DNA from: Escherichia phage PTXU04
Length of the DNA: 61,600 nucleotides
Sequence record: NC_048193.1
Reading direction: 5' to 3' (one strand)
Shown here: piece by piece, positions 1 through 61,600 of the stretch
How positions within the stretch are numbered: position 1 is the first letter of the stretch
Layout: the number at the start of each line of letters is the position of its first letter
Notes under the pieces: model-generated
What the model was told of the DNA's origin: nothing
Seen by the model: the letters and a program-made list of their open reading frames with translations, nothing else
Databases searched by the model: none
Made by a program: the position numbers and the translations under genes

Positions 1-245
1 GTGGCCTCTTCTCTTAAAGAGCGCCAGAAATTTTCTTCAAACGTTTACCTTAATCAAACGCTCAAAGAGTTACCTTACTCCTTCAGTTGCTCAAAGTTTA
101 ACCAATTCCCGTAGCGCTACACGAAATCTGAGAAAGCGGCAAGGTAAGACACCTGGCCTTTTTACGCAGATGCGCGGTATTTGTGTGACGCAGGTCACAG
201 TGTTAAGCTATGCAGGTGATCACAAACACATAAAGGAATGACGTC

Positions 246-992
246 ATGACACCAGAAACCCGCGCGGGGTTTATCCTGGAGTACATCGAAGGCGACCTGA
301 CCGATCAGTTGCTGGCGGCAAAGTACGGCCTCGATGACTACCAGTTTAAAACCGCTGTACATATCGGAACCGGGAACATCATCAAGCCGGAACCTCTAAC
401 CCGTGGATTAAAGCGCGGTATGCGTAACAGTATGGCGGTGACTCATCTCGCTACCAAAACACTTGACGCTGAAGAGATGGCATTGAGTCCCCTTCAGTCG
501 GCTGAGATTATCGAACCGAAGGCGCGCGACCTGGCGCTATTCCTCAATAACGCGGAGCTATCTTTCGCTAATAACGTGCTCAGGGGAATGAACGCCACCG
601 CAGCAGCCGCCGCCAGCTTTGAGATCTTCAATAAACAACTGGCTGATAAGAAGGCCGCCGAATTATTGCGGTCATCTCACGTTGCCGACTACCTGGCGAG
701 CATGAAGGGTAAAAGCCTGTTTGCCCCGGTGCGGAACAAAGCATACCTTGAGGCCGTACTATGGCAGGTCATCGACCGTGGCCTACAACTGAGGCAGGAA
801 GTCGACACGCTTACAGGGTTACCAGTTGAAGGCCAATGTAAGTACGATCCGAAGTCGGTCATTGCTGCAAGTGCGTTACTGTCACGCCTCAAAGGCTGGG
901 ATAACGTGGAGCAGGGACAAGGTGAAGCCGAAACACAACGCGATCGCTTACGTCGACTGCAAGCAAACTTTAAACAGAATGGGGGCGAGTAA
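246..992 (+). CDS. hypothetical protein, possible terminase small subunit
   Basis: 248-aa ORF with AAAGGAA RBS-like sequence upstream; stop abuts the start of the large terminase at 992. Function inferred from position only; no motif recognised. Confidence 0.45.
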   Translation: MTPETRAGFILEYIEGDLTDQLLAAKYGLDDYQFKTAVHIGTGNIIKPEPLTRGLKRGMRNSMAVTHLATKTLDAEEMALSPLQSAEIIEPKARDLALFLNNAELSFANNVLRGMNATAAAAASFEIFNKQLADKKAAELLRSSHVADYLASMKGKSLFAPVRNKAYLEAVLWQVIDRGLQLRQEVDTLTGLPVEGQCKYDPKSVIAASALLSRLKGWDNVEQGQGEAETQRDRLRRLQANFKQNGGE

Positions 993-2623
993 TGTCTAAA
1001 CGTGACGTGTGGGAGTTTACCAACACCGACGAAGATGTGTGGATGTTGGTCGACTACTTAGAGAAGAAGGCAAATAGCGTTAACTTCACCTTTGAGGATG
1101 ACTCGGAGATGGATGCCTTTTTCCTCAAGTGTCGTAACGAGTTCCAATTCTTCGCTGAGCGGTGCCTTGTTATTCGTGGTAAGGACAACACGATCGCCCC
1201 CATCCGGCTTAACAAAGCTCAGCAATACATGAATGCAATCGCAGCCTGGCAGATGCACCACACCGGAAAGGTGCGGATTGTGGTCGTTAAAGGTCGCCAG
1301 CAGGGGATGAGTACCACGGTCCAGGCCAGAGCATACTGGAAGACGATTCACACCGAGGCTTATCACTCGTTAATTATGGCGCATCAGGCTAAGTCATCAT
1401 CAGCGTTGTTCGACATGACCAAGCGTTACCATCAGCATTGCCCTCCAGACTTGCAGCCTGTTAAGGGTCACGATAACGGCATGATGCTCAGCTTTCCTGA
1501 GTTAGATAGCAAGTACGCCGTGGCAACCGCTGGATCTACATCTGCCGGACGTGGCCTTACAGCTTCCTTCTTCCACGGGTCGGAGGTCGGCTTCTTTGAT
1601 GATGGTGCTGAGATTGCTTCCGGTATCATGCAGGCCATCCCTAATGCCGACGGTACCGAGGTCTATTTAGAGTCAACCGCCAACGGTGCTTCGGGCTATT
1701 TCTACACCCAATGGATGCTGGCAGCGCCTGCGGTCAATGATAGCCTGACGGATGCCGATAGCTCTGGTTTTATCCGTGTATTCGTGCCGTGGTTCTGGCA
1801 AGACGAGTACCGCAGTCCGGCTCCTGATTCCTTCGTGTACAGCGATGAAGAAAGCAAGTATGCCCGACTCTATGGACTGGACCGCGATCAGATGTTCTGG
1901 CGTCGTAAGCAAATCAAGTTGCTTGATGGCGACTCCCGACGCTTCGACCGTGACTATCCGGCAACCGCTGAGTTAGCTTTCCAGGCTACAGGCGACAACC
2001 TGCTTATTACTGGTGACATGGTGGCCTCTGCGTTGTACTGGGCGAAATCCGGTAAGCTCGATCCTGTCGGTGCTACTGTAATGGGCGTAGACGTTGCGGC
2101 AATGGGTGATGACTCGACGGCATTCGTGGTGCGTCGTGGTCGTGTGGTCCTGCATTGTGAGAAGCTGAGCAAGGCCAGCAACGGCGAGATTGCCAACCGT
2201 CTTCATGTACTGCGGGAACTGTACGGCGTCAACCATACGTTCATTGATGGGACTGGCGGCTACGGTACTGGCGTTCATGATCTTCTGGCTGCCCGTGGTG
2301 CTGCACATAATGTTACGCTGGTCCACTTCTCCGAGAAGGCGACGGAAGACCACAAGTACGCCAATAAACGTGCTGAAATGTGGGTTCGTATTCGTGACTG
2401 GATGCGTAACGCTGCCTCACTTCCTCAGGGTCATGACTGGGGCCGCGACCTCTGCGCGCCTACCTACCGCTTTGATGGTGACCGCCTGCGCCTTGAGAAG
2501 AAGGACGAAATTAAGAAGCGTATCGGTCGTTCGCCTGATATTGGTGACGCGCTGGCCCTTACATTCGCCTTCCCGGTTATCGAGGGTGGCTACAACGACA
2601 GCTATGAACCGGATGTCGCTTAA
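992..2623 (+). CDS. terminase large subunit
   Basis: 543 aa; N-terminal ATPase with VVVKGRQQGMSTT Walker-A-like motif typical of phage large terminases; C-terminal nuclease-like region (FIDGTGGYG). Confidence 0.85.
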   Translation: MSKRDVWEFTNTDEDVWMLVDYLEKKANSVNFTFEDDSEMDAFFLKCRNEFQFFAERCLVIRGKDNTIAPIRLNKAQQYMNAIAAWQMHHTGKVRIVVVKGRQQGMSTTVQARAYWKTIHTEAYHSLIMAHQAKSSSALFDMTKRYHQHCPPDLQPVKGHDNGMMLSFPELDSKYAVATAGSTSAGRGLTASFFHGSEVGFFDDGAEIASGIMQAIPNADGTEVYLESTANGASGYFYTQWMLAAPAVNDSLTDADSSGFIRVFVPWFWQDEYRSPAPDSFVYSDEESKYARLYGLDRDQMFWRRKQIKLLDGDSRRFDRDYPATAELAFQATGDNLLITGDMVASALYWAKSGKLDPVGATVMGVDVAAMGDDSTAFVVRRGRVVLHCEKLSKASNGEIANRLHVLRELYGVNHTFIDGTGGYGTGVHDLLAARGAAHNVTLVHFSEKATEDHKYANKRAEMWVRIRDWMRNAASLPQGHDWGRDLCAPTYRFDGDRLRLEKKDEIKKRIGRSPDIGDALALTFAFPVIEGGYNDSYEPDVA

Positions 2624-2682
2624 GATATACTCATCACACGGGGCGCATGGAGTGCCCCACTTCGCCCAGGGAGGGCCAGCTA

Positions 2683-3519
2683 ATGACCGTTACCGTCAAG
2701 CTCATCACCGAGCAAACCACTAACAAACTCGTCGACTCTGTAAACGCGGCTCAGGCTATGGGCTGGTTCCCGGTGTGCGGCGTGGTCTGCTTCAACGCTC
2801 GCTACACTCAGCTAATGACACTGGATACCGACGCTACCGAGGTTCCCGCCTGTAACTATTTTATCGTGGACGCTGCCGACAGCGTATCGTTCACCCAGCG
2901 CGTCAATCAATTACTCGACATTAATCCGGGCGCTGTGTGCCTTTCACCCGTGCAGTATTCACATGCTCGTTACATTCAGGCTTACGGCGATAACGTTGAT
3001 GACAACCGTCCGGTAAGTGCTGTGTTTCGTGCATCCTTCACTACTACAGGTCTTGCGCTGAATCAGTACGTTACCACCGACAACACCCCGCAGGTTGTGG
3101 TGTTCAATGCTCAGGCATTACCTAACGCCGCTCTAGGTACGCTCGACAATGCCACAGGTATATTCACAGCGGCGCGACGCATTGTCGGTACTCTGGCTAT
3201 AACCTGTCAGGTGCGTCGAACTACTGGTGGCGCTGCCGCTGTAACGTGGGGTTTTCAGGTGGAGACATCACCGGACGGCGTAACGTGGACACCTACAGCC
3301 GGGAGCGCACGTTATATCAACCTTCGCGGTGCAGGTGATAACAACGTTTTGCAGGTCATCGGGCTGACATCAGCAGTTGACATCCCGTCCGGCACCCGCC
3401 TCCGTATTACTCAGATGACCGATACATCATCGGCAAACGTTGGTCTGGCAGCACTCCCGGCTATGTTGGGTGGCGCTACGGCTGCGGGTCTGGTGTTCTC
3501 GTTAATTACCACGCTGTGA
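2683..3519 (+). CDS. hypothetical protein
   Basis: ORF-track frame 2647-3519; start moved to in-frame ATG at 2683 preceded by GGAGGG RBS. Followed by GGGGC-TTCG-GCCCC hairpin at 3527-3540. Confidence 0.5.
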   Translation: MTVTVKLITEQTTNKLVDSVNAAQAMGWFPVCGVVCFNARYTQLMTLDTDATEVPACNYFIVDAADSVSFTQRVNQLLDINPGAVCLSPVQYSHARYIQAYGDNVDDNRPVSAVFRASFTTTGLALNQYVTTDNTPQVVVFNAQALPNAALGTLDNATGIFTAARRIVGTLAITCQVRRTTGGAAAVTWGFQVETSPDGVTWTPTAGSARYINLRGAGDNNVLQVIGLTSAVDIPSGTRLRITQMTDTSSANVGLAALPAMLGGATAAGLVFSLITTL

Positions 3520-3560
3520 TACCATAGGGGCTTCGGCCCCTTATTCACGGAGTACATGAC

Positions 3561-5009
3561 ATGGAATTAACAGTTGCGGGTGGCTACTTCATTCCCGGCA
3601 AGACGCCGCAAATTATCAATAAGGTTAATGAGTTAATCGCTCTCGGCTACGTTCCCTACGGTACCCCGACGTATAACGAGGCCAGCGGTTGGGTAAGTCA
3701 GCTAATGGTGCTGGGCTACGGCGGCAGCGCTACTGACTACACTCTCACGACTGGTTATCTCGATAAGACTCCCTACTTCCCTAAGAAGCCGCCAGTTAAC
3801 GGTAATTGGGTGTTGCTCGGCTCACTACTGGCGCGCTCCAATAATTTCTACGTGCACGCATGGCTTGACGGCGTAGCCGCTGGCCCACTCATCAATATCG
3901 ACACGGGCACCACTGGCACGCTACCAATCAGCCGGGGCGGTACCGGGGCAACTACGGAACTGGACGCACGCAACAATCTGGAGTTAGGCGCAGAGGATGA
4001 CGTGACGTTTAACAGCGTTACCAGTCGCAAGCGCAACACCGGAACGTCAGCGTTCATCGCTCAGGGCGTTGATGGCTACACTCCAGCATCCAGCTTTACA
4101 ACGCAGATGTACGACACCGCAGGTACCACGTTGCTCGGTCAGGGCGAGTTCCGCGCCAACAATAACGGTACGCTGCAAATCATCAACCGCGATCCTGTAG
4201 GTTCAACGTCATACTTCTGGACCTTCGGACGCGACGGGACTACTGAGTTTCCGGGACAAACAATTATTCCCGCAACTCCGGGTAAACCTTGCATCCTCAG
4301 GTCGGGTGCTCCGGTTCTCCAGTTTGAGGAAACCGATACTGGCAAGGTTTACACGATGGTTGCCGATGGTAGCGGTCTGCGTATCAATGCTAACAACACA
4401 AGCGGTCCGATCGTATGGGGTTATAGCGGAACAACATCTCGTCTACAATTACCTGGTATCGAGGGTAACATTCAGATGTATAGCGGCACCACAACCAGCC
4501 TCGGTGTAATCACTACTGGCGGCGGTACCACAGCGGTGGGTACTCGCAACCAGTTTGAGGTGACCACTTCGGCGGGGTTCTATCTGGTGCGACGTAACAC
4601 TCAGAACACCACCGGACAATATATTATCAACTTCCCTACGAGTGCAGGAACCCTGGCCCTCGCAGGTACGTCAGGTATCAATTTCAAACATGACATTACT
4701 GACGCCGATTTACTGGAAGCTGTGAACCGCATCGACGCGCTACGCATGGTCAACTTTGTCTACAACGACGACGAGCAAAACCGCCAGCGCTTCGGGATTA
4801 TCGCGGAAGAGGCGGAAACTATAGCTCCGCAGTACATTAAACATCGTGAAGAAATGTATGAATGCGACATTGACGAGAACGGATCATCCATCAACCAGAA
4901 GTTCCGCGACCGTCCGTTTGTTGACGTTAACCCCATCGTCATGGATTTACTGGGCTACGTTAAGCACTTGTCGGCACGCGTGGCTGAACTGGAAGAGAAA
5001 TTAAAGTGA
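3561..5009 (+). CDS. tail fiber/spike protein with C-terminal intramolecular chaperone (peptidase S74-like) domain
   Basis: 482 aa; Gly/Thr-rich beta region; C-terminus (FGIIAEEAETIAPQYI ... LLGYVKHLSARVAELEEKLK) resembles the self-cleaving chaperone domain of phage fibers/endosialidases. GGAG RBS 9 nt upstream. Confidence 0.6.
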   Translation: MELTVAGGYFIPGKTPQIINKVNELIALGYVPYGTPTYNEASGWVSQLMVLGYGGSATDYTLTTGYLDKTPYFPKKPPVNGNWVLLGSLLARSNNFYVHAWLDGVAAGPLINIDTGTTGTLPISRGGTGATTELDARNNLELGAEDDVTFNSVTSRKRNTGTSAFIAQGVDGYTPASSFTTQMYDTAGTTLLGQGEFRANNNGTLQIINRDPVGSTSYFWTFGRDGTTEFPGQTIIPATPGKPCILRSGAPVLQFEETDTGKVYTMVADGSGLRINANNTSGPIVWGYSGTTSRLQLPGIEGNIQMYSGTTTSLGVITTGGGTTAVGTRNQFEVTTSAGFYLVRRNTQNTTGQYIINFPTSAGTLALAGTSGINFKHDITDADLLEAVNRIDALRMVNFVYNDDEQNRQRFGIIAEEAETIAPQYIKHREEMYECDIDENGSSINQKFRDRPFVDVNPIVMDLLGYVKHLSARVAELEEKLK

Positions 5010-5041
5010 TGTTATCATGCACTGATTAACGGAGGTGTACT

Positions 5042-5230
5042 ATGGCAGGACGTCAAGTTTCATACACTACCCGCAGCTTCACTGAAATCGTGAATCGCCT
5101 GGACCCGAAGCGACTGTCTACCCCGGAAGCGGTATACGTGTTCGACAACGGAAAGGTGAAGAGCGAGCAGCCGACGCTACCGGGTCACGACTATCGTTGG
5201 ACTAAGGACATTGAGAATGACAACAGTTAA
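5042..5230 (+). CDS. hypothetical protein
   Basis: 62-aa ORF with strong GGAGGTG RBS. Confidence 0.45.
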   Translation: MAGRQVSYTTRSFTEIVNRLDPKRLSTPEAVYVFDNGKVKSEQPTLPGHDYRWTKDIENDNS

Positions 5231-5585
5231 CCATGCAGTGATTTACACGCGCGGTACAGGTAGTGACGCTATCGAGATTGCAAACTACGAACTGGCCTCC
5301 ATCATCGGCGAGTGTCTGCACAACGCATACCCCGGCTACCTGTGGCGTGTAAACGCTGAGATTGAAGGTGGTATCGTTAACATCCTGTGTGGCGACGTGT
5401 CCTACGAGTCCGGCGCTACGTTGATGATCGCTGACCTGGAAGAACCTGTCGCGGCCAAGCGTCACGTACTGAAGGCTGGTGGTGAAATTCTGGAACGCGC
5501 CAGACTGCACCGTGGACGTATGCGCGAGCATGAACTGGTGGAAGCCAAGCGCGACATTCGTGGTAACATCATTGGTTTAAACTGA
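5211..5585 (+). CDS. hypothetical protein
   Basis: 124-aa ORF overlapping the previous stop; AAGGA RBS. Confidence 0.45.
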   Translation: MRMTTVNHAVIYTRGTGSDAIEIANYELASIIGECLHNAYPGYLWRVNAEIEGGIVNILCGDVSYESGATLMIADLEEPVAAKRHVLKAGGEILERARLHRGRMREHELVEAKRDIRGNIIGLN

Positions 5586-5595
5586 GGATTAAGAG

Positions 5596-7977
5596 ATGCC
5601 GAACGCACAAAAGGGGATTAGTGAGTCCCTCGTTGGTCGCGCGCCGGACACCCAGTCGCCTTACGGCGGCGGTGGTGCTCGCGGGATTACGCAGGTAAAC
5701 GACGATCCGTACCGCGCTAACCAGATTATTCCGGGCGCTGAACTGGACATCAACCAGGCATCCTTCGGTGAGATGGACTCATTCTCCCAGTTCGAGAAGG
5801 AAGGCGATACGCTGCAAGCCGAGGAACAGACCTACGACCAACCGGACGACTCCGGCGTTGCTGGCATGTCTGAAACTGAGTGGGTAGACCTCGGTCGCCG
5901 TTGCTATGACACGGGCCGCACCTTCTACCGTCAGGGCTACCAGACGCAGCACATCAACGACACCTATCTGTTTAAAGGTCGCCACGAACCGGGCAGCAAG
6001 TATTACAGCGAAGCGTTCCGCAACCGCTCGAAAGTTTTCCGCCCGTTAACCCGCATGGCCTCCCGTAGCTGGGAAGCGGACATTGCAACCGCTCTGTTCC
6101 TGAACGATGACTACATGCACATCTCGCCACGCAACGTAACCGATCAGGATGCGGATAAAGCGGCGGCAGTGCTGAAGGAAATTGTAAACCTTCGTCTGGA
6201 TAAAATCTGGTACCCGATTTGTATCGGTGCGGCGCAGGACTCATTCATCAATGGGCCAGCAATCGCTAAGGTTTTCTGGTGGCGTGAAACTACCGTTACC
6301 AAAACTGACATTCCGGTGCTGGATGAGATGGGTAATCTGGTCGGTCTGGAAACTACCGAGAACGAAATCGTCGTTCACGATGAGCCGTACATCGACCTGA
6401 TCCTGCCGGAAAACTTTATCTTTGACCCGACCGCAAAAGCGAACGATGTCATCGGTACTGGCAAGTATTTCATCCACAGAAAAATGATGTCTGTTGATGA
6501 CGTCATGGTACGGATGGAACGCGGCGAGTGGAACATGCTGTCACCTGGCGAAATCCTGACGTGTCGCTGGGCGATGGAAGACGACGCCACGCAGCAGGCA
6601 AAACGCGGTGAAGGTAAGCCGGACCCAATCAACAACGACAACGCTGATACCCGTTACGAATCCGTGATGGTTAACGAAGTGTTCGTCCGCCGTGACGGTA
6701 TCTGGTACACCTACCACATGATGGGTACCCAGTTCTTACTGGAAATGCCTGTGGAACTGAAGAACCGCTATCACCACGGTCGCCTGCCGTTCGTTTACGG
6801 TACCTGCATGATTGAGTCTCACAACAACGTGCCGGACTCAAAAGCCCACCTGGGTAGCGAGTTGCAGAAGGCAGTGAACGAAATCAGTAACCAGCGCGTG
6901 GACAACGTTAAGCTCGTACTGAACAAGCGTTATCTGGCGCGTCGCGGTGCATCTATCGACCTGGCCGCTCTGACACGCTCCACTCCGGGCGGCGTAATTT
7001 TCACCAGCGACCCGGCTGGCGACCTGATCCCGCAGGAAGTGAACGACGTCACCAGTAGCAGCTATGAGGAAACTCAGCGCCTGACTATGGAGATGAACGA
7101 AGCGCAGGGTACCTTCAGCGGCCAGGCTGTAGCCAACAACCGCGAGATGAACGAAACCGTCGGTGGTATGAAGTTGCTGAGCAACGCCGCTACCAAAGTG
7201 AACGACTTCGACATCCGTACCTTCGTTTTCACCTTCGTGCGCCCGGTGCTGGAACTGTTCATGCTCACCGTTCAGTATTATGAGAACGACGAGACGATCA
7301 TGCACATCGCCGTCGACAACTCGGCCTACTTCCCGCGCCTCAACGTGGAAGACCTGACCGACGATCTCATGACTAAACAGCTTGAGATGAAAGTCGATAC
7401 AGGTATTGGTGCAACTGATCCGGTACAGCGCGTAAACACCTTGATGTACGGTGTGACGACGGTAATGCAGTTACCCGGCATGGCTGACAACATGGATAGT
7501 AAAGCCGTCGGCAGCGCTATCTTCTCAACGCTCGGTCAGGGTGACGGTAGTAAATTCTTCCCGAATCTGGCGAAGAACTTCCAGGAGCCGCCTCCGTCAG
7601 AACCACCAGTTGATCCGCTGGTACAGGCTGCACAGGAAGAAGCGAAAGGTCGAGTGCAGGAAGCGCAGATTAAAGCTGAACTGGAACTCCAGAAGCAAGC
7701 CAACCAACTGGCCGCCGACCGCGAACTGAAGTTGATTCAGATGGCGCTCGACGCAGAACTGGAAGGTAAGCGCGGTCAGCTTGATATGTTGCTGTCTATG
7801 CTGGATAATGAAACCCGGCTACGGATTGCCGAAGCACAGGACAAGACCAAGCGTCAGACCACCGCACTCCAGCACGGAAGCTCATTGCAGCAGACGGCGA
7901 TGCAGCAGGCCCAGCAAATCGGCCAGCAGGTAACGCCTACTCAGCAGGAAGTTATCAATGAGTCAAACGTCAAGTAA
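5596..7977 (+). CDS. portal protein
   Basis: 793-aa protein between terminase and scaffold/capsid genes; size, position and coiled-coil C-terminus fit a podovirus-type portal. Positional call. Confidence 0.65.
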   Translation: MPNAQKGISESLVGRAPDTQSPYGGGGARGITQVNDDPYRANQIIPGAELDINQASFGEMDSFSQFEKEGDTLQAEEQTYDQPDDSGVAGMSETEWVDLGRRCYDTGRTFYRQGYQTQHINDTYLFKGRHEPGSKYYSEAFRNRSKVFRPLTRMASRSWEADIATALFLNDDYMHISPRNVTDQDADKAAAVLKEIVNLRLDKIWYPICIGAAQDSFINGPAIAKVFWWRETTVTKTDIPVLDEMGNLVGLETTENEIVVHDEPYIDLILPENFIFDPTAKANDVIGTGKYFIHRKMMSVDDVMVRMERGEWNMLSPGEILTCRWAMEDDATQQAKRGEGKPDPINNDNADTRYESVMVNEVFVRRDGIWYTYHMMGTQFLLEMPVELKNRYHHGRLPFVYGTCMIESHNNVPDSKAHLGSELQKAVNEISNQRVDNVKLVLNKRYLARRGASIDLAALTRSTPGGVIFTSDPAGDLIPQEVNDVTSSSYEETQRLTMEMNEAQGTFSGQAVANNREMNETVGGMKLLSNAATKVNDFDIRTFVFTFVRPVLELFMLTVQYYENDETIMHIAVDNSAYFPRLNVEDLTDDLMTKQLEMKVDTGIGATDPVQRVNTLMYGVTTVMQLPGMADNMDSKAVGSAIFSTLGQGDGSKFFPNLAKNFQEPPPSEPPVDPLVQAAQEEAKGRVQEAQIKAELELQKQANQLAADRELKLIQMALDAELEGKRGQLDMLLSMLDNETRLRIAEAQDKTKRQTTALQHGSSLQQTAMQQAQQIGQQVTPTQQEVINESNVK

Positions 7978-8356
7978 ATCACCTACGAGCGCGCATGTAG
8001 TATATGCGCGCAACATTAATCACATTGATATGCGGCAAGATGATTTGATGTCGGATACCTTGCCCGTCAATTATCTTTACAGTAAGATAAACATCGGTGA
8101 GGATGCCGCTCACTTTTTTACCGAAACGTTGCTGGGCGCGGATTTCGATGTGCGCCTTCGCGAGCAGTTCACCGCAGGCTTTGAGAAGTTGCTCACGGCT
8201 AACCCGGCGAACACTAGCGAAATTGTAGAGGCACAGATTGCCTGCCTGACCGTCATCAAAATTTACGAAACGATTGGCGCTCAGATTGAAGAAAAGGAAA
8301 GCAGCAAGCAGCAGTTAAACCAACAGCAGTTAGATGAAGACGGAGAAACAGCATGA
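7958..8356 (+). CDS. hypothetical protein
   Basis: 132-aa acidic ORF between portal and scaffold; translationally coupled on both sides. Confidence 0.45.
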   Translation: MSQTSSKSPTSAHVVYARNINHIDMRQDDLMSDTLPVNYLYSKINIGEDAAHFFTETLLGADFDVRLREQFTAGFEKLLTANPANTSEIVEAQIACLTVIKIYETIGAQIEEKESSKQQLNQQQLDEDGETA

Positions 8357-9633
8357 CTATCCAACAGGACGCCATGACCCGTAAAGCAACCGAAGTATCA
8401 AAGCAACAGGTCATTGAAGAGAACAACGCAGCAGCCGTGGCCGCTGGATTCACCCAGCAGGAAATCGAAGGTGCCAGCGATCATCTGGATGCCGTCGAGC
8501 AGACCGCCGAGGCCAAGAAAAGTATCTCTGACCGGGTGCGCGAAAACCAAGCCGCTCAGGCAAAAGATTCCGAAGACTTCCTCGCCAGCATCGCCGAACG
8601 TCGCCGCCAGCATTTAGCTGAAGGTGCAGATGAAGGTTTCGACCTTTACGGTCTTGACAACGATGAAGAAAGTCAGGACAATCAGGTACAGGAAGAAGAA
8701 ACTGAGGTAGAGCAGGACGCTCAGGTGCAGCAGGAAGCCGCGCCGCAAGTGGATAACAATGCCCCTCGCTTCTTCACCGACGCCAACGGTAACCAGAAAG
8801 TTGAACTTCTGGTAAATGGCAAAGTTCAAGTAGTCGATGCTTCACGCGTTATCGCGGCAGCCCAAAAGCTGGAAGCAGGTGACGAGCGGTTGCGCCAGGC
8901 CGCAGAAGAACGCCAGCGTTTAGAACGCGAACGTGCTGAACTTGAACAATTACGACTGGCCTCGCAACAGACTCAACAGCCATCCAGTACGGACGCTGAC
9001 CCTGATCTGAAAGCGAAATTGCGACAAGGTTTTGAACGCCTTTATAACGAAGGCGACGATAGCGCACTGGACGAGCTAGTAGATACCCTGGCAAAAGGAC
9101 GCCAACAGGCCATCCCACAGGTTGATACCACTCAGGTTGTTCAGCAAGTAATCGTAGAGCAAAACCGTAAAGCATGGGATCACTCCCTGCAAGTTGACGC
9201 ACAGACTTACGAGTCTGATCCGCAATATGCAGATGTGGTCGGTAACCCGGCACTCAGTGCTAAAGCAGCGCAGTATGCTCAGCAACTGGTACGTGAAAGT
9301 AATGCTCGCGATAACAACATCCGTCCTCTGGACATCATGGTGCGCGCGGCAAACATGGCACGTAACGAAGCTCGTGAACTGGCAGCAGCTTTAGGTTATA
9401 CTGGTCAACAGGTTACCACAACGCAGCAGGTTAACTCGCGCGCAGCAGCAGTTGAAGCTCGTAAGAGTCAGGTAGGTCAAACCGTGCTGGGTAGCGGTGC
9501 GCAACGTGAAAGCGAAGCGCCGAAAAAAGCAGCAGTACCGGATGGTGGCCGCAGCCCGTCTTCAATGGACGCTAAGTTGGCAGCCTTCTCAGGTCTGACG
9601 CAGGGCAGAACCGCCCCAGCAATTAAACGTTAA
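8353..9633 (+). CDS. scaffolding protein (putative)
   Basis: 426 aa, highly acidic and coiled-coil rich (EE/QQ/RQR runs), directly upstream of the capsid gene. Confidence 0.55.
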   Translation: MTIQQDAMTRKATEVSKQQVIEENNAAAVAAGFTQQEIEGASDHLDAVEQTAEAKKSISDRVRENQAAQAKDSEDFLASIAERRRQHLAEGADEGFDLYGLDNDEESQDNQVQEEETEVEQDAQVQQEAAPQVDNNAPRFFTDANGNQKVELLVNGKVQVVDASRVIAAAQKLEAGDERLRQAAEERQRLERERAELEQLRLASQQTQQPSSTDADPDLKAKLRQGFERLYNEGDDSALDELVDTLAKGRQQAIPQVDTTQVVQQVIVEQNRKAWDHSLQVDAQTYESDPQYADVVGNPALSAKAAQYAQQLVRESNARDNNIRPLDIMVRAANMARNEARELAAALGYTGQQVTTTQQVNSRAAAVEARKSQVGQTVLGSGAQRESEAPKKAAVPDGGRSPSSMDAKLAAFSGLTQGRTAPAIKR

Positions 9634-9655
9634 TCGTTGAAAGGAGAGTAACACT

Positions 9656-10627
9656 ATGGCAGGTCAATTGTGGGGCGTTGAGCGTCTCGGCGGGTTCATG
9701 TACTCAGACCAACTGAGTCAGTATCTGCGTAAAGAAGTACAGCCGATGATGCGTTTCCGCCAGTTCTGCTCGGCGAAAGAAGCATTTACCTACGGTCGCG
9801 GTGATATTTTCCATTGGGACATCTTCACCAACGTACGTACCCAGGGCGGTCGTCTGAAAGAAGGTCAGGCTCTGCCAGAAACCAACTTCGAAATCCGCCA
9901 GGGTTCCTTGCAGATCGACGAGTTCGGTAACTCTGTACCGTACACCAAAAAACTGGACAACTTGTCCAAAGTTCCGGTTGAGAACATTATCCAGTCCGCT
10001 CTGAAAGACGACTGTGCTAAGACCCTCGACTACGAAGCGTACAGCCAGTTCAACCAGACTCGTCTGGTAGCTTCCCCGGTTAGCGGCACCTCCGCTACTC
10101 AGGTGAACATCGAAGCCGTGGCCGCCGCTGGTGACCATACTGCGACTGTGAACGACGCTGCACTGTCTCTGGACCACGTTAAAGCTATCATCGACGAGAT
10201 GAAAGAGCGTAACATTCCGGGCTACGACGGTGATGACTACTTCGCTCTGGCGCGTCCGACGACTTTCCGTCCGATTCGTAACGAGATCGAAGAACTGTCT
10301 AAGTACGTTGAAAGCGGCTGGCGTAACATTCGCCTGGGCGAAATCGGCAAATACGAAGGTTGCCGCTTTGTTGAGCAGACTAACATCCCGTCTAAGGGCT
10401 GGACCAATGGTAAGTCTGACGAAGCGTTCTTCTTCGGTGGCGATACCGTAACTGAAGCAGTTACCGATCCTGAACAGATTCGTGGTAAACTGCCTACCGA
10501 CTACGGTCGTTCCAAAGGTGTTGCGTGGTACTACATGGGTGGCTTCGGTATCGTTCACAACCAGTCTCAGGCTGACGATCCGCAGGCACTTCAGAACCGC
10601 ATCATCCGTTGGGACTCAGCGTCCTAA
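9656..10627 (+). CDS. major capsid protein (putative)
   Basis: 323 aa; strong AAAGGAGAG RBS; follows scaffold; followed at 10636-10651 by a GGGGGC-TTCG-GCCCCC hairpin, typical of highly expressed capsid genes. Confidence 0.6.
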   Translation: MAGQLWGVERLGGFMYSDQLSQYLRKEVQPMMRFRQFCSAKEAFTYGRGDIFHWDIFTNVRTQGGRLKEGQALPETNFEIRQGSLQIDEFGNSVPYTKKLDNLSKVPVENIIQSALKDDCAKTLDYEAYSQFNQTRLVASPVSGTSATQVNIEAVAAAGDHTATVNDAALSLDHVKAIIDEMKERNIPGYDGDDYFALARPTTFRPIRNEIEELSKYVESGWRNIRLGEIGKYEGCRFVEQTNIPSKGWTNGKSDEAFFFGGDTVTEAVTDPEQIRGKLPTDYGRSKGVAWYYMGGFGIVHNQSQADDPQALQNRIIRWDSAS

Positions 10628-10670
10628 GTTTAATCGGGGGCTTCGGCCCCCAAATTGAAGGAGAAGTAAC

Positions 10671-10871
10671 ATGGCTCAGAACAAAGCGTACGGTATGCCG
10701 ATCAACGATAGCGCGACTGGCGTACATGCAAAAGACACTGGCGACGCTAAGTGCGGTCTGTCCAGTCTGGAAAAGTTCAAACCGGAAGAATACCCGGTAA
10801 CTGAACAGGCTCGCTTCTCTGCGGGTCAACGTAACGAAGACGTCGGTGGCGGCTTCAAACTCGTACAGTAA
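10671..10871 (+). CDS. hypothetical small protein
   Basis: 66-aa ORF with GAAGGAGAAG RBS immediately after the capsid hairpin. Confidence 0.4.
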   Translation: MAQNKAYGMPINDSATGVHAKDTGDAKCGLSSLEKFKPEEYPVTEQARFSAGQRNEDVGGGFKLVQ

Positions 10872-10885
10872 TGGAGGCTCGCTAA

Positions 10886-11296
10886 ATGTACTCTTACGAT
10901 AAATCTTTGCTGGCAAGTTACACGCTGGGTACGGCTGGCGCTGTAACGTTTGGAACAACTCCGGCTACCACTCTACCTGTATCGGCCATTGCTGAACTGT
11001 CTCATGACGCCAGCCGCGTGGTTGAAGGTGCGGTAGTTCTCGGTATCTCCGCGATCTACACTTCCGGCACAGGTACTATCTCTGTCGGTGACGGTACCAC
11101 GGCTGACCGTTACGGTGTGTTCACTGTTGACAGCACGTCTACACCGGGTGGCCCGTTGAAGGGTAAACTGGTGCTGACTGAAGAAGGTTATCACATGGGC
11201 GTTTCCAACGACGTCAACACCCCGCAGGTGTTCGTGCTGACCTACTCCGGTGATGCCGTACTGGCTGCCGCTCAAGTCACCGTTGGCCGCTACTAA
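10886..11296 (+). CDS. hypothetical virion protein (beta-rich, Gly/Thr-rich)
   Basis: 136 aa; GGAGG RBS; followed by a strong rho-independent terminator (11315-11340). Confidence 0.45.
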   Translation: MYSYDKSLLASYTLGTAGAVTFGTTPATTLPVSAIAELSHDASRVVEGAVVLGISAIYTSGTGTISVGDGTTADRYGVFTVDSTSTPGGPLKGKLVLTEEGYHMGVSNDVNTPQVFVLTYSGDAVLAAAQVTVGRY

Positions 11297-11376
11297 TTAG
11301 CCGCCTTCCCGATTGGGGTCGCCTTGTGCGGCCCCTTTTTATTATGTATCATTGGAAGACCTATCTGGAGGAAGTG

Positions 11377-11685
11377 ATTATGAAACCATCATACAATCAG
11401 GACGATTCAATTTCGTGGGGCCAGCGTACAGAGTTTGACGTTGACGCCATGAACAGCCAAATGGATTACGGTCGCATGGGTGATTATTTACCACCTTCAG
11501 ACGGTACTCGCGGCGCTGAAGATGACCATCCAAATATTGAGAACTTCAATATTCGTGACGGTTATTTGCAGCATAAAGGTCTGGAATCGTTCCGTCCGCA
11601 CGACGACTGCGGTACGACGGTCAAACCGATGTACGATCAGCAGGCTGTGTACAAAGGCTATGGAGAAAAGAAACGTGGCTATTAA
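11377..11685 (+). CDS. hypothetical protein
   Basis: ORF-track frame 11326-11685; start moved to ATG 11377 with GGAGGAAG RBS. Confidence 0.4.
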   Translation: MMKPSYNQDDSISWGQRTEFDVDAMNSQMDYGRMGDYLPPSDGTRGAEDDHPNIENFNIRDGYLQHKGLESFRPHDDCGTTVKPMYDQQAVYKGYGEKKRGY

Positions 11686-11956
11686 ACTCGATAAAACCAA
11701 ACCGTATGGTGTCATTCGTGGTCAACAGACTGGCGCAGTGAAACTGGCCTTCTATCAGAACGGTCACTACTTCGACCCGAAAGGTGAATATGTTGATCTG
11801 AATCCTACTCCTGTGAAGGAACCGGAAGCGCCAGTAATCCCTGTGAAGGAACCGGAACCGGAAGTGCCAGTGGTAGTTGAAGAACCCGTGGCTGCCGTGA
11901 AACCGAAAGCGAAAGCAAAAGTGCAACTGCCTCCGGGCCTGCCAACTAAGGAGTAA
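11660..11956 (+). CDS. hypothetical Pro/Glu-rich protein
   Basis: Frame of ORF 11480-11956; likely start at ATG 11660 or GTG 11675; C-terminal PEAPVIPVKEPEPEVPVVVEEP linker. Overlaps the upstream gene end. Confidence 0.35.
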   Translation: MEKRNVAIKLDKTKPYGVIRGQQTGAVKLAFYQNGHYFDPKGEYVDLNPTPVKEPEAPVIPVKEPEPEVPVVVEEPVAAVKPKAKAKVQLPPGLPTKE

Positions 11957-11959
11957 GAT

Positions 11960-12622
11960 ATGTCGAATACCCTGTTAGGAATGTCTCAACGAGTTGCCCG
12001 TGACGCAGGGTATTCCGGCAATATCCAGTCGGTAGCTGTGGTGTCCGGCGACGCTGCGCGCATTGTGCAGTATGTGAAGGACGCCACCACTTATATTGAA
12101 AACCTGTGGGGTGACTGGCGCTTCCTGTGGGGCGGTATGCTTGAAGGTACCGTCGATACCGGGGAAACTCATATCGTGCCACCACTCGGTCATTATCGCT
12201 GGGATCAGGCTCGTCTCATGTTTGACAACCACCTGGTCTACCCGGAACTATTTCACAACTTCAGCCCGTACAGCACCATGCTGGAACAGGGATACCCGAC
12301 TCAGTTTGTCATCATGCCGGACTCGTCTATCCAGATGTACCCGCGCCCTGACAAGCAATTCAACTTTCAATTTTCCTGGTACCGTGAGTCCGTAGAGTTG
12401 GTCAACGACTCCGACACTCCGCTGGTACCCGCGCGCTTCTGCAACACAATCGTGGCCTATGCGCTGTGGCTGTATGCAATGTACGACGACGCGGCGGAAC
12501 TGGCAGCCAAGTCTCAGGCCGAATACGACAAATACCTGCGCCTGCTTGAAGCTGACCAACGTCCTGACGGTTTCCCAACCAACCAGTCGTCCGGTAACTT
12601 CTTCTCTATTTCAGCGAGCTAA
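11960..12622 (+). CDS. virion structural protein (tail tube A-like by position)
   Basis: 220 aa; strong AAGGAG RBS; sits directly before a 756-aa protein, the arrangement of podovirus tail tubular proteins A/B. Positional inference. Confidence 0.45.
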   Translation: MSNTLLGMSQRVARDAGYSGNIQSVAVVSGDAARIVQYVKDATTYIENLWGDWRFLWGGMLEGTVDTGETHIVPPLGHYRWDQARLMFDNHLVYPELFHNFSPYSTMLEQGYPTQFVIMPDSSIQMYPRPDKQFNFQFSWYRESVELVNDSDTPLVPARFCNTIVAYALWLYAMYDDAAELAAKSQAEYDKYLRLLEADQRPDGFPTNQSSGNFFSISAS

Positions 12623-12625
12623 ATC

Positions 12626-14896
12626 ATGGCTAATTATGATCGCTTTGCATTGCAAGGTGGCCTCGACACGGCCACTCCTTATCTCAGCCGCCAGCCCGGT
12701 ACGCTGACTGCCGCCACAAACTTCTCCCCTGAGACGGATGGCGGCTATGCGCTTGAGGCTGGTTACGAACGTTTCGACGGTCAGCCAGCACCGAGCGAGA
12801 CTGTGGTGTACAGCCTCAACATGACGGACGATGTTACAGGTCTGCTACCGGGTGACGTTATCACAGGATCAACGTCCGGCGCGGTAGCAACTGTCGGCGC
12901 GGTTTTCGGTAAAGAAATCTGGTGTGATGTCACTAATGGTGTCACATTCATGCCGGGTGAGAATATCGGCGCTAACGTTATCGAGTACCTCTCAACGGAA
13001 GCTATTGACCAACGCAGCTACAGTCCGACAGCTACACGCACTACGATTCTGTTGATGTCACCGCTGGCGGCTAACACACTGGAAGTCGGCGATGCGTTAC
13101 TGGGCTTATCCTCAGCCGCTACAGTGGAAGTGAACATCATCAAAGTTACCAACGCTGACATGTGGGTATACGTGTCCACGCTGGCTGGCGCGGTGCAGAT
13201 TGGCGAGACGATGGTGAAGGGTGATGGTACCGAGTACAAGGTTAACGGTGAGTACGAAGTGGAACCTATGCTGGCCTCCCCGGATACTCCCGCAGGTGTC
13301 TTCTTTTACCTGAGCGAATTACGTCGCGCTAAGATTGGTGTGGTGCCGGGTATCAACAGTGTGCGCGGTGTATGGGATCTGGAAGGTGTCGTGTACTCGT
13401 TCCGTGACGCTGACGCCGACAGCACCAAAATGTACCGCAGTACGGTGACAGGCTGGCAGGAAGTCGACCTGGGCTTTACGATGGGATGGGATACGCGCCC
13501 GTCTACAACCACTGACGATGAACTCGGTCCGGGTGATTCAATCCGTGGTGTGACGTCCGGCGCTACGGCAACCGTCGGCTGGGTAGGTTACATCGCTCAG
13601 GATCACTCGTCAGGCTACCTGACGTTCACCAACGTGACCGGAACGTTCCAGGCGGGTGAAGTAATTCGCAACGACACGTACAGCGTCGACATTGGTGAAG
13701 TGACTGCGGCGGCCACGGCTAACGTACTCCCGGCTAACGGTCTGTACCGTTTCACCAACCACAACTTCTTCGGCGGTCTGAACACCTTCGCAATGTACGG
13801 CGTGAACGGTGTCGGTAACGGTTTCGTATACAACGAGACGAACGGCTTCTCATTCATCCCGACGCAGGCAGATACGGATACACCGTTCGACGTGGTTGAA
13901 TACAAAGACCACTTATTCTATGCGTTCCCGAAAGGTAGCCTGCAACACAGCGTGCTGGGTAGTCCGATGGACTGGAGCGGTGGCCTCGGCGCACTGGCGG
14001 TCGGCGTAGGTTCGGAAATCTCTTCACTGATTCCGGCACCAAAATCGCTTATTATTTGTACAGAGAAAGACATCCAAAGTCTTGAGGGGAGCAGCATCGA
14101 TGACTGGCAAAAAGAGGTTATTACTCAGCATACTGGTATCTCTAAATTTACTGGGGTGTACCAGTCTCAATCACTCGTACTCGCCCAGGCAGGTATCATT
14201 AGTATCGACCGGACTGACCAATTTGGTAACTTTAGCGACGGTACTATCAGCGACATCATCCGAGACACCATCGTACCTAACTATTCTCGCTGCACTTGCG
14301 CAATGGCAAGGAAGAGTCGAGGGCAGTACAGACTACATTTCGAGGGAGACGTCAACATTGCCCTTTCCACTAACCAGGGGAATGTGATCGGCTTCTCGAT
14401 GTTTGACTACGGCGGTCTGACGGTGCGTACGGCGGTCAACCCGTACGGTCGTATCTTCTTCATTTCGGACACCGGATACGTCTATCAGGATTCCGTAGGG
14501 GCCAGTAACGATGGTGGTGAACGGTCATCTGTATTCCGCACATCCTTCGCCAACCAGGGTGACCCGGATACTCGCAAGCGGTACCGCCGTATGGACATGA
14601 GTATCCGTGCTCAATCTTACCTTAACGCGCGTGTCGTTTTCTCGTACAATAAAGGCGCATCCACGCCGCAGGCATCGGTCGAATCTGGCCTGTTAGTGTC
14701 CGGCGGCGGACGCTGGGATTTGTCGCTGTGGGGGCAAGTCTACTGGGATGCCACGGAAAACCCGACAATCTCGTCTGACATTGACGGTTTAGGTTTTGAC
14801 ATCAGCACCATGCTGTACATCCGGTCACGAATCCATCCGCAGTTTACCGCAGAGGATTTATCATTCGAATGGTCACCACGTAGAAAGGTACGATAA
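12626..14896 (+). CDS. virion structural protein (tail tube B-like by position)
   Basis: 756-aa beta-rich protein between the 220-aa protein and the fibers. Confidence 0.45.
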   Translation: MANYDRFALQGGLDTATPYLSRQPGTLTAATNFSPETDGGYALEAGYERFDGQPAPSETVVYSLNMTDDVTGLLPGDVITGSTSGAVATVGAVFGKEIWCDVTNGVTFMPGENIGANVIEYLSTEAIDQRSYSPTATRTTILLMSPLAANTLEVGDALLGLSSAATVEVNIIKVTNADMWVYVSTLAGAVQIGETMVKGDGTEYKVNGEYEVEPMLASPDTPAGVFFYLSELRRAKIGVVPGINSVRGVWDLEGVVYSFRDADADSTKMYRSTVTGWQEVDLGFTMGWDTRPSTTTDDELGPGDSIRGVTSGATATVGWVGYIAQDHSSGYLTFTNVTGTFQAGEVIRNDTYSVDIGEVTAAATANVLPANGLYRFTNHNFFGGLNTFAMYGVNGVGNGFVYNETNGFSFIPTQADTDTPFDVVEYKDHLFYAFPKGSLQHSVLGSPMDWSGGLGALAVGVGSEISSLIPAPKSLIICTEKDIQSLEGSSIDDWQKEVITQHTGISKFTGVYQSQSLVLAQAGIISIDRTDQFGNFSDGTISDIIRDTIVPNYSRCTCAMARKSRGQYRLHFEGDVNIALSTNQGNVIGFSMFDYGGLTVRTAVNPYGRIFFISDTGYVYQDSVGASNDGGERSSVFRTSFANQGDPDTRKRYRRMDMSIRAQSYLNARVVFSYNKGASTPQASVESGLLVSGGGRWDLSLWGQVYWDATENPTISSDIDGLGFDISTMLYIRSRIHPQFTAEDLSFEWSPRRKVR

Positions 14897-16521
14897 TGGC
14901 TAACACTTATTTCAACTACATGGACCCGGTAGAACCGGGCGACCGTCTGGAGTCGAACAAATACAACGGTGACTTCTCCGCGATCGCCCGTGCTTTCGAC
15001 ATTCTACCGTCGCCAGATGCGCTGGCCTCCAACACCGGAAACTATGCCCGGTCACAGGGTACATCCACGGCGTACACAGTAACCCTCCCGCGCTTCGATG
15101 GTAGCTTCGGTTACATCACGGGTATGCAGGTGTTGCTCAACATTCACGTCAACAACACCGGGGCGGCCACGCTCAACATTAACGGACTCGGCCCTAAGCC
15201 ACTCGTCAACCTGACTACCGCGCTCGGCCCACTGGTGGCTAATGATCTGCGTGCAGGTACCATCTATTCCATCCGTTATGATGGTACCCGTTTCCAGGTA
15301 GTCAACACTGTTTCCGGTGCCGTAAACGCATCGCAGACCGCAGCTACCCAGGCAACTACTGCCGCCACAAACGCTGGTACGTCCGCCACAAACGCAGCAG
15401 CCAGCGCCAGCGCCGCAGCGACAAGCGCGAGTAACGCAGCAGCCAGTGCCAGTACCGCATCTTCAGGTGTTACCGCCGCTGCAAACTCTGCCAGCGCCGC
15501 ATCAACATCTGCAACCAACGCCGCAAACTCTGCGTCTGCGGCAAACACATCTGCGGGTAACGCCGCCAGCAGCGCCACGGCAGCATCCGGCAGCGCCACG
15601 GCAGCGGCAAACTCTGCCACGGCAGCATCCGGCAGCGCCAGTACCGCTAACACTCGCGCTACGGCAGCGGCAGCAAGTGCTACGGCAGCAGCAAACTCCG
15701 CAACTCAGGCAGCGGCCAGTGCTCAGACTGCACTCAATGCTATCGGCGACGCGTCGTTCAAAGCGGCGGTGATGGGTGTCCTGTTGACCAGTTCGCTGGA
15801 CGTGGGTACCGTCAAGTTCTATGCGCTGAACATTGACCCTAATGTCAAATATCCCGGTACCACCTGGGTACGACTGCCCGTGTCCCAAAGCATCCGCACA
15901 TCCCTGGCCGACGCAAGTGACGTCATGACCACGGTAGGTGCTGACACTGTGACACTGGTAACAGCCAACATCCCGTCACACAGTCACACGGGTACAGCGA
16001 CGATTGCCAGTACGGATTTGGGTAACAAGACGTCAACCAGCTTTGACTACGGTACCAAAACATCCAGCACCAAAGACTACGGTAACCTTACGTCATCCAG
16101 CTTTGACTACGGTAACCTTACGTCATCCAGCTACGATTACGGCAATGCCACATCAAGCGCCGCAGGTAGTCACAGTCATACAGTACCCGCTATTATCGGT
16201 ACCGGTACTACACCATCGCTCAAATCAGCAGCAAACGACTCATCGTCTGCGGGTAACGTCGCCACATCCAGCGTTGGTAACCACACGCATACGTTCGACC
16301 TACCGTCACACAACCACACTGTTGGTATCGGCTCACATACACACACCGTGTCGTTGGGTACACACAGTCACACTGTAGCGGTGGGAAGCCACAGTCACAC
16401 CGTAGCGGTGGGAAGTCACAACCATACAGTGACAGCCAGCATCGGTAACACGGGTACTGGTCAGGCTTTCAGCATCGTGGCAAACTCTACTATCCTTGTC
16501 GGCTGGAGACGTACCGCATGA
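14896..16521 (+). CDS. tail fiber-like protein 1 (Ala/Ser-repeat shaft, His-X-His-X repeat tip)
   Basis: 541 aa; N-terminus MANTYFNYMDPVEPG similar to the next gene; long AANSASAA-type repeats; C-terminal SHSHTV/GSHSHTVAVGSHSHTVAVGSHNHTV repeats. Confidence 0.6.
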   Translation: MANTYFNYMDPVEPGDRLESNKYNGDFSAIARAFDILPSPDALASNTGNYARSQGTSTAYTVTLPRFDGSFGYITGMQVLLNIHVNNTGAATLNINGLGPKPLVNLTTALGPLVANDLRAGTIYSIRYDGTRFQVVNTVSGAVNASQTAATQATTAATNAGTSATNAAASASAAATSASNAAASASTASSGVTAAANSASAASTSATNAANSASAANTSAGNAASSATAASGSATAAANSATAASGSASTANTRATAAAASATAAANSATQAAASAQTALNAIGDASFKAAVMGVLLTSSLDVGTVKFYALNIDPNVKYPGTTWVRLPVSQSIRTSLADASDVMTTVGADTVTLVTANIPSHSHTGTATIASTDLGNKTSTSFDYGTKTSSTKDYGNLTSSSFDYGNLTSSSYDYGNATSSAAGSHSHTVPAIIGTGTTPSLKSAANDSSSAGNVATSSVGNHTHTFDLPSHNHTVGIGSHTHTVSLGTHSHTVAVGSHSHTVAVGSHNHTVTASIGNTGTGQAFSIVANSTILVGWRRTA

Positions 16522-18134
16522 GTAACCAATATTACAACTTTATCAATCCGGCTGAAGCGGGTACGATTGTCGACCCGTTCGACTACAACCGTGAGATGGA
16601 AAAGATCACCGAGGCTTTCTCGGTGGTCCCGCCTGCTTCCCAGTTAACTTCCGGTACCCTGAACTACTCAACGGATACGGGTACCGGGAATGATCACATC
16701 GCCACGCTGGATGACTTTGATACCGACTATGTTGCCGGGAGTAACGTTGCGCTCCGAATCAATGACGCGTCTACCGGACCGTCTACCCTGAGTGTAAACG
16801 GGCTGGCCGCTAAAGACGTCACGCTGTCTGTGTTCGGCGCTGTGGCGGCAGGTGACCTGTTTGCTGAAGGTGTCTATACCTTCGTATTCAACGGTGAGCG
16901 TTTCCAGATTCTGGAGATGGGCGCACGCTATTACACTACCGCCTTCGAACAGCTTTCAATCGCCCAGGCTAAAGCTGCACTCGCGGCGGCCAGTGAAGCT
17001 GCGGCACTGAGTGAGCGTAACGCAGCAGCAGCGTCGGCGGCAAACGCCCTCACGTCAGCAAACGCTATTACCGCGTCCAAAGATGCAGCAGCAGGTAGCG
17101 CTACGTCTGCGGCAAACTCTGCGTCGGCAGCAGCAGGTAGCGCTACGTCTGCGGCAAACTCTGCGTCGGCAGCCAACACCTCTGCGGTCAACTCCGCGTC
17201 AAGCGCAACGGCGGCGGCAAACTCCGCAACGGCGGCGGCAAACTCCGCGACGGCTTCCGACGCCAGCGCAACGGCGGCGGCAAACTCCGCAACAGCAGCA
17301 GCAGGTAGCGCGGCGGACGCAGCAACTTACGCACAGGAAGCTATCGACATCGTTAACGCGCCGAACTTTCTCGACCGCGTGCAGGCGGCTATTCTTGAAC
17401 TGGAACTGTTCCCCGGCTGTACCGAGTTCTTTGACGCTGACATCGATCCTAACGTTAAGTATCCGGGTACCACATGGGTACGCTTACCAGCGTCGACATC
17501 ATTACGTATGTCCAACGCCACGGGCAGTGACGTTAACGGAACGACAGGCGCTGACAGTGTGACACTTTCGACAAACAACCTGGCCTCGCACAACCATTCA
17601 GTGACAATGGGTACCGTGAGCAGCACCGACCTGGGTACCGACACTCTGGCATCTGTTGACCTGGGTACCGACACTCTGGCTAACACTACCATCGCAGCGA
17701 AGACCACATCCAGCTTCGACTATGGTACCAAAACGGCATCAGGTTACGATCCCGGTGCGATTTCCACCAGTGGTGCTGGCGGCCACAGTCACACGTTTAC
17801 GGCGTATACCGCAGACGGATCGGGAGTGAGAATACGCTCAGCAGCGAACGACTCGACGTCTGCGGGTAACGTCACCACATCAAGTGCTGGTAACCACACG
17901 CACACTGTAGCTTTAGGTGCGCACACGCACACTGTAGCTTTAGGTGCGCACACTCACACCTTCCCGGTCGGCAGTCACACGCACACTGTAGCTTTGGGAG
18001 CGCACAGCCACACAGTGGCTTACGGCAGTCACGGACATAGTGCCACATTGTCGTTAAGCAACACTGGTTCCGGTACGTCCTTTGGCGTGGTAGAATCGTC
18101 TCTAATCTTAGTTGCATGGTACAGGAGCGCATAA
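16518..18134 (+). CDS. tail fiber-like protein 2 (paralog of 14896-16521)
   Basis: 538 aa; N-terminus MSNQYYNFINPAEAG; Ala/Ser repeats including a perfect 42-bp tandem DNA repeat; C-terminal LGAHTHTVALGAHTHTVALGAHTHTF repeats. Confidence 0.6.
   Translation: MSNQYYNFINPAEAGTIVDPFDYNREMEKITEAFSVVPPASQLTSGTLNYSTDTGTGNDHIATLDDFDTDYVAGSNVALRINDASTGPSTLSVNGLAAKDVTLSVFGAVAAGDLFAEGVYTFVFNGERFQILEMGARYYTTAFEQLSIAQAKAALAAASEAAALSERNAAAASAANALTSANAITASKDAAAGSATSAANSASAAAGSATSAANSASAANTSAVNSASSATAAANSATAAANSATASDASATAAANSATAAAGSAADAATYAQEAIDIVNAPNFLDRVQAAILELELFPGCTEFFDADIDPNVKYPGTTWVRLPASTSLRMSNATGSDVNGTTGADSVTLSTNNLASHNHSVTMGTVSSTDLGTDTLASVDLGTDTLANTTIAAKTTSSFDYGTKTASGYDPGAISTSGAGGHSHTFTAYTADGSGVRIRSAANDSTSAGNVTTSSAGNHTHTVALGAHTHTVALGAHTHTFPVGSHTHTVALGAHSHTVAYGSHGHSATLSLSNTGSGTSFGVVESSLILVAWYRSA
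17089..17172. repeat. perfect 42-bp tandem duplication inside fiber gene 2
   Basis: cagcaggtagcgctacgtctgcggcaaactctgcgtcggcag occurs twice back to back (17089-17130, 17131-17172). Confidence 0.7.
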
Positions 18135-19267
18135 TGTCAGGATTAACTAACCCGGCACAGTCGGATAGCACCACTACTAACCAGCCGGATCAGGTGCTCG
18201 CTACGAGCACCCCTTCGTCCACGTCCGGTGCGCTGGGTGCGAGCAACATTCAGAACGACGCGTCACAGCAGTCGAATGTGGCCTCGTCAATGGCGCAGGC
18301 GGCACAGGCTCAGCAGCAGCAGCAACAGCCGCAGCAGCAGCAGGCGGTACCCGTTGCGTCACAGCCAGCACCGCAGCAGGTGACCAATGGTGCCGTAGCA
18401 AACAACAATAACGCCAACGCCGCCAACAACTACCAGACTGTGGACCAGGCGTACAGCCAGTTGACCGCACAGAATAGCCCGATGATGCAGCAGGCAGCGG
18501 CTACGGCCCAGCGTCAGGCAGCACGTCGCGGTATGGGTAACTCGTCTATGGCTGTCGGCATGGGTCAGGCGGCCACGGATGCGGCTGCACAAAACATGGC
18601 GTCACAGATGGCTACCCAGTCGCAAGGTCAAGCGCAGTACAATCGCAGCCAGACGGAAGCTGAACGCGCCAAGCAGGTACAAGAAGGTCAGACGGATCGT
18701 CAATTGACAGAAGCCGAACGTGCCGCCCTGGTGCAAGAAGGGCAAGGACAACAGCAAATCACCAACCAGGCGTCACAGTTCGCACAGTCTTTAGAAGAAC
18801 AGATTCGTTCCGGTAAGGTCAGCGAGCAGCAAGCCCAGCAGCAGATCAACAACCAGGCGTCACAGTTCAGCCAAAGCCTGGCCGAGCAAATCCGCTCCGG
18901 TAAAGTGACGGAAGCGCAGGCTGCCGAGCAGATTAAGAATCAGGCGTCGCAGTTTAAAGATTCCCTGAAGCAACAACAGTTTGAGTTCAACGCCAACCTC
19001 GGTCTGGAGAACGCCAAGCTGAAGCAGGACGCCGCACAGTTCGCAACGTCTATTCAGGCTAACGCCCGTGGCAGCTATACGGACTCGGTGAACAACCTGT
19101 TAAACAACAGTTCGGTGAACATCAACAATATTTCTTCCAACCCGGATTTGACCACGGACCAGAAGAACAAGCTGATCTCGCAGGAACTGAGCAACCGTAA
19201 CAATGACCTGAAGTATTTGCAGTCACTTTATGGTAACGTTACATCCTGGTCCGACAAACTGAAATAA
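18116..19267 (+). CDS. Gln-rich repeat protein (possible internal virion protein)
   Basis: 383 aa; QQQQQQPQQQQ run; three tandem peptide repeats NQASQF-QSL-EQIRSGKV. Confidence 0.5.
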   Translation: MVQERIMSGLTNPAQSDSTTTNQPDQVLATSTPSSTSGALGASNIQNDASQQSNVASSMAQAAQAQQQQQQPQQQQAVPVASQPAPQQVTNGAVANNNNANAANNYQTVDQAYSQLTAQNSPMMQQAAATAQRQAARRGMGNSSMAVGMGQAATDAAAQNMASQMATQSQGQAQYNRSQTEAERAKQVQEGQTDRQLTEAERAALVQEGQGQQQITNQASQFAQSLEEQIRSGKVSEQQAQQQINNQASQFSQSLAEQIRSGKVTEAQAAEQIKNQASQFKDSLKQQQFEFNANLGLENAKLKQDAAQFATSIQANARGSYTDSVNNLLNNSSVNINNISSNPDLTTDQKNKLISQELSNRNNDLKYLQSLYGNVTSWSDKLK

Positions 19268-19276
19268 GGGGCGGCT

Positions 19277-19579
19277 ATGAGTTTCTTCGGTAGTTTTCTC
19301 GATACGGCGTCCAGCGCTTTCAACTGGCTGAGCAACAACAAGGCGGCACTGGATTTAATCTCCGGTGCTGCAAAAGGTTACGGTGCTTACATGCAGTACA
19401 AGCAGGGTAACCAGCAAATGAAATTGATGCAGAAGCAGCAGGAGAACGAGCAGCGTCGCTGGAATGATACGCACGGTGTCATCGACAGTTACGACAACTC
19501 TATCCCTCCGGGGCAGCAGGCTAACTCTGCGTTACTGTCAGGCAGCATGGCCGACGCAATGAAGCAAGGAGTTAAATAA
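19277..19579 (+). CDS. hypothetical protein
   Basis: 100-aa ORF; translationally coupled to flanking genes. Confidence 0.45.
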   Translation: MSFFGSFLDTASSAFNWLSNNKAALDLISGAAKGYGAYMQYKQGNQQMKLMQKQQENEQRRWNDTHGVIDSYDNSIPPGQQANSALLSGSMADAMKQGVK

Positions 19580-20535
19580 TGGCACAGGCACAAGGCGGTA
19601 CCGCAGGTAGCTCATCAACCCGTGGCAACGGCAGCTTATCGGCTGGCGCATCTTCGCGTGGCGGCGGCTTAGGCGGTGGCCTCGGTGGTAGCAACGGCGG
19701 CAGCAATAACGCGGGTAACAGCAAAGGTAACGCTGCGTCGAGCAATGCGGCCAGTGGGGCTTCAGCAGGCGCAGCAGCGGCAGGCGCAACGGCGGCAGCG
19801 GCAGGTGACTCTAAGCAGACTGGCGGCAGCCTCATGGGCGGTCTGAAGTCGGCGGTGGATAGCGCACGTTCTTCACGCACCGCAGCAGCCGCACCGTCAA
19901 CCAGCGCACCACAAGGTACTTTGTCGGCGTCCGACGTTGCAGGCATTGACAGCGAAAGCCATTCAGCCGCTGCGAACCTGGCAGCACGCGATCAAGGTTT
20001 CCGTGACACAGCTAACGCTAAGACCACCGCAGCAACAATGGGCGGCCTCGGTATGGCTGGTAGTCTCGTAGGCAATCTTGCCAGTAAACTGACAGCAGCG
20101 GCAGCACCGACTGAAGGTAGCGACCTGAGCGCTAACCACAACGTTGGTAAGGCGTGGGCTAACAGCGTCGGTCCCAGCAAAACTGTGAGCATGGCTGCAA
20201 GCCTGGCTGGCGGTATTCTCGGCGGTCCTATCGGTTCCGCACTGGCTGGCTTCGCGCTGGGTATTGCTAACGATCAGGCGGCCAAAGCAGCTAACCCGCA
20301 AGCGATGGCCGCTACACCACAGCAGATTGCCAACCGCGCTACGTTCGGTCAGCAGGCGGGTACCAGCAGTTCCGATCAGTACGATGCGACTGGTGCTAGT
20401 TCCGGTACCAACAATAGCAGCAACATGATGTCATCCATGAGCGCCGCCGCTCAACCGGGCGCTGGCTTCCAGGCGGCTGACGATTTCAGCGAGCAGCGTA
20501 AAGTGGACAACCTCAACTTAGGGAGCATCATCTAA
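19579..20535 (+). CDS. Gly/Ala/Ser-rich low-complexity protein
   Basis: 318 aa; GGGLGGGLGGSNGGSNNAGN and poly-Ala tracts. Confidence 0.45.
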   Translation: MAQAQGGTAGSSSTRGNGSLSAGASSRGGGLGGGLGGSNGGSNNAGNSKGNAASSNAASGASAGAAAAGATAAAAGDSKQTGGSLMGGLKSAVDSARSSRTAAAAPSTSAPQGTLSASDVAGIDSESHSAAANLAARDQGFRDTANAKTTAATMGGLGMAGSLVGNLASKLTAAAAPTEGSDLSANHNVGKAWANSVGPSKTVSMAASLAGGILGGPIGSALAGFALGIANDQAAKAANPQAMAATPQQIANRATFGQQAGTSSSDQYDATGASSGTNNSSNMMSSMSAAAQPGAGFQAADDFSEQRKVDNLNLGSII

Positions 20536-21092
20536 TGGGCGTTAGTCAGGAATATATCGATCAGCAGAAATACTACGCTGACGCAGTACAGGCATACAAA
20601 GCCAACGGTATGAGCCACAACGCAGCCTGGAAAAAGGCGGAAGCTGACTGGGCCGCAGGTGAACGTAACGTTGCCCGGAACGCGGATACCACAGGTTACA
20701 AGCCTCAGAACGCTGATACCAAAGCGTCACAGGGTGTTGTCCCGGCGTCACAGCGTAACGAAGATGGTACCCCCATCAACACGGCAAGCTCCGGTAGTAA
20801 CAGTAGTGGCAACTCTACTGAAGCCGTGCGCTACCGTGGTTCAACATCACAGACTCGCGTGGGTACCGATACCCGTGTGCGTGGTGGTACCGAAGCATCC
20901 AAAGCTGGTCAGGGTATGGGTAACACCGATCAGGGTATGGCTGCGGCAATGAAGAGTGCCACAGGCAAACAATTCGCTGACTCCAGTGACGTTCAACCCG
21001 TGGCCTCCAAGCAGAACGCATGGCAGGGAAACCGGACTCCGGTTAATCTGGCTTCCGTACAGCAACGTGTGTTAAAGTCTATCGGTCAATAA
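20535..21092 (+). CDS. hypothetical protein
   Basis: 185 aa; coupled start (ATG overlaps upstream stop). Confidence 0.45.
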   Translation: MGVSQEYIDQQKYYADAVQAYKANGMSHNAAWKKAEADWAAGERNVARNADTTGYKPQNADTKASQGVVPASQRNEDGTPINTASSGSNSSGNSTEAVRYRGSTSQTRVGTDTRVRGGTEASKAGQGMGNTDQGMAAAMKSATGKQFADSSDVQPVASKQNAWQGNRTPVNLASVQQRVLKSIGQ

Positions 21093-21107
21093 ATTAAGGG
21101 GCGAATT

Positions 21108-21794
21108 ATGTCAATGATGGATGCAATGAGTATGGGCGGCCAGCCTCCGCAGCAGGAAACGCAGGCACCACAGACTCAACCAATGGACCAGAAGACGTTG
21201 CGTATGGGCGGCGATGACCCTGCGGAAATGGAGAAGCTCTATAACAAAGTTATGGCGCTGATCTCTTCCGAGATTTGGGAAGGTCAGGGTGCCGACCAGG
21301 TGTCTGCACAGTTGATGGAAGATGACTCTGAGCCAGCCGAGGTTGTCGGCAAGTTCACTGGCTTCTATCTTATGATGGCTACTGCCGCTGCCAGAACTAA
21401 CGGTGGTTCATTCCCGCCTGTGGTTATCGTGGGTGCTGCCGCAGAGACGTCGAGTCAGCTTACTGATCTGGCGCTTATGCTGAAACTGATCTCCCCGGAA
21501 GAAGCGGACGATACCGCAGACGCTGGCGCACTGATTGGTCTGGAAGTTCTCATCGCCCAGGGCGGTAACCAGATGGCACCTGAAGAGAAACAGGAATACG
21601 CCGACATCGTTAAGGCTGTCATCAACGCATCGCCGAACGCTCAGGAAATCGCTGAGGAAGGTGCCGAGGATGCCATCGAAGAAGTTGAAGAAATGGGCGC
21701 ACCGGACGACAGCGCTGAAGAGATGGAAGCACAGACCGATGTTGATATGGCAGAGAAACCGCAGGGCATGGCCGCTGCAATGGGAGGCGCGTAA
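21108..21794 (+). CDS. acidic hypothetical protein
   Basis: 228 aa; Asp/Glu-rich C-terminus; GGGGCGAA RBS-like upstream. Confidence 0.45.
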   Translation: MSMMDAMSMGGQPPQQETQAPQTQPMDQKTLRMGGDDPAEMEKLYNKVMALISSEIWEGQGADQVSAQLMEDDSEPAEVVGKFTGFYLMMATAAARTNGGSFPPVVIVGAAAETSSQLTDLALMLKLISPEEADDTADAGALIGLEVLIAQGGNQMAPEEKQEYADIVKAVINASPNAQEIAEEGAEDAIEEVEEMGAPDDSAEEMEAQTDVDMAEKPQGMAAAMGGA

Positions 21795-22648
21795 TGAGTA
21801 TCGGTGAAGCACTGGCGGCAATGTTTGCAGGTGCAGCAGGTGAAGCGGCAGGTAACCGCGCGACTGAAATTCGTGACGAAGAAAAAGCTCGTCTGGCAGA
21901 AGCACGCGAACTGAAAATGATGGCGCTCCAGCAGAAGTACCAGACGTCCGAGCGTGAGGCCAGTCAGGCTTACGGTACGTCCGAGCGTAAGGATACTCAG
22001 GCTTACAACTCTGCCGAGAAGCAGAAAGACCGTGACTTCCAGTCTTCCGAGCGTCAGGCATCGCAGGCATTCCAGGCTGGCGAGAATGCTAAGTCACGCG
22101 CGGCTCAGGCTGGTAGCGATGGTGTTGGTCCGAACGGTAAGCGTCTGCAAGGTACACCGCAGATGGAGAAAGACGAAGACGGCAACATGACGGGTCGTAT
22201 GATCTTTACCTATCGTGACGGTACCGTACAGGTTAAAGCCATTGACGATCTGCCGGGTGGCGACGCTGACACCAAATCCAGCAAAGCACAGCGTGAGTCC
22301 GACGCCGCAGCATATGCTAAGAAGCGTGTCAGTGAGCAAGCTGGCCTCCTGTCATCCGATAAGGAAGACTTCAAAGATTATGGTGGTAGTCGCACCAAAG
22401 CTGAAGAAGCCTACAAGCAGGAGTATCTCAACAAGAACAAAGGTGGCGGCAGCAATGAAGAGTTACCGGGCAGCGGTCCTAAGTTCCAGGAGGGCGCAGA
22501 TCTGGCGACTAAGGAAGCTGAGAAAGGATACACCGCTAACCAGCAAGCCATGATCGCTCGCGTTAAGGAGAAGTACCCTGACGCATCCGATGACCAAATC
22601 GCGGCGGCCATTCGTGCTAATCCGCAATATGCACCAATGTTCAAATAA
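21794..22648 (+). CDS. repeat-containing hypothetical protein
   Basis: 284 aa; four SER-x-x-SQAY-type peptide repeats. Confidence 0.45.
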   Translation: MSIGEALAAMFAGAAGEAAGNRATEIRDEEKARLAEARELKMMALQQKYQTSEREASQAYGTSERKDTQAYNSAEKQKDRDFQSSERQASQAFQAGENAKSRAAQAGSDGVGPNGKRLQGTPQMEKDEDGNMTGRMIFTYRDGTVQVKAIDDLPGGDADTKSSKAQRESDAAAYAKKRVSEQAGLLSSDKEDFKDYGGSRTKAEEAYKQEYLNKNKGGGSNEELPGSGPKFQEGADLATKEAEKGYTANQQAMIARVKEKYPDASDDQIAAAIRANPQYAPMFK

Positions 22649-22689
22649 ATGTGCTATGCTTCCCCTATCAACAAGGGGGAGCATTTCTA

Positions 22690-25600
22690 ATGGCTAGTAA
22701 CATCGACCTTTCTGGACTGGACTTATCCCAGCCAAATCAACAACCTGCAACGAAGAAGTCTGAAAAGACTGCACCTGCTATTGACCTGTCGACGGTTAAC
22801 TTTGACCTGAGCGACGTAGACTTTTCCGGTATTGGAAATGAGAAGGCTGTCACAGAACCAGCAAAAGAAGATAGCTGGGGCGACGTAATTTACAAATCTC
22901 TCGCCGCGATGCCTGAGCGTATGCAACGTTCATGGCAGGGTATCAAACAAGGCGTGGCCGTTAAAGGTCAAGACCTGACTGACGGGGTGCTGGCTGAACG
23001 CCTGCGTAACGATCCGTCATATGCTGCCGAACTGGGGATTGACCCGGCTACCTTTACCGCTGCCGAAGGCGACACGTATGCGACCAAACTGCAAAAGAAT
23101 AAAGCTCTCTACGCCGCTATTGATAAAGCGAAGGCCGCAGAACTGAATAAGGATGCCGACTTTGTTGCCGCGCGTGATGAAGGTCTTCGCCTGTCAAACG
23201 AGATTGCCAAAACTGCACCGAAGACTGGTGACGAGTGGTCAGCTAAAAACCTGGTATCCACAATCCTCACTGGCGCGCAGGACATGTCTCCGGCAATCCT
23301 GACGTCCATCCTGTTGAAGCGTCCGGTCGCTGGCCTCGCTGAGATGACTGGTCAGGCGTACGGTTCCTACTATCAGGACTCAATCGACAAAGGTCTGTCT
23401 CCGGCAGAAGCCGATAACCGCGCTACCATGTTCGCCGCACTGGAACCAATCACTGAAGCGGTACCGCTGGGCCTCATCATGAAGAAGGGTGCGACTAGCC
23501 TGACTGACCTCGGTAAGTCTGCAATGGCTGAAGGTATCCAGGAGTCCGCTACCCAGGCTATCCAGAACGGTTACGACATTGGTGTGCTTGACGAAGATAT
23601 GACGGTAGGCCAGTTCCTGAATGACGTGGCGTTCTCCGGTGTAACTGGTGCTGGCGTAGGTGGCGTGCTGCATGGCGCGGTGCAAGCTCCCGGCATGGTC
23701 AAAGACTGGAAGGATAACCGCTCTGTTAACAACGCTATCGGTGACGCTGCGGCTGAGTCCGGTCAGGCGGTAGAAGGCGTGGACCCGAACGAGTACGACG
23801 CTGTGCGTGCTGAGATGGGCGGCGGTGACGTGCTGGACCAGATGGTTGAACAGGCATCTCCTGCAATCACTGAAGCTCGCAAGTCTGCCTACATGGAAGC
23901 GCGCGCCCAGGGTATGTCTCCGGCTGAAGCGATGGCCGCATCCCGTGAAGTCGGTGAAGTCGACGCTATGGATCAGATGGTCAGCGAACTGTTCGACTCC
24001 CCGGACTCCATCTACTATGCGAACAAGGCAAGCGCCACTAACGCACCGCAGTCTGTAGCACAGATGGTACAGCAGCAGGTAGCGCAGGGTGACATTGGTC
24101 CGCTTCCGGGCGAGACTAAAGGTCTGCCGTCTCCGGGGCAAACTTCCACCATCGCTATGCCCGGTCCAGTTGCGCAGGTTAAAGAGGCCACTGGCTACAA
24201 TCCACGCGGTGCGGCTGAAGAGTCTCCGGTACTGGCAGCAGTCCAGCAGAAACTGGAAGCGCCAGCACTGCCGCCGCAGGTTACTGAAGCTGTGGTACCG
24301 CCAGCACTGCCGCCTAAAGCTGAAGTGACTCCGCCTGCGTTACCGCAGATTGACGTAGCCGCTGCACTGGAACCTACCGTTCCTGCCGCTGAGCCAGCCG
24401 CTGCCGAGGTTAAACCGAAGCCAGCACTGTTTGCCCGTACCAAAAAGAAAGCCGCGCCAGAAGTCGATACAGAAGCACTGGCCGCCGAAGAAGCACGTCA
24501 GGCAGAACTGAAGGCGAAAGGTGACGAGGCTGTAGCCAAATACGTTGAGCGTGAATCCGTGCGTCCGGCGTTACCGGGTAAGAAGCCGCCAGCTATTCAG
24601 GTCACCAACAAGATCCTGAAGGAAGCCAACGAGCGTGGCGTTGACGTCGGCAATAAAGTGAACTGGAACGGCAAGGAGTATTCCGTCGATAAATTCCAGG
24701 GCCGTGCTGTACGTCTGGTTGATGAGAACGGCAACGGTCACATTGTTGATGCCCGTGAAATCAACGTGCCGTCTGTGGTACCGGAAGGTATGAAGCGTGT
24801 ATCCCAGGAAACCAAAGACGCCCGTGAGCGTTACGACCTGGCCCCTGTAGAGTTCGAAGATGAGCGCAACCTGGGTGAGATGGTTACCGATGCACAGCAG
24901 GCGACCGACGATGTACTGGCGCAGTCTGCCGAAGTTCAGCGTGACCTGGGTGAGATGATCGCTGAGAAGGAGAAGGACAACGCCGCAATTGAAGGTGAGT
25001 CCACTCGCGTTACCGACGTTGAAGGTCGTGTTGGTTTTGAACCAGTGGAAGGTACCGACCTGGACGGGAAGTATGCGAAAGACTCCCACGGTGAAGTCCG
25101 CAAGATTACTGGCGTGCAAGGTCGTCGCTTCGTGCTGGACAATGGCGACATCATGATTCGTCGCATTGGTGACACCAACGTGATGGATGCTCCACCTAAA
25201 GGCGCACGTAAAGCGATGTCGATGGAGGAACGTATTGTAGCTAACACGCTGCAAGGTATGCTGCATTCACTGAACGATACCAAGCGTCCGCTAAACAAAC
25301 TGCGCGAAAACATGTCTCACGCTAGTAATCAGGTTGATGAACAGTACCGCCATCTGTACGCGCCACTGAAGGGTAAGACTCGCGCGGCCATGCGCAAGGA
25401 ACTGGAAGACCGTATGTCCAGTATCGCTGAGCAGTCACCTAAAGGTCTGAGCAAAGAAAGTCAGGCGACGGCTGACCGCCTGCGTGAGAAGTCTTCCGCA
25501 CGCGCTGAGTCTTTCGAGAAGTCACTGGAAGATTTCACGCGTGGTATGAAACCGCTGGTACGTCGCAACTACATTCGCGCCCTGGAGAAGATGCAACCGG

Positions 25601-28600
25601 ACGGCATTACCCTGAAGGAAACCATCGACCGTGCGTATGCCCGTGGCGATAAAGTTGACTCCCGTGACATGTCGGCACCAGCCAGACATTACGTGGCCTA
25701 CAAAGAAGCTCGCGTACCGAAGAAGACTGACAAGCCGGACGTTACCCCGAACGTCGACTATCACACGCTGGTAGGTAAAACTTTCGAGGAAGACGGCGAG
25801 ACGTTCACCGTCAAGTCTATTCACGACACGTACCTGGCTACCGAAGACTCACAAGGTCGTCGTGAGATTTTCGGCAAGGATTACGCTAAGCGTAAGATCG
25901 ACAAGCAGTCCGGCGCGGCCAGCGTTAAGCCTGCGACCGAGAAGAAAGGGATGTCACCTGAAGATGTGGCTGTGGTTGCTACCGACTTCCTGAAGAAGTT
26001 CAAAGGTGCGCAGGCAATCAACATGTCCGTCATGCAGCGTCAGGAAGACATGGGTATCGACCTGCCGGAAGGTAGCGTACTGCTCGGCTTCTACGATGCT
26101 GGCAACGTGAGCGCCAAGCTGATCTCTGAAAACCTGACCAGCAAGGAAGAAGTGGAAGCGCTGTTGCGTCACGAAATCATCGTGCACTACGGCCTGCGCG
26201 CTCGCCTGTCTAAACCGGAATACGACGCTGAGATGGATAAAATCCTGGCCGCTGATAAGTCCCCGGCGCTGGCGAAGTATTTCAAAACTGTACGCGAGCA
26301 ATACAGCGACCTGTATGACATGAACTCACCTGACGCACAACGCATGATGGCTGAAGAAGTCCTGGCGCTGGCGGCAGAAAACCCGGCTATCCTGGAGAAG
26401 TCCAACGTCATTACCCGCGTGATTGAAGCTCTGCGTCAGTTGATGATTAAAGCCAAACTGATTGACGGTCGCGCCAGCATGGAGTCAGTACGCCAGCTTA
26501 TTCAGGCCAATGCTCAGTACCTGCGTGACAACACTGTCAACCGTGACGACGTGCGTAAGTCTCTGCCGCCGATGCAATACAGCGCGCCGAAGAACTTTGC
26601 CGCCAGCCTGAAAAAGAAAAATGACATCGAGTCTGCGGAAGTGGACGAAGACATCAAGCAGGGTATGCGTGACACCATGTACCGCGATGACCGCTCTCTG
26701 TTCCAGCGCATCAAAGACATCATGAAAGACAACGGTCTGACGATGGAAGGCTTGTATCAGAAAGGCGTGGATGACCTGTACACCATCGCCAAATATGAGA
26801 AGGCTGGCAACAATGGTGAACTGCGTCAGGGTAAAGAGTCAGCGTACAAGATGGCAATGCTGGCGAAGAACGTGAACAGCACCGTGGCCGTCGCAATGAA
26901 CCACGGCGCTCCGGTATACAAAGACGGCGGCATCAGCCTGAACAAGAACACCAAAGGCTTCACCGAAATCTTCAAGCCAGTGCTGGAGATGAAAGGTAAC
27001 ATGCTGCCAGTGTGGGAATACTGGGCGGGTGCTGTGCGTGCTAAGCGCTTGATGGAAGAAGGCCGCGAAAACCTGTATACCGAGAAGCAGATTAAAGACA
27101 TCATCGACTATGTTAACCGTCGCCCGGAAATGCGTAAGGTGTTCAACCAGGCACACAAAGACTGGCGTGAGTTCAACAAAGCTATCCTCGACTTCGGTGA
27201 GCAAACTGGCATCGTGGATCCTGAGCAGCGTAAACTGTTCGAGTCCGATGACTACGTTCCGTTCTACCGTGTGGATGAGGAAGTGGACCGTGTGACAGCA
27301 CCGTCTGGAAAACGTGGCCTCGCTGATCAGTCTTCCGGTATCCGCCGTCTGAAAGGTGGCGCTGGTAAGATGGACATTCTGGAGAACATGGCGCGTAACG
27401 TTAACCACATGATCACCTCCGGCTACAAGAACGCGGCCATGCAGAAGGTGCGTGACATCACCATCAACGCAGCGCTGGAAGAAGTACCGCATAACTTCAA
27501 GCCAGTCGGCATCAGCAACGAGCAGATGAAACGTGCGCTGACCAACCTGGGTCTGAAGGTTGAAGGTATGACCGCTGAGCAGATGGCGCAATACTCCAAC
27601 CTGTTCACCGCAGTAGCACCGCAGGGCGCTAACATTATCTCCGTGCGTGAAGGTGGTAAGCCGAAGTATTACGAAGTGACGGATCCTCAGTTGTTGGAAG
27701 CTATCGCAGGTGTTGGCCCGGAAGCCGTTGATACCCTCATCAACATTCTCGGCTGGCCTAAGCGTGTGTTCACCGCAGCCGTGACGTCAACGCCTAACTT
27801 CGTTATGACCAACTTCGTACGTGACGTGATGGGTAACTATGTGCAGATGGCTAAAGCAACTGGCCGCAACGAGACGTCAACGATTGTCAAAGATGTACTG
27901 ACATTCCGTCCGTTCTTTAAAGCGTTCCAGGGTGCGATGCGTTCTATCCGTAACGATAACATGACTGTCGATTACCATGTGGCTGGCGGCATGATGGGTG
28001 GTTATGACAACTCACGTCCAGAGTCGGTTGCCAAAAACCTGCGCAAGCTGGAGAAAGGCGGCACCATCATTAACTCACCGAAGAAGCTGTGGGAAATGTA
28101 CAGCAAGTTGCTGACCGCATCTGAACAGGCCACGCGCATGGGTGTGTACGAAGATGTCCTGAAGCACACTGGGGATCCGGTGGAAGCGGCATACCAGTCT
28201 AACGATGTGCTGAACTTCAGCCGCCGTGGTAGCAGTCGTTTGACCAAAGCGGTCATGGCGATCACCCCGTTCCTGAATGCCCGTGTACAGGGTCTGGACC
28301 GTATGGTGCGCGGTGGTAAAGAGAACCCGAAAGCCTTCATGCTAAAAGGTGCTCTGCTTGTTGGTGCAACGATGGCCCTTATGGCAATCAACGCAGACGA
28401 CGAACGTTACTGGGCGCTGCCGGAACACGAACGTGATTCCTTCTGGATCATCTTCGCTGGCGACACTCGCTACCGTATCCCGAAACCGTTCGAACTGGGA
28501 GCACTGTTCGGCACTATCCCTGAGCGTGCATTCGAAGCGCTGTACCGTGATGACCGTATGTTCGGTGCACGCATGGGCTTCATGCTGGGTAACACCTTCG

Positions 28601-29283
28601 CGATGGACTGGCCTCAATTCTTCAAGCCAATCTACGAAGACCAGACCAACATGAACAGCTTTACTCAGCGTCCGGTTGTACCGCAGTCACTGCAACGTCT
28701 GGAAGCTAACCAGCAGTACAGCACCACGACGCCGGAATGGATTAAGGATGTGAGTAAGGCGTTACCTGAAGCTGCCCCGGAATGGATGCGTAGTCCGCTG
28801 CGTCTCCAGCATATGATTGAAGGTTACACCGGAACAGTCGGTCAGTACATCATCGGCGTAACGGACGTGGCCTACCGCAAAGGAACGGGTACCGAAAAAG
28901 TTGCCCCGGCTAAAAAGGATTTTGATTACCCGGTGGTAAAAACTTTCGTACGTGGCGGTGTGTCCGGCGACAAATACACCGACCGTCTGTACCAGATGAG
29001 CGAGAAGGCTGGTCAAACGTACGGTACCCTGAAGGCGTACAAAGACCAGAAGAACATGCAGGCGTATCGGGAGTTCAAGACCGAGAAGGCCAGCGTGTTG
29101 TCTGCCCGTAAGTCAATTGAGAAAGGCGTTGCCCGGATGCAGAAGTACAACCGCCAGACGAAAGAGATTTACGCGAACGACAGTATGTCACCTGAAGCGA
29201 AGCGTGCGGAACTGGACGCCTTACAGGTTAAGAAGAACGAACTGGCGAAAGAATTGAGTGACAAATATTGGATGTTGTTTTAA
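22690..29283 (+). CDS. giant virion-associated protein (~2200 aa; putative internal/ejection protein)
   Basis: ORF-track frame 22651-29283; start moved to ATG 22690 with AAGGGGGAG RBS. No P-loop or polymerase motif recognised; last gene of the structural block; followed by hairpin plus T8 (29324-29354). Confidence 0.55.
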   Translation: MASNIDLSGLDLSQPNQQPATKKSEKTAPAIDLSTVNFDLSDVDFSGIGNEKAVTEPAKEDSWGDVIYKSLAAMPERMQRSWQGIKQGVAVKGQDLTDGVLAERLRNDPSYAAELGIDPATFTAAEGDTYATKLQKNKALYAAIDKAKAAELNKDADFVAARDEGLRLSNEIAKTAPKTGDEWSAKNLVSTILTGAQDMSPAILTSILLKRPVAGLAEMTGQAYGSYYQDSIDKGLSPAEADNRATMFAALEPITEAVPLGLIMKKGATSLTDLGKSAMAEGIQESATQAIQNGYDIGVLDEDMTVGQFLNDVAFSGVTGAGVGGVLHGAVQAPGMVKDWKDNRSVNNAIGDAAAESGQAVEGVDPNEYDAVRAEMGGGDVLDQMVEQASPAITEARKSAYMEARAQGMSPAEAMAASREVGEVDAMDQMVSELFDSPDSIYYANKASATNAPQSVAQMVQQQVAQGDIGPLPGETKGLPSPGQTSTIAMPGPVAQVKEATGYNPRGAAEESPVLAAVQQKLEAPALPPQVTEAVVPPALPPKAEVTPPALPQIDVAAALEPTVPAAEPAAAEVKPKPALFARTKKKAAPEVDTEALAAEEARQAELKAKGDEAVAKYVERESVRPALPGKKPPAIQVTNKILKEANERGVDVGNKVNWNGKEYSVDKFQGRAVRLVDENGNGHIVDAREINVPSVVPEGMKRVSQETKDARERYDLAPVEFEDERNLGEMVTDAQQATDDVLAQSAEVQRDLGEMIAEKEKDNAAIEGESTRVTDVEGRVGFEPVEGTDLDGKYAKDSHGEVRKITGVQGRRFVLDNGDIMIRRIGDTNVMDAPPKGARKAMSMEERIVANTLQGMLHSLNDTKRPLNKLRENMSHASNQVDEQYRHLYAPLKGKTRAAMRKELEDRMSSIAEQSPKGLSKESQATADRLREKSSARAESFEKSLEDFTRGMKPLVRRNYIRALEKMQPDGITLKETIDRAYARGDKVDSRDMSAPARHYVAYKEARVPKKTDKPDVTPNVDYHTLVGKTFEEDGETFTVKSIHDTYLATEDSQGRREIFGKDYAKRKIDKQSGAASVKPATEKKGMSPEDVAVVATDFLKKFKGAQAINMSVMQRQEDMGIDLPEGSVLLGFYDAGNVSAKLISENLTSKEEVEALLRHEIIVHYGLRARLSKPEYDAEMDKILAADKSPALAKYFKTVREQYSDLYDMNSPDAQRMMAEEVLALAAENPAILEKSNVITRVIEALRQLMIKAKLIDGRASMESVRQLIQANAQYLRDNTVNRDDVRKSLPPMQYSAPKNFAASLKKKNDIESAEVDEDIKQGMRDTMYRDDRSLFQRIKDIMKDNGLTMEGLYQKGVDDLYTIAKYEKAGNNGELRQGKESAYKMAMLAKNVNSTVAVAMNHGAPVYKDGGISLNKNTKGFTEIFKPVLEMKGNMLPVWEYWAGAVRAKRLMEEGRENLYTEKQIKDIIDYVNRRPEMRKVFNQAHKDWREFNKAILDFGEQTGIVDPEQRKLFESDDYVPFYRVDEEVDRVTAPSGKRGLADQSSGIRRLKGGAGKMDILENMARNVNHMITSGYKNAAMQKVRDITINAALEEVPHNFKPVGISNEQMKRALTNLGLKVEGMTAEQMAQYSNLFTAVAPQGANIISVREGGKPKYYEVTDPQLLEAIAGVGPEAVDTLINILGWPKRVFTAAVTSTPNFVMTNFVRDVMGNYVQMAKATGRNETSTIVKDVLTFRPFFKAFQGAMRSIRNDNMTVDYHVAGGMMGGYDNSRPESVAKNLRKLEKGGTIINSPKKLWEMYSKLLTASEQATRMGVYEDVLKHTGDPVEAAYQSNDVLNFSRRGSSRLTKAVMAITPFLNARVQGLDRMVRGGKENPKAFMLKGALLVGATMALMAINADDERYWALPEHERDSFWIIFAGDTRYRIPKPFELGALFGTIPERAFEALYRDDRMFGARMGFMLGNTFAMDWPQFFKPIYEDQTNMNSFTQRPVVPQSLQRLEANQQYSTTTPEWIKDVSKALPEAAPEWMRSPLRLQHMIEGYTGTVGQYIIGVTDVAYRKGTGTEKVAPAKKDFDYPVVKTFVRGGVSGDKYTDRLYQMSEKAGQTYGTLKAYKDQKNMQAYREFKTEKASVLSARKSIEKGVARMQKYNRQTKEIYANDSMSPEAKRAELDALQVKKNELAKELSDKYWMLF

Positions 29284-29323
29284 TATTTAGATCTCGATGA
29301 CATTCCCTGTAAATTGATAGCGC

Positions 29324-29354
29324 GCCCTTTCCACTTTGGTTAGGGCTTTTTTTT
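29324..29354 (+). terminator. putative rho-independent terminator after the giant gene
   Basis: Imperfect stem (GCCCT ... AGGGC) followed by a run of eight T. Confidence 0.4.
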
Positions 29355-29399
29355 GTGCTATGCTTTTGGTGGGAGTTCTAAGGGCATGGAGCATTTCAT

Positions 29400-29774
29400 A
29401 TGGACATGGGATATTACAACATGAACAAGCAAATCAGAGTGGAAATGCTTGTCGGCATGGTGACATTAACGTGGTCAATCGTGGCGGCAGTATTCAAACA
29501 GCCAGTCATTATTGATGAGTTAACTGGTATCATGCCTGGCGCATGGTGGGTATTCTCAGGCATTGTAATTGGTGGCGCTCAGATCTATATCTCCCGCAAC
29601 CCTGAGCGATGGATGGGAACATTCAGCCACTGGTGTGTAGCGTTCTTCAGTTGTATCTTCTGGTGTTATCTCGGCATGGCCGCACAAGCCGCCGCAGTCG
29701 GAGTAGTTCCCATCCTGATTTTCTGGTCTACCGCTGGCGTCACTTTATGGGAGTTGGCACATGTTCGAACTTAG
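29400..29774 (+). CDS. membrane protein (about 4 predicted TM segments)
   Basis: 124 aa; hydrophobic stretches LVGMVTLTWSIVAAVF, WWVFSGIVIGGAQIYI, WCVAFFSCIFWCYLGMAA, VGVVPILIFWSTAGVTLW; GGAG RBS. Confidence 0.45.
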   Translation: MDMGYYNMNKQIRVEMLVGMVTLTWSIVAAVFKQPVIIDELTGIMPGAWWVFSGIVIGGAQIYISRNPERWMGTFSHWCVAFFSCIFWCYLGMAAQAAAVGVVPILIFWSTAGVTLWELAHVRT

Positions 29775-29994
29775 TTCAATCCCGGTGGACGCTCCGTTAC
29801 CTTTCATTGCGATCGCAGTGTTATTCAACCTGGTACGCCATGCGTTGAATCTTCACCACGAACGTAAGAAGGAGGCAGCGGAAGAGGCCACGAACGAAAG
29901 GATTGTTGTGTTGTCGTCGAAGCTGGCGAAGGCGGAACAGACTATCGAGCACTTGAGGGAAGAGGTGGAACGATTGAAAAACAAAGGGGCTTAA
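29761..29994 (+). CDS. small TM plus coiled-coil protein (spanin-like or antiholin-like?)
   Basis: 77 aa; N-terminal TM (PFIAIAVLFNLV) then charged coiled coil; GGGAG RBS; stop lies in the loop of the bidirectional terminator. Confidence 0.4.
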   Translation: MFELSSIPVDAPLPFIAIAVLFNLVRHALNLHHERKKEAAEEATNERIVVLSSKLAKAEQTIEHLREEVERLKNKGA

Positions 29995-30005
29995 CGCCCC
30001 TTTTT
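29986..30005. terminator. bidirectional rho-independent terminator at the convergence of late (+) and early (-) blocks
   Basis: AAA GGGGC TTAAC GCCCC TTTTT; the stop codons of 29761-29994 (+) and 29991-30191 (-) both sit in the loop. Confidence 0.6.
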
Positions 30006-30191
30006 GATACTCGCTGCAATCTTCAGTTCGACAGGTACGCGATTGAGATCGCGGTGAATGCCTACATCCGGTGGTGCGGAAATACGTAGACCGACGTTAC
30101 CATTCTCAGAGTTCTCTACCGTCACGACAATATCGTTACCGATGTAGACGCTCTGACCTTCACGTCTGGTAATACGGAGTCCCTTAGCCAT
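29991..30191 (-). CDS. CsrA-like RNA-binding protein (carbon storage regulator homolog)
   Basis: ORF-track frame 29991-30257 trimmed to ATG 30191 (GGAG RBS 6 nt upstream). Product MAKGLRITRREGQSVYIGNDIVVTVENSENGNVGLRISAPPDVGIHRDLNRV aligns with E. coli CsrA ([21 protein letters not shown] ... VRIGVNAPKEVSVHREE), including the beta1 TRR and beta5 HR(D/E) RNA-binding residues. Confidence 0.6.
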   Translation of the reverse strand: MAKGLRITRREGQSVYIGNDIVVTVENSENGNVGLRISAPPDVGIHRDLNRVPVELKIAASIKKGR

Positions 30192-30417
30192 TCTTCTCCG
30201 CCTTAGCTTTCTTAGCTTTGATGACGCGACTGATCGCCACCAGTAAAGTAATGACACCAGACACGACCGGGAGATATTCTTCCGGTACCACAGCCTGGAA
30301 TAAATGCGGGGCAGTCTGCCACACTACTAATGCTGCATCAGGTACCGTGGTCAACACGGTAGTAACGGCGATACCGATAGTGATACCAGCGTCATGCAGC
30401 GCTTTGGATTTGTCCAT
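30184..30417 (-). CDS. holin (putative, two TM segments)
   Basis: 77 aa; two hydrophobic helices and a lysine-rich C-terminus (KAKKAKAEKNG); strong AAGGAG RBS; immediately downstream of the endolysin. Confidence 0.6.
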   Translation of the reverse strand: MDKSKALHDAGITIGIAVTTVLTTVPDAALVVWQTAPHLFQAVVPEEYLPVVSGVITLLVAISRVIKAKKAKAEKNG

Positions 30418-30473
30418 CTGTGAAGCTCCTTATATTGGCGTCCTTGCCAGGATTGACGACCTCGACTGGCCGC

Positions 30474-31004
30474 TTAGATGTTCACGCGGTTGGCGACCCA
30501 TCCATAAATGAATGAGCGATTTTTGGCGTTACTTTCGGTAAGCTCAATATACCGCACACACTGTAGGCTGTTAAGCATTTTCAATAATACTTTCGTACCA
30601 GCGCTACCACGCAACCGCAGGAAATCGTCCAGGGCATTAATCGTACGTTTACCGACCTTACCATCCACTACTAGGCCAGCGCCTGACGCGGCGTTGAGCG
30701 CACGCTGGAGGAATTTACCAGCCACCGCCGGACCCATGTTCACGCCAGTGTCTACCACTTCAGCACCGATTGCTGAGTCGAGTTCCGCCACCACGTAGAA
30801 TCCGGTGTTCACTACATAATCGTTGTAGTAAATCTCATACGCTGTAGATTGCGGCAAATCTTTCATGTGACCTTTGTACCCGGCGTTGCGAGCAACCTTC
30901 TCGGTAATTCCGTATTTGGTGGCACCGCCCGGATCATTCGGATGGTCCACGTATCCACCTTCGACCCGGATAATCTCTTCAATGATTTCGCGTACTGTAC
31001 TCAT
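30474..31004 (-). CDS. endolysin (GH108-like lysozyme with PG_binding_3-like domain)
   Basis: 176 aa; N-terminal VEGGYVDHPNDPGGATKYGIT matches the GH108 catalytic signature; AAAGGAG RBS. Confidence 0.8.
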   Translation of the reverse strand: MSTVREIIEEIIRVEGGYVDHPNDPGGATKYGITEKVARNAGYKGHMKDLPQSTAYEIYYNDYVVNTGFYVVAELDSAIGAEVVDTGVNMGPAVAGKFLQRALNAASGAGLVVDGKVGKRTINALDDFLRLRGSAGTKVLLKMLNSLQCVRYIELTESNAKNRSFIYGWVANRVNI

Positions 31005-31855
31005 AGCTTCGCTCCTTTCTCAGTTACGTATGGCTCGCAAACTTCAGCGAGGATGTCAAGATAACGACTGGCCTTGTCGTACTGCAACAGGATGTCGCCG
31101 CAGTCATCAAGCTCCTTGTCCTTGTCGTAAGGTACCACCATGTCGGTGTACCGGGTACACGCGAAGTAACCTTCGTCACCAGCGTACGAGAAGTTGGCCG
31201 CCTGCACATTCGGGAAGTCCTTCAGCGTGGAAAACACCTTGTCGTTACCTGACAGGTTGTCCATTTTGCGGAAGGTTGCCGTAGCTTTGAAAGCACCGTA
31301 CAGGTCCAGGCTGTCGCCCAGTTCCAGAGGATGCTCATCTTCCCTGTCGATGTTCAGCGTAGCTCGTACCATTTGACAAAACGCCGTAGGCTGGAGATAA
31401 CTTTCGATCGGCAGGCTGTTAAACGCCTGGCGTAAGAGTTGCGTAACCTTTTCAACCACACGGGGAGAAGCGCCCACAAAAAGAGCATCTCGATCTGGAT
31501 CATACGCCACCCAGCCGTAGTCGTTAGAAGGAAGTACATTCTCCCACATTTCTGCTTTAACTTGCTCATAGATAGCGTTGGCCTCATCACGGTTGAAGGT
31601 TTTATCTTTGGTGCGGCGAGCGAACTCAGCACGCAACCACTTGTCCGGTACCTTGCGTTTCTGGTACTGGAATTGCAGGAAGGTGATACCGTTGTGTACC
31701 CAGGTCATCTCATCCTGCATAGGGTTAGCCGCGATGAGGCCAATGCTTTCTTCGTTCCCGGCAGTGCACGGTTTGAAGTACGCATCCTCATTCGGCTTCG
31801 ACAGGTCGAGTTCCTTCTCGACCGTGAACGCGGTGACTTTAAATTTTGCCGTCAT
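31001..31855 (-). CDS. hypothetical protein
   Basis: 284-aa ORF; 4-nt overlap with the endolysin start. Confidence 0.5.
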   Translation of the reverse strand: MTAKFKVTAFTVEKELDLSKPNEDAYFKPCTAGNEESIGLIAANPMQDEMTWVHNGITFLQFQYQKRKVPDKWLRAEFARRTKDKTFNRDEANAIYEQVKAEMWENVLPSNDYGWVAYDPDRDALFVGASPRVVEKVTQLLRQAFNSLPIESYLQPTAFCQMVRATLNIDREDEHPLELGDSLDLYGAFKATATFRKMDNLSGNDKVFSTLKDFPNVQAANFSYAGDEGYFACTRYTDMVVPYDKDKELDDCGDILLQYDKASRYLDILAEVCEPYVTEKGAKL

Positions 31856-32363
31856 GTTCTTCCCACCAGATTAATTTTTCCAGGCAGTCTTTCGCCTTGT
31901 TCAAATCCTTAATGCGGTCAGCCTTGTCGCCTTTCTTGCGCAGGTATTTGACCACGCTGAACTCCAGACTGTTCAGGTTGTTCGCCATTGCATATTCGAA
32001 AGGCTGGATACCTTCCTTATAGTGCTGACCGCCCACCTGGTTGTCCCACGGATTGACAGGCGTGTCTTTCAGCGGTACATGTTCGACCGCAGGATCAGCT
32101 TTGAATACAGCCGGACTAGCTTTCGCATAAGTACCCTTCGGGCAGAACACCACCGAATGTGGTCCACCACACTGCGAACATTCTTTAGCCGTGGTGATCG
32201 TGTGGTAATGTCGGTTAGAAAGGTTGGGTGACGTAACGTGCGGCGCGTTGGGTGTATACGTGTGTTCATACACACCACTGACCGCAGGCTTCCACGGACA
32301 TTCGTCAGCTTTGTGAAATGTACCGCAACCAGCACACCAACTTGTTAAAGTTTGATTAGCCAT
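31839..32363 (-). CDS. DUF3310-like protein with N-terminal Cys-rich zinc-ribbon
   Basis: C-terminal QVGGQHYKEGIQPFEYAMANNLNSLEFSVVKYLRKKGDKADRIKDLNKAKDCLEKLI matches the phage DUF3310 pattern; N-terminal CxxC ... CxxC pairs. Confidence 0.55.
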   Translation of the reverse strand: MANQTLTSWCAGCGTFHKADECPWKPAVSGVYEHTYTPNAPHVTSPNLSNRHYHTITTAKECSQCGGPHSVVFCPKGTYAKASPAVFKADPAVEHVPLKDTPVNPWDNQVGGQHYKEGIQPFEYAMANNLNSLEFSVVKYLRKKGDKADRIKDLNKAKDCLEKLIWWEEHDGKI

Positions 32364-32827
32364 CAGAATTTCTTCCCATGTGCTTCAGCGCGAGCGCCGG
32401 GTTGATGATCGGCACGCTTACGGTTGTAAGCAACCTTCTCAATGATGGCCCCGATCACATCCAGGTTTTCGCTTTCGGCGATGTCGAGGATGCGGATGAT
32501 TGCGTCGGCCAGTTCCACTTCCAGCATGGAGCGGTGAGGCAGGTGGTCATCCATCAGGTTCTTACGGGCACCTTCCATCGCTTCAGAGATCTCACTGTGC
32601 ACCAGGCACAACAGAGTACCCATCTCACGCGGCTTATCCCACCAACCCATCTGACGATTCTGACGGTGGATGCGACGTTGCAGGATAGCGAACGGGATAC
32701 TGCGGTACAGTTCGGTGCTGGTTGATTCGCTACTTTCAACACCCATAATTGCCGGAATAGATTTACCGTTTGCAGGCTCACCATGTTTGCCAACTGTCAT
32801 ATTGCTGATCAGTTTTTCTTCATTCAT
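32363..32827 (-). CDS. mazG: MazG-like nucleotide pyrophosphohydrolase
   Basis: ORF-track frame 32363-32920 trimmed to ATG 32827 (AAGGGGAA RBS); LVHSEISEAMEGARK ... EVELADAIIRILDIAE matches MazG/NTP-PPase motifs. Confidence 0.6.
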   Translation of the reverse strand: MNEEKLISNMTVGKHGEPANGKSIPAIMGVESSESTSTELYRSIPFAILQRRIHRQNRQMGWWDKPREMGTLLCLVHSEISEAMEGARKNLMDDHLPHRSMLEVELADAIIRILDIAESENLDVIGAIIEKVAYNRKRADHQPGARAEAHGKKF

Positions 32828-32954
32828 CTTTTTCATTCCCCTTTTTACGACCAACTTTCCCACTACACACAGGGCATTTCTCGCCCCACCGTTTAGCACT
32901 GTAATGACCGTGCTCGTCACACTTCCGTAAATCGTTAAGCCATAAGATAGCCAT
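32820..32954 (-). CDS. small zinc-ribbon protein (tentative)
   Basis: 44-aa internal-start version of ORF 32820-33065 (MAILWLNDLRKCDEHGHYSAKRWGEKCPVCSGKV...); AGGAAA RBS; overlaps the MazG start by 8 nt. Confidence 0.3.
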   Translation of the reverse strand: MAILWLNDLRKCDEHGHYSAKRWGEKCPVCSGKVGRKKGNEKDE

Positions 32955-32975
32955 TTGTATTTTCCTAACTGGTTT

Positions 32976-33019
32976 ACTTGACGGGGCTAATGTACCCCGC
33001 CAGTAATTCACCGTCAAGT
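32976..33019 (-). terminator. nested inverted-repeat hairpin at the 3' end of the polymerase gene
   Basis: Outer arms ACTTGACGG (32976-32984) and CCGTCAAGT (33011-33019) enclose an inner CGGGG-loop-CCCCG hairpin. Terminator or regulatory element; function not established. Confidence 0.35.
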
Positions 33020-35179
33020 CTTTTTGTCGACAATTAATAATTTGCACGCTTCGAACACGTACCACAGATAGTTAACCTTGCTCCAGTCGAACTTGCTGAA
33101 GTCGCTACAGTCGGCCACGGTCTGACCGGAACACATGTTGGCCTCGGTTACCAGACCCCACTGACTTTTATTCTTCGTGTGGATGCGCTCGTCGTGCGGT
33201 ACCCCGGCAGCGTCCAGCTTGAGGAACGGTGTCGCCGGATCAGCCAGCAGTTCAGCAATAACACTGTCGTAATACTGGTCAGTGATTTTGTTCTTACGCT
33301 TCCACGTTCCGGGCGTACCCTTCGGTGCCGTGCGCTTAACCAGGCTGCCGCCGGACTGCGTGACGTAATACCGGATAGTGTTGGACAACTTCTCTTCGTG
33401 GCCGTCCGGGTAAACCAGATGCAACGACGAGTCACGGTTGACCTTGCCACGGATCATGAAGTCGAACTCGTCACGGTGGTTGATGATGAACGACGTCATG
33501 TCAGCACCGTGGACCATGCGCGCTTCAACCGCCTTCTGCACCACCAGGGCCGAGTGATCTTTATGCCACTCACGTTTGTATTCGTATGCACCTTTACGCT
33601 TGTAGCGGCTGTCTGGCTTCTCAGGATTGTAGTAACCTTCGCTGTACTCAGCGATGTACGAGTTCACGTCACGGATAAAGAAGCGGTCATAGCGGTTCTC
33701 TTCCAGTTCCAGTTTGGTAACCTGCTCCCACCACACGCGCAGATCGTTGGCGTGCTCCAGGTACTGGTCCGGGCAATGGAAGGTGATACCGTCAGTGTTA
33801 CACTGAATCATCTGTAACCCCGGCACCTTCAGTAATTGCTCAACCAGCATACACAGAGAAAGCTGCCCGTTGATTGTGATCTTCATGGTGTACATCGGGT
33901 CATAGAACACGCTGTATTCGTTGTTGCTGTTACCGTACGTACCGTTGAGGGCCAGCTTATACGCGCCACCCATCATTGTCTTTTTACCTACGCGGTTACG
34001 TTCGTTGAACAAGAACTCCGATACGTCACAGTAAACTTCCGACAGGTGCGCCGGGAAGATGCGGTTCTTGATTGACAGGTTCGGATAGTAACTTGCCACG
34101 TCCAGGTCGACGATGGTAAAGCCGTTACCGGTACGCACAATCTGGCGGTGTAGTGATGCGTGCAATCCCCCGGTACCGAAGTCATAGTTGAAACCGTCGA
34201 TGCGACAGTGCAAACTGACCGCTACAAACTTTGCCCCGGTCAGGTCGACATCAGCCGGGAGGTGCGCCAGGCGGCGCGGCTTCTTAACACCCTTCAGCCA
34301 GACCTTCACACGCTTCGGGTCCATCCACTTAACCATCTCAGGTGTACACCGGATGTCGGAGAACACACCCTTAGTTTCCTTGATTGTCTGCGCCATCAGA
34401 TAGTTTTGCACCATCTGGAATGCCGGATGTTCCAGACGGATGTAAGGTAGGATGCACTCGGCCAGTACGATTTGTGAGCGCGGAGTCTGGCGCGGTACAC
34501 GCTTGCCACCGAGTTTGCCGTAGCACTGTACCCCGGCTTTCTCCAGGGCGTGAATCAATACCTCACTGCCGATCTTCGTATCGTTCAGGTTCATGAAGTC
34601 CGACCCGTATTTCTCGGATAGTTCTTCACGGAACGCAATCATGTCATAGGACTTGATATAGAAGTCAGTGGTGGCATCAACGTCATGATCGTTGTACACC
34701 CACAGAATATCTTTTTGTTCGTTGGTGAGATGGGTACCGACCGGGAACGGCAGGTCTTCCACCTGCTTCATGCGCATGGCAATCTCAAGCGACTTCAGGC
34801 TGGTTGCCTTCGCCTTGTTGTCATAGTGGTGAATCTTCAGCAGGTCAATCTGCTTGACGAGGCGAGCGTCGGCCCACATCGGATAGGTGTTATCACCTTT
34901 GATGCGGGACATGGCCTTATTGTAGATACCCGCGACTGAACACCAGGGATTCTCATAGATCCACTGGACCACTTCCCAGTCGAACCACAGGTTGTTGAAT
35001 CCCACCATACGCTGATCGTTATTCCGCAGGTAGTTCAGGAAGTAGAACATCTTCTCCCGGTCATCGCGGCGGTCAGAGATTTCGTAGCGATAACGGTTAC
35101 CTGTCGCAACGTGACGAGCACTGAAGGTAAACGTATTCGGGTACGTCTCTATGTCGTAGGTGTAATCGCGAGCATCCAT
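33014..35179 (-). CDS. DNA polymerase, family B-like, with 3'-5' exonuclease domain
   Basis: 721 aa; YDIETY (Exo I), FNNLWFDWEVV (Exo II), DVASYYPNL (motif A, DxxSLYPS-like), KLALNGTYGNS (motif B), QCNTDGITF (motif C, DTD). Confidence 0.7.
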   Translation of the reverse strand: MDARDYTYDIETYPNTFTFSARHVATGNRYRYEISDRRDDREKMFYFLNYLRNNDQRMVGFNNLWFDWEVVQWIYENPWCSVAGIYNKAMSRIKGDNTYPMWADARLVKQIDLLKIHHYDNKAKATSLKSLEIAMRMKQVEDLPFPVGTHLTNEQKDILWVYNDHDVDATTDFYIKSYDMIAFREELSEKYGSDFMNLNDTKIGSEVLIHALEKAGVQCYGKLGGKRVPRQTPRSQIVLAECILPYIRLEHPAFQMVQNYLMAQTIKETKGVFSDIRCTPEMVKWMDPKRVKVWLKGVKKPRRLAHLPADVDLTGAKFVAVSLHCRIDGFNYDFGTGGLHASLHRQIVRTGNGFTIVDLDVASYYPNLSIKNRIFPAHLSEVYCDVSEFLFNERNRVGKKTMMGGAYKLALNGTYGNSNNEYSVFYDPMYTMKITINGQLSLCMLVEQLLKVPGLQMIQCNTDGITFHCPDQYLEHANDLRVWWEQVTKLELEENRYDRFFIRDVNSYIAEYSEGYYNPEKPDSRYKRKGAYEYKREWHKDHSALVVQKAVEARMVHGADMTSFIINHRDEFDFMIRGKVNRDSSLHLVYPDGHEEKLSNTIRYYVTQSGGSLVKRTAPKGTPGTWKRKNKITDQYYDSVIAELLADPATPFLKLDAAGVPHDERIHTKNKSQWGLVTEANMCSGQTVADCSDFSKFDWSKVNYLWYVFEACKLLIVDKKT

Positions 35180-35188
35180 TTTAAGTCC

Positions 35189-35854
35189 TTACAGTTTCGG
35201 CAATGGTGGTAAACCTGGTGCACCCGGCAGCTTCGGTGGTAATGACGGCGCGCCCGGTAGCGGTGGCAACGATGGTGTCGCCAGTGACGGTGCGGCAGTC
35301 TTCAGGATCTTCACGTTCGGACTGTCAACGTCATGCCCCAGCAGCTTCTTAGCTTTGTAGAAGAGTTCTTCCAGCATCATCAGACCTTTGTCCGGGCTAT
35401 CGGTCATCGTCGGGATACTGCGTTCTTGCTCAGCCACAAAACGGTTGGCCGCGTTGAGTGTCGAACCATCAAAGTTGTGACCCTTCAGCATCAGTTGCTT
35501 CTTATCGTTCGTCACCGCGTACAGATAAGCGTAGTGGCTGACGTGTGACTCGTAGTGATTCTGCCAGATAGTAGCGTTGCACTGGTGCTGAGTCTGGCGA
35601 CCGACGATGCGGGAGGCCATCATATTGGCACCAATCAATTCGGCCCCGGAGTTTACCAGCGTCTGCACGTTGGAGTAAATGAACTTTTTGAAAACGTCAT
35701 CACCGTAGTGGTCTGTAACTTTCTCCCAGTCCTGCAACACGTAATCGTAGCGGTGTTTCTCTTCACCGAAGATTGAGATGGACGCGGCGATAATGGGGGA
35801 ACCTAATGCAGAGTTGGCGGGGATGAGGTGTATTGCAGCGATTCGTTGTGCCAT
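35189..35854 (-). CDS. hypothetical protein with Pro-rich C-terminal tail
   Basis: ORF-track frame 35189-35869; alternative ATG at 35854; C-terminal PSLATPSLPPLPGAPSLPPKLPGAPGLPPLPKL. Confidence 0.45.
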   Translation of the reverse strand: MAQRIAAIHLIPANSALGSPIIAASISIFGEEKHRYDYVLQDWEKVTDHYGDDVFKKFIYSNVQTLVNSGAELIGANMMASRIVGRQTQHQCNATIWQNHYESHVSHYAYLYAVTNDKKQLMLKGHNFDGSTLNAANRFVAEQERSIPTMTDSPDKGLMMLEELFYKAKKLLGHDVDSPNVKILKTAAPSLATPSLPPLPGAPSLPPKLPGAPGLPPLPKL

Positions 35855-35896
35855 GATTTCGGATTCCATAAAACGCCATCCGTGGCGTGGGGATTG

Positions 35897-36208
35897 TTAC
35901 AGGCTGTTAAGCAGGTACGTCAGCTTGTCGCCCATTTCGTTCAACTTGACCGACAGATCGCGCGCTTGACGGTTCAGACTGACGAGACTTGTACCATCAG
36001 CTACAGGTTCTCCGACTGTCCCAGCCGTTGTCGGATTGTTGCCGAAGATACGACCGTACACAGCATCAAGCAGAGATTCGATACGGTCCTGACTCATAGA
36101 GATGTTATTCAGATGATCCTGAAGTTCATCGGTCAAGGTCTGCTTGACTTTAGCTTGATCGTTGTATTGTGATTCTAAAGCAGCTTTCAATTCTTTCTCG
36201 TTGTACAT
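35897..36208 (-). CDS. hypothetical coiled-coil protein
   Basis: ORF-track frame 35897-36448 trimmed to ATG 36208 (AGAGGAAAA RBS); the longer N-terminal extension runs through the upstream gene's repeat region in another frame. Confidence 0.4.
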   Translation of the reverse strand: MYNEKELKAALESQYNDQAKVKQTLTDELQDHLNNISMSQDRIESLLDAVYGRIFGNNPTTAGTVGEPVADGTSLVSLNRQARDLSVKLNEMGDKLTYLLNSL

Positions 36209-36229
36209 GGTGTTTTCCTCTTCAGTGTT

Positions 36230-36245
36230 GGCCCCTTGCGGGGCC
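36230..36245 (-). terminator. GC hairpin between genes (GGCCCC-GCAA-GGGGCC on the - strand transcript)
   Basis: Perfect 6-bp stem with GNRA-type loop between the stop of 36255-37331 and the RBS of 35897-36208. Confidence 0.4.
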
Positions 36246-36254
36246 GTGGGTTGG

Positions 36255-37331
36255 TTATGCGTTGTAAGGGTGTCCGCCAGGTGCAGCAGGTGCAGCCGGA
36301 GGTGCCATTGGTGCAGCAGGTGCAGCCGGAGGTGCCATCGGTGCAGCAGGTGCAGCGGCTGCCGCAGGTTGCATCTTACCGTTAGCGACCAGTGCTTCTT
36401 CGGTCCAGCCGCTGGCGATGTACTGATCGTAAGTGTAATCAGTCGCAATCATGCGGCTCTGCGGCGTCGGTGCTACAGGCGCAACAGGAGGTACAGCAGG
36501 AGCGGCGGCAGGTGCAGGAGCAGCAGGAGGTAGACCAGCGCCCGGAACAGCCGGAGCAGCGGGAGTTGCCGGAGGCATACCAGCGCCGGGTAAACCAGGC
36601 ATACCAGCCGGAGGCATACCAGCGCCAGGTAAACCAGGCATACCAGGTTGTGCACCCATCGCCGGAGTAGCGCCGCCAACAGGCATTGTGCTCATACCAG
36701 TCAGTGCTGCGGCAGGTGCCTGATTCAGAATGCTGGTGTAGTCAGGACCGCTCACGATCGGCGTACCGTAACCCACACGCTGAATCATGTGGAAGTTAAT
36801 GTAGATGCCGGACTGCGGTGGCGCTGAGTCGTTGCACTTGATAGAGCACAGTACGCGAACATAGTGGCCGCACGGGAAAGTGTGAGCGCCTTTAAGCTGT
36901 TGCACTTTCTTACCGTCAGGACCGATGGTGTCGTTGTACGGAGACGGTACCGCAGACTGATCAACGTCGAACACCTGTGGCTGGAAGCCGTTCTTGAATT
37001 TGATAACCCAGCAACCTTTCCAGCCAGGTTTAGCTACGTTCTGCGGAGCGTCGCCATCTTCCATCTTCCAGTGGAAACCTACCCACTGAGTCGCCTGATA
37101 TGACGCAGCGTATTTGTGAGTAGCCGCTACCTGTTGCATCAGTGCGTACAGTTCATCGAAGCGAGTGGCCGCTGGCTGGTCTTTCGGGAAGGCCACCGCG
37201 CAGAAATATTCCTCACGACCGTTCTTCAGTTCAACACCCTGGAAACCAGTGGTGTTAGCGCGGAACGGGTCGCCTGATACCAGGATGCCAGTACCAGTCA
37301 GGAATTGATCAGCAGAGTTTTGAATAGCCAT
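36255..37331 (-). CDS. hypothetical protein with Pro/Ala/Met-rich repeat C-terminus (possible ssDNA-binding protein by position)
   Basis: 358 aa; globular N-terminal domain then PGMPGLPGAGMPPAGMPGLPGAGMPP and AAPAAPMAPPAAPAAPMAPPAAPAAP repeats encoded by 30-36 bp tandem DNA repeats; sits directly after the PD-(D/E)XK nuclease. Function is positional inference. Confidence 0.45.
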   Translation of the reverse strand: MAIQNSADQFLTGTGILVSGDPFRANTTGFQGVELKNGREEYFCAVAFPKDQPAATRFDELYALMQQVAATHKYAASYQATQWVGFHWKMEDGDAPQNVAKPGWKGCWVIKFKNGFQPQVFDVDQSAVPSPYNDTIGPDGKKVQQLKGAHTFPCGHYVRVLCSIKCNDSAPPQSGIYINFHMIQRVGYGTPIVSGPDYTSILNQAPAAALTGMSTMPVGGATPAMGAQPGMPGLPGAGMPPAGMPGLPGAGMPPATPAAPAVPGAGLPPAAPAPAAAPAVPPVAPVAPTPQSRMIATDYTYDQYIASGWTEEALVANGKMQPAAAAAPAAPMAPPAAPAAPMAPPAAPAAPGGHPYNA

Positions 37332-37334
37332 TAA

Positions 37335-38510
37335 TTACTTCTCCAGTTTTGTAATAGGTTGATTCAACGCAATCATCATTGGGCTTTGTTCCGGGGTACC
37401 AGCTTCTTCGATACCACGTAGCGCCAACGTTTCAGTTTTCGGTTCGCTCAGCATCTTAGCCACGGCGTCACCGTACGTCTTCCTTATTTCTGACAGCGCC
37501 CCAATCTTACGCGGTGCTATCTTGTCCATGTCTGGTTCCATCCCGGTCACCAGCTTAATTGCTTTGGCCGCTTCCTCGACCGTCAAACTTTTCTTAGGCG
37601 CTTCCCTGGATTTTACTTTGACCATTTTCAGGTCTTTCATCACCGTGCCCTGACGCGCTAACTGTAATCCCCACTGGTACGCCCCGTCAATAAAATTCTT
37701 CACCAATTTTGATTGTTTGATGATTTTCTGAACTTCTTCCGAGGATAACAGGTTCGGATTAAACTTCACTGGCTCAGCCATGCTCATGACATACTCAGCA
37801 TTGGCGCGGCACCGACCGATAGCTTCACACCAGATACAGTGTGGACCAGCGGTCGCTAACTGGATTTCGTTGCTGTGATTAGCGGCCTGATATTCTGCCG
37901 CCACACCTGCAAATAACTCCAGTTCAGCACGCGTATACGTGGCTGTACGTATTGCTCCGGTTGCGCCGAGGCAACGTGGCTGGATGATTTCAAAGCGCAC
38001 TTCCTCCACGTTCGGGTAACGAAGAACAATGTCGAGCGCATAGCACATTAACTGACGGTTATCGTTGGCCGATACAAACGTGCGACCGAACTTCAGGTCT
38101 GCCACGATAGCCCAGTTGTTGGCAATAGCAATCGCGTGTAAATCTCGCGTGCCGAAGAAGCCCGGATGGATGTGCGTCAGGTCGACGCGATACTCGCTCT
38201 TAATATCAACAGCGACACCCAAAGCGTTACACATGTCCACTAACTGCTTGACGCGGCCAGTGTACACGTTGCAAAACTCTGCCATCTCTTCCGTGCACTC
38301 TATCCCTGTGCGGTCATAGACTTGTCCAACGAATTGACGAACATCGTAATGACCGCACTTGATTGCTTCTTCTGAAAAGTGGTGAGCCGTAGTACCTTCC
38401 TGGGCCTGGTACCCGGATTCTTCTTCCGGGCAGTTGCGGCGCATCTGGAGATAGGCTTTACAGTTCGACCACAATTCGGCACTCGATGGTCCGGTTATAA
38501 AGTGTTCCAT
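37335..38510 (-). CDS. PD-(D/E)XK nuclease with C-terminal Cys cluster (Cas4/RecB-like, DUF2800-like)
   Basis: 391 aa; GTRDLH and ADLKFG (D ... D-x-K) motifs; N-terminal Cys plus C-terminal CIWCEAIGRC cluster typical of Cas4/RecB-family phage exonucleases. Confidence 0.6.
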   Translation of the reverse strand: MEHFITGPSSAELWSNCKAYLQMRRNCPEEESGYQAQEGTTAHHFSEEAIKCGHYDVRQFVGQVYDRTGIECTEEMAEFCNVYTGRVKQLVDMCNALGVAVDIKSEYRVDLTHIHPGFFGTRDLHAIAIANNWAIVADLKFGRTFVSANDNRQLMCYALDIVLRYPNVEEVRFEIIQPRCLGATGAIRTATYTRAELELFAGVAAEYQAANHSNEIQLATAGPHCIWCEAIGRCRANAEYVMSMAEPVKFNPNLLSSEEVQKIIKQSKLVKNFIDGAYQWGLQLARQGTVMKDLKMVKVKSREAPKKSLTVEEAAKAIKLVTGMEPDMDKIAPRKIGALSEIRKTYGDAVAKMLSEPKTETLALRGIEEAGTPEQSPMMIALNQPITKLEK

Positions 38511-38522
38511 CGAGTGGTCCCC

Positions 38523-39257
38523 TTAGATAACTGACTGGCTGCGCAGGAAGTCATCGTTGGTGGCGTACTGCCAGAAGGTAAACTTGTAGCCAGACTGGAT
38601 GTCTTTCGCAGTCTTACCACCAGTGATACCGAACAGGCCGTACAGTTTTTCCAGTGCATCAGCACCATGCTTGTGGGCCAGCGCCGCAGCGGTCTGTTCC
38701 ATCGCTTCGTCGGTAGCACCGGACTCATCAGCGATTGCCGGGAAGTCGATCGCAACAGGTACCTGCGGTGCCAGCGGCGGCAGACCTACGCCAGCCAGCG
38801 GCGGTAAACCAGGCTGCGGTGCGACAGGTGCCTGCGGTGCAACGGCAGGTGCTTCAACTTCTTCAGCAGTGGCAACTTCACCACGCAGTTCCGCTTCAAC
38901 CTGCGGTACCAGCACTTCACGATCAACACCGCGCAGATATTTCCAGGTGCCGTCAGCATTGAAGGTCTTAGCCGCAGAGTGGATACGGGAGTCCCACGGT
39001 AGACCGTTCTTATCCAGCGTGGTAGCATCCGTTTCCTGACCGATTGACTGCGCTACTTCTTCAGCAACTTCGTCAGCAGCATCAGCGAAGGACTGTTGGT
39101 TACCAGCGGTACCGACCGGAGTCAGACCTTTCGCTACAGCGCCACCGAATACTGACTTCAGATCAGCTTCCAACAATTCGTAAACGCTGCCAGGCATGTT
39201 GTTAGCGCGAATCAGTTCAACGATCAGGTTGTATTTTTGTTCGATAGTAAAAGCCAT
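38523..39257 (-). CDS. hypothetical protein with Pro/Ala-rich linker
   Basis: 244 aa; GGAG RBS; internal PAVAPQAPVAPQPGLPPLAGVGLPPLAPQVPVA linker. Confidence 0.5.
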   Translation of the reverse strand: MAFTIEQKYNLIVELIRANNMPGSVYELLEADLKSVFGGAVAKGLTPVGTAGNQQSFADAADEVAEEVAQSIGQETDATTLDKNGLPWDSRIHSAAKTFNADGTWKYLRGVDREVLVPQVEAELRGEVATAEEVEAPAVAPQAPVAPQPGLPPLAGVGLPPLAPQVPVAIDFPAIADESGATDEAMEQTAAALAHKHGADALEKLYGLFGITGGKTAKDIQSGYKFTFWQYATNDDFLRSQSVI

Positions 39258-39310
39258 GTTGTATTACTCCAGGTTGATTAAAGTTTTGTTGTGTCGTGTT
39301 GACGGAATGA

Positions 39311-39340
39311 ATCATACACTCAACCAAAAACCGATTGCAA
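39311..39340 (-). promoter_or_regulatory. putative sigma70-like promoter for 38523-39257
   Basis: On the - strand: -35 TTGCAA (39340-39335), 18-nt spacer, -10 TATGAT (39316-39311). Confidence 0.35.
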
Positions 39341-39363
39341 TACTTTTTTAAAAATTTTATTAT
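39335..39363 (+). promoter_or_regulatory. putative sigma70-like promoter for the + strand helicase/primase island
   Basis: -35 TTGCAA (39335-39340), 17-nt AT-rich spacer, -10 TATTAT (39358-39363). The palindromic -35 hexamer is shared with the divergent - strand promoter. Confidence 0.4.
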
Positions 39364-39398
39364 CCTCTTCGTCAACACACATATAAGAGAACATCGAG

Positions 39399-41267
39399 AT
39401 GGCAAAACGTACCGCACGCCCCTATCAGGCGAAGGTTATCAATGAGTATTTCACCTGCTTGCACGCAGGCTACAAGGCACCTGTCATCATAATGAGTACG
39501 GGCGCAGGTAAAACTTTTTGCTTCACCAGCATAGTTGAACAGATGGTTGCCGCTGGTCACATGTGTATCGTCTTCTGTCACCGTTCAGAACTGGTGCGTC
39601 AAATCTCAATGAGTCTGGCAACACAGGAGTTGCATCACGACTTTATATGCAGCGACAAGACTCGCGCCATCTGCGGTAACGTGCAGCAGGCAGAGTTCGG
39701 TCGCACCTATTATCGCCCCGGCGCACCTATAATCGTGGCCTCTGTACAGACCGTCAACGCCAGACTTAAAGAAAGTCCGAAGTCTACCCCTCAGCGTAAA
39801 GCTATGCGCGAGGCCACGCTTCAGTTATTAATGCGCTGCACCTTTGGTGTATTTGATGAGTCGCACCACCTGACGCGCGACAATACCTTCGGTCGCCCTC
39901 TACAATATATGAATCCTCAAGCACGCTATTTGCTGGTAACGGCAACACCGGAACGTGCCGACGGTAAAGGTATGGGCGCGGTATCAATGCAGGGTAGTGG
40001 CATCGTCGACGTTGTGATCAAAGGGCCGGAAATGCGCTGGCTGATTGACCAGGGTAACTTGTGCGACTATAAAATTTATGAGCCACCTACGGAACAGGCT
40101 GACTTTACTAAGGTGCGCGTGACTGCCAGCGGGGACTACAACCAGCAGGACCAGGCGCGTGAGATGGACAAGGCTAAAATCACTGGCGATGTAGTGCGCC
40201 ACTACCAGGAACTCATCAATGGAAAACTCACAATTGTATTTTGCTGTGACATCTCCCACGCTCAGTCTGTGGCCAACGCTTACCAGCGCGCAGGGATACC
40301 AGCCGCCGTACTCCACGGAGGCGATGATGAATCTACACGTTTCAAGACCCTCCAGGCTTTCGAGCGCCGTGAAATACTTGTGCTCGTTACCGTTGATCTT
40401 GTCTCAGAAGGGTTCGACTTACCTGCAATTGAGGCAGCACAATTTCTGCGACGCACAATGTCTTTATCCTGGTTCATGCAAGCGTTCGGTCGTGTCCTGC
40501 GCCCGTCGCCCGGTAAAGATTATGCGATTATACTCGATCATGTGGGAAACTGGCGGGAGCATGGCCTTCCCGATAAGCCCCGCGTCTGGTCAATGGCAGA
40601 CCGAAAAGGCGGCAAGTCTTCGAGCAGCGATGATGACACAGTTCCGGTTACCCGTTGTCGTGTCCCTGTCGACAAGTCCGGCAGGTTCACACCTGAGCAA
40701 TGCGCCGTCATGTCAGCCGACGAGCAACTCAACAACGGAATCAGACCATGTGGATACATCTACGAAATCACCGAGCCACGCTGCCCCGATTGTGGGTGTC
40801 GACAGCCACTGGCCCCGCGAGGTGAACCCGTCATGGTTAAAGGTCAATTAGTAGAAGTGTCTGCGGAAGAACTGGCGAAGATGCGAGCGGGTGACGATTC
40901 CATCAGCGACCAGGCTGCGGTATGGCGTCAGGAGATTCAGGAAGATTTACTCAAACTGAAGATGTCACCGGAAGAATACGTAGCCCGGATGCACGTACCC
41001 GCCGTTGCTCATACTACGCAGATCAATAACCATCGCCGCTGGCGTGCAATGCAGGCCACACTCAAGCCATTGATGGATGAATGGATGGAGTACCACCAGA
41101 AAGGTGACGTGCACAAGGAAGCCGCACAACAGCTTTTCTTAAACCGCTTCGGCATCAACGTCTACTATGCGCAGGTGCTGAAACCTAAAGAGTGTTTTGA
41201 ACTGATTGAGAAAATCAAAGCACACCTCGAAGAGATTCATGCCAAAGGAGGCTTGACCTATGCGTAA
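39399..41267 (+). CDS. superfamily 2 (DEAD/DEAH-type) helicase
   Basis: 622 aa; motif I MSTGAGKTF, motif II FDESHH, motif VI QAFGRVLR; C-terminal CPDCGC zinc-finger-like element. Confidence 0.75.
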   Translation: MAKRTARPYQAKVINEYFTCLHAGYKAPVIIMSTGAGKTFCFTSIVEQMVAAGHMCIVFCHRSELVRQISMSLATQELHHDFICSDKTRAICGNVQQAEFGRTYYRPGAPIIVASVQTVNARLKESPKSTPQRKAMREATLQLLMRCTFGVFDESHHLTRDNTFGRPLQYMNPQARYLLVTATPERADGKGMGAVSMQGSGIVDVVIKGPEMRWLIDQGNLCDYKIYEPPTEQADFTKVRVTASGDYNQQDQAREMDKAKITGDVVRHYQELINGKLTIVFCCDISHAQSVANAYQRAGIPAAVLHGGDDESTRFKTLQAFERREILVLVTVDLVSEGFDLPAIEAAQFLRRTMSLSWFMQAFGRVLRPSPGKDYAIILDHVGNWREHGLPDKPRVWSMADRKGGKSSSSDDDTVPVTRCRVPVDKSGRFTPEQCAVMSADEQLNNGIRPCGYIYEITEPRCPDCGCRQPLAPRGEPVMVKGQLVEVSAEELAKMRAGDDSISDQAAVWRQEIQEDLLKLKMSPEEYVARMHVPAVAHTTQINNHRRWRAMQATLKPLMDEWMEYHQKGDVHKEAAQQLFLNRFGINVYYAQVLKPKECFELIEKIKAHLEEIHAKGGLTYA

Positions 41268-41395
41268 ACTTTGGGAGTGGATATTTGTTACCACCGTCAT
41301 CGTGTGTTTCGTGATTGATTTACTTTACGGCTTATAAAATTCTTTTCAAAGTATTTTAAATACTGTATGCTCGGTTTCTCACTGGAGGAATTACC

Positions 41396-41806
41396 ATGTC
41401 ACAAGCAGAGAAAAAGCTATTCGACCACAGCGCGATGAAGATGCAGCGCGAGTACAAAGGATTGTTGTATCGCAACAACTCCGGCGCATTGCCAGACCGC
41501 AACGGTACGCTCGTTCGCTTTGGACTCGGTAATGACTCCAAGCAACTCAACGAAGTATGGAAGTCACCCGACTCCATCGGCGGCACGCCAATCACCATTA
41601 CGCCTGATATGGTAGGTCGCACGTTTCTTGTGTTAACCGGATTCGAATTTAAGAAACCAGGCTGGCACATGACACCGGGAGACAAACGAGCGAAAGCCCA
41701 GCACGCCTGCATCCTCGACTGGCGACAGGCAGGTGGTATCGCAGGTTTCGTAACCGACGTTACCCACATCGACTACTACATTCAGGAATTTAAAAATGGC
41801 AAGTAA
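41396..41806 (+). CDS. VRR-NUC-like nuclease (tentative)
   Basis: 136 aa; KSPDSIGGTPITITPD and GFEFKK resemble the PD ... E-x-K core of VRR-NUC domains; GGAGG RBS. Confidence 0.4.
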   Translation: MSQAEKKLFDHSAMKMQREYKGLLYRNNSGALPDRNGTLVRFGLGNDSKQLNEVWKSPDSIGGTPITITPDMVGRTFLVLTGFEFKKPGWHMTPGDKRAKAQHACILDWRQAGGIAGFVTDVTHIDYYIQEFKNGK

Positions 41807-41990
41807 TAAAGAGTTACACCCGAACAATCAGAAGCTGGCCGAACTTATCGAAGAATTTGGCTTTGAAAAAGTGATGGCCGCTACCGGATACAAGATCAGC
41901 ACGTTGGCGGTATACATGAAAGGCCATTGCGGTGTTATCCCTGACGCGCGCCTGAACATTGCTATCACGGTACTGAACTCTAATAAATAA
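41796..41990 (+). CDS. hypothetical protein
   Basis: 64-aa ORF overlapping the upstream stop. Confidence 0.4.
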   Translation: MASNKELHPNNQKLAELIEEFGFEKVMAATGYKISTLAVYMKGHCGVIPDARLNIAITVLNSNK

Positions 41991-41999
41991 GGTTATCTC

Positions 42000-44420
42000 A
42001 TGACCTATAAGCCTGAACAGGCGCAGTTGTTTTATGCCGCGCTAACTGGAATGCAAAACCCGCCGCTCGTCTGGCAGTGGTTCTGTGACTATGACAAAGA
42101 AAGACGCGACCTGGCTGGCTGGGAATACGCGTACATGAATCCGGCAAAGCTGGCGGACCTTCAGGCTCGCGGTTGCGGCGTGTTCACATCTGTCAACGGT
42201 TCGACTACAGGCGGTCGTGGTAAGAATGACATCGACATCTTCCGTGCAGTGTTCATGGATAGTGACGGTGCTCCGTTCCCGGATCAGTGGCCTGTTCCGC
42301 CACACGCTATCGTCAAGCGCGACGACACGCATTATCACGCCTACTGGTTTATCGACGGTGACTGCTCCGCTATGGAGTGGATGATCGCACAGAAGCAGAT
42401 CGCTCTGCACTTCGGTAGCGACGAGTCAATGGTAAACCCTGACCGCGTTATGCGTGTACCGGGATTCCTCCACCAGAAGTCTCTGGACAACCGCGTTCTC
42501 TACGAACTGGCGGAACTCCACGCTGACATGCCACGCTACAAACTGCGCGACGTTATCTCACGCTTCACGTTAACCGACGAGAAGATGATGAAGATGGGCG
42601 AATGGGTGCGCCAGCGCAGCGCTCAGTACGTGGGCGGCATGGATGACTTCGACGACAACGAGCACAACTGTAAACAGTTTATCACCTATCTGAAGAACCG
42701 CGCCGAGCAATCCATCAGCGGCCAGGGTGGTAACCATGTGCTGTTTAAGACTGCCGCCGCCGGACGTGACTACCAACTGTCACCGCAGAAAACCTACGAG
42801 TTAATGCTGGACTACTGGGACGCCAACAACGAACCGCCGTGGGGCGATGAGATGTGGCCGACCGTCCAGAACGTTTACAAGTACAGCCAGAATGGTGTCG
42901 GTGCGCGCTCGTTCGCTGCACGTCTCACTGAGCAGGCCGCTATGCTGCCAGGTATGTCACTGACTCCGGTTGAGCAGGCTATCTATATGCCGGAAGCGCC
43001 AGTCGTTGACGAGAAACAACAGATGGCTGAGTCGGTAGCACGCCTGGCCGCCGCTATTGAGTCCGGCGATGACAGCATGATGCAACCTGACGACATGGTT
43101 TACAGTTCCAACCATACGCGTAACGCCATGCTGTTCATGTGGCTGCATTGCCGCAAGGGTGAGTACCTTGTGGATGACGGTATCATGTACCAGTTCAACG
43201 GTAAAATTTACGAAGCACAAGCACCGGACTTTCTGAAGGTTAAGCTGGCTACCGAGATGCAACTCAGCTTCCCGTCTGAGTCAACCATCAACGGTACCGC
43301 CAACCTCATCAAGCTGTTGCTGGCACGCTCTGCTCCGTCCAAATGGCCTGAGTGGAAAGGTGATCCCGACAAGGATACGTCCGGTTTGATTTGCTTCAAC
43401 AACGGCATCCTGGATATTAACGAGAATCTCTGGTATGAGCACACGCACTTACTGCGTATTCGTACCATTCTCCCGTTTGATTATGACTATAAGGCCACTT
43501 GCCCTACGTGGGAAAACTTCCTGCGTGAAGTGTGGGGTAACAGTAAATACGAACCGCTGATTGAACAGTTACAGATGTGGTTTGGCTATATGCTTATGGA
43601 TGATACCAGTCAACAGAAGATGCTCATCATGTCCGGTACCGGGGGCGCTGGTAAGTCGACCATCATGCGTACGCTTAACAAAATGGTAGGCGATTACAAC
43701 TGCGCGTTCCCTAACCTGAACGGTTTAACTAAAGATTCGCAACTGGCCGCTTTATTCGATAAACCTGTGGCAATCCTGAACGACGTATCTGATCCGTCTC
43801 CATCCAACGCTACCGCAGTAGTTGAACGTATTAAAGGTATCGTGGGTCAGGATAAATTAACGATTGACCGCAAATACCTGACGTCGATTGAGGTCAGTTT
43901 CCGGTGCCGTCTGAACGTTACCTGCAACGCCTTCCCGCGTTTGTCGGAATCATCGAACGCTATGCTGCGTCGTGGTCTGTTCTTCACAACCAAGCGTTCG
44001 TTTGTCGGCAAGGAAGACATGACACTGGAACCTCGTATCGACAAAGAGATGACTGGTATCATCAACTGGGCGATCGCAGGTATCAAAAAGTTACAGAAGA
44101 TTGGCAAGCTGGAAAACCACCCTTGCATGAATGACGATATTGAAATCTTCCGCATGTTGACATCGCCGCTTGAAACGTTCGTACAGGATGCACTGGTATA
44201 CCGCGAGGATGCTTACATTACCATCCCTGATCTGTGCAAACGTTACAAAGCGTGGTGCACACTGAACGAAGGATCGCGCATGTTCAGCAACCAGTCACTG
44301 ATAAGTAAGATCGGTGTATTCCCCGGCTTGAGTCTGGCGAAACGTGGCCGCGACTATGTACTGGAAGGTGCTTACCTCCGACCGGACGATGAACCAGACA
44401 ACGGAGTGATTTACGAATGA
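42000..44420 (+). CDS. DNA primase (prim-pol-like N-terminus plus P-loop NTPase C-terminus)
   Basis: 806 aa; N-terminal DIDIFRAVFMDSDGAPF ... HYHAYWF resembles bifunctional primase-polymerase; Walker A MSGTGGAGKST in the C-terminal half, as in phage/plasmid P4-type primases. Confidence 0.7.
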   Translation: MTYKPEQAQLFYAALTGMQNPPLVWQWFCDYDKERRDLAGWEYAYMNPAKLADLQARGCGVFTSVNGSTTGGRGKNDIDIFRAVFMDSDGAPFPDQWPVPPHAIVKRDDTHYHAYWFIDGDCSAMEWMIAQKQIALHFGSDESMVNPDRVMRVPGFLHQKSLDNRVLYELAELHADMPRYKLRDVISRFTLTDEKMMKMGEWVRQRSAQYVGGMDDFDDNEHNCKQFITYLKNRAEQSISGQGGNHVLFKTAAAGRDYQLSPQKTYELMLDYWDANNEPPWGDEMWPTVQNVYKYSQNGVGARSFAARLTEQAAMLPGMSLTPVEQAIYMPEAPVVDEKQQMAESVARLAAAIESGDDSMMQPDDMVYSSNHTRNAMLFMWLHCRKGEYLVDDGIMYQFNGKIYEAQAPDFLKVKLATEMQLSFPSESTINGTANLIKLLLARSAPSKWPEWKGDPDKDTSGLICFNNGILDINENLWYEHTHLLRIRTILPFDYDYKATCPTWENFLREVWGNSKYEPLIEQLQMWFGYMLMDDTSQQKMLIMSGTGGAGKSTIMRTLNKMVGDYNCAFPNLNGLTKDSQLAALFDKPVAILNDVSDPSPSNATAVVERIKGIVGQDKLTIDRKYLTSIEVSFRCRLNVTCNAFPRLSESSNAMLRRGLFFTTKRSFVGKEDMTLEPRIDKEMTGIINWAIAGIKKLQKIGKLENHPCMNDDIEIFRMLTSPLETFVQDALVYREDAYITIPDLCKRYKAWCTLNEGSRMFSNQSLISKIGVFPGLSLAKRGRDYVLEGAYLRPDDEPDNGVIYE

Positions 44421-44911
44421 AACCTTTCTACGCAAGCAAGACACCAAAGGAGTTACGCGATTGCTGGGGTACGCCCCAGTGGTTGATTGACCGCCTGTCG
44501 CTGGAGTTTGATTTCGCAATCGACGCGGCGGCAGATGAGCACAACAGAAAGTTCCCCCTGTATTTCAAGCAGGGATTAGGCTTTAACTGGGCGGACTTCT
44601 GCCCGGAAGGTAAATGGGTATGGAACAACCCTCCGTTCTCCTTAGTGGACCCGTGGGTGGATCAGTGGATACAGTGCAGCGAATCGGACCGTGGTGTGGT
44701 GTCAATCGTCAACGCACAGACTGCCGCTCGCTGGTTTCACAAGGCGCTGGAGGCTTGCTCGGAGGCCAGGTTTAGCATCGGGCGTGTGGCCTTCATTCAT
44801 CCCGTTACCGGAAAGCGTGTAGCCGGAAACAACCTGGGGCAAGTGCTGTTCGTGTTTGAACCGGGCAAGCTGGGCGAAAAAAGAATTGGCACTTTCAAAG
44901 GAACCAAGTAG
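44417..44911 (+). CDS. DNA N6-adenine methyltransferase (phage Dam-like)
   Basis: 164 aa; WGTPQWLIDRL ... FDFAIDAAA ... NPPFS motifs characteristic of the phage N6A-methyltransferase family. Confidence 0.8.
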   Translation: MKPFYASKTPKELRDCWGTPQWLIDRLSLEFDFAIDAAADEHNRKFPLYFKQGLGFNWADFCPEGKWVWNNPPFSLVDPWVDQWIQCSESDRGVVSIVNAQTAARWFHKALEACSEARFSIGRVAFIHPVTGKRVAGNNLGQVLFVFEPGKLGEKRIGTFKGTK

Positions 44912-44938
44912 AATGGATTACTTGACAAAGGAGGATGT

Positions 44939-45127
44939 ATGAAAATCACACCACTGAAGGAATGGATTGAAGGTCACCGCTCGTTAACGGCTGCGGCTGA
45001 AGTGCTCGACGTTCCAAAACAAAACCTGTCGTTTGCTTTGAACAAAGTGAAGGGCGCTACGTTTGTGCTGGAGGAAGACGACGGGACACTGCGGTTGTTA
45101 CGTGAGGTTGCAAAAAGGGGCGCATAA
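44939..45127 (+). CDS. hypothetical protein
   Basis: 62-aa ORF with AAGGAGG RBS; stop in the loop of the terminator at 45118-45142. Confidence 0.4.
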   Translation: MKITPLKEWIEGHRSLTAAAEVLDVPKQNLSFALNKVKGATFVLEEDDGTLRLLREVAKRGA

Positions 45128-45142
45128 GCGCCCTTAGTTTTT
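45118..45142. terminator. rho-independent terminator at the convergent junction
   Basis: GGGCGC-ATAA-GCGCCC stem-loop followed by TTAGTTTTT; the stop codons of 44939-45127 (+) and 45141-45323 (-) flank or overlap it. Confidence 0.5.
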
Positions 45143-45323
45143 ACATTAATATCAGCAGTTGCACACATCCTATAATCAGACCTACCAGGAAAATAGTCGC
45201 ACCCGCATAAAATAAAATCGTTGCATTATCGGTATCACTCACCACAGCTTTGAAAGACTTTACTATCCCCGATAAAGCCATCGCGATGATCGCTATCAAC
45301 ATTAAACCCGCAGCATAAAACAT
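45141..45323 (-). CDS. small membrane protein
   Basis: 60 aa; two hydrophobic helices (LMLIAIIAMALSGIV, ILFYAGATIFLVGLIIGCV). Confidence 0.4.
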   Translation of the reverse strand: MFYAAGLMLIAIIAMALSGIVKSFKAVVSDTDNATILFYAGATIFLVGLIIGCVQLLILM

Positions 45324-45332
45324 AATTACCTC

Positions 45333-45584
45333 TCAGTGAAATGTCAGTTTGAGTTGTTCAAAGATTACCGGATCATCAAGCTGAATCTCCAGTTCTTCAT
45401 CATGCACCTGATACTCTTCGACATCACTCGCCGCCAGCACCAGTTGCACACCGTCAACCACACCCAGTACAGCAAACACTCCCTGACTGCGGTCACTGTT
45501 TACGATACTGAGCATGTCGCTCAGCACGTCTCCCAGCCCGTTTGGGTTAACGCAAAGGTCGATATGTTTAGGTTCATTTGACAT
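45333..45584 (-). CDS. hypothetical acidic protein
   Basis: ORF-track frame 45333-45647 trimmed to ATG 45584 (AGGAGG RBS). Confidence 0.4.
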   Translation of the reverse strand: MSNEPKHIDLCVNPNGLGDVLSDMLSIVNSDRSQGVFAVLGVVDGVQLVLAASDVEEYQVHDEELEIQLDDPVIFEQLKLTFH

Positions 45585-45888
45585 GGCGGCTGGCCTCCTG
45601 TGCGTCAATGATTGCTTCGTTTGTGGCGACAATGAGATCCACCACATGCTTTGCGAGTACGGTCAGATTCCCGTGTCGCGCTTGATTCACCACGTTGATC
45701 GCGGTGTTGGTGTCCGTCATCATTTCCACGCCGTCAATCAGGTCGACAATGAATTTGTGGCGGTCGTACTCCCGGTTAAAGCTGGCTATGTCCGGGTGGT
45801 TATCAAGATGAAAGCAGCAGTGATAACCCTTTGGTAAATTGGCAACACGATCACCTACTCGCGGCCCGTCGATTAAAAGGATGGTCAT
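45574..45888 (-). CDS. hypothetical protein
   Basis: 104-aa ORF, translationally coupled to neighbours. Confidence 0.4.
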   Translation of the reverse strand: MTILLIDGPRVGDRVANLPKGYHCCFHLDNHPDIASFNREYDRHKFIVDLIDGVEMMTDTNTAINVVNQARHGNLTVLAKHVVDLIVATNEAIIDAQEASRHVK

Positions 45889-46136
45889 ATAAAGCTCGCC
45901 TTAATTAGCGCGGCCTCCCGGTGGCCTCTGTGAATGGTAACGACTCCAGCCGTTTCAAGTTTCTTCACCGCCTTGCGCACATGCTCTTTGTCGTAGCCGG
46001 TATAGGAGGCCAGTTCATCGAACGTTACAGGTGCGTCAGCCGATGCTATACAGCATAGCAGGTAACGACCGAACACGTTAACCTTGTGTTGCGCCATCTG
46101 GTAGTCTTCGCCCGGTGTGAATACCTTAATTGCCAC
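45885..46136 (-). CDS. winged-helix DNA-binding protein (putative transcriptional regulator)
   Basis: 83 aa; FDELASYTGYDKEHVRKAVKKLETAGVVTI resembles a MarR/winged-HTH recognition helix. Confidence 0.4.
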   Translation of the reverse strand: MAIKVFTPGEDYQMAQHKVNVFGRYLLCCIASADAPVTFDELASYTGYDKEHVRKAVKKLETAGVVTIHRGHREAALIKASFI

Positions 46137-46746
46137 GGTAGTAAGCCTCCACTGCGCTGGTTATCAAACTGATTTTGTCGTCATTAAAATCATCGGCATC
46201 ATACGCAGCTTTGACCGTGGCGATCACGTCGTTGGCTTTGTTAAGTTTAGATTCCAGGTCAACAACTCTGTCACCGAGACGGTTGGATTCTTTAATCATT
46301 TCTATAGCCTGACTGAACACGCCAGCAGTTGCTAACCCTTTGTCGGCATCCGTCGCCACGCGCAGACCTTCAACCCACTTGCGGAAATACTTCAGGGATT
46401 CGTCGTCCTGTTTAGCGTCGTTTTCCAGGTCTTCTACTCTACGACACAGACGGGTGTTACGCTCACCGCTGTTTCTCAACTCATCACGCAGAGTGGTTTC
46501 AGTCTGTTTGGCTTTCTCCAGTGCGCGCTCATAGTCATACACTTGTTGATTTAATGACTTCAGGTTTTGCTTTAAGATCTCCACTTGCTTAAGAGCATCA
46601 TTATACGCGTCGTTGCTCGGATAAATTACAGGTGCCGGGGCGTCAGCGTTACGCAGCTTGTTAGCCAGCGACTTGACGTTATTCATCGTCATACCTTCGG
46701 CGATCAGGACCAGTGCTTCATTAAAAGTAAGGGTGATAGTTTTCAT
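46126..46746 (-). CDS. coiled-coil hypothetical protein
   Basis: 206 aa; extended heptad-like charged regions. Confidence 0.45.
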   Translation of the reverse strand: MKTITLTFNEALVLIAEGMTMNNVKSLANKLRNADAPAPVIYPSNDAYNDALKQVEILKQNLKSLNQQVYDYERALEKAKQTETTLRDELRNSGERNTRLCRRVEDLENDAKQDDESLKYFRKWVEGLRVATDADKGLATAGVFSQAIEMIKESNRLGDRVVDLESKLNKANDVIATVKAAYDADDFNDDKISLITSAVEAYYRGN

Positions 46747-47009
46747 TTAACGCGCTCCACTTCGTAGGCAAATGCTGAGTAGGTGTTGGCCGCCAGCAGT
46801 CCGGCGGTCGGGGATACAGGTAATTTGAGTTTCTTCAATGCCAGGCGCACGACCATTACGCGCAACCAGATCACGGCTTGCTCCTTATCAGGTGTGGTTT
46901 GAGTGATACGACGGTGATTGTCATCGACAACGTAGTAGCCAGCGGCTTCACGTTTGATGTGGTAGGTTGCTTCTGCTTCACGCAGGATATTGATTTGGAA
47001 TCTGAACAT
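46743..47009 (-). CDS. hypothetical protein
   Basis: 88-aa ORF downstream of a predicted promoter at 47045-47073. Confidence 0.45.
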   Translation of the reverse strand: MFRFQINILREAEATYHIKREAAGYYVVDDNHRRITQTTPDKEQAVIWLRVMVVRLALKKLKLPVSPTAGLLAANTYSAFAYEVERVK

Positions 47010-47044
47010 GACTATTTACCCCATTGCTCGTTAGCGATAGGGTA

Positions 47045-47073
47045 AATATAGGTTAGTTAAATCTGACTGTCAA
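47045..47073 (-). promoter_or_regulatory. putative sigma70-like early promoter
   Basis: On the - strand: -35 TTGACA (47073-47068), 17-nt spacer, -10 TATATT (47050-47045); about 35 nt upstream of ATG 47009. Confidence 0.45.
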
Positions 47074-47078
47074 TAGAT

Positions 47079-47774
47079 TTATTCGTAGGCTTCTAACGCG
47101 AGTCTACAAATATGTGATCTAACGCAATCATTTTTGTGGAAGAGAATACCCTGAACGTCATCAGAGTCCTGGAACCGTGCTAACGCATCGCTGAGTCCGT
47201 CCGGCACGCCCTTCGGTAAGTCGCACTGAGTGATGTCACCGTTAACGACCACGATGCAGTTGTCACCGATACGCGTCAGGAAGAGTTTCATCTGCTTAGG
47301 TGTGACGTTCTGCGCTTCGTCGAGGATGATAAACGCATTGTCAAAGCTGCGACCCCGCATGTAGGCGAACGGTGCAATCTCAATCTTGCCGTGCTCCATG
47401 CAGTATTTGAAATGCGTCTCGCCCAGGCGTTTAATCAGCGTGTCCTTAACCGGACGGAAGTACGGATCAAACTTCTCTGCCAGACCTCCCGGCAGGAAGC
47501 CCATGTCTTCGTCAGCATTGAGTACGGGACGTGTGACAACGATGCGTTCGACAATCTTATCGGTGAGATACTCCGCAGCTTTGCAGGCTGCAATAAACGT
47601 TTTACCGCACCCAGCCTCGCCGCTCGCAAATATAAGTGACTTAGTTCGGATGGCCTCAAGATAGGATTCCTGATTTACGGTGCGCGGTTCAATCGGCGAT
47701 TTGTCTGCGCGGGTGACGGGGGAAGGGTTGGTGTTGAACTCTACAACTTCAGCGGTGTTGCGTTTCTTACTCAT
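47079..47774 (-). CDS. phoH: PhoH-like ATPase
   Basis: ORF-track frame 47079-47816 trimmed to ATG 47774 (GAGGTG RBS); Walker A GEAGCGKTF, Walker B ILDEAQN. Confidence 0.75.
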   Translation of the reverse strand: MSKKRNTAEVVEFNTNPSPVTRADKSPIEPRTVNQESYLEAIRTKSLIFASGEAGCGKTFIAACKAAEYLTDKIVERIVVTRPVLNADEDMGFLPGGLAEKFDPYFRPVKDTLIKRLGETHFKYCMEHGKIEIAPFAYMRGRSFDNAFIILDEAQNVTPKQMKLFLTRIGDNCIVVVNGDITQCDLPKGVPDGLSDALARFQDSDDVQGILFHKNDCVRSHICRLALEAYE

Positions 47775-47793
47775 AGAGCACCTCGTTTGAGAG

Positions 47794-47811
47794 GGGCGCG
47801 GAATTGCGCCC
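47794..47811 (-). terminator. GC hairpin between genes
   Basis: GGGCGC-GGAATT-GCGCCC stem-loop between the stop of 47820-48020 and the PhoH RBS. Confidence 0.35.
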
Positions 47812-47819
47812 ATCATTTA

Positions 47820-48020
47820 CTACATCCAGCCAGCAATCGCCCCCGGCAACCAGGTGAAAATGCCCACGATGCGTATGACAGTTTCAGCAGTGGAGTCGGA
47901 CGCGTTACCACCTCCAATATACGCCAGGCAGTGTACCAGGTTCAAGAACCAGCCGATCCAGCCGCCGATGAACACTATCCAAAGACCTAACACTGCCAAA
48001 AGACCAAAGTATTTACCCAT
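47820..48020 (-). CDS. small membrane protein
   Basis: ORF-track frame 47820-48107 trimmed to ATG 48020 (GGGGGAG RBS); two TM helices. Confidence 0.4.
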   Translation of the reverse strand: MGKYFGLLAVLGLWIVFIGGWIGWFLNLVHCLAYIGGGNASDSTAETVIRIVGIFTWLPGAIAGWM

Positions 48021-48501
48021 TTTTACGACTCCCCCGTGGCCGCGTAACGTGACGCGTGATGTTGTGCTGTTTGCACAGTTTATAAATGCGTGATGAAAAC
48101 ACCCCAATTACAGCAGCGTAATCGCTGGCGGTCATGGTTAGCATCGCTTTACGCAGATGATTGATGTCTACCTTCACGCCCTTCTCAGGACTTTTCCAGC
48201 CGTACTTCTTGCGCACCGTATCAAGCTGGCGCGGTAGGATCCCCAGCAGTTTGGCAGCTTCGACACGCGACTTACGCTCGACGATCATTTTGTTCATCGG
48301 CGTGTTTGCTACTGGTACCCGGTACCGCTCGATAGGTTGCCAGTTCTGCCAGACTACCCGATGTTTGTAACGATGGTTGACACGCTGGACCGCCCGATAT
48401 TTTCCTTTGTGCGTCACGACGCAGTAAGGTTTGTTGAGCACCGCAGACATACGTTCAGCCTGCTTGATGGCCTCGTCCAGTGTGTCACAGGTGATTGCCA
48501 T
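48013..48501 (-). CDS. putative DNA-binding protein
   Basis: 162 aa; basic, with HTH-like segment RVEAAKLLGILPRQLDTVRKKYGW. Confidence 0.4.
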   Translation of the reverse strand: MAITCDTLDEAIKQAERMSAVLNKPYCVVTHKGKYRAVQRVNHRYKHRVVWQNWQPIERYRVPVANTPMNKMIVERKSRVEAAKLLGILPRQLDTVRKKYGWKSPEKGVKVDINHLRKAMLTMTASDYAAVIGVFSSRIYKLCKQHNITRHVTRPRGSRKNG

Positions 48502-48692
48502 TAGCGACGAGCCTTACCACGGCTACGGCCAGGGAGTGCACGAACTTCTAAAGGAATGATGCGAACACCTTTACGGGTATAGCGCTTCGTGTACGATACG
48601 ATCTCGGTGCGCTGCGGTGGTGCCAGGTCACGCAGAGCAGCGGCGAAAGGTGTAGAGAAAGCGTTACCGAACAGCATTTTAAATAAGCTCAT
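48501..48692 (-). CDS. hypothetical basic protein
   Basis: 63-aa ORF with AGGAAA RBS, downstream of the promoter at 48728-48756. Confidence 0.4.
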   Translation of the reverse strand: MSLFKMLFGNAFSTPFAAALRDLAPPQRTEIVSYTKRYTRKGVRIIPLEVRALPGRSRGKARR

Positions 48693-48727
48693 TTTGATTT
48701 TCCTATTGTCGCGTTTGTAGAATAATG

Positions 48728-48756
48728 AATTTAGTATAGTCGTCCCTGACTGTCAA
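48728..48756 (-). promoter_or_regulatory. putative sigma70-like early promoter
   Basis: On the - strand: -35 TTGACA (48756-48751), 17-nt spacer containing CAGGGACG, -10 TAAATT (48733-48728). Confidence 0.35.
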
Positions 48757-48760
48757 GTAA

Positions 48761-49390
48761 TTAATCCGCGCTAATGAATGAATCTACATCCGGCGGCCAC
48801 ACGTCTTGCGATTGCGGCGGTAACGCGGGTTTGTTATTGAGTTTGGCGTAAGCCTTACACACCCACTCAACCTGGTACCGGGCATCATGCAGCGCGTTAT
48901 GATACTGGATATGTGCCGGACGCGTGCGGGGCATCTGCATACCTGCAAGCATCATGATTGTGCGCATGTCGTAGATATTCCAGTATTTCCACGGGTATTG
49001 ATGTCCATACGTGCTGATCACAGGGTTGGTTTGACGTAGCCACCATTCAAGCTGGGCGATGTCCATCACCGATCCGTTACCCCAAATGCCGGAGTTGCCC
49101 AGGTTGTATTTATAGAACCACTCACGCAGGCTACGCGCCACGTTGCGCGGGTCGCTGGTACCGTTGTACGCTTCAGCCCTGGCCGCTTCGTCCTGACTTT
49201 CCCACCACTTCAGGGTAGAAAGGCTGGGCGTGCCGTATTTCTGCGCCAGGTTGCGGTCCATGCGCTCGTAAAACTCTGCCACAATCTCACCGCTGGTAAT
49301 GTCAAACGCTACCAGGCCGATGGTAAGGATTGGACCGTTTGGCTCAACGCTGAGGTTCTCAACGTCTGCCATTACGTGAATATTACTCAC
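48761..49390 (-). CDS. 3'-5' exonuclease (DnaQ-like, DEDDh)
   Basis: 209 aa; ADVENL (Exo I D-x-E) and YHNALHDARYQ (Exo III H-x4-D) motifs. Confidence 0.55.
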   Translation of the reverse strand: MSNIHVMADVENLSVEPNGPILTIGLVAFDITSGEIVAEFYERMDRNLAQKYGTPSLSTLKWWESQDEAARAEAYNGTSDPRNVARSLREWFYKYNLGNSGIWGNGSVMDIAQLEWWLRQTNPVISTYGHQYPWKYWNIYDMRTIMMLAGMQMPRTRPAHIQYHNALHDARYQVEWVCKAYAKLNNKPALPPQSQDVWPPDVDSFISAD

Positions 49391-49626
49391 GGTTTAATCT
49401 CCTTCAGTGAGTCGCGCCATTCACCCGGTGGCAACTCAAGTTGGGGGCAGTCGGTGTCAAAGCACGTACCGATACCGCTTAACAGACCGTCTTCAGGCCA
49501 CCAGATAAAATTACGCAGCTTAGGTTCGCCGACGAACGCGTAAACAGTCCCGTCACTGTCAGCCGCCAGGTGTGTAGCGTTATCCGGTACATCGACATCG
49601 TGACCGTAATAATTTACTGTTTTCAT
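49387..49626 (-). CDS. hypothetical protein
   Basis: 79-aa ORF, 4-nt overlaps with flanking genes. Confidence 0.4.
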   Translation of the reverse strand: MKTVNYYGHDVDVPDNATHLAADSDGTVYAFVGEPKLRNFIWWPEDGLLSGIGTCFDTDCPQLELPPGEWRDSLKEIKP

Positions 49627-50156
49627 TTATTACTCTCCCCATCCAGTACAGCAGCACACAGGCTATCAACCTGCACCACGATCACCCGGTCCGAAAGCGC
49701 TTCGAATGCTGCGCAAACTTTAGGGTCATCCTCAAAGCACGTAAATTTCTCAGTGCCGTAGGTCTTCAGCAGGCGGAGCAGGGCATCAGCTTTGAACTCT
49801 TCCGCGCTGCGGTGGTCATCCATCGGTCGCATCTGCAACTTAATGAGCGTGCGGCTCAACTCCAGATCATTATGCAGGCGGTCCATCGTCGGCAGGTAGG
49901 CAGACTTACCGCGCCCGGTGAGGAATCGCACATCTTCGCCACTGGCTAACAGTTGTTTGATAATAGCCAACATGTTAGGGATCGGCTTATCACCACGGCA
50001 CGCACCATTAAACTGCGCCCAGGCTTCGGTGCTGTTGCGGTTGTCGCCAGTTGGCATCAGGTGCGCGCGGTGGCGATTGTCGTACAGGGTACCGTCTAAA
50101 TCACAGATGTAGATCATTTCAATATCATCTCCAGGACTTTGTAGAAAAAGTAACAC
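49623..50156 (-). CDS. HAD-superfamily phosphatase-like protein
   Basis: 177 aa; N-terminal ICDLDGTLYD (DxDGT motif of HAD phosphatases/nucleotidases). Confidence 0.5.
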   Translation of the reverse strand: MLLFLQSPGDDIEMIYICDLDGTLYDNRHRAHLMPTGDNRNSTEAWAQFNGACRGDKPIPNMLAIIKQLLASGEDVRFLTGRGKSAYLPTMDRLHNDLELSRTLIKLQMRPMDDHRSAEEFKADALLRLLKTYGTEKFTCFEDDPKVCAAFEALSDRVIVVQVDSLCAAVLDGESNK

Positions 50157-50172
50157 AGCACGATAAGAAATA

Positions 50173-50514
50173 TTAACGCGATGATTTGTTCCATAACTTT
50201 AAAGTCTCCGTAAAAATATACTCGGCCAGGTAGGTTAGTGCTTCATGGTTGTCATGGTCAACCCTGATCCCTACGTGATTTAAAACATCCCATGCTGAGT
50301 GTATAGCTTCGTGCATCACCAGTGACGGTGAAGGCTCCCTGATATACACCACACATGGCCCTATGTGCTCAACGGTAGCGAAGGCGTTTGTTAATGCGTA
50401 ATCATCGCCCTTGCGGTCCGGGAAGTCCTTCAGGTATTTTTCAAGACTGAAGTAGACCCGGAGTTTTCCGGGGTAGATTTTGAATTTGATGATGCCGTCT
50501 GCCATAGTACCCAC
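50173..50514 (-). CDS. small HExxH-motif protein (possible zinc metallopeptidase-like)
   Basis: 113 aa; HEAIHSAW contains a HExxH zinc-binding signature. Confidence 0.4.
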   Translation of the reverse strand: MGTMADGIIKFKIYPGKLRVYFSLEKYLKDFPDRKGDDYALTNAFATVEHIGPCVVYIREPSPSLVMHEAIHSAWDVLNHVGIRVDHDNHEALTYLAEYIFTETLKLWNKSSR

Positions 50515-50699
50515 TCGTTTCGCTCATCGCCCGGTACCAGCCAGCCTTCTTTCACCAGTTGGTCGCACGTTTCATCAAGACTGGCGGGAACAACCTTCGC
50601 CCCCGTCAGCGCCCAGCGGTGGCCGCCTACTTGCTGCGGGTAGTGGTACAGCTTCGCACCCGCTTTAAGCTCGACCGTCAGCACATAGCCGCGCATCAT
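50430..50699 (-). CDS. hypothetical protein (overlaps 50173-50514 in another frame)
   Basis: 89-aa ORF filling the gap to the next gene; the ~75-85 nt overlap lowers confidence. Confidence 0.3.
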   Translation of the reverse strand: MMRGYVLTVELKAGAKLYHYPQQVGGHRWALTGAKVVPASLDETCDQLVKEGWLVPGDERNEWVLWQTASSNSKSTPENSGSTSVLKNT

Positions 50700-50980
50700 G
50701 ACTTGCTTAACTCCAGACCGTCCAGAGTGAAGTCAAGGATTGCCGTCGGGTCATCCTTGCGGATCAGCTGCGCCATAATGCGTACAGCACGATCGCAGGT
50801 GTTTGGTGTGACCAGTGGCATCCCACCGCCGGAGATAATGCACGCCGGAATCTTATCGGCTTCCGTCACAATATACGTTGTGGTGAAACTGTATTTGTGA
50901 GTTTTAATGTTAGCGTGTGCTACGTTCATGCCTACAGCCATTGCCGCGTATGCAGCCACAATCATAATAATGTATTTCAT
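50696..50980 (-). CDS. secreted/periplasmic protein with signal peptide
   Basis: 94 aa; N-terminal MKYIIMIVAAYAAMAVGMNVAHA looks like a Sec signal peptide with AHA cleavage site. Confidence 0.45.
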   Translation of the reverse strand: MKYIIMIVAAYAAMAVGMNVAHANIKTHKYSFTTTYIVTEADKIPACIISGGGMPLVTPNTCDRAVRIMAQLIRKDDPTAILDFTLDGLELSKS

Positions 50981-51312
50981 TTTAAAGTCCTCAATGATAG
51001 GAAAAGTTTTTCGCGGCGCGACTCAAACGCCCGGCGACAGTCGTCGATTGCGGCTTGTGCTGTAAGGTACGCATTACTTTCGTACTCACGTTCATCGTTA
51101 GCGCGAGCAACGCATACCCATGTACCGTTACGATAACGCTTCAGTAAATGCGAATCGCGTTTGTATTGACATGCACCCATATTGTCAAAGCTGATCAGTT
51201 CCCAGCCTTCCGGTGCGATACTCAGTGCTTCGTTTACGTTCACTCGATTAACCCTCTGTGTTGTTGGTGAACTAAATATAATTGATGGCTTCCATGCCGT
51301 CAAGTAAATCAT
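50977..51312 (-). CDS. hypothetical protein (start uncertain)
   Basis: 111-aa ORF; a predicted promoter (51275-51303) lies inside its first codons, so an alternative GTG start at 51243 (AGAGGG RBS) is plausible. Confidence 0.4.
   Translation of the reverse strand: MIYLTAWKPSIIFSSPTTQRVNRVNVNEALSIAPEGWELISFDNMGACQYKRDSHLLKRYRNGTWVCVARANDEREYESNAYLTAQAAIDDCRRAFESRREKLFLSLRTLK
51275..51303 (-). promoter_or_regulatory. putative sigma70-like early promoter
   Basis: On the - strand: -35 TTGACG (51303-51298), 17-nt spacer, -10 TATATT (51280-51275). Confidence 0.4.
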
Positions 51313-51525
51313 TTACCAACTAGCAAAACATTTATCGGTCGGTTGGCGGATCATCCATTCACCATAAATAAACTTAATCGTTAGAAACGTGTCGTTGCGG
51401 TTACCTTTAATCGCCTTAACTTTTAGCGCCCGTCTAAGGTTCCGCCAGCGCGGCTCCCATACCAGATCGCCAGGGTTAAGTTTGCCGTAGGTAGTCAGGC
51501 GGAAGTGTGGTTTATTTGTTGCCAT
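51313..51525 (-). CDS. hypothetical protein
   Basis: ORF-track frame 51313-51573; likely start at ATG 51525 to limit overlap with the upstream gene. Confidence 0.35.
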   Translation of the reverse strand: MATNKPHFRLTTYGKLNPGDLVWEPRWRNLRRALKVKAIKGNRNDTFLTIKFIYGEWMIRQPTDKCFASW

Positions 51526-52165
51526 CGGATGGTACCCCACACAGCGCGTTAAGCGTGGACACATCAAGCGCAATCTCGGTTGACTGCGGTTTCTCGGTCG
51601 CCGGGATTAATTCAGCCGCTTCCGGCCAGGCTTTCAACAGCGCAGCAACATTGCGGAACGGCTTAAGCTGGGCTTTCAGTGTGGAGTGAAGGTTCTCGTA
51701 GTCCTTGCGCAGCGCCTTAGCGTCGGCATCGATCGCCATAAGCTCATCGCGTGCGGATTCATACGGGTAGACCAGACCTTCACCAACAGGCCAGGCGGGT
51801 ACGATGCAATGCTCGACGTCAGCGCCGCTGTCAGCGAACAATGACCGCGCCTCATCATAACGGTTGCCGTAGTGCAGACCGTCAATGCGTAAGTTGTGAC
51901 TGTGACCGCACACGTTGACGTAAAAGTAATCGCTCGTTACCTGAGCGTGAACAGTGCCGAACGCTTTTAAGTCGTCATTGATATGATCAGCGTCACGTTT
52001 GAGCGCCAAGATTTCCTCAATGCTCAGACCGGATTGCTTCAGGAAGTAGTCACGGATACGCACAGCCACCGCAGAGCGACGGGCGCAGATGGCCTTGTCG
52101 CGTTCGACGATACCGGATTTGTGCTCGGCGTTGCGTAAGATAGCGTCTATAATTGATTGTTTCAT
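51512..52165 (-). CDS. hypothetical protein
   Basis: 217-aa ORF; no confident motif (a CGHSHN segment is not enough to call a phosphoesterase). Confidence 0.45.
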   Translation of the reverse strand: MKQSIIDAILRNAEHKSGIVERDKAICARRSAVAVRIRDYFLKQSGLSIEEILALKRDADHINDDLKAFGTVHAQVTSDYFYVNVCGHSHNLRIDGLHYGNRYDEARSLFADSGADVEHCIVPAWPVGEGLVYPYESARDELMAIDADAKALRKDYENLHSTLKAQLKPFRNVAALLKAWPEAAELIPATEKPQSTEIALDVSTLNALCGVPSDGNK

Positions 52166-52863
52166 TATTTGTTAGCCTCATATACTGCACGGGCAAAGCC
52201 GCGCGGGGTTAGTGATCGGATGGTTTTAGTCTTCGCAGACTTGCCGCCTAACTTGTGGTACTGTTTGCTGTACCCTGGCGGGATGGGTATTGGCAATTTA
52301 ACAGGATACCGGAAGCCGTTACCCGTCCAAAGGTTTGTAGTCTTCGGATACATGTCGCGCGCTTCGATGTACTCAGGGAAGAACGGATTAATATCATCTT
52401 CCGGCAGGTACCCGGCAAACTCCCACGGCTGGAAAGTATAATCAGGCTTTTGCCATAGCGTTGATAATACTCCGCGCGGGTTCTCCACCATGTACGGCAC
52501 GTTAAACCAGCACCCTAAACCCTCGGCAATGCGTGCGGTCTTCGTGGCCTCAATCTGAAAATCAGGATTCTTCTCACGCTTGCGCGGGAATGCTGGCGCA
52601 CCGGATACCGCTAAATCCGTGCACGGTGGGAACGCAAATATTAAATCCGGTGTTCCCCACTCACCCGCGATCGCCTTCAGAGTCCACAGGCTATCAATCC
52701 AGGCGTTTACGTAGTGAATGTTTGGATGCTCCACTCGGCACCCGAATTTAGTGTAAGGCCCGTGGTCGCCCTCGTCCGCGTTGAAACAGTAGACTGTGTG
52801 ACCAGCCTCCGCCCACGGCTGACCCATCAGGCCGGACCCGTCGAACAGGGACCAGATGATCAT
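52165..52863 (-). CDS. DNA cytosine-C5 methyltransferase-like protein (compact)
   Basis: 232 aa; motif I-like LFDGSG, motif IV-like FPPCTDLAVSG (Pro-Cys), motif VI-like YMVENPRG (ENV-like). Unusually short for a C5-MTase; no obvious target-recognition domain. Confidence 0.45.
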   Translation of the reverse strand: MIIWSLFDGSGLMGQPWAEAGHTVYCFNADEGDHGPYTKFGCRVEHPNIHYVNAWIDSLWTLKAIAGEWGTPDLIFAFPPCTDLAVSGAPAFPRKREKNPDFQIEATKTARIAEGLGCWFNVPYMVENPRGVLSTLWQKPDYTFQPWEFAGYLPEDDINPFFPEYIEARDMYPKTTNLWTGNGFRYPVKLPIPIPPGYSKQYHKLGGKSAKTKTIRSLTPRGFARAVYEANK

Positions 52864-53096
52864 TGCATTTTCTCCAGACCTTTACGCGCACAGTCAACCA
52901 TGCAGCGTATGACGCCTTCAGGATCGTTGACATGCTCCAACATCATTTTACTGACAACGCGCGATATACCATACGTTTGACCTAACACGTCATCATAACC
53001 ACGCCAAACAAACATAATGCGGTCACCATCGCTTGAGATTTCACAGCGAAAACCGTCGATGTATACCAGTTCCAGCAGTTTCATAAAGTCGATCAT
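52860..53096 (-). CDS. hypothetical protein
   Basis: 78-aa ORF, coupled to neighbours. Confidence 0.4.
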   Translation of the reverse strand: MIDFMKLLELVYIDGFRCEISSDGDRIMFVWRGYDDVLGQTYGISRVVSKMMLEHVNDPEGVIRCMVDCARKGLEKMQ

Positions 53097-53278
53097 TGTC
53101 TTTTCTCCAGCCGCTCCAGTCGGTCGAACAGTTCATCAATCGCATCGTTACGTGTATCGCCACGCACGGTCTGAGGTCTACCGCAACCAGATAAACAATA
53201 CACTTCCTCTTTCAGTATTTCGCGTGCGGTAGGTTGCACTACTGGCGCGCCGCAGTGCTCGCAATAAGCCCATGCCAT
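53093..53278 (-). CDS. zinc-ribbon protein
   Basis: 61 aa; CEHCGAP ... CLSGCGRP (CxxC-x17-CxxxC). Confidence 0.4.
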   Translation of the reverse strand: MAWAYCEHCGAPVVQPTAREILKEEVYCLSGCGRPQTVRGDTRNDAIDELFDRLERLEKRQ

Positions 53279-53279
53279 G

Positions 53280-53507
53280 TTATTTCCCCCACCATTTCTT
53301 TTTATCGTTAAGCCAGGCTTGCGCCGCTTCCAGGCTGTCTAAGTTACCAGACCATTTGCCGTTATATTGTGCGTAATAAATACCGCGCAGCTTGTGAATC
53401 TCGTTACCGTTACGATCACGATAGTAGGCGGTGTCCATGTCAGCGATGAAGTAAAACAGTTTGAAGCCGCCCGGTGTTAACGCTAAAGCCTGCTCGATGG
53501 TCATCAT
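53280..53507 (-). CDS. hypothetical protein
   Basis: 75-aa ORF. Confidence 0.4.
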   Translation of the reverse strand: MMTIEQALALTPGGFKLFYFIADMDTAYYRDRNGNEIHKLRGIYYAQYNGKWSGNLDSLEAAQAWLNDKKKWWGK

Positions 53508-53698
53508 GATATTAATTCACCTATCGTTACGTTGAGCGCCGCAGCTAACTCGGTTAGAGTTTTCAGGCGCGGGTTGTTTGCTTTCAGTACCATGAACAGA
53601 GCGCCACGTTTCCAGCCTGCGCGCCGTTCCACCTCACTAAGACTTATGGCCTCCCGCTCGGCCAGGTATTGCACACGGGCTTTTAAATTAATCGCCAT
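53504..53698 (-). CDS. HTH (XRE/Cro-like) DNA-binding protein
   Basis: ORF-track frame 53504-53758; ATG 53698 chosen because the longer form would translate through the hairpin at 53704-53718. LSEVERRAGWKRGALFMVLKANNPRLKTLTELAAALNVTIGELI is HTH-like. No clear SD. Confidence 0.4.
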   Translation of the reverse strand: MAINLKARVQYLAEREAISLSEVERRAGWKRGALFMVLKANNPRLKTLTELAAALNVTIGELIS

Positions 53699-53703
53699 AG
53701 TTT

Positions 53704-53718
53704 GGGGGCCGAAGCCCC
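53704..53718 (-). terminator. GGGGC-UUCG-GCCCC tetraloop hairpin (- strand transcript)
   Basis: Same hairpin sequence as the + strand copies at 3527-3540 and 10636-10651; lies between the lipoprotein gene stop and the HTH gene start. Confidence 0.4.
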
Positions 53719-53726
53719 ACCCTTTA

Positions 53727-53912
53727 TTACTTTTCGCCACCCTTAGCCGCAGCATCACGGGAAGCCTGAGCGTTCTCGGCGCGTTGCTGCGCGTTAGGTG
53801 AATCCGACTCAGCGCGCCCGGTTTGACCGGATACGTTTGGATTGTACCCGACGTTGGCAGAGCAACCAGCCAGCAGAGTAGCCAGAACGATAGCGATGAT
53901 AGATTTAGACAT
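53727..53912 (-). CDS. small lipoprotein (signal peptide with lipobox LLAGC)
   Basis: ORF-track frame 53727-54050 trimmed to ATG 53912 (AGGAG RBS 8 nt upstream); MSKSIIAIVLATLLAGCSANVG is a canonical lipoprotein signal; 61 aa. Confidence 0.5.
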   Translation of the reverse strand: MSKSIIAIVLATLLAGCSANVGYNPNVSGQTGRAESDSPNAQQRAENAQASRDAAAKGGEK

Positions 53913-54090
53913 GTTTGAAGCTCCTATTGTTTGTGATGGAAAGGAGGCCGCCACCACGTCGACCATAAAATTTGTTAACGCCAGAGTTCTACCGGAAGAC
54001 CGAACACGAACCGGAGAACCGCCCACACTGCAACCATTGACATCACCCACAACGCCAGGGAGAAGGCAAGACCTGTGATTATGCTTTGCA

Positions 54091-54225
54091 TTACAACCGC
54101 CTTAATTGTGTGATAATGTCGTTAAAGGTGGCGTAGTCGCACGTCATAACCCACAGCGCTGACAGTATGAAAATGGCGATTGACAGTTTAAGTGCCGCGC
54201 TTGCGAATACATTAAAACCAGCCAT
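54091..54225 (-). CDS. small hydrophobic protein (tentative, below ORF-track cutoff)
   Basis: Hand-translated 44-aa ORF MAGFNVFASAALKLSIAIFILSALWVMTCDYATFNDIITQLRRL with one predicted TM helix; start overlaps the end of 54212-54571. Confidence 0.25.
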   Translation of the reverse strand: MAGFNVFASAALKLSIAIFILSALWVMTCDYATFNDIITQLRRL

Positions 54226-54571
54226 AGATCCCCCCGCAGTGTTTCATTGCGTCGTACAGGTTAGAAAATGCCATACCTTGTGTAAGGCCGTTCATGGTGT
54301 ACCATTTACCGTTACGCTCGTCCAGCTTGATAGCCCGGTTTAACGCATTGTGATAAAGGGCGTTCCCACCGTACACGCGGACCATGTAAACTTCCCCGTT
54401 GCGTGCGGTCACTGACACGGTGATCAGATGACCTTCCTCGGTACCCACCAGGGTAGCACCGTCACAAAAGTAAATGTTATCGCCCTGGTGCTCGCTGCGC
54501 TCCAGCGGAAAGTCTGTAATGTGCGCGACGGCGGCAATAATTCTCGGTAAGTTACTCACAGGAAACCCCAC
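54212..54571 (-). CDS. hypothetical protein
   Basis: 119-aa ORF. Confidence 0.45.
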   Translation of the reverse strand: MGFPVSNLPRIIAAVAHITDFPLERSEHQGDNIYFCDGATLVGTEEGHLITVSVTARNGEVYMVRVYGGNALYHNALNRAIKLDERNGKWYTMNGLTQGMAFSNLYDAMKHCGGIYGWF

Positions 54572-54721
54572 ATTTCACAAATATATTTCACGGTTGCCGA
54601 TATTGCGATCAGCGTCATGCAAGCACTTAACACAGCCACAAAATGATCTTTCACAGGAACCCCCACAACGTTAACGACAGATAACCCAGCGTTACATAGA
54701 AACCGATTGTTAATGTAGTGC

Positions 54722-55000
54722 TCACTGGCTGGCCTCCTTCACCATCCGGGCAGCCTCGCGCATTATCTTAGCGCGGTTGGCTACCGTGGACTTGATGCCG
54801 TGCTGAGCTAACAGGCGGCGCGTCGTGGTAAACTGGTGCGGCGGGAAGATAGCCGCAAAAAAGTTATCGTCGTAACGCTCCAGTCGGTCGAGGTCCACCA
54901 GGTCAGCTACTGCGTGACGCATAGCCTTTGATACAAAGATTGACCAGTCGGTACCCTCCGGTGCTTTGCGTGCTAAGGTATTCATGACACCATCTCCCAT
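54722..55000 (-). CDS. hypothetical protein
   Basis: 92-aa ORF. Confidence 0.45.
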   Translation of the reverse strand: MGDGVMNTLARKAPEGTDWSIFVSKAMRHAVADLVDLDRLERYDDNFFAAIFPPHQFTTTRRLLAQHGIKSTVANRAKIMREAARMVKEASQ

Positions 55001-55242
55001 GCGTGATGAACAATCTTACCCATTGCCTCATCAAAGCTATTACATTGCACACTATCGAGATTGCGGAACCGTACTAGGTTATCGCGGTAAGCAACAGCCA
55101 TCAGGTGAGCGCCATAATACAATTCAATCTCAATAGAGTGACCTTTGTTAGCCTTTATCACCCAGCCGAGCGGCAACACGTTAGCGCGCCCGGTGTTTTC
55201 TGCATAGGCCAGCGCTTCGGCTGGCGTTGGGTATTTGTTCAT
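54982..55242 (-). CDS. hypothetical protein
   Basis: 86-aa ORF. Confidence 0.45.
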   Translation of the reverse strand: MNKYPTPAEALAYAENTGRANVLPLGWVIKANKGHSIEIELYYGAHLMAVAYRDNLVRFRNLDSVQCNSFDEAMGKIVHHAWEMVS

Positions 55243-55244
55243 GA

Positions 55245-55559
55245 TCAGAATCTCACGTTCAGAATAACGATTACCGGTTTATTCCCCAGGCTGTAGGAGT
55301 CACCGAACAACAGCGCGCCCATGAAGTCACCGCGTGACAGGTTGGAGGCGCTCACGGTGCACACCTGGCCGTTATGCAGCACGGTATCACCTGGCTTGAT
55401 GGCGCTAATGTGCTTGCCGAATAACTGCGCGTCTTTGTAAACGCGGATGTTATATTCAGGCGCTACCGTCTTTTTCAGAGAAGCGATCACCGCCTCGCTA
55501 TCCAGCATGTTGATGTTTTCTGCCGCCATCAGTGCCGCAATATTTTCCAATGCTTTCAT
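55245..55559 (-). CDS. hypothetical protein
   Basis: 104-aa ORF; leader on the - strand is TTAACAGGAGATAAACAA-ATG with a hairpin (55577-55606) just upstream. Confidence 0.45.
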   Translation of the reverse strand: MKALENIAALMAAENINMLDSEAVIASLKKTVAPEYNIRVYKDAQLFGKHISAIKPGDTVLHNGQVCTVSASNLSRGDFMGALLFGDSYSLGNKPVIVILNVRF

Positions 55560-55625
55560 TTGTTTATCTCCTGTTAAGGGGTGTTAGTGGTTTTAATAAG
55601 GCACCCCGCAAGATGCCTGATAAAA

Positions 55626-55865
55626 CTACTGGATGATATAGGCGAATCCGGTACCGTCTGGAGTTTCACCGCTGGCAATGATTTTCCACTCAATATCAGT
55701 GCGCGCTTTCAGGTCTGCAATCAGAGCGTTGGCCGCTTCGGTGTGCGCTTCTTTAATCTCAGAGCAAGGGTAAGCGATAGTTACTTTACCGTTCCAGCAT
55801 TTAGCAACGATGCGAGCGCCACGGGAATTAGTAGGAGCCAGGAATTTAGTGATGATAGTTTGCAT
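55626..55865 (-). CDS. hypothetical protein
   Basis: 79-aa ORF; conserved leader AAAGAGAGAGAAACAAA-ATG; predicted promoter at 55918-55946. Confidence 0.45.
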   Translation of the reverse strand: MQTIITKFLAPTNSRGARIVAKCWNGKVTIAYPCSEIKEAHTEAANALIADLKARTDIEWKIIASGETPDGTGFAYIIQ

Positions 55866-55917
55866 TTTGTTTCTCTCTCTTTTTGAGGTGGGAAGCGGTA
55901 TTGCCTCCCAGTGATTT

Positions 55918-55946
55918 AAAGATACTACTAATCAGATTTAGCGTCA
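55918..55946 (-). promoter_or_regulatory. putative sigma70-like early promoter (weaker -10)
   Basis: On the - strand: -35 TTGACG (55946-55941), 17-nt spacer, -10 TATTTT (55923-55918). Confidence 0.3.
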
Positions 55947-55971
55947 AGTAATTATTTCACGAATTTTTAAA

Positions 55972-56298
55972 TTACTTTAGCGCCGCCACCAGCTTGATAT
56001 AGTCGATGGCATCCTCAAGCGTCCTGACATGTACCGGGGGACGGTCCCGCAGATGCACAATCACGTAGTTGGTGTACAGAATGCAGCGCGCGAACTCGTC
56101 GCCGTCAGGGTAACGCACAGACACAACCGGACCCACTTCCGATACTATGTAACCCTCGATGGCTGGCAGGCGCGCAGGGCGTACTACGGGCTTTAACTGG
56201 TCTATCGCATCCTGAAGCCAGGCGGTGACCTCTGCGGCTGACTTGCCGTTTTCCAGGGCGTGCAGGGCGTTGATAATATTAGCGCGTGCATTATTCAT
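55972..56298 (-). CDS. hypothetical protein
   Basis: 108-aa ORF. Confidence 0.45.
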   Translation of the reverse strand: MNNARANIINALHALENGKSAAEVTAWLQDAIDQLKPVVRPARLPAIEGYIVSEVGPVVSVRYPDGDEFARCILYTNYVIVHLRDRPPVHVRTLEDAIDYIKLVAALK

Positions 56299-56708
56299 TT
56301 GTTCAGACCTCCGTTAACAATAAAATTGAATGCGTCGTTAAAGTTATTAAAGCGGTGGCGCGGTACTGTACCAGCATCGCACACCACATATTTAAAACCG
56401 ACCTTAACGATCTGGCCTACCCGCTTGTCGTCATGTACACGGGCAACGCGCCAGGTATGCACGCCTACCTGCTCCGACTTATAGCGGATTTTGAATTTAA
56501 GGTACGCCGCCAGCACCTTGTCGGCCCACTTCTGGCGCTCCTCTTTTGGAACAAACGACGAGCAGCGATCCGCCAGCTTGAAGGTATTAACGGTTAACCC
56601 CCAGTCGTTATGACAAGAAAGGTACACCGAGAACGGCGTGAATTGCAGGCGCACGTTGCGATACTTAAAACTCTGTTTTACTGCATGGTTAACGGTTACT
56701 TTACGCAT
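56295..56708 (-). CDS. hypothetical protein
   Basis: 137-aa ORF; shares an FKLAD motif with the next gene upstream. Confidence 0.45.
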   Translation of the reverse strand: MRKVTVNHAVKQSFKYRNVRLQFTPFSVYLSCHNDWGLTVNTFKLADRCSSFVPKEERQKWADKVLAAYLKFKIRYKSEQVGVHTWRVARVHDDKRVGQIVKVGFKYVVCDAGTVPRHRFNNFNDAFNFIVNGGLNK

Positions 56709-57105
56709 AATTAGTGCCTTTGATTGAGCAGGTTAGAAAAAGATCCATAACGTCATTCGTCCACTGTTCCCGGTCGCCTTCCTGATCGGCCAGTTTGAAC
56801 ATCTCCACATTGGGCGCTATCAGGTAGACCCCGGTTGTCGTGAATGACAGGCGCACGCTTGAGTAATTGAGGCATTCATTGACAGCGTGGCGCATGTCAT
56901 CGGCGCACGTTCTGGTACTCCACATAAATTTTAAAGTGCTATCAGGACGGTGGACACGCACAGCCATCTCACCGTCTGCCGTCTGCACAATACCGTAATG
57001 CCTTCCGGTTGACTGGTAGCGCACCCTTGCCGCTTTGATAGCCGCCGGGATAGACGTATATCGCCGATAACCTGGCGCGCCCTTAAGCTGGTTGGGATGC
57101 GGCAT
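56701..57105 (-). CDS. hypothetical protein
   Basis: 134-aa ORF. Confidence 0.45.
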   Translation of the reverse strand: MPHPNQLKGAPGYRRYTSIPAAIKAARVRYQSTGRHYGIVQTADGEMAVRVHRPDSTLKFMWSTRTCADDMRHAVNECLNYSSVRLSFTTTGVYLIAPNVEMFKLADQEGDREQWTNDVMDLFLTCSIKGTNYA

Positions 57106-57421
57106 CGGCTGATCCCCAGGCGCGATCTATCAGTCCTTGCAGCGCTCCCAGTTGTGTAGCGTGGTACCCTGCATCGCCCGGATCGCGGTCAACGTAGGCC
57201 CAGGCGTGGCCCTCAGTAGTCCGGCGCACCTTGCCGAACGCTACGTTGCTGGCATCAATGAGGGTATAGGTTACGGTATGTTTACCCTCGCGCACCATGC
57301 GCCAGCCTTTAGGAATGTGTAACTGTTGCCCGTAATACTCAAAGATTGAATAGTTGCCGTCGTCGTCAATCTGTGCGAGCAGGTCTACCAGGGCGGCGCG
57401 GATCTCTGCAATAGTTTTCAT
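57083..57421 (-). CDS. hypothetical protein (PKGW motif)
   Basis: 112-aa ORF; shares MKT start and a PKGW segment with the adjacent 119-aa ORF. Confidence 0.45.
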   Translation of the reverse strand: MKTIAEIRAALVDLLAQIDDDGNYSIFEYYGQQLHIPKGWRMVREGKHTVTYTLIDASNVAFGKVRRTTEGHAWAYVDRDPGDAGYHATQLGALQGLIDRAWGSADAASQPA

Positions 57422-57777
57422 TTGTTGGCCTCACGGTTAAGCCATTCGATGGCCTCTTTTTGAGTTTTCACAGTGGTTTTATATTTACCGTCCCACCAGA
57501 TCACATGATTGCCTTCAATATTCCGGTATACATAGGCACGTCTGACTCCGCGCTGGTCGCTCAGAATAATGATGTTGTTGCTGTCGTGGTTGATGGCGAT
57601 ACCCCAGCCTTTAGGCAGGTTTACCGGTACGCCCAGGAAATGCGGTTGTTCCTCCTTTGGTTGCAGGCTGGCAATCAGCACGTCTAAAGCCTCGATTAAC
57701 TCATAAGCCGGGGCCGTCTTCGGGATAATGCAGGCATAATCATCCCGCAGGTTCTGGTAGTAGCTTAAAGTTTTCAT
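57418..57777 (-). CDS. hypothetical protein (PKGW motif)
   Basis: 119-aa ORF. Confidence 0.45.
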   Translation of the reverse strand: MKTLSYYQNLRDDYACIIPKTAPAYELIEALDVLIASLQPKEEQPHFLGVPVNLPKGWGIAINHDSNNIIILSDQRGVRRAYVYRNIEGNHVIWWDGKYKTTVKTQKEAIEWLNREANK

Positions 57778-58028
57778 TTGGTTAATCCCTCGATTGCCTC
57801 ACGGGCGTGGCGCTTTGCGTCGCCGTAAGCGTTGGGCGAATACTGCGACGTTTCATGACCAGCAAACCACGCGTTAACTAATAGCTCTTTGATTAGCTCA
57901 CTGTTGAGCAGGTCAAACGCGCCGTTAGTGTAAGGATGCGTGTAAGGATTGGCCTTGTTGCGCTGCGTCGGGTCGCTATCCTTATCAGTCATGTGGGCGT
58001 TGTTGATCCACTTCTCGAACTCTGTCAT
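57774..58028 (-). CDS. hypothetical protein
   Basis: 84-aa ORF; its ATG overlaps the TGA of the small ORF 58025-58201 (ATGA). Confidence 0.45.
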   Translation of the reverse strand: MTEFEKWINNAHMTDKDSDPTQRNKANPYTHPYTNGAFDLLNSELIKELLVNAWFAGHETSQYSPNAYGDAKRHAREAIEGLTK

Positions 58029-58201
58029 TTGAATTTACCCTCCAGTATTTTAGCGATGACCGCATCAATCCACATGTCACGCTGCGACGGCTCATAGGTG
58101 TGGCTGAGCACCTGGCCGATAGTAGCACCTGGGGCAAACGTGGTAATTAATATCACTGTATGCCCGATAAACTTTAATTTGATGTTACTGATTGTTTGCA
58201 T
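58025..58201 (-). CDS. small ORF, possible degenerate fourth copy of the tandem paralog family (tentative)
   Basis: Hand-translated 58-aa ORF (MQTISNIKLKFIGHTVILITTFAPGATIGQVLSHTYEPSQRDMWIDAVIAKILEGKFK) starting at the same conserved ATG (inside the KDHA codons) that starts each paralog; ends in ATGA overlap with the next gene. Confidence 0.3.
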   Translation of the reverse strand: MQTISNIKLKFIGHTVILITTFAPGATIGQVLSHTYEPSQRDMWIDAVIAKILEGKFK

Positions 58202-58475
58202 GGTCTTTTACCCACTTGATGCGCTCATGGTTAAGGTGCATGGTCGCGCCGTCAAACTCTATTTCGAATCGGTATTCACCGCCGAACGGGTAGATCGGAT
58301 CGAGTCCAGCCTCTTCCAGTTGCTTCTTAATATGCCAGCGCGGCAGGCAATACGGCGCTTGCGTGACTGACATACATAATCCAACGTGACGATAGAACGG
58401 CTGGCCTTCCGGCGCGCCTTTATCCAGCCAGGCGGCATAGTCGTTATAGAATTGCTGTAATAATTTATTTTGCAT
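58185..58475 (-). CDS. tandem paralog C (about 95-aa family, unknown function)
   Basis: MQNKLLQQFYNDYAAWLDKGAP ... AGLDPIYPFGG ... RIKWVKDHA; similar along its length to the two genes upstream. Confidence 0.55.
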   Translation of the reverse strand: MQNKLLQQFYNDYAAWLDKGAPEGQPFYRHVGLCMSVTQAPYCLPRWHIKKQLEEAGLDPIYPFGGEYRFEIEFDGATMHLNHERIKWVKDHANNQ

Positions 58476-58752
58476 GGTCTTTCACCCATTGAACGCGTAA
58501 AGGGTTGAGGTGCATAGCCCGATTCTCTAAATCTATATCGAACTGAGGCACGCCGCCGAACGGGTATAATGAATCGAGTCCGGCCTCCGCAAACTGTTTT
58601 TTAATTTCGTTAAGAGGTACGCGGTACGGTCGTTTCATTGCTTGCGAGCATAAACCCTCGCCGCGCGTAAATTGCTTATCGTCTTCCGGCGCGCCAGCAT
58701 CAAGCCAGGCCGCGTAGTCGTTATAGAATTGCTGTAAGTTTTTATTGTGCAT
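58465..58752 (-). CDS. tandem paralog B (about 95-aa family, unknown function)
   Basis: MHNKNLQQFYNDYAAWLDAGAP ... AGLDSLYPFGG ... RVQWVKDHAK; start ATG lies inside the WVKDHA codons of paralog A (11-nt overlap). Confidence 0.55.
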   Translation of the reverse strand: MHNKNLQQFYNDYAAWLDAGAPEDDKQFTRGEGLCSQAMKRPYRVPLNEIKKQFAEAGLDSLYPFGGVPQFDIDLENRAMHLNPLRVQWVKDHAK

Positions 58753-59029
58753 GGTCTTTTACCCACTTGATGCGTAAAGGGTTGATGTGATGGTCGCTAT
58801 TGAATGACTTAGTAAGATAATCCGCCTCACCGTCATTGAAAGGATACTGAAAATCAAGACCAGCCGCCTCGAACTGGCGACCCATCTCGATATAAGCGTC
58901 ACGGTCGCCGCCGAACTTCCCCAGGTTATGACATAACCCAGCGTCTCGATAAAACGGTTGTTTGTGTGGCGCGCCAGCGTCAAGCCACGCGGCGTATGCG
59001 TTATAGAATGCCTGTAATAATTTATTCAT
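58742..59029 (-). CDS. tandem paralog A (about 95-aa family, unknown function)
   Basis: MNKLLQAFYNAYAAWLDAGAP ... AGLDFQYPFNDG ... RIKWVKDHAQ. Confidence 0.55.
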   Translation of the reverse strand: MNKLLQAFYNAYAAWLDAGAPHKQPFYRDAGLCHNLGKFGGDRDAYIEMGRQFEAAGLDFQYPFNDGEADYLTKSFNSDHHINPLRIKWVKDHAQ

Positions 59030-59164
59030 TTCAATAAGTCCTCGATTGCTAAGTGGATGCCTACCAGCCGCGCCCGGTCACGCTGGGCTTTAATGCGGCT
59101 CACTACAGTGGCGAGGGACTCCCCGCCGTACAGGGTGATTTTAAACAGGGTGGTCACCCGGCTG

Positions 59165-59461
59165 TTATATTTTGCGCAAAGCACGTAAGGCTTCATTGTA
59201 GTATTCCGTCATTTCAATTTTCATGTGGTGGCTTACGCAATCCTCGTTGGCCCATACTAGCCAGTCGCTCGGCAATGCGCAGGCAATGAACTCCTGCCAG
59301 TAGTCATAATCGCGCTGGCTGAGCGTACCCATTGCCGCTATTTTGTTGCGCACATCGAAACCAGCGTTAAAGATTTGCTGACAGATAGCGGCCAGGGTGG
59401 GGCGCAGTGCCAGTTTGCGGAAGTAGCGCGCGTCTTCAGCGTCGATAATTTGATTGGTCAT
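59165..59461 (-). CDS. hypothetical protein
   Basis: 98-aa ORF; leader TTAACAGGAGATGCAATC-ATG with hairpin 59484-59499 upstream. Confidence 0.45.
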   Translation of the reverse strand: MTNQIIDAEDARYFRKLALRPTLAAICQQIFNAGFDVRNKIAAMGTLSQRDYDYWQEFIACALPSDWLVWANEDCVSHHMKIEMTEYYNEALRALRKI

Positions 59462-59483
59462 GATTGCATCTCCTGTTAAGGGT

Positions 59484-59499
59484 GGGGCACGATGGCCCC
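59484..59499 (-). terminator. GC hairpin (GGGGC-loop-GCCCC) in hairpin/leader cassette
   Basis: Between the stop of 59509-60306 and the RBS of 59165-61; flanking CCTGTTAAGGGTGGGGC sequence recurs at 60322-60348 and 55569-55583. Confidence 0.4.
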
Positions 59500-59508
59500 G
59501 GTGGTTGA

Positions 59509-60306
59509 TTATAAGCCGTTAATGCGGTTGGCGTAGCTCACAGCGTTGTATTCGTCGTCGAACTCGTACAGGTGCTTACCGTCGAGCATTACGAAGTGAC
59601 GACCTTTGTCAGTGCTGTACACGGCGCGCCCGTTGGTGATAGTGGTGTAAGCGTTGATGTCTGCCTCTGTTACCTCCAGCGCGCCCATGTTGATGAGGTT
59701 GCGGATACCGATCTGAATGTCGACCCACTCGCGCGACTCGTTAACCCAGCGATAAACGAAACCTGACTTGCTCACCTTGTATACGGAGTCAGCCACGAAG
59801 TAGCGCGGTGTTTCTTTATTGATGAAGTCGGTCAGTTGCTGTTGCTTACGCTCAAACTCTTTGCGGTTAAACGCTACAGTCAGGTCCAGTTCTTCACCAG
59901 CATATAAATGCTGCGGCGCTTTCGCCAGGTCACACAGGTCATTGTGATTGGTGATGCGTGCGTCGTGACCGTCTACGATACGCTGCGCCATACCTGCCAG
60001 CAGGTTAGCGGTGCGCTCGCGGTCCATTTTAAACGCTTCATCATGAGCGGCGGCAATGGAGTTACCGGAAAACTCGCGGTTGTCCTTGCCGTCCCAGCCC
60101 ATGCGGGAATCGCGGGAATTAAGCTCAATGATGGCCGCCTCCAGGCGCTCAATCAGCTTAGCGCGACGTGTCGGGGTGGAGAAAGACAACCCGGTGTTAG
60201 CTTCGAAGTTAATGCGGTTCCACTCAGCACAGATAGCGCCGATAGTAGTTGTGTTGTCGCGAATCATACGTTCGGCAGTCTGGATCAGGAAAGTGATATT
60301 AGTCAT
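59509..60306 (-). CDS. hypothetical protein
   Basis: 265-aa ORF; conserved leader CAAAGAGCGAGAAACAAAA-ATG. Confidence 0.5.
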   Translation of the reverse strand: MTNITFLIQTAERMIRDNTTTIGAICAEWNRINFEANTGLSFSTPTRRAKLIERLEAAIIELNSRDSRMGWDGKDNREFSGNSIAAAHDEAFKMDRERTANLLAGMAQRIVDGHDARITNHNDLCDLAKAPQHLYAGEELDLTVAFNRKEFERKQQQLTDFINKETPRYFVADSVYKVSKSGFVYRWVNESREWVDIQIGIRNLINMGALEVTEADINAYTTITNGRAVYSTDKGRHFVMLDGKHLYEFDDEYNAVSYANRINGL

Positions 60307-60333
60307 TTTTGTTTCTCGCTCTTTGTTGAGGGT

Positions 60334-60348
60334 GGGGCCGATGGCCCC
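60334..60348 (-). terminator. GC hairpin (GGGGCC-loop-GGCCCC) in hairpin/leader cassette
   Basis: Between the stop of 60358-60540 and the leader of 59509-60306. Confidence 0.4.
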
Positions 60349-60357
60349 GTCACGTTA

Positions 60358-60540
60358 TTAATAGAAAGATACGTAGGTCGCAATCCCTTTGGCGTCATCG
60401 TTAGGCAGCGCCTTGATCGCCAGGTCGTAACCTGCTTCGACTTTAGCCTTAGCGCTGGCCTCGTTGTAACCCCACATAGTCAGAATGGTCACAACGTTTT
60501 CCTTATTTACTACTTTGAGCGCTTTAGTGATACGTGCCAT
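60358..60540 (-). CDS. hypothetical small protein
   Basis: 60-aa ORF; conserved leader GAAAGAGAGAAACAAA-ATG; predicted promoter at 60579-60607. Confidence 0.4.
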   Translation of the reverse strand: MARITKALKVVNKENVVTILTMWGYNEASAKAKVEAGYDLAIKALPNDDAKGIATYVSFY

Positions 60541-60578
60541 TTTGTTTCTCTCTTTCGTTAATTGGGTGGTGCAAGCTA

Positions 60579-60607
60579 ACTATAAGTAGTGGCGTCCCTG
60601 CCGTCAA
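60579..60607 (-). promoter_or_regulatory. putative sigma70-like early promoter
   Basis: On the - strand: -35 TTGACG (60607-60602), 17-nt spacer containing CAGGGACG, -10 TATAGT (60584-60579). Confidence 0.45.
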
Positions 60608-60635
60608 GTGTTTTATTTATGATTTTGTGATGCAC

Positions 60636-61352
60636 TTAACACTTTTTGCGTGTTTCCTTACGGCGGCGGCAGTAGTCGAGGTAAGCCGCTCTTAATGGTG
60701 CGGCGATATGTGGCAGGATGTCGTGATGACCTCCAGCACGTTGCACACCCATTACCATTTCGTTTAATAACCACTGTGCAAACTCCGGTCTTTCCATTAC
60801 ATCCCGACCAGTAAGGAGGCGATCGCCACCAGGCATCAAATGTTTCGCGTCAGTGTAACGAACCGACCATTGACCGCCGTCCGGTCGAGCGGCCAGGGCT
60901 GGGATTTGCTGATAGTAATGCTCACAGCCTTTAGCTGGCGCATGGTTGACCCACATGATTAAAGAGTCATCAGAATGATAAGCCTTCGCACGGTTACGCC
61001 GGAACGCATCACGCTTTACCGCTGCACAATGTGTACACCCGGCGTTAAGCGTATACTTGATTGTATTGCTGCACACCTTACACGGTCGCCCGGTGTATGT
61101 GCTCTCGCCTTTATGTACAGCGATCTCCCTGGCTAATTTAGCTTTCTGGTATTCCCTGCTCACATTCTTATCCCTTGCACACTGCACACACCCACGGCTG
61201 GAAACGTAGCGCTCGCGCTCCCCACAATGGCGGCAAGGATTCTTCGCGAGGAATACGGCAGCCTTGCGCGTCGGAAGTTGTGCCCCGTCCACGGCGTCAT
61301 CTACCAGGTCGGCCCCGTAGTGGTTCATGATGTCGTCAATGTTGATGGTCAT
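60636..61352 (-). CDS. Cys-rich (multiple CxxC) putative zinc-binding protein; first gene of the - strand early block
   Basis: 238 aa; CRHCGERE ... CVQCARD ... CKVCSNT ... CTHCAAV pairs; ACAGGAAAC RBS region; promoter-like TATAAT upstream. Confidence 0.5.
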   Translation of the reverse strand: MTINIDDIMNHYGADLVDDAVDGAQLPTRKAAVFLAKNPCRHCGERERYVSSRGCVQCARDKNVSREYQKAKLAREIAVHKGESTYTGRPCKVCSNTIKYTLNAGCTHCAAVKRDAFRRNRAKAYHSDDSLIMWVNHAPAKGCEHYYQQIPALAARPDGGQWSVRYTDAKHLMPGGDRLLTGRDVMERPEFAQWLLNEMVMGVQRAGGHHDILPHIAAPLRAAYLDYCRRRKETRKKC

Positions 61353-61385
61353 TCTTAGTTTCCTGTGGTTGTTGATAGAATTTTA

Positions 61386-61414
61386 ATTATACCTTTATCA
61401 CGATGATTAAGTAA
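61386..61414 (-). promoter_or_regulatory. putative early promoter for the first - strand gene
   Basis: On the - strand: perfect -10 TATAAT (61391-61386) about 34 nt upstream of ATG 61352; weak -35 (TTACTT, 61414-61409). Confidence 0.35.
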
Positions 61415-61415
61415 A

Positions 61416-61574
61416 ACATTACTAACTACCGAAAACCTACATAATCACTGATTAAGGCAGGTTTACATTTTCTTAAGAGATAACTTAATCTCACCTAGCG
61501 TGAAAATAAAAACTAGACTTAACCAATGGTTTTGTAGGTTTCCCGTAGTTAGTAATGTATTACTTAATCACTGA
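61416..61574. repeat. 26-bp imperfect inverted repeat (24/26) with associated 10-bp direct repeat
   Basis: Arm 1 ACATTACTAACTACCGAAAACCTACA (61416-61441); arm 2 is its reverse complement with 2 mismatches (61533-61558); each arm is followed by TAATCACTGA (61442-61451, 61565-61574); arms are 91 bp apart. Confidence 0.6.
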
Positions 61575-61600
61575 CATTTACTACAAGAAAGCGCCAACCC

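Follow-up and report, generated by a model that had tools for sequence, protein, structure and literature searches.

Proline-rich spacers with short conserved motifs in three proteins of the replication operon of Escherichia phage PTXU04

Three proteins of one replication/recombination operon in Escherichia phage PTXU04 contain Pro/Ala-rich low-complexity segments, at residues 127-169 of gp40, 205-288 and 321-353 of gp38, and 193-226 of gp36. We favor, with moderate confidence, the interpretation that these segments are disordered tethers with short docking motifs, placed in proteins that are otherwise unrelated: the globular parts have a predicted OB fold in gp38, no recognised fold in gp40 and a predicted DEDD-like fold in gp36. 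Slippage-prone Pro-rich spacers are an ordinary feature, and the modest twist is a single-strand-DNA-binding protein (SSB) with such a spacer in place of an acidic tail. The first-pass annotation of this DNA had described the segments as tails on three consecutive proteins. All three proteins do carry them, but gp39 and gp37 sit among these proteins, and of the segments only that of gp36 is a genuine C-terminal tail; the gp40 segment is an inter-domain linker and that of gp38 is mostly internal.

The window, that is, the whole stretch analysed (61,600 nucleotides), is the complete genome of PTXU04 (NC_048193). The leftward replication operon opens with gp40 and is laid out as follows.

39258..39398, no strand: gp40-gp41 intergenic region, with back-to-back promoter-like sites; the gp41 helicase gene is transcribed divergently
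38523..39257, minus strand: gp40, 244 aa, an exact match to PTXU04_00040
37335..38510, minus strand: gp39, a DUF2800 (Cas4-like PD-(D/E)XK) nuclease without a Pro-rich segment
36255-37331, minus strand: gp38, the SSB, 358 aa
35897..36208, minus strand: gp37, about 103 aa, between the SSB and gp36, without Pro-richness
35189-35869, minus strand: gp36, 226 aa
33014..35179, minus strand: gp35, DNA polymerase, the downstream end of the module

The promoter-like sites run from 39340 to 39311 (minus strand) and from 39335 to 39363 (plus strand); the number of such sites in the scanned region was not above that in shuffles. The gp39 protein matches Pfam PF10926 at 7.2e-46 (profile positions 1-339 of 368) and phrog_69, 'exonuclease', at 6e-54, and its cysteines 17, 225, 228 and 234 (C...CxxCx5C) form the four-cysteine Fe-S type signature expected of a DUF2800/Cas4-like protein. 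The polymerase matches phrog_1252 at 2.6e-176, and one of its orthologues carries PF00476 (DNA_pol_A). A DUF2800 nuclease, a gp2.5-like SSB/annealing protein and a polymerase in one operon, without a separate ssb gene, also make up the duf2800-gp2.5-polA phage replication/recombination module described by Steczkiewicz et al. 2021 (PMC8093625). The PTXU04 operon differs from that module in two ways: the upstream PWDxRIH protein (gp40), of which PMC8093625 makes no mention, is a conserved fourth member in PTXU04 and at least five other phage lineages, and in the PTXU04 clade two further genes, gp37 and gp36, separate the SSB gene from that of the polymerase. Phages 9NA, BcepB1A, P106B, ZCEC13 and Vibrio 142E35-1, along with four metagenomic relatives, share the gene order helicase, PWDxRIH protein, DUF2800, gp2.5-like SSB, polymerase. 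The gp37 protein is a clade-specific companion of gp36, syntenic in relatives, and was not found between the SSB and polymerase genes of 9NA and BcepB1A. In a published knock-down screen gp39 was 'Not Fit' and gp37 Semi-fit.

A six-frame scan for at least 8 Pro per 30 aa returned, among known or long ORF frames, these three proteins, the gp25 frame and the frame 11453-11953; the remaining frames that reached the threshold look, by eye rather than against annotation, like alternative-frame or antisense artefacts.

The SSB is divided into the following parts.

36720..37331, minus strand: predicted OB-fold core of the T7 gp2.5/Enc34 ORF6 type, residues 1-204
36468..36719, minus strand: linker, residues 205-288 (84 aa), P/A/G/M-rich and uncharged
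36568-36646, minus strand: 39-bp tandem repeat, 2.0 copies (TRF, 97%), encoding GMPGLPGAGMPPA twice
36372..36467, minus strand: conserved C-terminal module, residues 289-320 (32 aa), TPQSRMIATDYTYDQYIASGWTEEALVANGKM
36273..36371, minus strand: second P/A spacer, residues 321-353, PAAPAAPMAPP-type
36258..36272, minus strand: conserved C-terminal tip, HPYNA

The earlier suggestion that the 358-aa protein sits where phage SSBs are found has held up. The gene directly follows that of the Cas4-like (DUF2800) nuclease, two small genes separate it from the polymerase gene further downstream, and its core matches phrog_7011, 'Gp2.5-like SSB', at 1.3e-44. The match to Pfam PF10991 (Enc34_ssDNA-bd) is sub-threshold (3.2e-4, 20.9 bits, under the 26-bit gathering score); the same profile is matched by five of nine aligned family members and is carried by the homologue P0165 (E=6.6e-46 to gp38). 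The best PDB profile match, to Enc34 5odk, is weak (E=0.86). The published HHpred annotation is 'SSB', and the knock-down screen placed gp38 in class Fit (2.06, p=7e-4). By sequence, gp38 is probably a T7 gp2.5/Enc34-type SSB, with ssDNA binding and the three-dimensional OB fold as predictions.

The first linker consists of 24 P, 24 A and 14 G among 84 residues (74% P+A+G) with zero charged residues, and spans 53-99 aa in relatives where it can be delimited; to judge by composition and hypervariability, it would be intrinsically disordered. The C-terminal module is kept across the clade and is recognisable in the SSBs of 9NA, BcepB1A and ZCEC13; a regex scan of 12 sequences recovered it from 8, in SSB genes only. 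In relatives the stretch past this module, with the tip, can be as short as 9 aa or as long as about 60, and the tip reads H-x-Y-N/T-A/Q in every listed clade member, behind these variable spacers.

Two known systems help to place this architecture. With T7 gp2.5 and Enc34 ORF6 (PF10991, formerly DUF2815), gp38 shares a predicted OB-type core (supported by phrog_7011, only weakly by PF10991), the duf2800-gp2.5-polA setting, and a C-terminal region outside the fold that is presumably the protein-interaction end. In Enc34 ORF6 and gp2.5 the C-terminus is a short and highly acidic stretch, with D/E at 16 of the last 29 residues in Enc34 (PMC5686142), whereas the last 154 residues of gp38 hold 4 D/E and 2 K/R and end in GGHPYNA. 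In place of the acidic tail usual for the family, gp38 carries the uncharged repeat linker, the 32-aa module, the second spacer and the non-acidic tip. The layout is also that of E. coli SSB, with an OB core, a long low-complexity linker of species-variable length and composition, and a conserved terminal peptide. However, the OB family of gp38 is gp2.5-type, not bacterial tetrameric, its tip is non-acidic where the E. coli protein has DDDIPF, and its tail contains an extra conserved module. The E. coli linker, which is Pro/Gly/Gln-rich with PxxP, has been implicated in cooperativity and phase separation (bioRxiv 10.1101/2022.01.17.476650, PMC11947617); PxxP docking by it is disputed and has been challenged experimentally (PMC7145534, PMC10164576).

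The first-pass annotation had also reported tandem DNA repeats in all three genes. Its cited example was right, since TRF reports a repeat at 36280-36356 (period 30, 2.6 copies, 97% matches) within the second SSB spacer, with units PAAPAAPMAP. Near-perfect tandem repeats are confined to the gp38 gene, which has this repeat and the 39-bp one; TRF reported nothing Pro-coding in gp36 or gp40. In gp36 the tail contains a single 27-nt pair (74% identity, 30-nt spacing), and the gp40 linker contains two pairs, of 17 nt (88%) and 20 nt (90%). Comparison of the repeats with those of other phages revealed recent duplication or deletion: Pondi and Bas95 lack the extra copies, including that of the 39-bp repeat, and the gaps are clean, in frame (18, 9, 9 and 3 nt) and only inside the gp38 repeat tracts, with well-conserved flanks. 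Two in-frame 9-nt gaps fall in the second-spacer region in both Pondi and Bas95. Among fourteen SSB cluster representatives (83-98% identity) the shortest has 330 aa and the longest 358, and wherever a comparison was possible the differences in length fall in the two tracts. Near-identical phages differ in repeat copy number by in-frame indels, so exact length is not critical, and since viable close relatives tolerate free variation in copy number, the count is not in itself the functional feature. Other lineages have their own SSB repeats, such as ATPAPVAAPV x8 in 9NA, GMGAPA x6 in BcepB1A and SAPMQPQQ x5 in a Vibrio phage, and on such sequence comparisons the spacer is a family-wide architecture. 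Freely varying repeats and unrelated functions had been named beforehand as grounds against a shared role, and in part this is what was found: repeat number does vary freely among viable close relatives, and the globular parts of the three proteins are unrelated.

The same combination of ordered domain and Pro-rich segment is seen in gp40.

38880..39017, minus strand: conserved core, residues 81-126, LDKNGLPWDSRIHS...VEAELRG
38751..38879, minus strand: Pro-rich inter-domain linker, residues 127-169
38526..38750, minus strand: C-terminal helical domain, residues 170-244, pLDDT >90

The gp40 protein is fitness-critical (fitness 1.81, p=9.6e-5, class Fit in the knock-down screen), and the same report lists it among genes that are toxic or interfere with infection when expressed in E. 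coli. It matches phrog_11133, labelled 'unknown function', at 8e-17, and no match was found in Pfam or NCBIfam. A widespread family of phage proteins is recognised by the PWDxRIH core, and every family member inspected has a Pro-rich stretch after it. In the AlphaFold2 model the linker has pLDDT <50 at residues 134-144, 149-152 and 154-158, and the C-terminal domain, conserved within the clade, forms helices at 183-197, 199-208, 225-233 and 235-243. As modelled, gp40 is a two-to-three-domain protein in which a disordered Pro linker joins the core to the helical domain. The linker is hypervariable in length among relatives and contains two GLPPL motifs (38796-38813 and 38772-38789).

The third protein, gp36, has two parts.

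35300..35869, minus strand: globular domain, residues 1-190
35192..35293, minus strand: Pro-rich C-terminal tail, residues 193-226, with three ΦPP(K)LP motifs

Translation may in fact begin at Met6 (35854), the start that the first-pass annotation assumed. The predicted structure of the domain is RNase-H-like alpha/beta, with a DEDD/DnaQ-exonuclease-like fold. The strand at residues 10-17 and the loop that follows read RIAAIHLIPANSALGS and contain no D or E, so the D-x-E of ExoI is absent; A11 and A12 are clade-invariant and H14 nearly so, and no confident counterparts of ExoII and ExoIII emerged. Searches of Pfam, PHROGs and NCBIfam matched no exonuclease family, the sole Pfam match being a weak, sub-threshold one to TraG-D_C. 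An hhalign comparison with the DnaQ-like exonuclease that occupies the same SSB-polymerase slot in P106B gave 0.4% probability, and an HMM search of 1.84 billion representatives returned only gp36's own clade. The modelled exonuclease-like domain is probably catalytically altered or dead. The tail has pLDDT <50 throughout (residues 182-226, AlphaFold2), is about 30-60 aa long with 2-5 ΦPP motifs in each of 21 homologues, and in PTXU04 ends with LPPLPKL at the extreme C-terminus. The closest known parallel is with E. coli Pol III epsilon, a DEDD/DnaQ-like 3'-5' exonuclease: both have a small exonuclease-fold domain, a flexible C-terminal segment and a gene beside that of the polymerase, and the C-terminus of epsilon acts as a tether. 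Unlike epsilon and other DEDD exonucleases, gp36 has no profile match to an exonuclease family and lacks the ExoI acidic residues, and its Pro-rich tail does not resemble that of epsilon. The idea that the segments serve as flexible linkers agrees with the low pLDDT in much of the gp40 linker and the whole gp36 tail, both adjoining domains that are modelled with confidence, and with hypervariable length and sequence in orthologues.

Short motifs are nevertheless conserved inside these variable spacers. Because MAFFT tends to align prolines in low-complexity regions, alignment-free motif counts were relied on. PGLPP-type motifs occur in all 18 clade gp40s (down to 38% identity) versus 1 of 49 distant homologues, and G[LMVI]PP in 22 of 23 clade SSBs versus none of six equally Pro-rich distant SSBs; LPPLP lies within 8 residues of the end in 17 of 21 gp36 homologues. 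Against composition-preserving shuffles, G[LMV]PP is enriched in the gp40 linker (2 observed, 0.04 expected, P=0.0005) and in the SSB linker (3 versus 0.22, P=0.0008), where two of the three PTXU04 GΦPP copies stem from one recent duplication and are not independent. This enrichment and the synonymous variation of the motif codons across the clade point to selection on the protein rather than the DNA. The clade SSBs of L007/P0156 and L009 have GMPG-type repeats instead of ΦPP, and thus the SSB motif is not universal and may be compositional. In this clade alone, each of the three proteins conserves a related ΦPP motif, which is suggestive of a common partner.

The tether interpretation would combine these observations as follows. 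Slippage on GC-rich Pro/Ala codon repeats would alter spacer length quickly, generating the 30- and 39-bp tandem duplications, and length is apparently only loosely constrained. Selection would keep the presence of the spacer and its embedded motifs and tips, not its length; the preserved items would be PGLPP in gp40, ΦPPΦP and the terminal LPPLP in gp36, and GΦPP, the C-terminal module and HPYNA in the SSB. The spacers, probably polyproline-II-like, would act as tethers, and the motifs and tips as putative docking peptides that keep the parts of the replisome and the recombination machinery together around SSB-coated ssDNA, an arrangement comparable to the linker and tip of bacterial SSB, the acidic tail of T7 gp2.5 and the tethering C-terminus of Pol III epsilon. 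The anatomy, indel polymorphism, motif conservation and predicted disorder are observations; docking and the identity of any partner are inferred.

A simpler explanation, possible but doubtful, is that the segments are neutral filler, passive flexible linkers produced by slippage, with the apparent shared motif explained by composition and common descent, without any docking. Ala/Pro linkers elsewhere, as in pyruvate dehydrogenase E2, work as simple spacers; the (A/P)n composition, the extended inter-domain position and the species-variable length of such swinging-arm linkers in 2-oxo-acid dehydrogenases are all matched here, and homologues have even been misannotated as 'pyruvate dehydrogenase E1 component'. 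Hypervariable length and sequence, copy number polymorphism among near-identical phages and the ΦPP-less SSBs of L007 and L009 agree with filler. So does the 'Not Fit' result for gp36 in the knock-down screen, by which its tail may be of little consequence in the laboratory. On the other hand, filler does not readily account for an exact PGLPP in every clade gp40, within an otherwise unalignable linker and with differing codons, or for its absence from 48 of 49 distant homologues that have Pro-rich linkers too. In addition, LPPLP in gp36 and the H-x-Y-N tip in the SSB both stay at the C-terminus, and the motif enrichment over shuffles has P values of about 5e-4 to 8e-4. E2-type linkers are not known to hold conserved docking motifs, whereas the PTXU04-clade spacers conserve PGLPP and LPPLP.

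Docking could also be taken further, in a speculative and rather unlikely form, to a clade-specific ΦPP(Φ)P short-linear-motif network that replaces the near-universal acidic SSB tail. Here gp40, gp36 (as a pseudo-exonuclease) and the SSB would all dock via polyproline-type peptides at one shared site, such as the SSB OB barrel or the clade polymerase, and the PWDxRIH protein would be an unrecognised fourth core component of the duf2800-gp2.5-polA module, which is widespread. If true, the network would amount to PxxP/SH3-style modular recruitment in a phage replisome.

It is improbable that the segments form a condensate or coacervate, in which elastin-like, uncharged hydrophobic P/G/A/V/M repeats drive phase separation of the SSB into a replication compartment with gp40 and gp36 as clients. 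The uncharged, P+A+G-rich SSB linker, the PGVPG- and PGMPG-type repeats of relatives and the linker-dependent behavior of E. coli SSB noted above would suit this model. However, gp40 and gp36 have short segments of about 35-45 aa, and the linkers lack aromatic residues and Arg, which commonly drive phase separation. That short motifs and tips are strictly conserved speaks for specific contacts and not for an effect of overall composition.

A DNA-level role for the SSB-gene repeats, as iterons or another cis-acting replication/recombination site within coding sequence, might be entertained for near-perfect direct repeats in the middle of a replication operon, given that the lambda origin is located inside gene O, but is highly improbable with merely 2-2.6 copies, copy number that differs between phages with nearly identical flanks, entirely different units at the same protein position in more distant relatives, synonymously differing motif codons, and repeats that coincide exactly with in-frame peptide units.

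The gene coordinates of gp35-gp41 (PTXU04_00035-00041) in the published table match the ORFs of the window exactly, and gp40 is 100% identical to the hypothetical protein PTXU04_00040. The window is the complete genome of Escherichia phage PTXU04, with coordinates equal to those of the record. PTXU04 is the type phage of Xuquatrovirus, a genus of podoviruses, and its genome carries a second accession, MK373772, besides NC_048193. The replication genes are arranged as follows.

39399 (start), divergent from the gp40-gp35 genes: gp41, helicase
38523-39257, minus strand: gp40, 244 aa
37335-38510, minus strand: gp39, DUF2800 nuclease
36255-37331, minus strand: gp38, SSB (single-stranded DNA-binding protein), 358 aa
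35897-36208, minus strand: gp37, 103 aa
35189-35869, minus strand: gp36, 226 aa
33014-35179, minus strand: gp35, DNA polymerase

The first-pass annotation had described gp40, gp38 and gp36 as products of consecutive genes, with Pro-rich tails encoded by tandem DNA repeats. Pro-rich segments are indeed present in all three proteins. The genes are not consecutive, because gp39 and gp37 separate them, and only gp36 has a true tail; the segment of gp40 lies between two folded parts and that of gp38 is mostly internal. Tandem repeats at the DNA level underlie the segment in the SSB gene only. One (36280-36356; 30 bp x2.6, 97% matches by TRF) encodes PAAPAAPMAP units, and the other (36568-36646; 39 bp x2.0, also 97%) encodes GMPGLPGAGMPPA twice. 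The DNA for the gp36 tail contains a single 27-nt repeat pair of 74% identity, and that for the gp40 linker only short repeat pairs (88-90% identity). Opposite the Pro/Ala-coding tracts run two Gly/Ala/Pro-rich plus-strand ORFs (36451-36723, 90 aa; 38599-39039, 146 aa), which are compositional artefacts of GCN/CCN repeats and not genes.

In the textbook view an acidic SSB tail is universal, and the accepted picture is that SSBs organise replication and repair proteins via disordered linkers with docking tips. The suggestion that the 358-aa protein is an SSB is supported. Residues 7-321 of gp38 match phrog_7011 ('Gp2.5-like ssDNA binding protein and ssDNA annealing protein') at 1.3e-44, the published HHpred annotation of Adler et al. 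is SSB (the gene was scored 'Fit' in their knock-down screen), and the BASEL annotation of the orthologue in phage HelliStehle_Bas95 reads 'ssDNA binding and annealing protein, Gp2.5-like'. The match of gp38 to Pfam Enc34_ssDNA-bd (3.2e-4) falls under the gathering score, and several gp38 relatives reach this family. A direct PDB sequence search with gp38 gave no match; Enc34 ranked top in a PDB profile search, but at E=0.86.

The Enc34 structure paper describes an acidic C-terminal tail as a hallmark of every prokaryotic and phage SSB; in Enc34 ORF6, 16 of the 29 final residues are acidic (PMC5686142). In contrast to this strongly acidic tail, gp38 has an uncharged linker without a single acidic residue, and just four acidic residues among its last 154. 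Where the acidic tail would be, the SSBs of the PTXU04 clade carry a conserved 32-aa module, TPQxRM..Y.Y..YI..GWTEE.L...GKM (the C-module), and a terminal H-x-Y-N peptide. A regular-expression scan found the C-module in SSB genes only, in 8 of the 12 sequences scanned, and it is recognisable in the SSBs of phages 9NA, BcepB1A and ZCEC13. From this architecture it is evident that an SSB of the gp2.5 type can lack an acidic tail and use in its place a repeat linker without charged residues, a small module that is conserved, and a tip that is not acidic. The subfamily, found in PTXU04, 9NA, BcepB1A, ZCEC13 and others, is a natural system for asking what tail chemistry is needed for.

The idea that the Pro-rich segments are flexible linkers is borne out by three concurring lines: predicted disorder, hypervariability at a fixed position and recent slippage. 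Disorder is predicted for much of the gp40 linker and for the entire gp36 tail. Across 21 gp36 homologues a well-aligned globular part precedes a tail of about 30-60 aa, and gp40 relatives differ, even at >85% identity, by as many as about 40 residues between EAELR and (I/V)(D/E)FP. In those SSB relatives whose parts can be delimited, the linker measures 53-99 aa, and what follows the C-module, counted with the tip, is 9 to about 60 aa long.

In the phage collection PTXU04 has just two close relatives, Pondi (94.6% identity over the replication region) and Bas95 (87.5%). Aligned with the SSB genes of these two, that of PTXU04 shows clean gaps that keep the frame (18, 9, 9 and 3 nt) and fall entirely within the repeat tracts, and the flanking C-module is nearly identical among the three phages. 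The lengths of fourteen SSB cluster representatives (83-98% identity) lie between 330 and 358 aa, and their differences map, where comparable, to the two repeat tracts. Tract-confined gaps and length variation at such high identity argue that the exact copy number is not tightly constrained. Such polymorphism among relatives is the outcome that the first-pass annotation had set against a function dependent on repeat number.

The three proteins share a short motif, which we term ΦPP (Φ, hydrophobic), represented by PGLPP in gp40, LPPLP in gp36 and GΦPP in gp38; the counts that follow are independent of alignment. The form x-G-[LMIV]-P-P-x occurs in one to three copies in 18/18 clade gp40 homologues, down to 38% identity, and in 1/49 distant homologues with the same core and linkers likewise rich in Pro. 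All 21 gp36 homologues have ΦPP motifs (2-5 each), with LPPLP no more than 8 residues from the C-terminus in 17 of them. Among clade SSBs G[LMVI]PP is found in 22/23, as against 0/6 distant SSBs whose C-terminal halves are just as rich in Pro; two clade SSBs, those of the metagenomic relatives L007 (SSB label P0156) and L009, are without the motif. Against composition-preserving shuffles the motif is enriched in the gp40 linker (P=0.0005) and in the SSB linker (P=0.0008), where the significance is inflated by one recent duplication. Leu and Pro codons of the motif differ between copies and lineages, and this synonymous variation argues for constraint on the protein. Since gp36 is confined to the PTXU04 clade, the motif-bearing versions of gp40, gp38 and gp36 co-occur.

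These sequence comparisons are suggestive of a common docking site for the three proteins. No Pro-peptide-binding domain was identified, and experiments have called into question a similar PxxP-docking proposal for E. coli SSB (PMC7145534, PMC10164576). Host beta-clamp and SSB-tip motifs were rejected as the identity of ΦPPΦP, which is unlike their consensus sequences. The former is QL[SD]LF and the latter DDDIPF. Only one other PTXU04 gene product, gp25 (ORF 22651-29283; 2,198 aa; 'polyvalent', LPD38), was recognised as carrying the motif class: three PALPP-type motifs (APALPPQ...PPALPPK...PPALPQ) lie in a P/A-rich linker around residue 550 (about 24250-24350), and this gene was also scored 'Fit' in the published screen.

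We consider it reasonably probable that the spacers serve as disordered tethers, with slippage causing their length to drift, and that the embedded motifs and terminal peptides would act as docking elements, bringing the SSB, gp40 and exonuclease-like gp36 together on ssDNA with further replisome or recombination components. Within this reading, the disordered, slippage-prone linker is held with higher confidence and the docking motifs with lower. That the spacers are neutral filler, free to vary in length as the repeat tracts do, is rather unlikely, the motif being retained across the clade under apparent protein-level constraint. Elastin-like condensate formation by the Pro-rich repeats, the other role raised by the first-pass annotation, seems improbable. 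A cis-acting DNA element can be dismissed almost entirely, an iteron reading of the repeats being ruled out by synonymous codon variation and lineage-specific units.

No sequence link of gp36 to real exonucleases was found: an exhaustive HMM search returned only clade members and one spurious cadherin-repeat protein, and the hhalign probability for a match to the P106B exonuclease was 0.4%. It is nevertheless predicted to have an exonuclease-like fold, missed by sequence methods. Its start is ambiguous between the annotated ATG at 35869 and that at 35854, chosen in the first-pass annotation. All more distant homologues start at the position aligned with residue 7, favouring ATG 35854; neither start has a strong Shine-Dalgarno sequence.

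Many phages are already known to carry the 'duf2800-gp2.5-polA' module (PMC8093625), and gp39 is a clear DUF2800 nuclease (Pfam 7.2e-46) with the cysteine set C...CxxCx5C. The gp40 family, named PWDxRIH after its conserved core, is widespread and always accompanies the DUF2800 nuclease and SSB; gp40 itself was fitness-critical in the published screen. The order helicase, PWDxRIH protein, DUF2800 nuclease, gp2.5-like SSB, polymerase recurs in Salmonella 9NA, Burkholderia BcepB1A, Rhizobium P106B, Escherichia ZCEC13 and Vibrio 142E35-1, and the core of 9NA gp68 belongs to the family (hhalign, 96.5% probability). A Pro-rich stretch directly follows the core in every family protein inspected, and the SSBs carry lineage-specific repeats: ATPAPVAAPV x8 in 9NA, GMGAPA x6 in BcepB1A, Q/P-rich units in P106B and SAPMQPQQ x5 in the Vibrio phage. 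Judged from these sequences, the linker architecture is older than PTXU04.

PTXU04, the module and the SSB assignment are already known, and Pro-rich disordered linkers are ordinary. New, as far as the literature searched shows, are the non-acidic, modular C-terminal architecture of the gp38 subfamily, the clade-specific ΦPP motif common to three proteins, the predicted exonuclease-like fold of gp36, and the conserved presence of the PWDxRIH protein as fourth member of this module. The search found no earlier account of Pro-rich or non-acidic gp2.5-like SSBs, nor of the 9NA gp66 repeats.

The repeats should not be over-read, given polymorphic copy number, spurious antisense ORFs and misleading database names. 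GenBank calls gp40 homologues 'putative RecT protein', 'pyruvate dehydrogenase E1 component' and 'topoisomerase II domain-containing protein', names that probably stem from the low-complexity Ala/Pro linker and not from real homology. An NCBIfam search with all six module proteins gave no match.

The N-terminal ~50 residues of gp40 (39110-39257) exist in two unrelated versions, MAFTIEQKYNLIVELIRANN... and MSGIFESIASNNEKTVGVLEALVEQNTK..., among relatives otherwise >85% identical (L001 and Bas95 compared), a pattern that suggests mosaic exchange at the 5' end of the operon's first gene. In P106B the PWDxRIH homologue consists of two ORFs, gp54 and gp53 (3071-3807), whose junction is rich in Gln and Pro and may reflect a split or frameshift at the linker. 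Composition and position suggest gp53 as the detached C-domain, for which hhalign found no significant similarity. P106B also has a tRNA-Leu gene (4890-4965) between its DUF2800 and SSB genes.

Promoter and terminator scans gave site counts not above those of shuffled sequences, the only noteworthy sites being a divergent promoter-like pair in the gp40/gp41 spacer. In Bas95 the helicase orthologue (9291-12155) is annotated with an intein and the polymerase CDS (2872-5134) is given as two joined pieces; PTXU04 has neither insertion. Among metagenomic relatives, a small gene directly downstream of the polymerase (L009, 9908-10099) has a weak Acb2/Tad1-hairpin Pfam match (anti-CBASS/Thoeris sponge), and the gene preceding the endolysin (L006/L007, about 10646-11968) matches the recombination-associated RdgC; its Bas95 counterpart is annotated 'exonuclease recombination-associated protein'.

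Repeats of a class different from that of the replication module occur in two adjacent ~540-aa proteins (14896-16521, 16518-18134), probably fibre-like structural proteins. These have 21/42-nt tandem repeats encoding Ala/Ser/Thr/Asn-rich heptads such as SATAAAN, and also 27/54-nt repeats; the repeat sites are as follows.

15384-15668: repeat site in the protein pair
17085-17311: repeat site in the protein pair
16342-16420: further repeat site
17895-18032: further repeat site

Follow-up and report, generated by a model that had tools for sequence, protein, structure and literature searches.

A predicted pair of divergent sigma-70 promoters sharing one palindromic -35 hexamer between the replication operons of Escherichia phage PTXU04

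In the genome of Escherichia phage PTXU04 (NC_048193.1; the window is the whole stretch of 61,600 nucleotides analyzed here), a gap of 141 bp (39258-39398) divides the two halves of the DNA-replication gene cluster. PTXU04 is the type phage of Xuquatrovirus (PMC6563267), and in the phage collection it comes closest to Pondi and HelliStehle_Bas95 (91-93% identity), which the BASEL paper gives as its sole known relatives in a group whose biology is termed "enigmatic" (PMC11990801). No promoters or start sites of PTXU04 are reported in its description paper (PMC6563267) or in the CRISPRi-ART study, and a literature search found no start-site or RNA-seq report for PTXU04 or its relatives. The leftward operon comprises gp40, a DUF2800 exonuclease, a gp2.5-like single-stranded DNA-binding protein (SSB), the DNA polymerase and then more genes, and the rightward operon comprises an SF2 helicase, a D5-type primase and Dam. 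Neither operon has a gene upstream of it in the same direction, so that each needs a promoter at or near the gap. The flanking genes and the hairpins that bound the two units are as follows:

38523-39257, - strand: PTXU04_00040 (gp40), first gene of the leftward operon, 244 aa, without known domain or assigned function
39399-41267, + strand: SF2 helicase (ResIII and Helicase_C), first gene of the rightward operon
45116-45135, both strands: bidirectional intrinsic-terminator-like hairpin, 8 and 6 pairs, with T-runs on both strands
29983-30003, - strand: terminator-like hairpin of 8 pairs followed by GTTTTTC

The hairpin at 45116-45135 likely marks the end of the rightward operon and of a converging early operon, and the hairpin at 29983-30003 likely marks the end of the leftward transcription unit. 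The region is AT-rich, with a GC content of 25% at 39310-39399 against ~52% for the genome. A small conserved open reading frame spanning the gap (39196-39351 on the + strand or 39217-39417 on the - strand) was rejected, because the many indels among the relatives are not multiples of three.

The sequence-only reading had placed a promoter on each strand of this gap, with the hexamer TTGCAA, which is its own reverse complement, as the -35 element of both. Direct inspection of the sequence found the hexamer, TATTAT with its 17-nt spacer and TATGAT with its 18-nt spacer exactly where they had been noted, and the following elements can be laid out around them:

39335-39340, both strands: TTGCAA, palindromic shared -35 hexamer, 4/6 to TTGACA in either orientation, symmetry center of the control region
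39358-39363, + strand: TATTAT, -10 hexamer of the predicted rightward promoter (helicase, primase, Dam), 17-nt spacer
39311-39316, - strand: TATGAT, -10 hexamer of the predicted leftward promoter (gp40, exonuclease, SSB, DNA polymerase), 18-nt spacer
39370-39398, + strand: predicted rightward leader, from a start at about 39370 (the 7th nt after the -10) to the helicase ATG at 39399
39385-39391, + strand: AAGAGAA, purine-rich ribosome-binding region of the rightward leader, read from the sequence
39258-39304, - strand: predicted leftward leader of 47 nt, from a start at about 39304 to the ATG at 39257
39270-39267, - strand: GGAG, leftward ribosome-binding site, read from the sequence

Each promoter, on the + and on the - strand, matches the sigma-70 consensus at 9 of 12 positions. 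The TTG of the -35 element makes the strongest contacts with sigma region 4, and TTGCAA reads TTG on both strands, being the sole hexamer that can do so. Both -10 hexamers have the A2 and T6 characteristic of sigma-70 promoters and lie within the canonical 17 +/- 1 nt of the -35 (TATTAT at 17 nt and TATGAT at 18 nt). The -10 hexamers are 41 bp apart and the predicted starts (39304 and 39370) ~66 bp apart; the latter face outward, and the flanking genes diverge in all relatives, which corresponds to the back-to-back type in the classification of divergent promoters that Beck and Warren reportedly proposed in 1988.

Regarding the polymerase, neither the Bas95 annotation nor Pfam scans of the 27 largest open reading frames revealed an RNA polymerase, a sigma factor or an obvious transcription factor, and the host sigma-70 holoenzyme is taken as the default, with room left for small phage modifiers of the polymerase. 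The other strong promoter-like sites, located before early genes and correctly oriented, have the form TTGAC(A/G)-17-TATATT or similar; their resemblance to the sigma-70 consensus argues that the phage uses the host polymerase, and their TTGAC(A/G) indicates that the deviation to TTGCAA is specific to the replication junction. Two other promoter classes were rejected. A sigma-54 promoter (GG at -24 and GC at -12; TGGCAC-N5-TTGCW) would fit the TTGCA, but neither strand has a GG 10 nt upstream of the GC (39325-39326 are occupied by C and A, 39349-39350 by T and A). A T4-type middle promoter would carry the MotA box (a/t)(a/t)TGCTT(t/c)A at -30, and here positions -35 to -30 read TTGCAA and not TGCTT; additionally, no MotA- or AsiA-like annotation or Pfam match was found in the Bas95 annotation and the 27 largest open reading frames. 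A composite pattern, TTGNNN-N16-18-TANNNT-N5-7-CGTCA, occurs four times in the genome against 0.22 expected, all within the replication module; apart from the pair itself, the two other sites carry TTGACG, not TTGCAA.

Taken as bare consensus matches, the two promoters are not above chance. Sites with 9/12 matches are found genome-wide at about the numbers expected from shuffled sequence (26 vs 20.8, 17 vs 14.2 and 11 vs 11.8), and when the gap was shuffled 20,000 times with its dinucleotides preserved, a 9/12 match arose on one strand in 23% and on both strands in 5.8%. The sharing is much rarer, the same -35 hexamer serving both promoters in only 5 of the 20,000 shuffles (0.025%), and scored with a textbook position-weight matrix, the two promoters come 18th and 30th among ~123,000 genome positions. 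TTGCAA itself occurs only six times in the genome; as a repeated phage-specific promoter motif, TTGCAA-N16-18-TANNNT was rejected, since its sole two genome matches are the pair itself. A purely accidental origin of the arrangement is excluded by its conservation.

Relatives were collected by a protein search with the helicase and by contig look-ups, which gave graded identities of 93, 76, 68-71 and 42-47%; a scan of a viral contig collection with the helicase gave no match. The surrounding DNA was fetched for twelve relatives, of which eleven were usable (the sequence of L024 starts only 9 nt ahead of the ATG and is uninformative), and four Vibrio phage records, with helicases 33-34% identical, were added. 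Including PTXU04, Pondi and Bas95, the comparison covers 19 sequences in ~13 distinct lineages, with helicase identity from 93% to 33%; these lineages are related, so that the conservation counts are not counts of independent events. The divergent junction is present wherever the upstream DNA of a relative was available. The gaps themselves are indel-rich and only 45-65% identical in pairs (alignment of 11 relatives), and TTGCAA is nevertheless unchanged throughout that alignment, in a further relative (L023) and in the four Vibrio records; a column shuffle gives P=0.0014 for six invariant columns in a row. Such invariance is what a dual use of the hexamer predicts, since dual use constrains all six positions and single use leaves positions 4-6 free.

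The + strand -10 is also well kept. Its variants are TATTNT, TAATAT and TATACT, with T1, A2 and T6 fixed throughout (in alignment A3, T4 is invariant as well), and its spacer is 17 nt in all E. coli-type relatives and 18 nt, with TATACT, in the Vibrio phages. A C-1/A+1 dinucleotide, the classical start context, stands exactly 7 nt past this -10 and is conserved in the E. coli-type relatives, in which the predicted rightward leaders are 17-21 nt long. When each gap was scanned with the position-weight matrix, the promoter based on TTGCAA ranked top in 10 of 11 gaps for the + strand and in 8 of 11 for the - strand, another - strand site scoring higher in the other three.

The leftward side is less uniform, and the way in which it varies is itself informative. 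A - strand -10-like hexamer stands 17-18 nt from TTGCAA in every lineage and always retains T6, although it is much less conserved than its + strand counterpart (TATGAT, TATGCT, TATACT, TATAGT, TATATT, AAGACT, TGTACT, TTTACT and TTAACT). The four weak types (AAGACT, TGTACT, TTTACT and TTAACT) each follow directly on a TGn, giving an extended -10, which the strong types all lack; three of the four (TGTACT, TTTACT and TTAACT) have lost A2, each of them with TGn. Judging from the sequences, compensation of this kind would be expected only if the - strand site works as a promoter.

Additionally, each leftward leader was folded from a predicted start at the 7th nt after the - strand -10, and in every relative the RNA would form a stem-loop 0-4 nt from its 5' end, with a stability of -7 to -14 kcal/mol. 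The stems differ in sequence (GCC/GGC, GACC/GGUC, GCAAC/GUUGC, GCAGCG/CGCUGC and GUCAC/GUGAC), and this covariation argues for an RNA structure and, through it, for transcription of the - strand from the predicted start. RNAalifold gave no consensus for the leftward leaders, as indels break the register, and Rfam returned only two chance-level matches (E 0.46 and 0.9, ~18 bits against thresholds of 39-48). The ompA leader, as reportedly described by Emory, Bouvet and Belasco in 1992, carries a 5'-terminal stem-loop that stabilizes its mRNA, and the stem-loop of the relatives, 0-4 nt from the predicted leftward 5' end, probably acts likewise on the leftward mRNA. The comparison differs in that the start is here a predicted one and in that the stem of PTXU04 has shrunk to 3 bp (-1.9 kcal/mol).

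The DNA to the right of TTGCAA appears to carry a second set of signals, whose elements are these:

39342-39363, - strand: UP-element-like A/T tracts of the leftward promoter, reading ATAATAAAATTTTTAAAAAAGT, on the opposite strand of the rightward spacer and -10
39326-39330, + strand: A5 tract, 4 nt upstream of the -35, resembling a proximal UP subsite of the rightward promoter and lying within the leftward spacer

The UP-element consensus is reportedly NNAAAWWTWTTTTNNNAAANNN (according to Estrem, Gaal, Ross and Gourse in 1998), and ATAATAAAATTTTTAAAAAAGT agrees with it at 12 of its 14 specified positions in the -59 to -38 register of the leftward promoter, as an UP element should by sequence. 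Among 11 distinct E. coli-type sequences this match is 10-12/14, against a gap background of 5.2 +/- 2.2, and only 2.2% of the 22-mers in the gaps score at least 11. Several positions in the T/A tracts of the rightward spacer are invariant, which is odd for a spacer and is explained by the in-register UP match. By sequence, the 29 bp to the right of TTGCAA is therefore dual-coded, as the predicted rightward core promoter and as a putative UP-like element of the leftward one. It resembles UP elements of the rrnB P1 type in having A/T tracts at -59 to -38 with a 12/14 match, and differs from them in that the opposing promoter would use its bases as spacer and -10 and in the poorer match of the Vibrio phages. 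In the latter, the in-register match is 9/14 and the A/T tracts are weaker, whereas the hexamers and the hairpin are kept, so that the UP feature may have been acquired later. The rightward promoter matches the UP consensus at only 5-8/14 positions in register; the region of its A5 tract is A-rich in the E. coli-type relatives, and the tract is absent in the Vibrio phages.

The symmetry of the control region extends well beyond the hexamer. TTGCAA is the center of a quasi-palindrome of 83 bp, consisting of a palindrome at 39326-39349 and of inverted-repeat arms of 21 nt (pair I1; 39296-39316 and 39358-39378), which are 76% complementary about the same center. Within these arms lie two 9-nt segments at the predicted starts:

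39296-39304, + strand: left arm of an inverted repeat, GTGTTGACG; its - strand complement CGTCAACAC forms nucleotides 1-9 of the predicted leftward transcript
39370-39378, + strand: right arm of the inverted repeat, CGTCAACAC, which forms nucleotides 1-9 of the predicted rightward transcript

PTXU04, Pondi and Bas95 have ~9 extra nt on the right side compared with the other relatives, and as a consequence both predicted transcripts start with an identical CGUCAACAC. Concurrently, the leftward hairpin of PTXU04 is reduced to 3 bp. Among the three phages the gap retains 98-99% identity, as against 33-41% for the 5' region of gp40 and 86-96% for the helicase. GTGTTGACG was considered as a dispersed operator motif and rejected; with one mismatch it occurs at chance frequency, and its sole other exact copy is at 11212.

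Taken together, the invariant hexamer, the fixed 17-18-nt spacers, the conservation of the -10 elements, the TGn compensation, the C-1/A+1 dinucleotide and the stem-loop support the proposal that one palindromic -35 serves sigma-70 promoters on both strands, and we consider it probable that the gap holds a back-to-back pair of host sigma-70 promoters in an 83-bp quasi-palindrome around a single shared -35. Some of the same features could be read differently. If only the rightward promoter used TTGCAA, the symmetry could be the operator of a dimeric DNA-binding protein and leftward transcription could start elsewhere, for example at 39757, where an antisense 9/12 site (TTGACG-17-GATTAT) lies on the - strand inside the helicase gene. 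The far better conservation of the + side elements than of the - side -10 would fit such an operator, and so would the extended palindrome at 39326-39349, the tendency of the bases flanking the hexamer to remain palindromic (ATTGCAAT, TTTGCAAA and GTTGCAAC) and the invariant spacer positions, unusual for a plain sigma-70 spacer. It is nonetheless an unlikely account, because every lineage keeps a - side -10-like hexamer at 17-18 nt, compensated by TGn where weak, and the stem-loop falls exactly at the start which that hexamer predicts. Moreover, the in-register UP match accounts for the spacer invariance, the flanks of the hexamer are wholly different in the E. coli and Vibrio groups, unlike those of an operator, and no DNA-binding regulator was identified nearby.

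It is also conceivable, with a probability that we put quite low, that the pair represents "middle" promoters of the phage, at which a phage factor of the sigma-appropriation or class II type would sit on the palindrome, at about -33 of both promoters, and the host polymerase would rely chiefly on the -10 or extended -10. Phages typically express their replication genes in the delayed-early or middle phase, TTGCAA departs from the TTGAC(A/G) found at the consensus-like early promoters, the fourfold CGTCA pattern (0.22 expected) hints at a promoter class, and many small early open reading frames are without known function. On the other hand, the TTG of the strongest sigma region-4 contacts is kept on both strands at a canonical spacing of 17-18 nt, the UP-like element implies direct contact between alpha-CTD and DNA, TTGCAA is not repeated at other promoters (the two other CGTCA sites having TTGACG), and no transcription factor, MotA/AsiA-like or other, was detected in the Bas95 annotation or the Pfam scans. 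That the AT-rich quasi-palindrome serves chiefly as an origin of replication or a DNA-unwinding element, with promoter-like hexamers that are incidental or serve transcriptional activation of the origin, seems very improbable. The drop in GC to 25%, the position between the helicase/primase and polymerase genes and the presence of inverted repeats and T6A5 tracts would suit an origin, but neither iterons nor direct repeats were found in the region and no GC-skew extremum was found at the gap. The conserved positions are those of promoters (-35, T1, A2 and T6 of the -10, and +1) and not a generic AT-rich stretch, the Vibrio relatives retain the hexamers and not the A/T tracts, and with an origin in place both operons would still need promoters at the gap.

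Under the favored reading of a shared -35, the sigma-70 holoenzyme would bind TTGCAA in either orientation. In the rightward one it would use TTGCAA, the 17-nt spacer and TATTAT to start near 39370 and transcribe helicase, primase and Dam, and in the leftward one TTGCAA, the 18-nt spacer and TATGAT to start near 39304 and transcribe gp40, exonuclease, SSB, DNA polymerase and further genes. The UP-like element would boost the leftward promoter, which has the weaker core, and the balance between the two arms would be set by their private -10, UP and leader elements. Since one hexamer cannot hold two sigma region-4 domains, occupancy should be mutually exclusive and initiation should alternate. 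The coupling of the two units that the sequence-only reading had proposed would thus directly be one of competition or alternation; co-regulation is plausible and would need a factor acting on the shared box, where blocking or remodeling of -35 recognition would switch both arms together.

Several known systems bear comparison with this arrangement. The PR and PRM promoters of lambda have separate -35 boxes and starts ~82 bp apart, and CI and Cro operators govern both. Like the predicted pair of PTXU04, they are two outward-facing sigma-70 promoters in one short phage control region with non-overlapping transcripts; unlike them, the -35 boxes of PTXU04 coincide fully and no operator is evident. 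The closest documented case found is umuDAb-ddrR of Acinetobacter, in which divergent starts have been mapped, both -35 elements overlap one inverted repeat, TTGAA(A/T), and the authors infer tightly coordinated expression (PMC7273328). Both systems, as predicted for PTXU04, are back-to-back divergent promoters with their -35 elements on one inverted repeat, but in Acinetobacter the repeat is the operator of the UmuDAb repressor, whereas the hexamer of PTXU04 is exactly shared and perfectly palindromic, with no known repressor. A literature search for shared or overlapping -35 elements returned only this Acinetobacter case, and any claim to novelty is limited to its scope, which did not extend to older subscription literature.

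The bidirectional promoters described by Warman, Grainger et al., of which torS/torT is an example (PMC13644379), have a symmetric shared -10, starts 7-25 bp apart (mode 18) and a -35 of their own for each direction (bioRxiv 10.1101/2020.01.31.928960; PMC12825309). In that class, as predicted here, a symmetric element is read both ways by the sigma-70 polymerase and binding in one direction excludes the other, and there the promoters often drive mRNAs. The layout of PTXU04 is the mirror image, with a shared -35 and separate -10 elements, and membership in the class was rejected, as the -10 elements are 41 bp apart and the predicted starts ~66 bp apart instead of 7-25 bp. According to the Grainger laboratory, competition at promoters with a shared -10 is visible only at high activity (PMC12825309). 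One might speculate, though we hold it doubtful, that shared -35 promoters form a second, unnamed class of symmetric bidirectional promoters, and that this phage clade has long kept one as a single switch of its replication module, in which mutually exclusive polymerase binding determines how strongly each arm is expressed relative to the other and a factor acting on one hexamer turns the whole unit on or off; the added, identical 9-nt CGTCAACAC starts of PTXU04 may then be the handle of the factor concerned.

What is unusual here is the exact sharing of a palindromic -35, together with the dual-coded UP-like element and a conservation that reaches so deep, although the parts are ordinary sigma-70 elements and no principle is overturned. 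The PTXU04-like phages (Xuquatrovirus and relatives) are almost uncharacterized and no promoter had been described for them; a precise transcription map of their replication module can now be proposed, in which two operons of ~5.8 and ~9.3 kb would be driven from one unit of ~70 bp. The junction would be a compact, natural and evolutionarily robust instance of dual-coded regulatory DNA, which complements the recently defined shared -10 class and in which competition between polymerases for one -35 could be studied simply, and it might be used as a small bidirectional expression part. The clade that has this layout appears to be bounded, since the arrangement is absent in four remoter phages that bear the helicase (Pseudoalteromonas PY6, Pseudomonas Psp6, Salmonella Sasha and Klebsiella 1611E-K2-1). 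Pseudoalteromonas PY6 has a face-to-face TTGACA pair instead.

The pattern TTGNNN-N16-18-TANNNT-N5-7-CGTCA, in which a promoter-like arrangement is joined to the pentamer CGTCA, occurs four times in the genome against 0.22 copies expected, and none of 200 shuffles (0/200) reached four. All four sites recovered by this pattern match are contained in the replication module and each is oriented along its genes:

Composite CGTCA sites
33017->32989, - strand, TTGACG-17-TACATT, directly past the DNA polymerase gene
37690->37661, - strand, TTGACG-18-TACAGT, within the exonuclease gene
39340, - strand, leftward site on the TTGCAA box
39335, + strand, rightward site on the TTGCAA box

Both TTGACG sites are conserved in the nearest relatives, Pondi and Bas95 (with an altered spacer in the 33017 site), and may represent internal promoters having a class-specific CGTCA start region. 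At the shared TTGCAA box, the rightward leader of PTXU04, Pondi and Bas95 carries approximately 9 extra nucleotides, as a result of which both predicted transcripts begin alike:

Identical predicted transcript starts
39296-39304, leftward leader, CGUCAACAC
39370-39378, rightward leader, CGUCAACAC

In these three phages the hairpin of the leftward leader retains only 3 bp; it is strong in every other relative. The palindrome TTGCAA itself was found 6 times in the genome compared to 21.5 ± 4.5 in shuffled sequences, a tally that possibly counts the palindrome on both strands; if the scarcity is real, the cause could be avoidance of restriction, or counter-selection of two-way promoters that arise by accident.

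Among distant helicase-bearing phages, the same helicase junction in Pseudoalteromonas phage PY6 (L016 1406-1497) differs from that of PTXU04 in having two inverted TTGACA boxes placed face-to-face (TTGACA-17-TATTCT on one strand and TTGACA-17-TAACTT on the other), an alternative solution for two-way transcription in which the transcripts overlap. Upstream of its helicase operon, Pseudomonas phage Psp6 (L018 823-911) carries GGTTGCAA-C-GGTTGCAA in tandem, and Salmonella phage Sasha (L019 1334-1503) has two promoter-like tandem repeats, GTCAAGAAyTATTTTAmACT, of which one uses TTGCAA as its -35 box; the two-way layout is not apparent in either of these two regions.

Near the right genome end, small leftward genes are preceded by a near-consensus sigma-70-like family, (A/T-rich)-TTAC-TTGAC(G/A)-17-TAtatT, whose members, identified by sequence pattern, are probably early promoters used by the host polymerase. 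Two strong terminator-like hairpins were also found, the first located at the point where the leftward early operon converges with the rightward operon of replication genes:

Probable early promoters, terminator-like hairpins and an early gene
60607, 55947, 51303, 48756 and 47073 (-35 starts), - strand, sigma-70-like promoter family
45116-45135, both strands, strong bidirectional intrinsic-terminator-like hairpin
30003-29983, - strand, second strong terminator-like hairpin
51512-52165, - strand, early gene product with an Nmad5 (nucleotide-modification-associated) domain

The N-terminal coding DNA of gp40 (39101-39257, the 5' part of PTXU04_00040) shows 33-41% identity to Pondi and Bas95 vs 98-99% in the adjoining gap, a comparison of sequences that suggests an exchanged module or a rapidly changing protein. 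A published list of proteins that are toxic in E. coli or that interfere with infection includes gp40 (PMC11879866). The replication module hosts active selfish elements: the Bas95 helicase (L001 6881-9745) contains an annotated intein, which the PTXU04 and Pondi helicases lack, and the Bas95 DNA polymerase CDS (L001 462-2724) is annotated as two joined pieces. Elsewhere, a 2,210-aa protein with an LPD38 polyvalent-protein domain is encoded at 22651-29283 (+ strand), and the portal protein is similar to that of phage SU10.

Follow-up and report, generated by a model that had tools for sequence, protein, structure and literature searches.

The 61,600 bp genome of Escherichia phage PTXU04 is the window analysed here, and its gene coordinates and protein sequences match the published gene table exactly. 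It contains two DNA methyltransferase genes of different chemical class, PTXU04_00045 (gp45; 44417–44911, plus strand) and PTXU04_00066 (gp66; 52165–52863, minus strand). Both open reading frames lie where an earlier note on this DNA had placed them, and its claim that the two products differ in class holds, one being an N6-adenine methyltransferase (PF05869) and the other resembling C5-cytosine methyltransferases in both its fold and its catalytic motifs. The pair is real and ordinary, and was known before rather than being a new observation: PTXU04_00045 was labelled a Dam-like methyltransferase as early as 2019 (PMC6563267), and PTXU04_00066 is listed as a "cytosine DNA methyltransferase" in the supplementary data of a 2025 HHpred re-annotation (PMC11879866 supplement). 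What this analysis established is which genes these are, how the second product folds, how well the motifs are conserved and to which families the proteins belong; target sequences and biological role are inferred.

The 164-residue gp45 is a phage Dam-type N6-adenine DNA methyltransferase. Its start codon overlaps the stop codon (ATGA) of the upstream gene, PTXU04_00044 (42000–44420, plus strand), identified as a primase/helicase by its domain matches (RepB-primase, D5_N and DUF5906), and the two genes lie in one operon. The protein matches Pfam Dam PF05869 with 103.4 bits (cutoff 28.1, E 1.3e-29) and phrog_111 (E 8.7e-43), and only just clears the threshold of TIGR01712, the NCBIfam equivalog for phage N6-adenine methyltransferases (97.4 bits, cutoff 97.05). 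The catalytic (D/N)PP(Y/F) motif IV is present as NPPF at residues 71–74 (44627–44638, plus strand) and aligns with the NPPY of the KarlJaspers Dam-like methyltransferase bas06_0042, also a PF05869/TIGR01712 phage Dam enzyme. The two proteins have the NPP(F/Y) motif in common and are 32% identical, although bas06_0042 is 233 aa long, with about 40 more N-terminal residues and an internal insertion, and gp45 is at the short end of the PF05869/TIGR01712 phage Dam enzymes. Much closer counterparts are present in phages Pondi (98.8% identity) and HelliStehle (97.6%). Accordingly classed, gp45 would make N6-methyladenine, with GATC as its most likely target.

The second enzyme, gp66, is a compact, DNMT3-like C5-cytosine DNA methyltransferase of 232 aa, whose gene overlaps those on both sides. 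The stop codon of a 78-aa open reading frame, PTXU04_00067 (52860–53096, minus strand), overlaps the gp66 start codon (ATGA); this small protein has a weak match to Methyltransf_23 (E 0.12), which we took as noise. Downstream, the start codon of PTXU04_00065 (gp65; 51512–52165, minus strand) overlaps the gp66 stop codon (TAATG) and the two are translationally coupled; gp65 is a 217-aa protein matching the Nmad5 ("nucleotide modification associated") domain. The phrog_757 'Dcm-like' family covers gp66 from residue 1 to 232 (E 2.1e-84), and homologs were found in 1,506 phage records and in 2,023 clusters at 50% identity, mostly of 210–260 aa. Because this length is the norm of an abundant family, gp66 is neither truncated nor rare; its earlier description as unusually compact is apt beside canonical C5-methyltransferases (its structural matches are 291–420 aa long) but not within its own family. 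gp66 itself has no match to Pfam PF00145 at E ≤ 1 and none in NCBIfam, and profile searches against PDB sequences returned nothing significant, although 13 of 40 relatives match PF00145 weakly (best E 1.3e-6). An AlphaFold model (pLDDT 90.3, pTM 0.89), fold prediction being among the checks proposed previously, has the class I SAM-methyltransferase fold with the topology of a C5-methyltransferase catalytic domain, and its best Foldseek matches are the catalytic domains of DNMT3A/B/C and a prophage methyltransferase (3g7u).

The three catalytic motifs that the earlier note had reported in gp66 were all found. The SAM-binding loop, motif I, reads FDGSG (residues 7–11; 52831–52845, minus strand) and is matched in the alignments by LFAGIGG in E. 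coli Dcm and by LFSGAGG in M.HaeIII. Motif IV, P79-P80-C81 (52621–52629, minus strand), aligns with C177 of Dcm and the PPC of M.HaeIII, and C81, which corresponds to C82 of the phage K42 Dcm, is predicted to be the catalytic nucleophile. Motif VI, the ENV-like E127-N128-P129 (52477–52485, minus strand), aligns with the ENV of E. coli Dcm, with E127 equivalent to K42 Dcm E128. In an alignment of 53 sequences with a mean identity of just 37%, no sequence departs from C81, E127 or P129, and conservation is 90% or higher at F78, P79 and N128, so the motifs are not due to chance. Two further motifs depart from the canonical forms. A motif VIII-like K174-T175-T176 (52336–52344, minus strand), with K174 corresponding to K42 Dcm K175, was assigned from its spacing and from the position of a strand in the model, and the family pattern Y172-P-K174-x-T176-x-x-W179-x-G181 has the spacing of R-x-R-x4-G with Lys and Thr in place of the arginines. 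A motif X-like R216-S217-L-T-P220-R221 (52201–52218, minus strand) lies just ahead of the last helix, with R216, S217 and P220 at least 90% conserved among the 53 sequences. Canonical enzymes have R-x-R (Q-x-R-x-R) in motif VIII and G-N in motif X, to which K-x-T and R-S of gp66 would be equivalent, the latter as judged from position. Motif X of DNMT3A and DNMT3B is also Arg-Ser.

Motifs I, IV and VI are thus in register with the canonical bacterial enzymes of PF00145 (E. coli Dcm, M.HhaI, M.HaeIII) in the Dcm and M.HaeIII alignments, but gp66 is 100–240 residues shorter than these enzymes and is without their target-recognition domain (TRD) of about 80–100 residues. The previous observation that no such domain is evident is essentially right, as the model contains only a loop of some 20–35 residues: the motif VIII-like strand (residues 176–181) is followed by a loop with pLDDT 70–77 and then by helices at 201–204 and 210–217. 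As modelled, gp66 consists of little more than a catalytic domain. The catalytic domains of mammalian DNMT3A and DNMT3B likewise have a class I methyltransferase fold with motifs of the PC and ENV type, and their TRD is also very small, although sequence identity to gp66 is only 13–18%, and the DNMT3 enzymes are domains of about 280 aa within large multidomain proteins that form oligomers with DNMT3L and read CpG, whereas gp66 is a stand-alone phage protein.

A characterised relative indicates what gp66 may do. Over its full length gp66 is 57% identical to bas06_0055 of phage KarlJaspers (Bas06; 232 versus 236 aa, E 3e-90), a near-identical ortholog of which, K42 Dcm, produces 5mC on msDNA, as determined by LC-MS, in E. 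coli MG1655 (cmoA+); a duplex CCTGG site within the msDNA stem is needed, a C82A/E128A/K175A/K176A mutant is inactive, the K42 Dcm model has been superposed on DNMT3A, and the KarlJaspers/K42 "Dcm" triggers retron Ec86 (10.1101/2023.08.16.553469). Three of the residues altered in the inactive mutant (C82, E128 and K175) are kept in gp66 as C81, E127 and K174, and the fourth, K176, is replaced by Thr175 at a position that varies within the Dcm-like family. By analogy, gp66 probably forms 5mC in DNA. Whether its target is also CCWGG, as for E. coli Dcm, we regard as an even bet on the same analogy: residues ~184–204, where a TRD would sit, are the part of gp66 most divergent from KarlJaspers Dcm and include insertions and deletions, so this specificity may not transfer. 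Counts of CCWGG and GATC sites gave no signature confirming either sequence as a target. Each of the two phages additionally encodes a PF05869 Dam-like enzyme, but KarlJaspers is a siphovirus (Hanrivervirus) with no Nmad5 gene beside Dcm, and PTXU04 is a podovirus (Xuquatrovirus) in which Nmad5 is adjacent. The reading we favour, with a probability of about 85%, is that PTXU04 encodes two active site-specific DNA methyltransferases, one an N6-adenine and the other a C5-cytosine enzyme.

A different view of gp66, which we consider unlikely, is that it is an active C5-methyltransferase whose relevant substrate or role is something other than anti-restriction methylation of double-stranded phage DNA. 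Its substrate could be RNA, as for DNMT2, or DNA in single-stranded or structured form; alternatively, gp66 could serve in regulation or counter-defence, or be a neutral accessory gene spread by horizontal transfer. The sole substrate demonstrated for the Dcm-like family is an msDNA stem-loop, although the site required there is duplex CCTGG (10.1101/2023.08.16.553469), and with so minimal a TRD one may ask how gp66 would read a 5-bp site. Moreover, gp66 behaves as an accessory gene, since it is scored 'Not Fit', as is gp45, in the supplementary data of a CRISPRi-ART knock-down screen of PTXU04 (PMC11879866 supplement), has no counterpart in the close relative HelliStehle, where the Nmad5 gene is retained, and is only 75% identical in Pondi compared with 98.8% for the Dam-like gene. 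Set against this, DNA methyltransferases outscored RNA methyltransferases in both fold searches. DNA as the substrate is also indicated by the recurrent association of Dcm-like genes with DNA adenine methyltransferases: a Dam-like gene lies 1–2 kb or less from the Dcm-like gene on 27 of 80 viral contigs, and in one family member a D12-class Dam methyltransferase is fused to the Dcm-like protein.

The earlier note had also raised the alternative that gp66 is a non-canonical enzyme, for example a component of a modified-base pathway, and this is unlikely. In such a reading, gp66 would be a CmoX-like transferase that takes a carboxymethyl group, or some other one, from an analogue of SAM, and it might work with the coupled Nmad5 protein as a small module for base hypermodification. 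CmoX (PDB 8yf3), a phage DNA cytosine C5-carboxymethyltransferase, selects Cx-SAM, which E. coli CmoA provides, through an Arg that replaces the motif X Asn and lies near the transferable group of the cofactor (PMC12783734). The conserved R216 of the gp66 family is in the equivalent region, at or beside the position of that Arg, and a Dcm-like, MT-A70 and Nmad5 cassette occurs on one unrelated contig. However, CmoX uses Cx-SAM only and is a 333-aa protein accompanied by phage genes for CmoA and CmoY (PMC12783734), whereas the 57%-identical K42 Dcm yields plain 5mC in a cmoA+ host (10.1101/2023.08.16.553469). No Cx-SAM synthase (CmoA), CmoY-type ligase, hydroxymethylase or similar modification enzyme was found among the 25 open reading frames scanned between 30 and 61 kb, and neither CmoA nor a CmoY-type ligase appears among the entries consulted in the HHpred annotation of PTXU04 (PMC11879866 supplement). 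Cx-SAM could still come from host CmoA (PMC12783734). DNMT3A and DNMT3B, the best structural matches of gp66, are genuine methyltransferases. Nor is Nmad5 a consistent partner: it is missing at 79 of 80 other Dcm-like loci, is present in HelliStehle without the methyltransferase, and has no recognisable enzyme fold in gp65. A CmoX-like activity of gp66 is therefore very improbable.

We likewise give little credence to the idea that gp45 is a non-specific or relaxed adenine methyltransferase that would make the pair broadly protective, since, although it is just 164 aa long without an obvious recognition domain and non-specific phage or prophage adenine methyltransferases such as Hia5, Hin1523 and Nme1821 are known, the Hia5-type architecture (DPPY, FxGxG and a recognition region of ~90 residues) differs from that of gp45 (PMC3299994), gp45 falls above the TIGR01712 cutoff, and HelliStehle is described as 'very sensitive to RM systems' despite its 97.6%-identical enzyme (bioRxiv 10.1101/2024.09.12.612763). 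The same observation on HelliStehle, together with the 'Not Fit' scores of both genes, argues against the earlier proposal of broad self-methylation against host restriction. According to the supplementary data of the screen, both methyltransferase genes are dispensable under laboratory conditions, which leaves any benefit of the pair presumptive.

With site-specific methylation by both enzymes as the preferred reading, gp45 and gp66 would be orphan SAM-dependent DNA methyltransferases that modify the phage DNA once it has been replicated, each most likely at a single short site. If gp66 follows the standard mechanism, Cys81 would attack C6 of a flipped cytosine, Glu127 would contact N3/N4, and SAM would donate its methyl group to C5. 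A likely benefit is that the phage DNA would carry full Dam/Dcm-type methylation whatever the methylation state of the host or the speed of replication. Protection would then be limited to the specific restriction enzymes that are blocked by Dam/Dcm-type marks, with no broad immunity, and it may come at a cost, as a Dcm-like enzyme of this kind can set off retron Ec86.

The Dam-like gene gp45 (PTXU04_00045; 44417–44911, plus strand; 164 aa, with NPPF at residues 71–74) and the Dcm-like gene gp66 (PTXU04_00066; 52165–52863, minus strand; 232 aa, with FDGSG, PPC and ENP as motifs I, IV and VI) are found exactly where the earlier note placed them, and its assignment of the two DNA methyltransferases to different classes is right. 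Both are translationally coupled to their neighbours, gp45 to the primase gene through an ATGA overlap, and gp66 through overlaps of its start with the upstream orf78 (ATGA) and of its end with the next gene (TAATG), PTXU04_00065 (gp65; 51512–52165, minus strand), which encodes an Nmad5-domain protein (Pfam PF18757, E 1.9e-24). A weak Methyltransf_23 match of the 78-aa ORF upstream of gp66 (E 0.12) was set aside as noise. The leftward early operon that holds gp66 also includes, at 47079–50156 on the minus strand, genes for PhoH (47079–47816), an Rv2179c-like 3'-5' exonuclease (48761–49390) and a HAD/PNKP-type phosphatase (49623–50156), a nucleic-acid repair or processing set that is kept in contig L087 and in phage HelliStehle.

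Both methyltransferase genes have been annotated previously in the literature for PTXU04 itself. In their description of the type phage, Korf et al. (PMC6563267) place a pfam05869 Dam (PTXU04_00045) after the primase (PTXU04_00044) in their gene listing, and the entries for PTXU04_00045, _00065 and _00066 in the CRISPRi-ART supplementary gene table (PMC11879866) have the same coordinates as our three ORFs and proteins identical to the window translations. According to those entries the PTXU04 GenBank record labels the Dcm-like and Nmad5 genes 'hypothetical', and in the Pondi record (OP136151.1, 20018–21370) they are still named 'hypothetical protein'.

gp45 is a phage Dam of the ordinary kind and has carried that annotation since 2019. 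It matches Pfam Dam (PF05869) with an E-value of 1.3e-29 and 103.4 bits (cutoff 28.1), the NCBIfam equivalog TIGR01712 with 97.4 bits (cutoff 97.05) and phrog_111 with an E-value of 8.7e-43, and shares 32% identity with the enzyme named 'Dam-like N6-adenine methyltransferase' in phage KarlJaspers, whose NPPY aligns to the NPPF of gp45. The phage-collection records nearest to PTXU04 are those of Escherichia phages Pondi (genus Xuquatrovirus) and HelliStehle, to whose counterparts gp45 is 98.8% and 97.6% identical, respectively, which makes it part of the lineage's core gene set. A kinship of PF05869 with the Hia5-type non-specific adenine methyltransferases was considered and dropped, no support having been obtained from PMC3299994.

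gp66 itself has no Pfam or NCBIfam match, and phmmer and profile searches of gp66 and its family against PDB chains gave nothing significant. It is, however, a full-length match to phrog_757 'DNA methyltransferase' (E 2.1e-84), and 1,506 phage records carry a homolog, those of T1-like, Dhillonvirus, Kagunavirus, rV5-like, Klebsiella, Campylobacter and other phages among them, under labels varying from Dcm to C5 cytosine methylase to hypothetical. An exhaustive profile search yielded 2,023 family clusters at 50% identity, and because nearly all of the full-length ones are 210–260 aa long, compactness is normal for the family; the earlier description of an unusually compact C5-type protein thus holds as to its compactness, which is the norm rather than unusual. 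C81, E127 and P129 are invariant in an alignment of 53 family sequences (mean identity 37%), and conservation reaches 90% or more at F78, P79, N128, K174, T176, R216, S217 and P220. PF00145 is reached unaided by 13 of 40 closer relatives (best E 1.3e-6), and a profile of the diverse family aligns with E. coli Dcm (hhalign, E 0.016) and with M.HaeIII such that motifs I, IV and VI are in register. Sequence links to solved C5-methyltransferases failed or were marginal, and the alignment to Dcm spans motifs I–VI only, so that the residue-by-residue mapping stops short of the C-terminal motifs VIII and X.

Fold prediction, which the earlier note had proposed as a check, gives gp66 a C5-methyltransferase fold in a confident model (AlphaFold, pLDDT 90.3, pTM 0.89), with the DNMT3A/3B/3C catalytic domains and the prophage methyltransferase 3g7u as the best Foldseek matches. 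gp66 is thus essentially a naked C5-methyltransferase catalytic domain, and the model bears out that no target-recognition domain is evident, there being only a short, lower-confidence loop (approximately residues 182–200) in its place. How a 232-aa enzyme nearly devoid of a recognition domain reads its site is a fair structural question, although one for the whole family rather than for this locus.

gp66 and its KarlJaspers homolog (the 711-bp bas06_0055) share 57% identity over the full length (E 3e-90). A 711-bp 'Dcm' gene from phage K42, which matches that of KarlJaspers at 95.4% identity, triggers the retron Ec86 (10.1101/2023.08.16.553469). Expression of K42 Dcm leads to 5mC on the msDNA as determined by LC-MS, activity is lost in a C82A/E128A/K175A/K176A mutant, and changing CCTGG in the msDNA to AATGG abolishes defence (10.1101/2023.08.16.553469). 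Residues C82, E128 and K175 correspond to C81, E127 and K174 of gp66, whereas K176, also mutated in the dead enzyme, is Thr175 in gp66 (52339–52341, minus strand), a position that varies across the family and is probably dispensable. The greatest divergence between gp66 and the KarlJaspers protein lies in residues ~184–204. With the K42 and KarlJaspers data and this divergent segment in view, methyl transfer to C5 is well supported for the gp66 family, whereas CCWGG specificity is something we only infer for gp66 by analogy.

The earlier note had raised a modified-base pathway component as an alternative, and the phage carboxymethyltransferase CmoX, which binds Cx-SAM through an arginine in the place of the motif-X asparagine (E. 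coli being able to supply Cx-SAM; PMC12783734), is a comparable structural match to gp66, with the conserved Arg216 of gp66 falling in the motif-X region. However, the best structural matches are true methyltransferases, the K42 homolog produces 5mC in a cmoA+ host (10.1101/2023.08.16.553469), and hypermodification genes (CmoA, CmoY, ligases, hydroxymethylases, kinases) were not found among the PTXU04 ORFs scanned. A modified-base role is therefore unlikely, and we regard a CmoX-like, non-canonical gp66 as very improbable.

For the preferred C5-methyltransferase, and for gp45, site counts in the genome are uninformative as to either target. CCWGG is present 176 times compared with 102 expected from dinucleotide shuffles, but the excess is gone under a synonymous-codon shuffle (180 ± 10 expected) and is purely codon usage. 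GATC is mildly depleted under the synonymous-codon shuffle (ratio 0.77), as are most 4-bp palindromes. Across the window CTAG (14 observed, 55 expected) and AGCT (ratio 0.66) are also depleted under this shuffle, and GCGC, GTAC and ACGT are enriched (ratios 1.14–1.18).

When lambda DNA is packaged, only about half of its GATC sites have been methylated by host Dam (Drozdz et al., PMC3299994), and such incomplete methylation would be a reasonable rationale for a phage to carry its own methyltransferases. The proposal that self-methylation against host restriction is broad is not supported. HelliStehle has a near-identical Dam-like gene and is described as very sensitive to restriction-modification systems (10.1101/2024.09.12.612763), and in the CRISPRi-ART entries, from a knock-down screen of the whole genome, both PTXU04 methyltransferases and Nmad5 are 'Not Fit' (fitness −1.13, −2.04 and −2.05 in that listing; PMC11879866). 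Elsewhere among those entries PTXU04_00025, a 2,210-aa ORF encoding a putative polyvalent protein (22651–29283, plus strand), is essential ('Fit'). HelliStehle (PQ850607; L128:14041–14697 and L129) has Dam-like and Nmad5 genes 97.6% and 65% identical to those of PTXU04, but its genome is entirely devoid of a Dcm-like gene, which marks the cytosine methyltransferase as accessory in this lineage. In keeping with this, the Pondi Dcm-like protein is only 75% identical to gp66, whereas the Dam-like proteins are 98.8% identical. In 27 of 80 viral contigs (loci L012–L085) the Dcm-like gene has a PF05869 Dam-like gene no more than 1–2 kb away, and in one 563-aa protein (P0268) the compact Dcm-like module is naturally fused to a D12-class Dam methyltransferase; the Dam plus Dcm-like combination recurs among phages as a module, at times in fused form.

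The pairing of Dcm-like and Nmad5 genes is kept within the lineage, in Pondi and contig L087, and an unrelated contig has a Dcm-like, MT-A70, Nmad5 cassette whose Nmad5 is only 30% identical. Searches by tblastn and with an Nmad5 HMM found no Nmad5 at the other 79 of 80 viral Dcm-like loci, Pondi being the exception, and 40 other Nmad5 loci are without a Dcm-like gene, their neighbours being ThyX, MT-A70, ParB-HTH, helicase and primase genes. With pairing in one of 80 viral loci, and Nmad5 present without the cytosine methyltransferase in HelliStehle, Nmad5 is not an obligate partner of the Dcm-like family, and a functional tie to gp66 is possible, if tenuous. It is a long shot that gp66, compact and without a recognition domain, and the coupled Nmad5 form a two-component module, in which Nmad5 would provide DNA targeting or change the specificity or chemistry of small phage methyltransferases. 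Such a module would account for the recurrence of Nmad5 beside other small methyltransferases (MT-A70) and for its being what Tmn senses in Dhillonvirus, where a point mutation in nmad5 gives escape from Tmn defence (PMC11846954).

These results chiefly confirm and tidy the annotation of a published phage, and of all that was found only the unexplained Nmad5 neighbour hints at new biology. The GenBank label 'hypothetical' on PTXU04_00066 and its Pondi ortholog trails knowledge of a family with one biochemically characterised member. Carriage of gp66 predicts that PTXU04 DNA would contain Dcm-type 5mC even when the phage is propagated on dcm- hosts, and that retron Ec86, as in E. coli BL21, could sense PTXU04.
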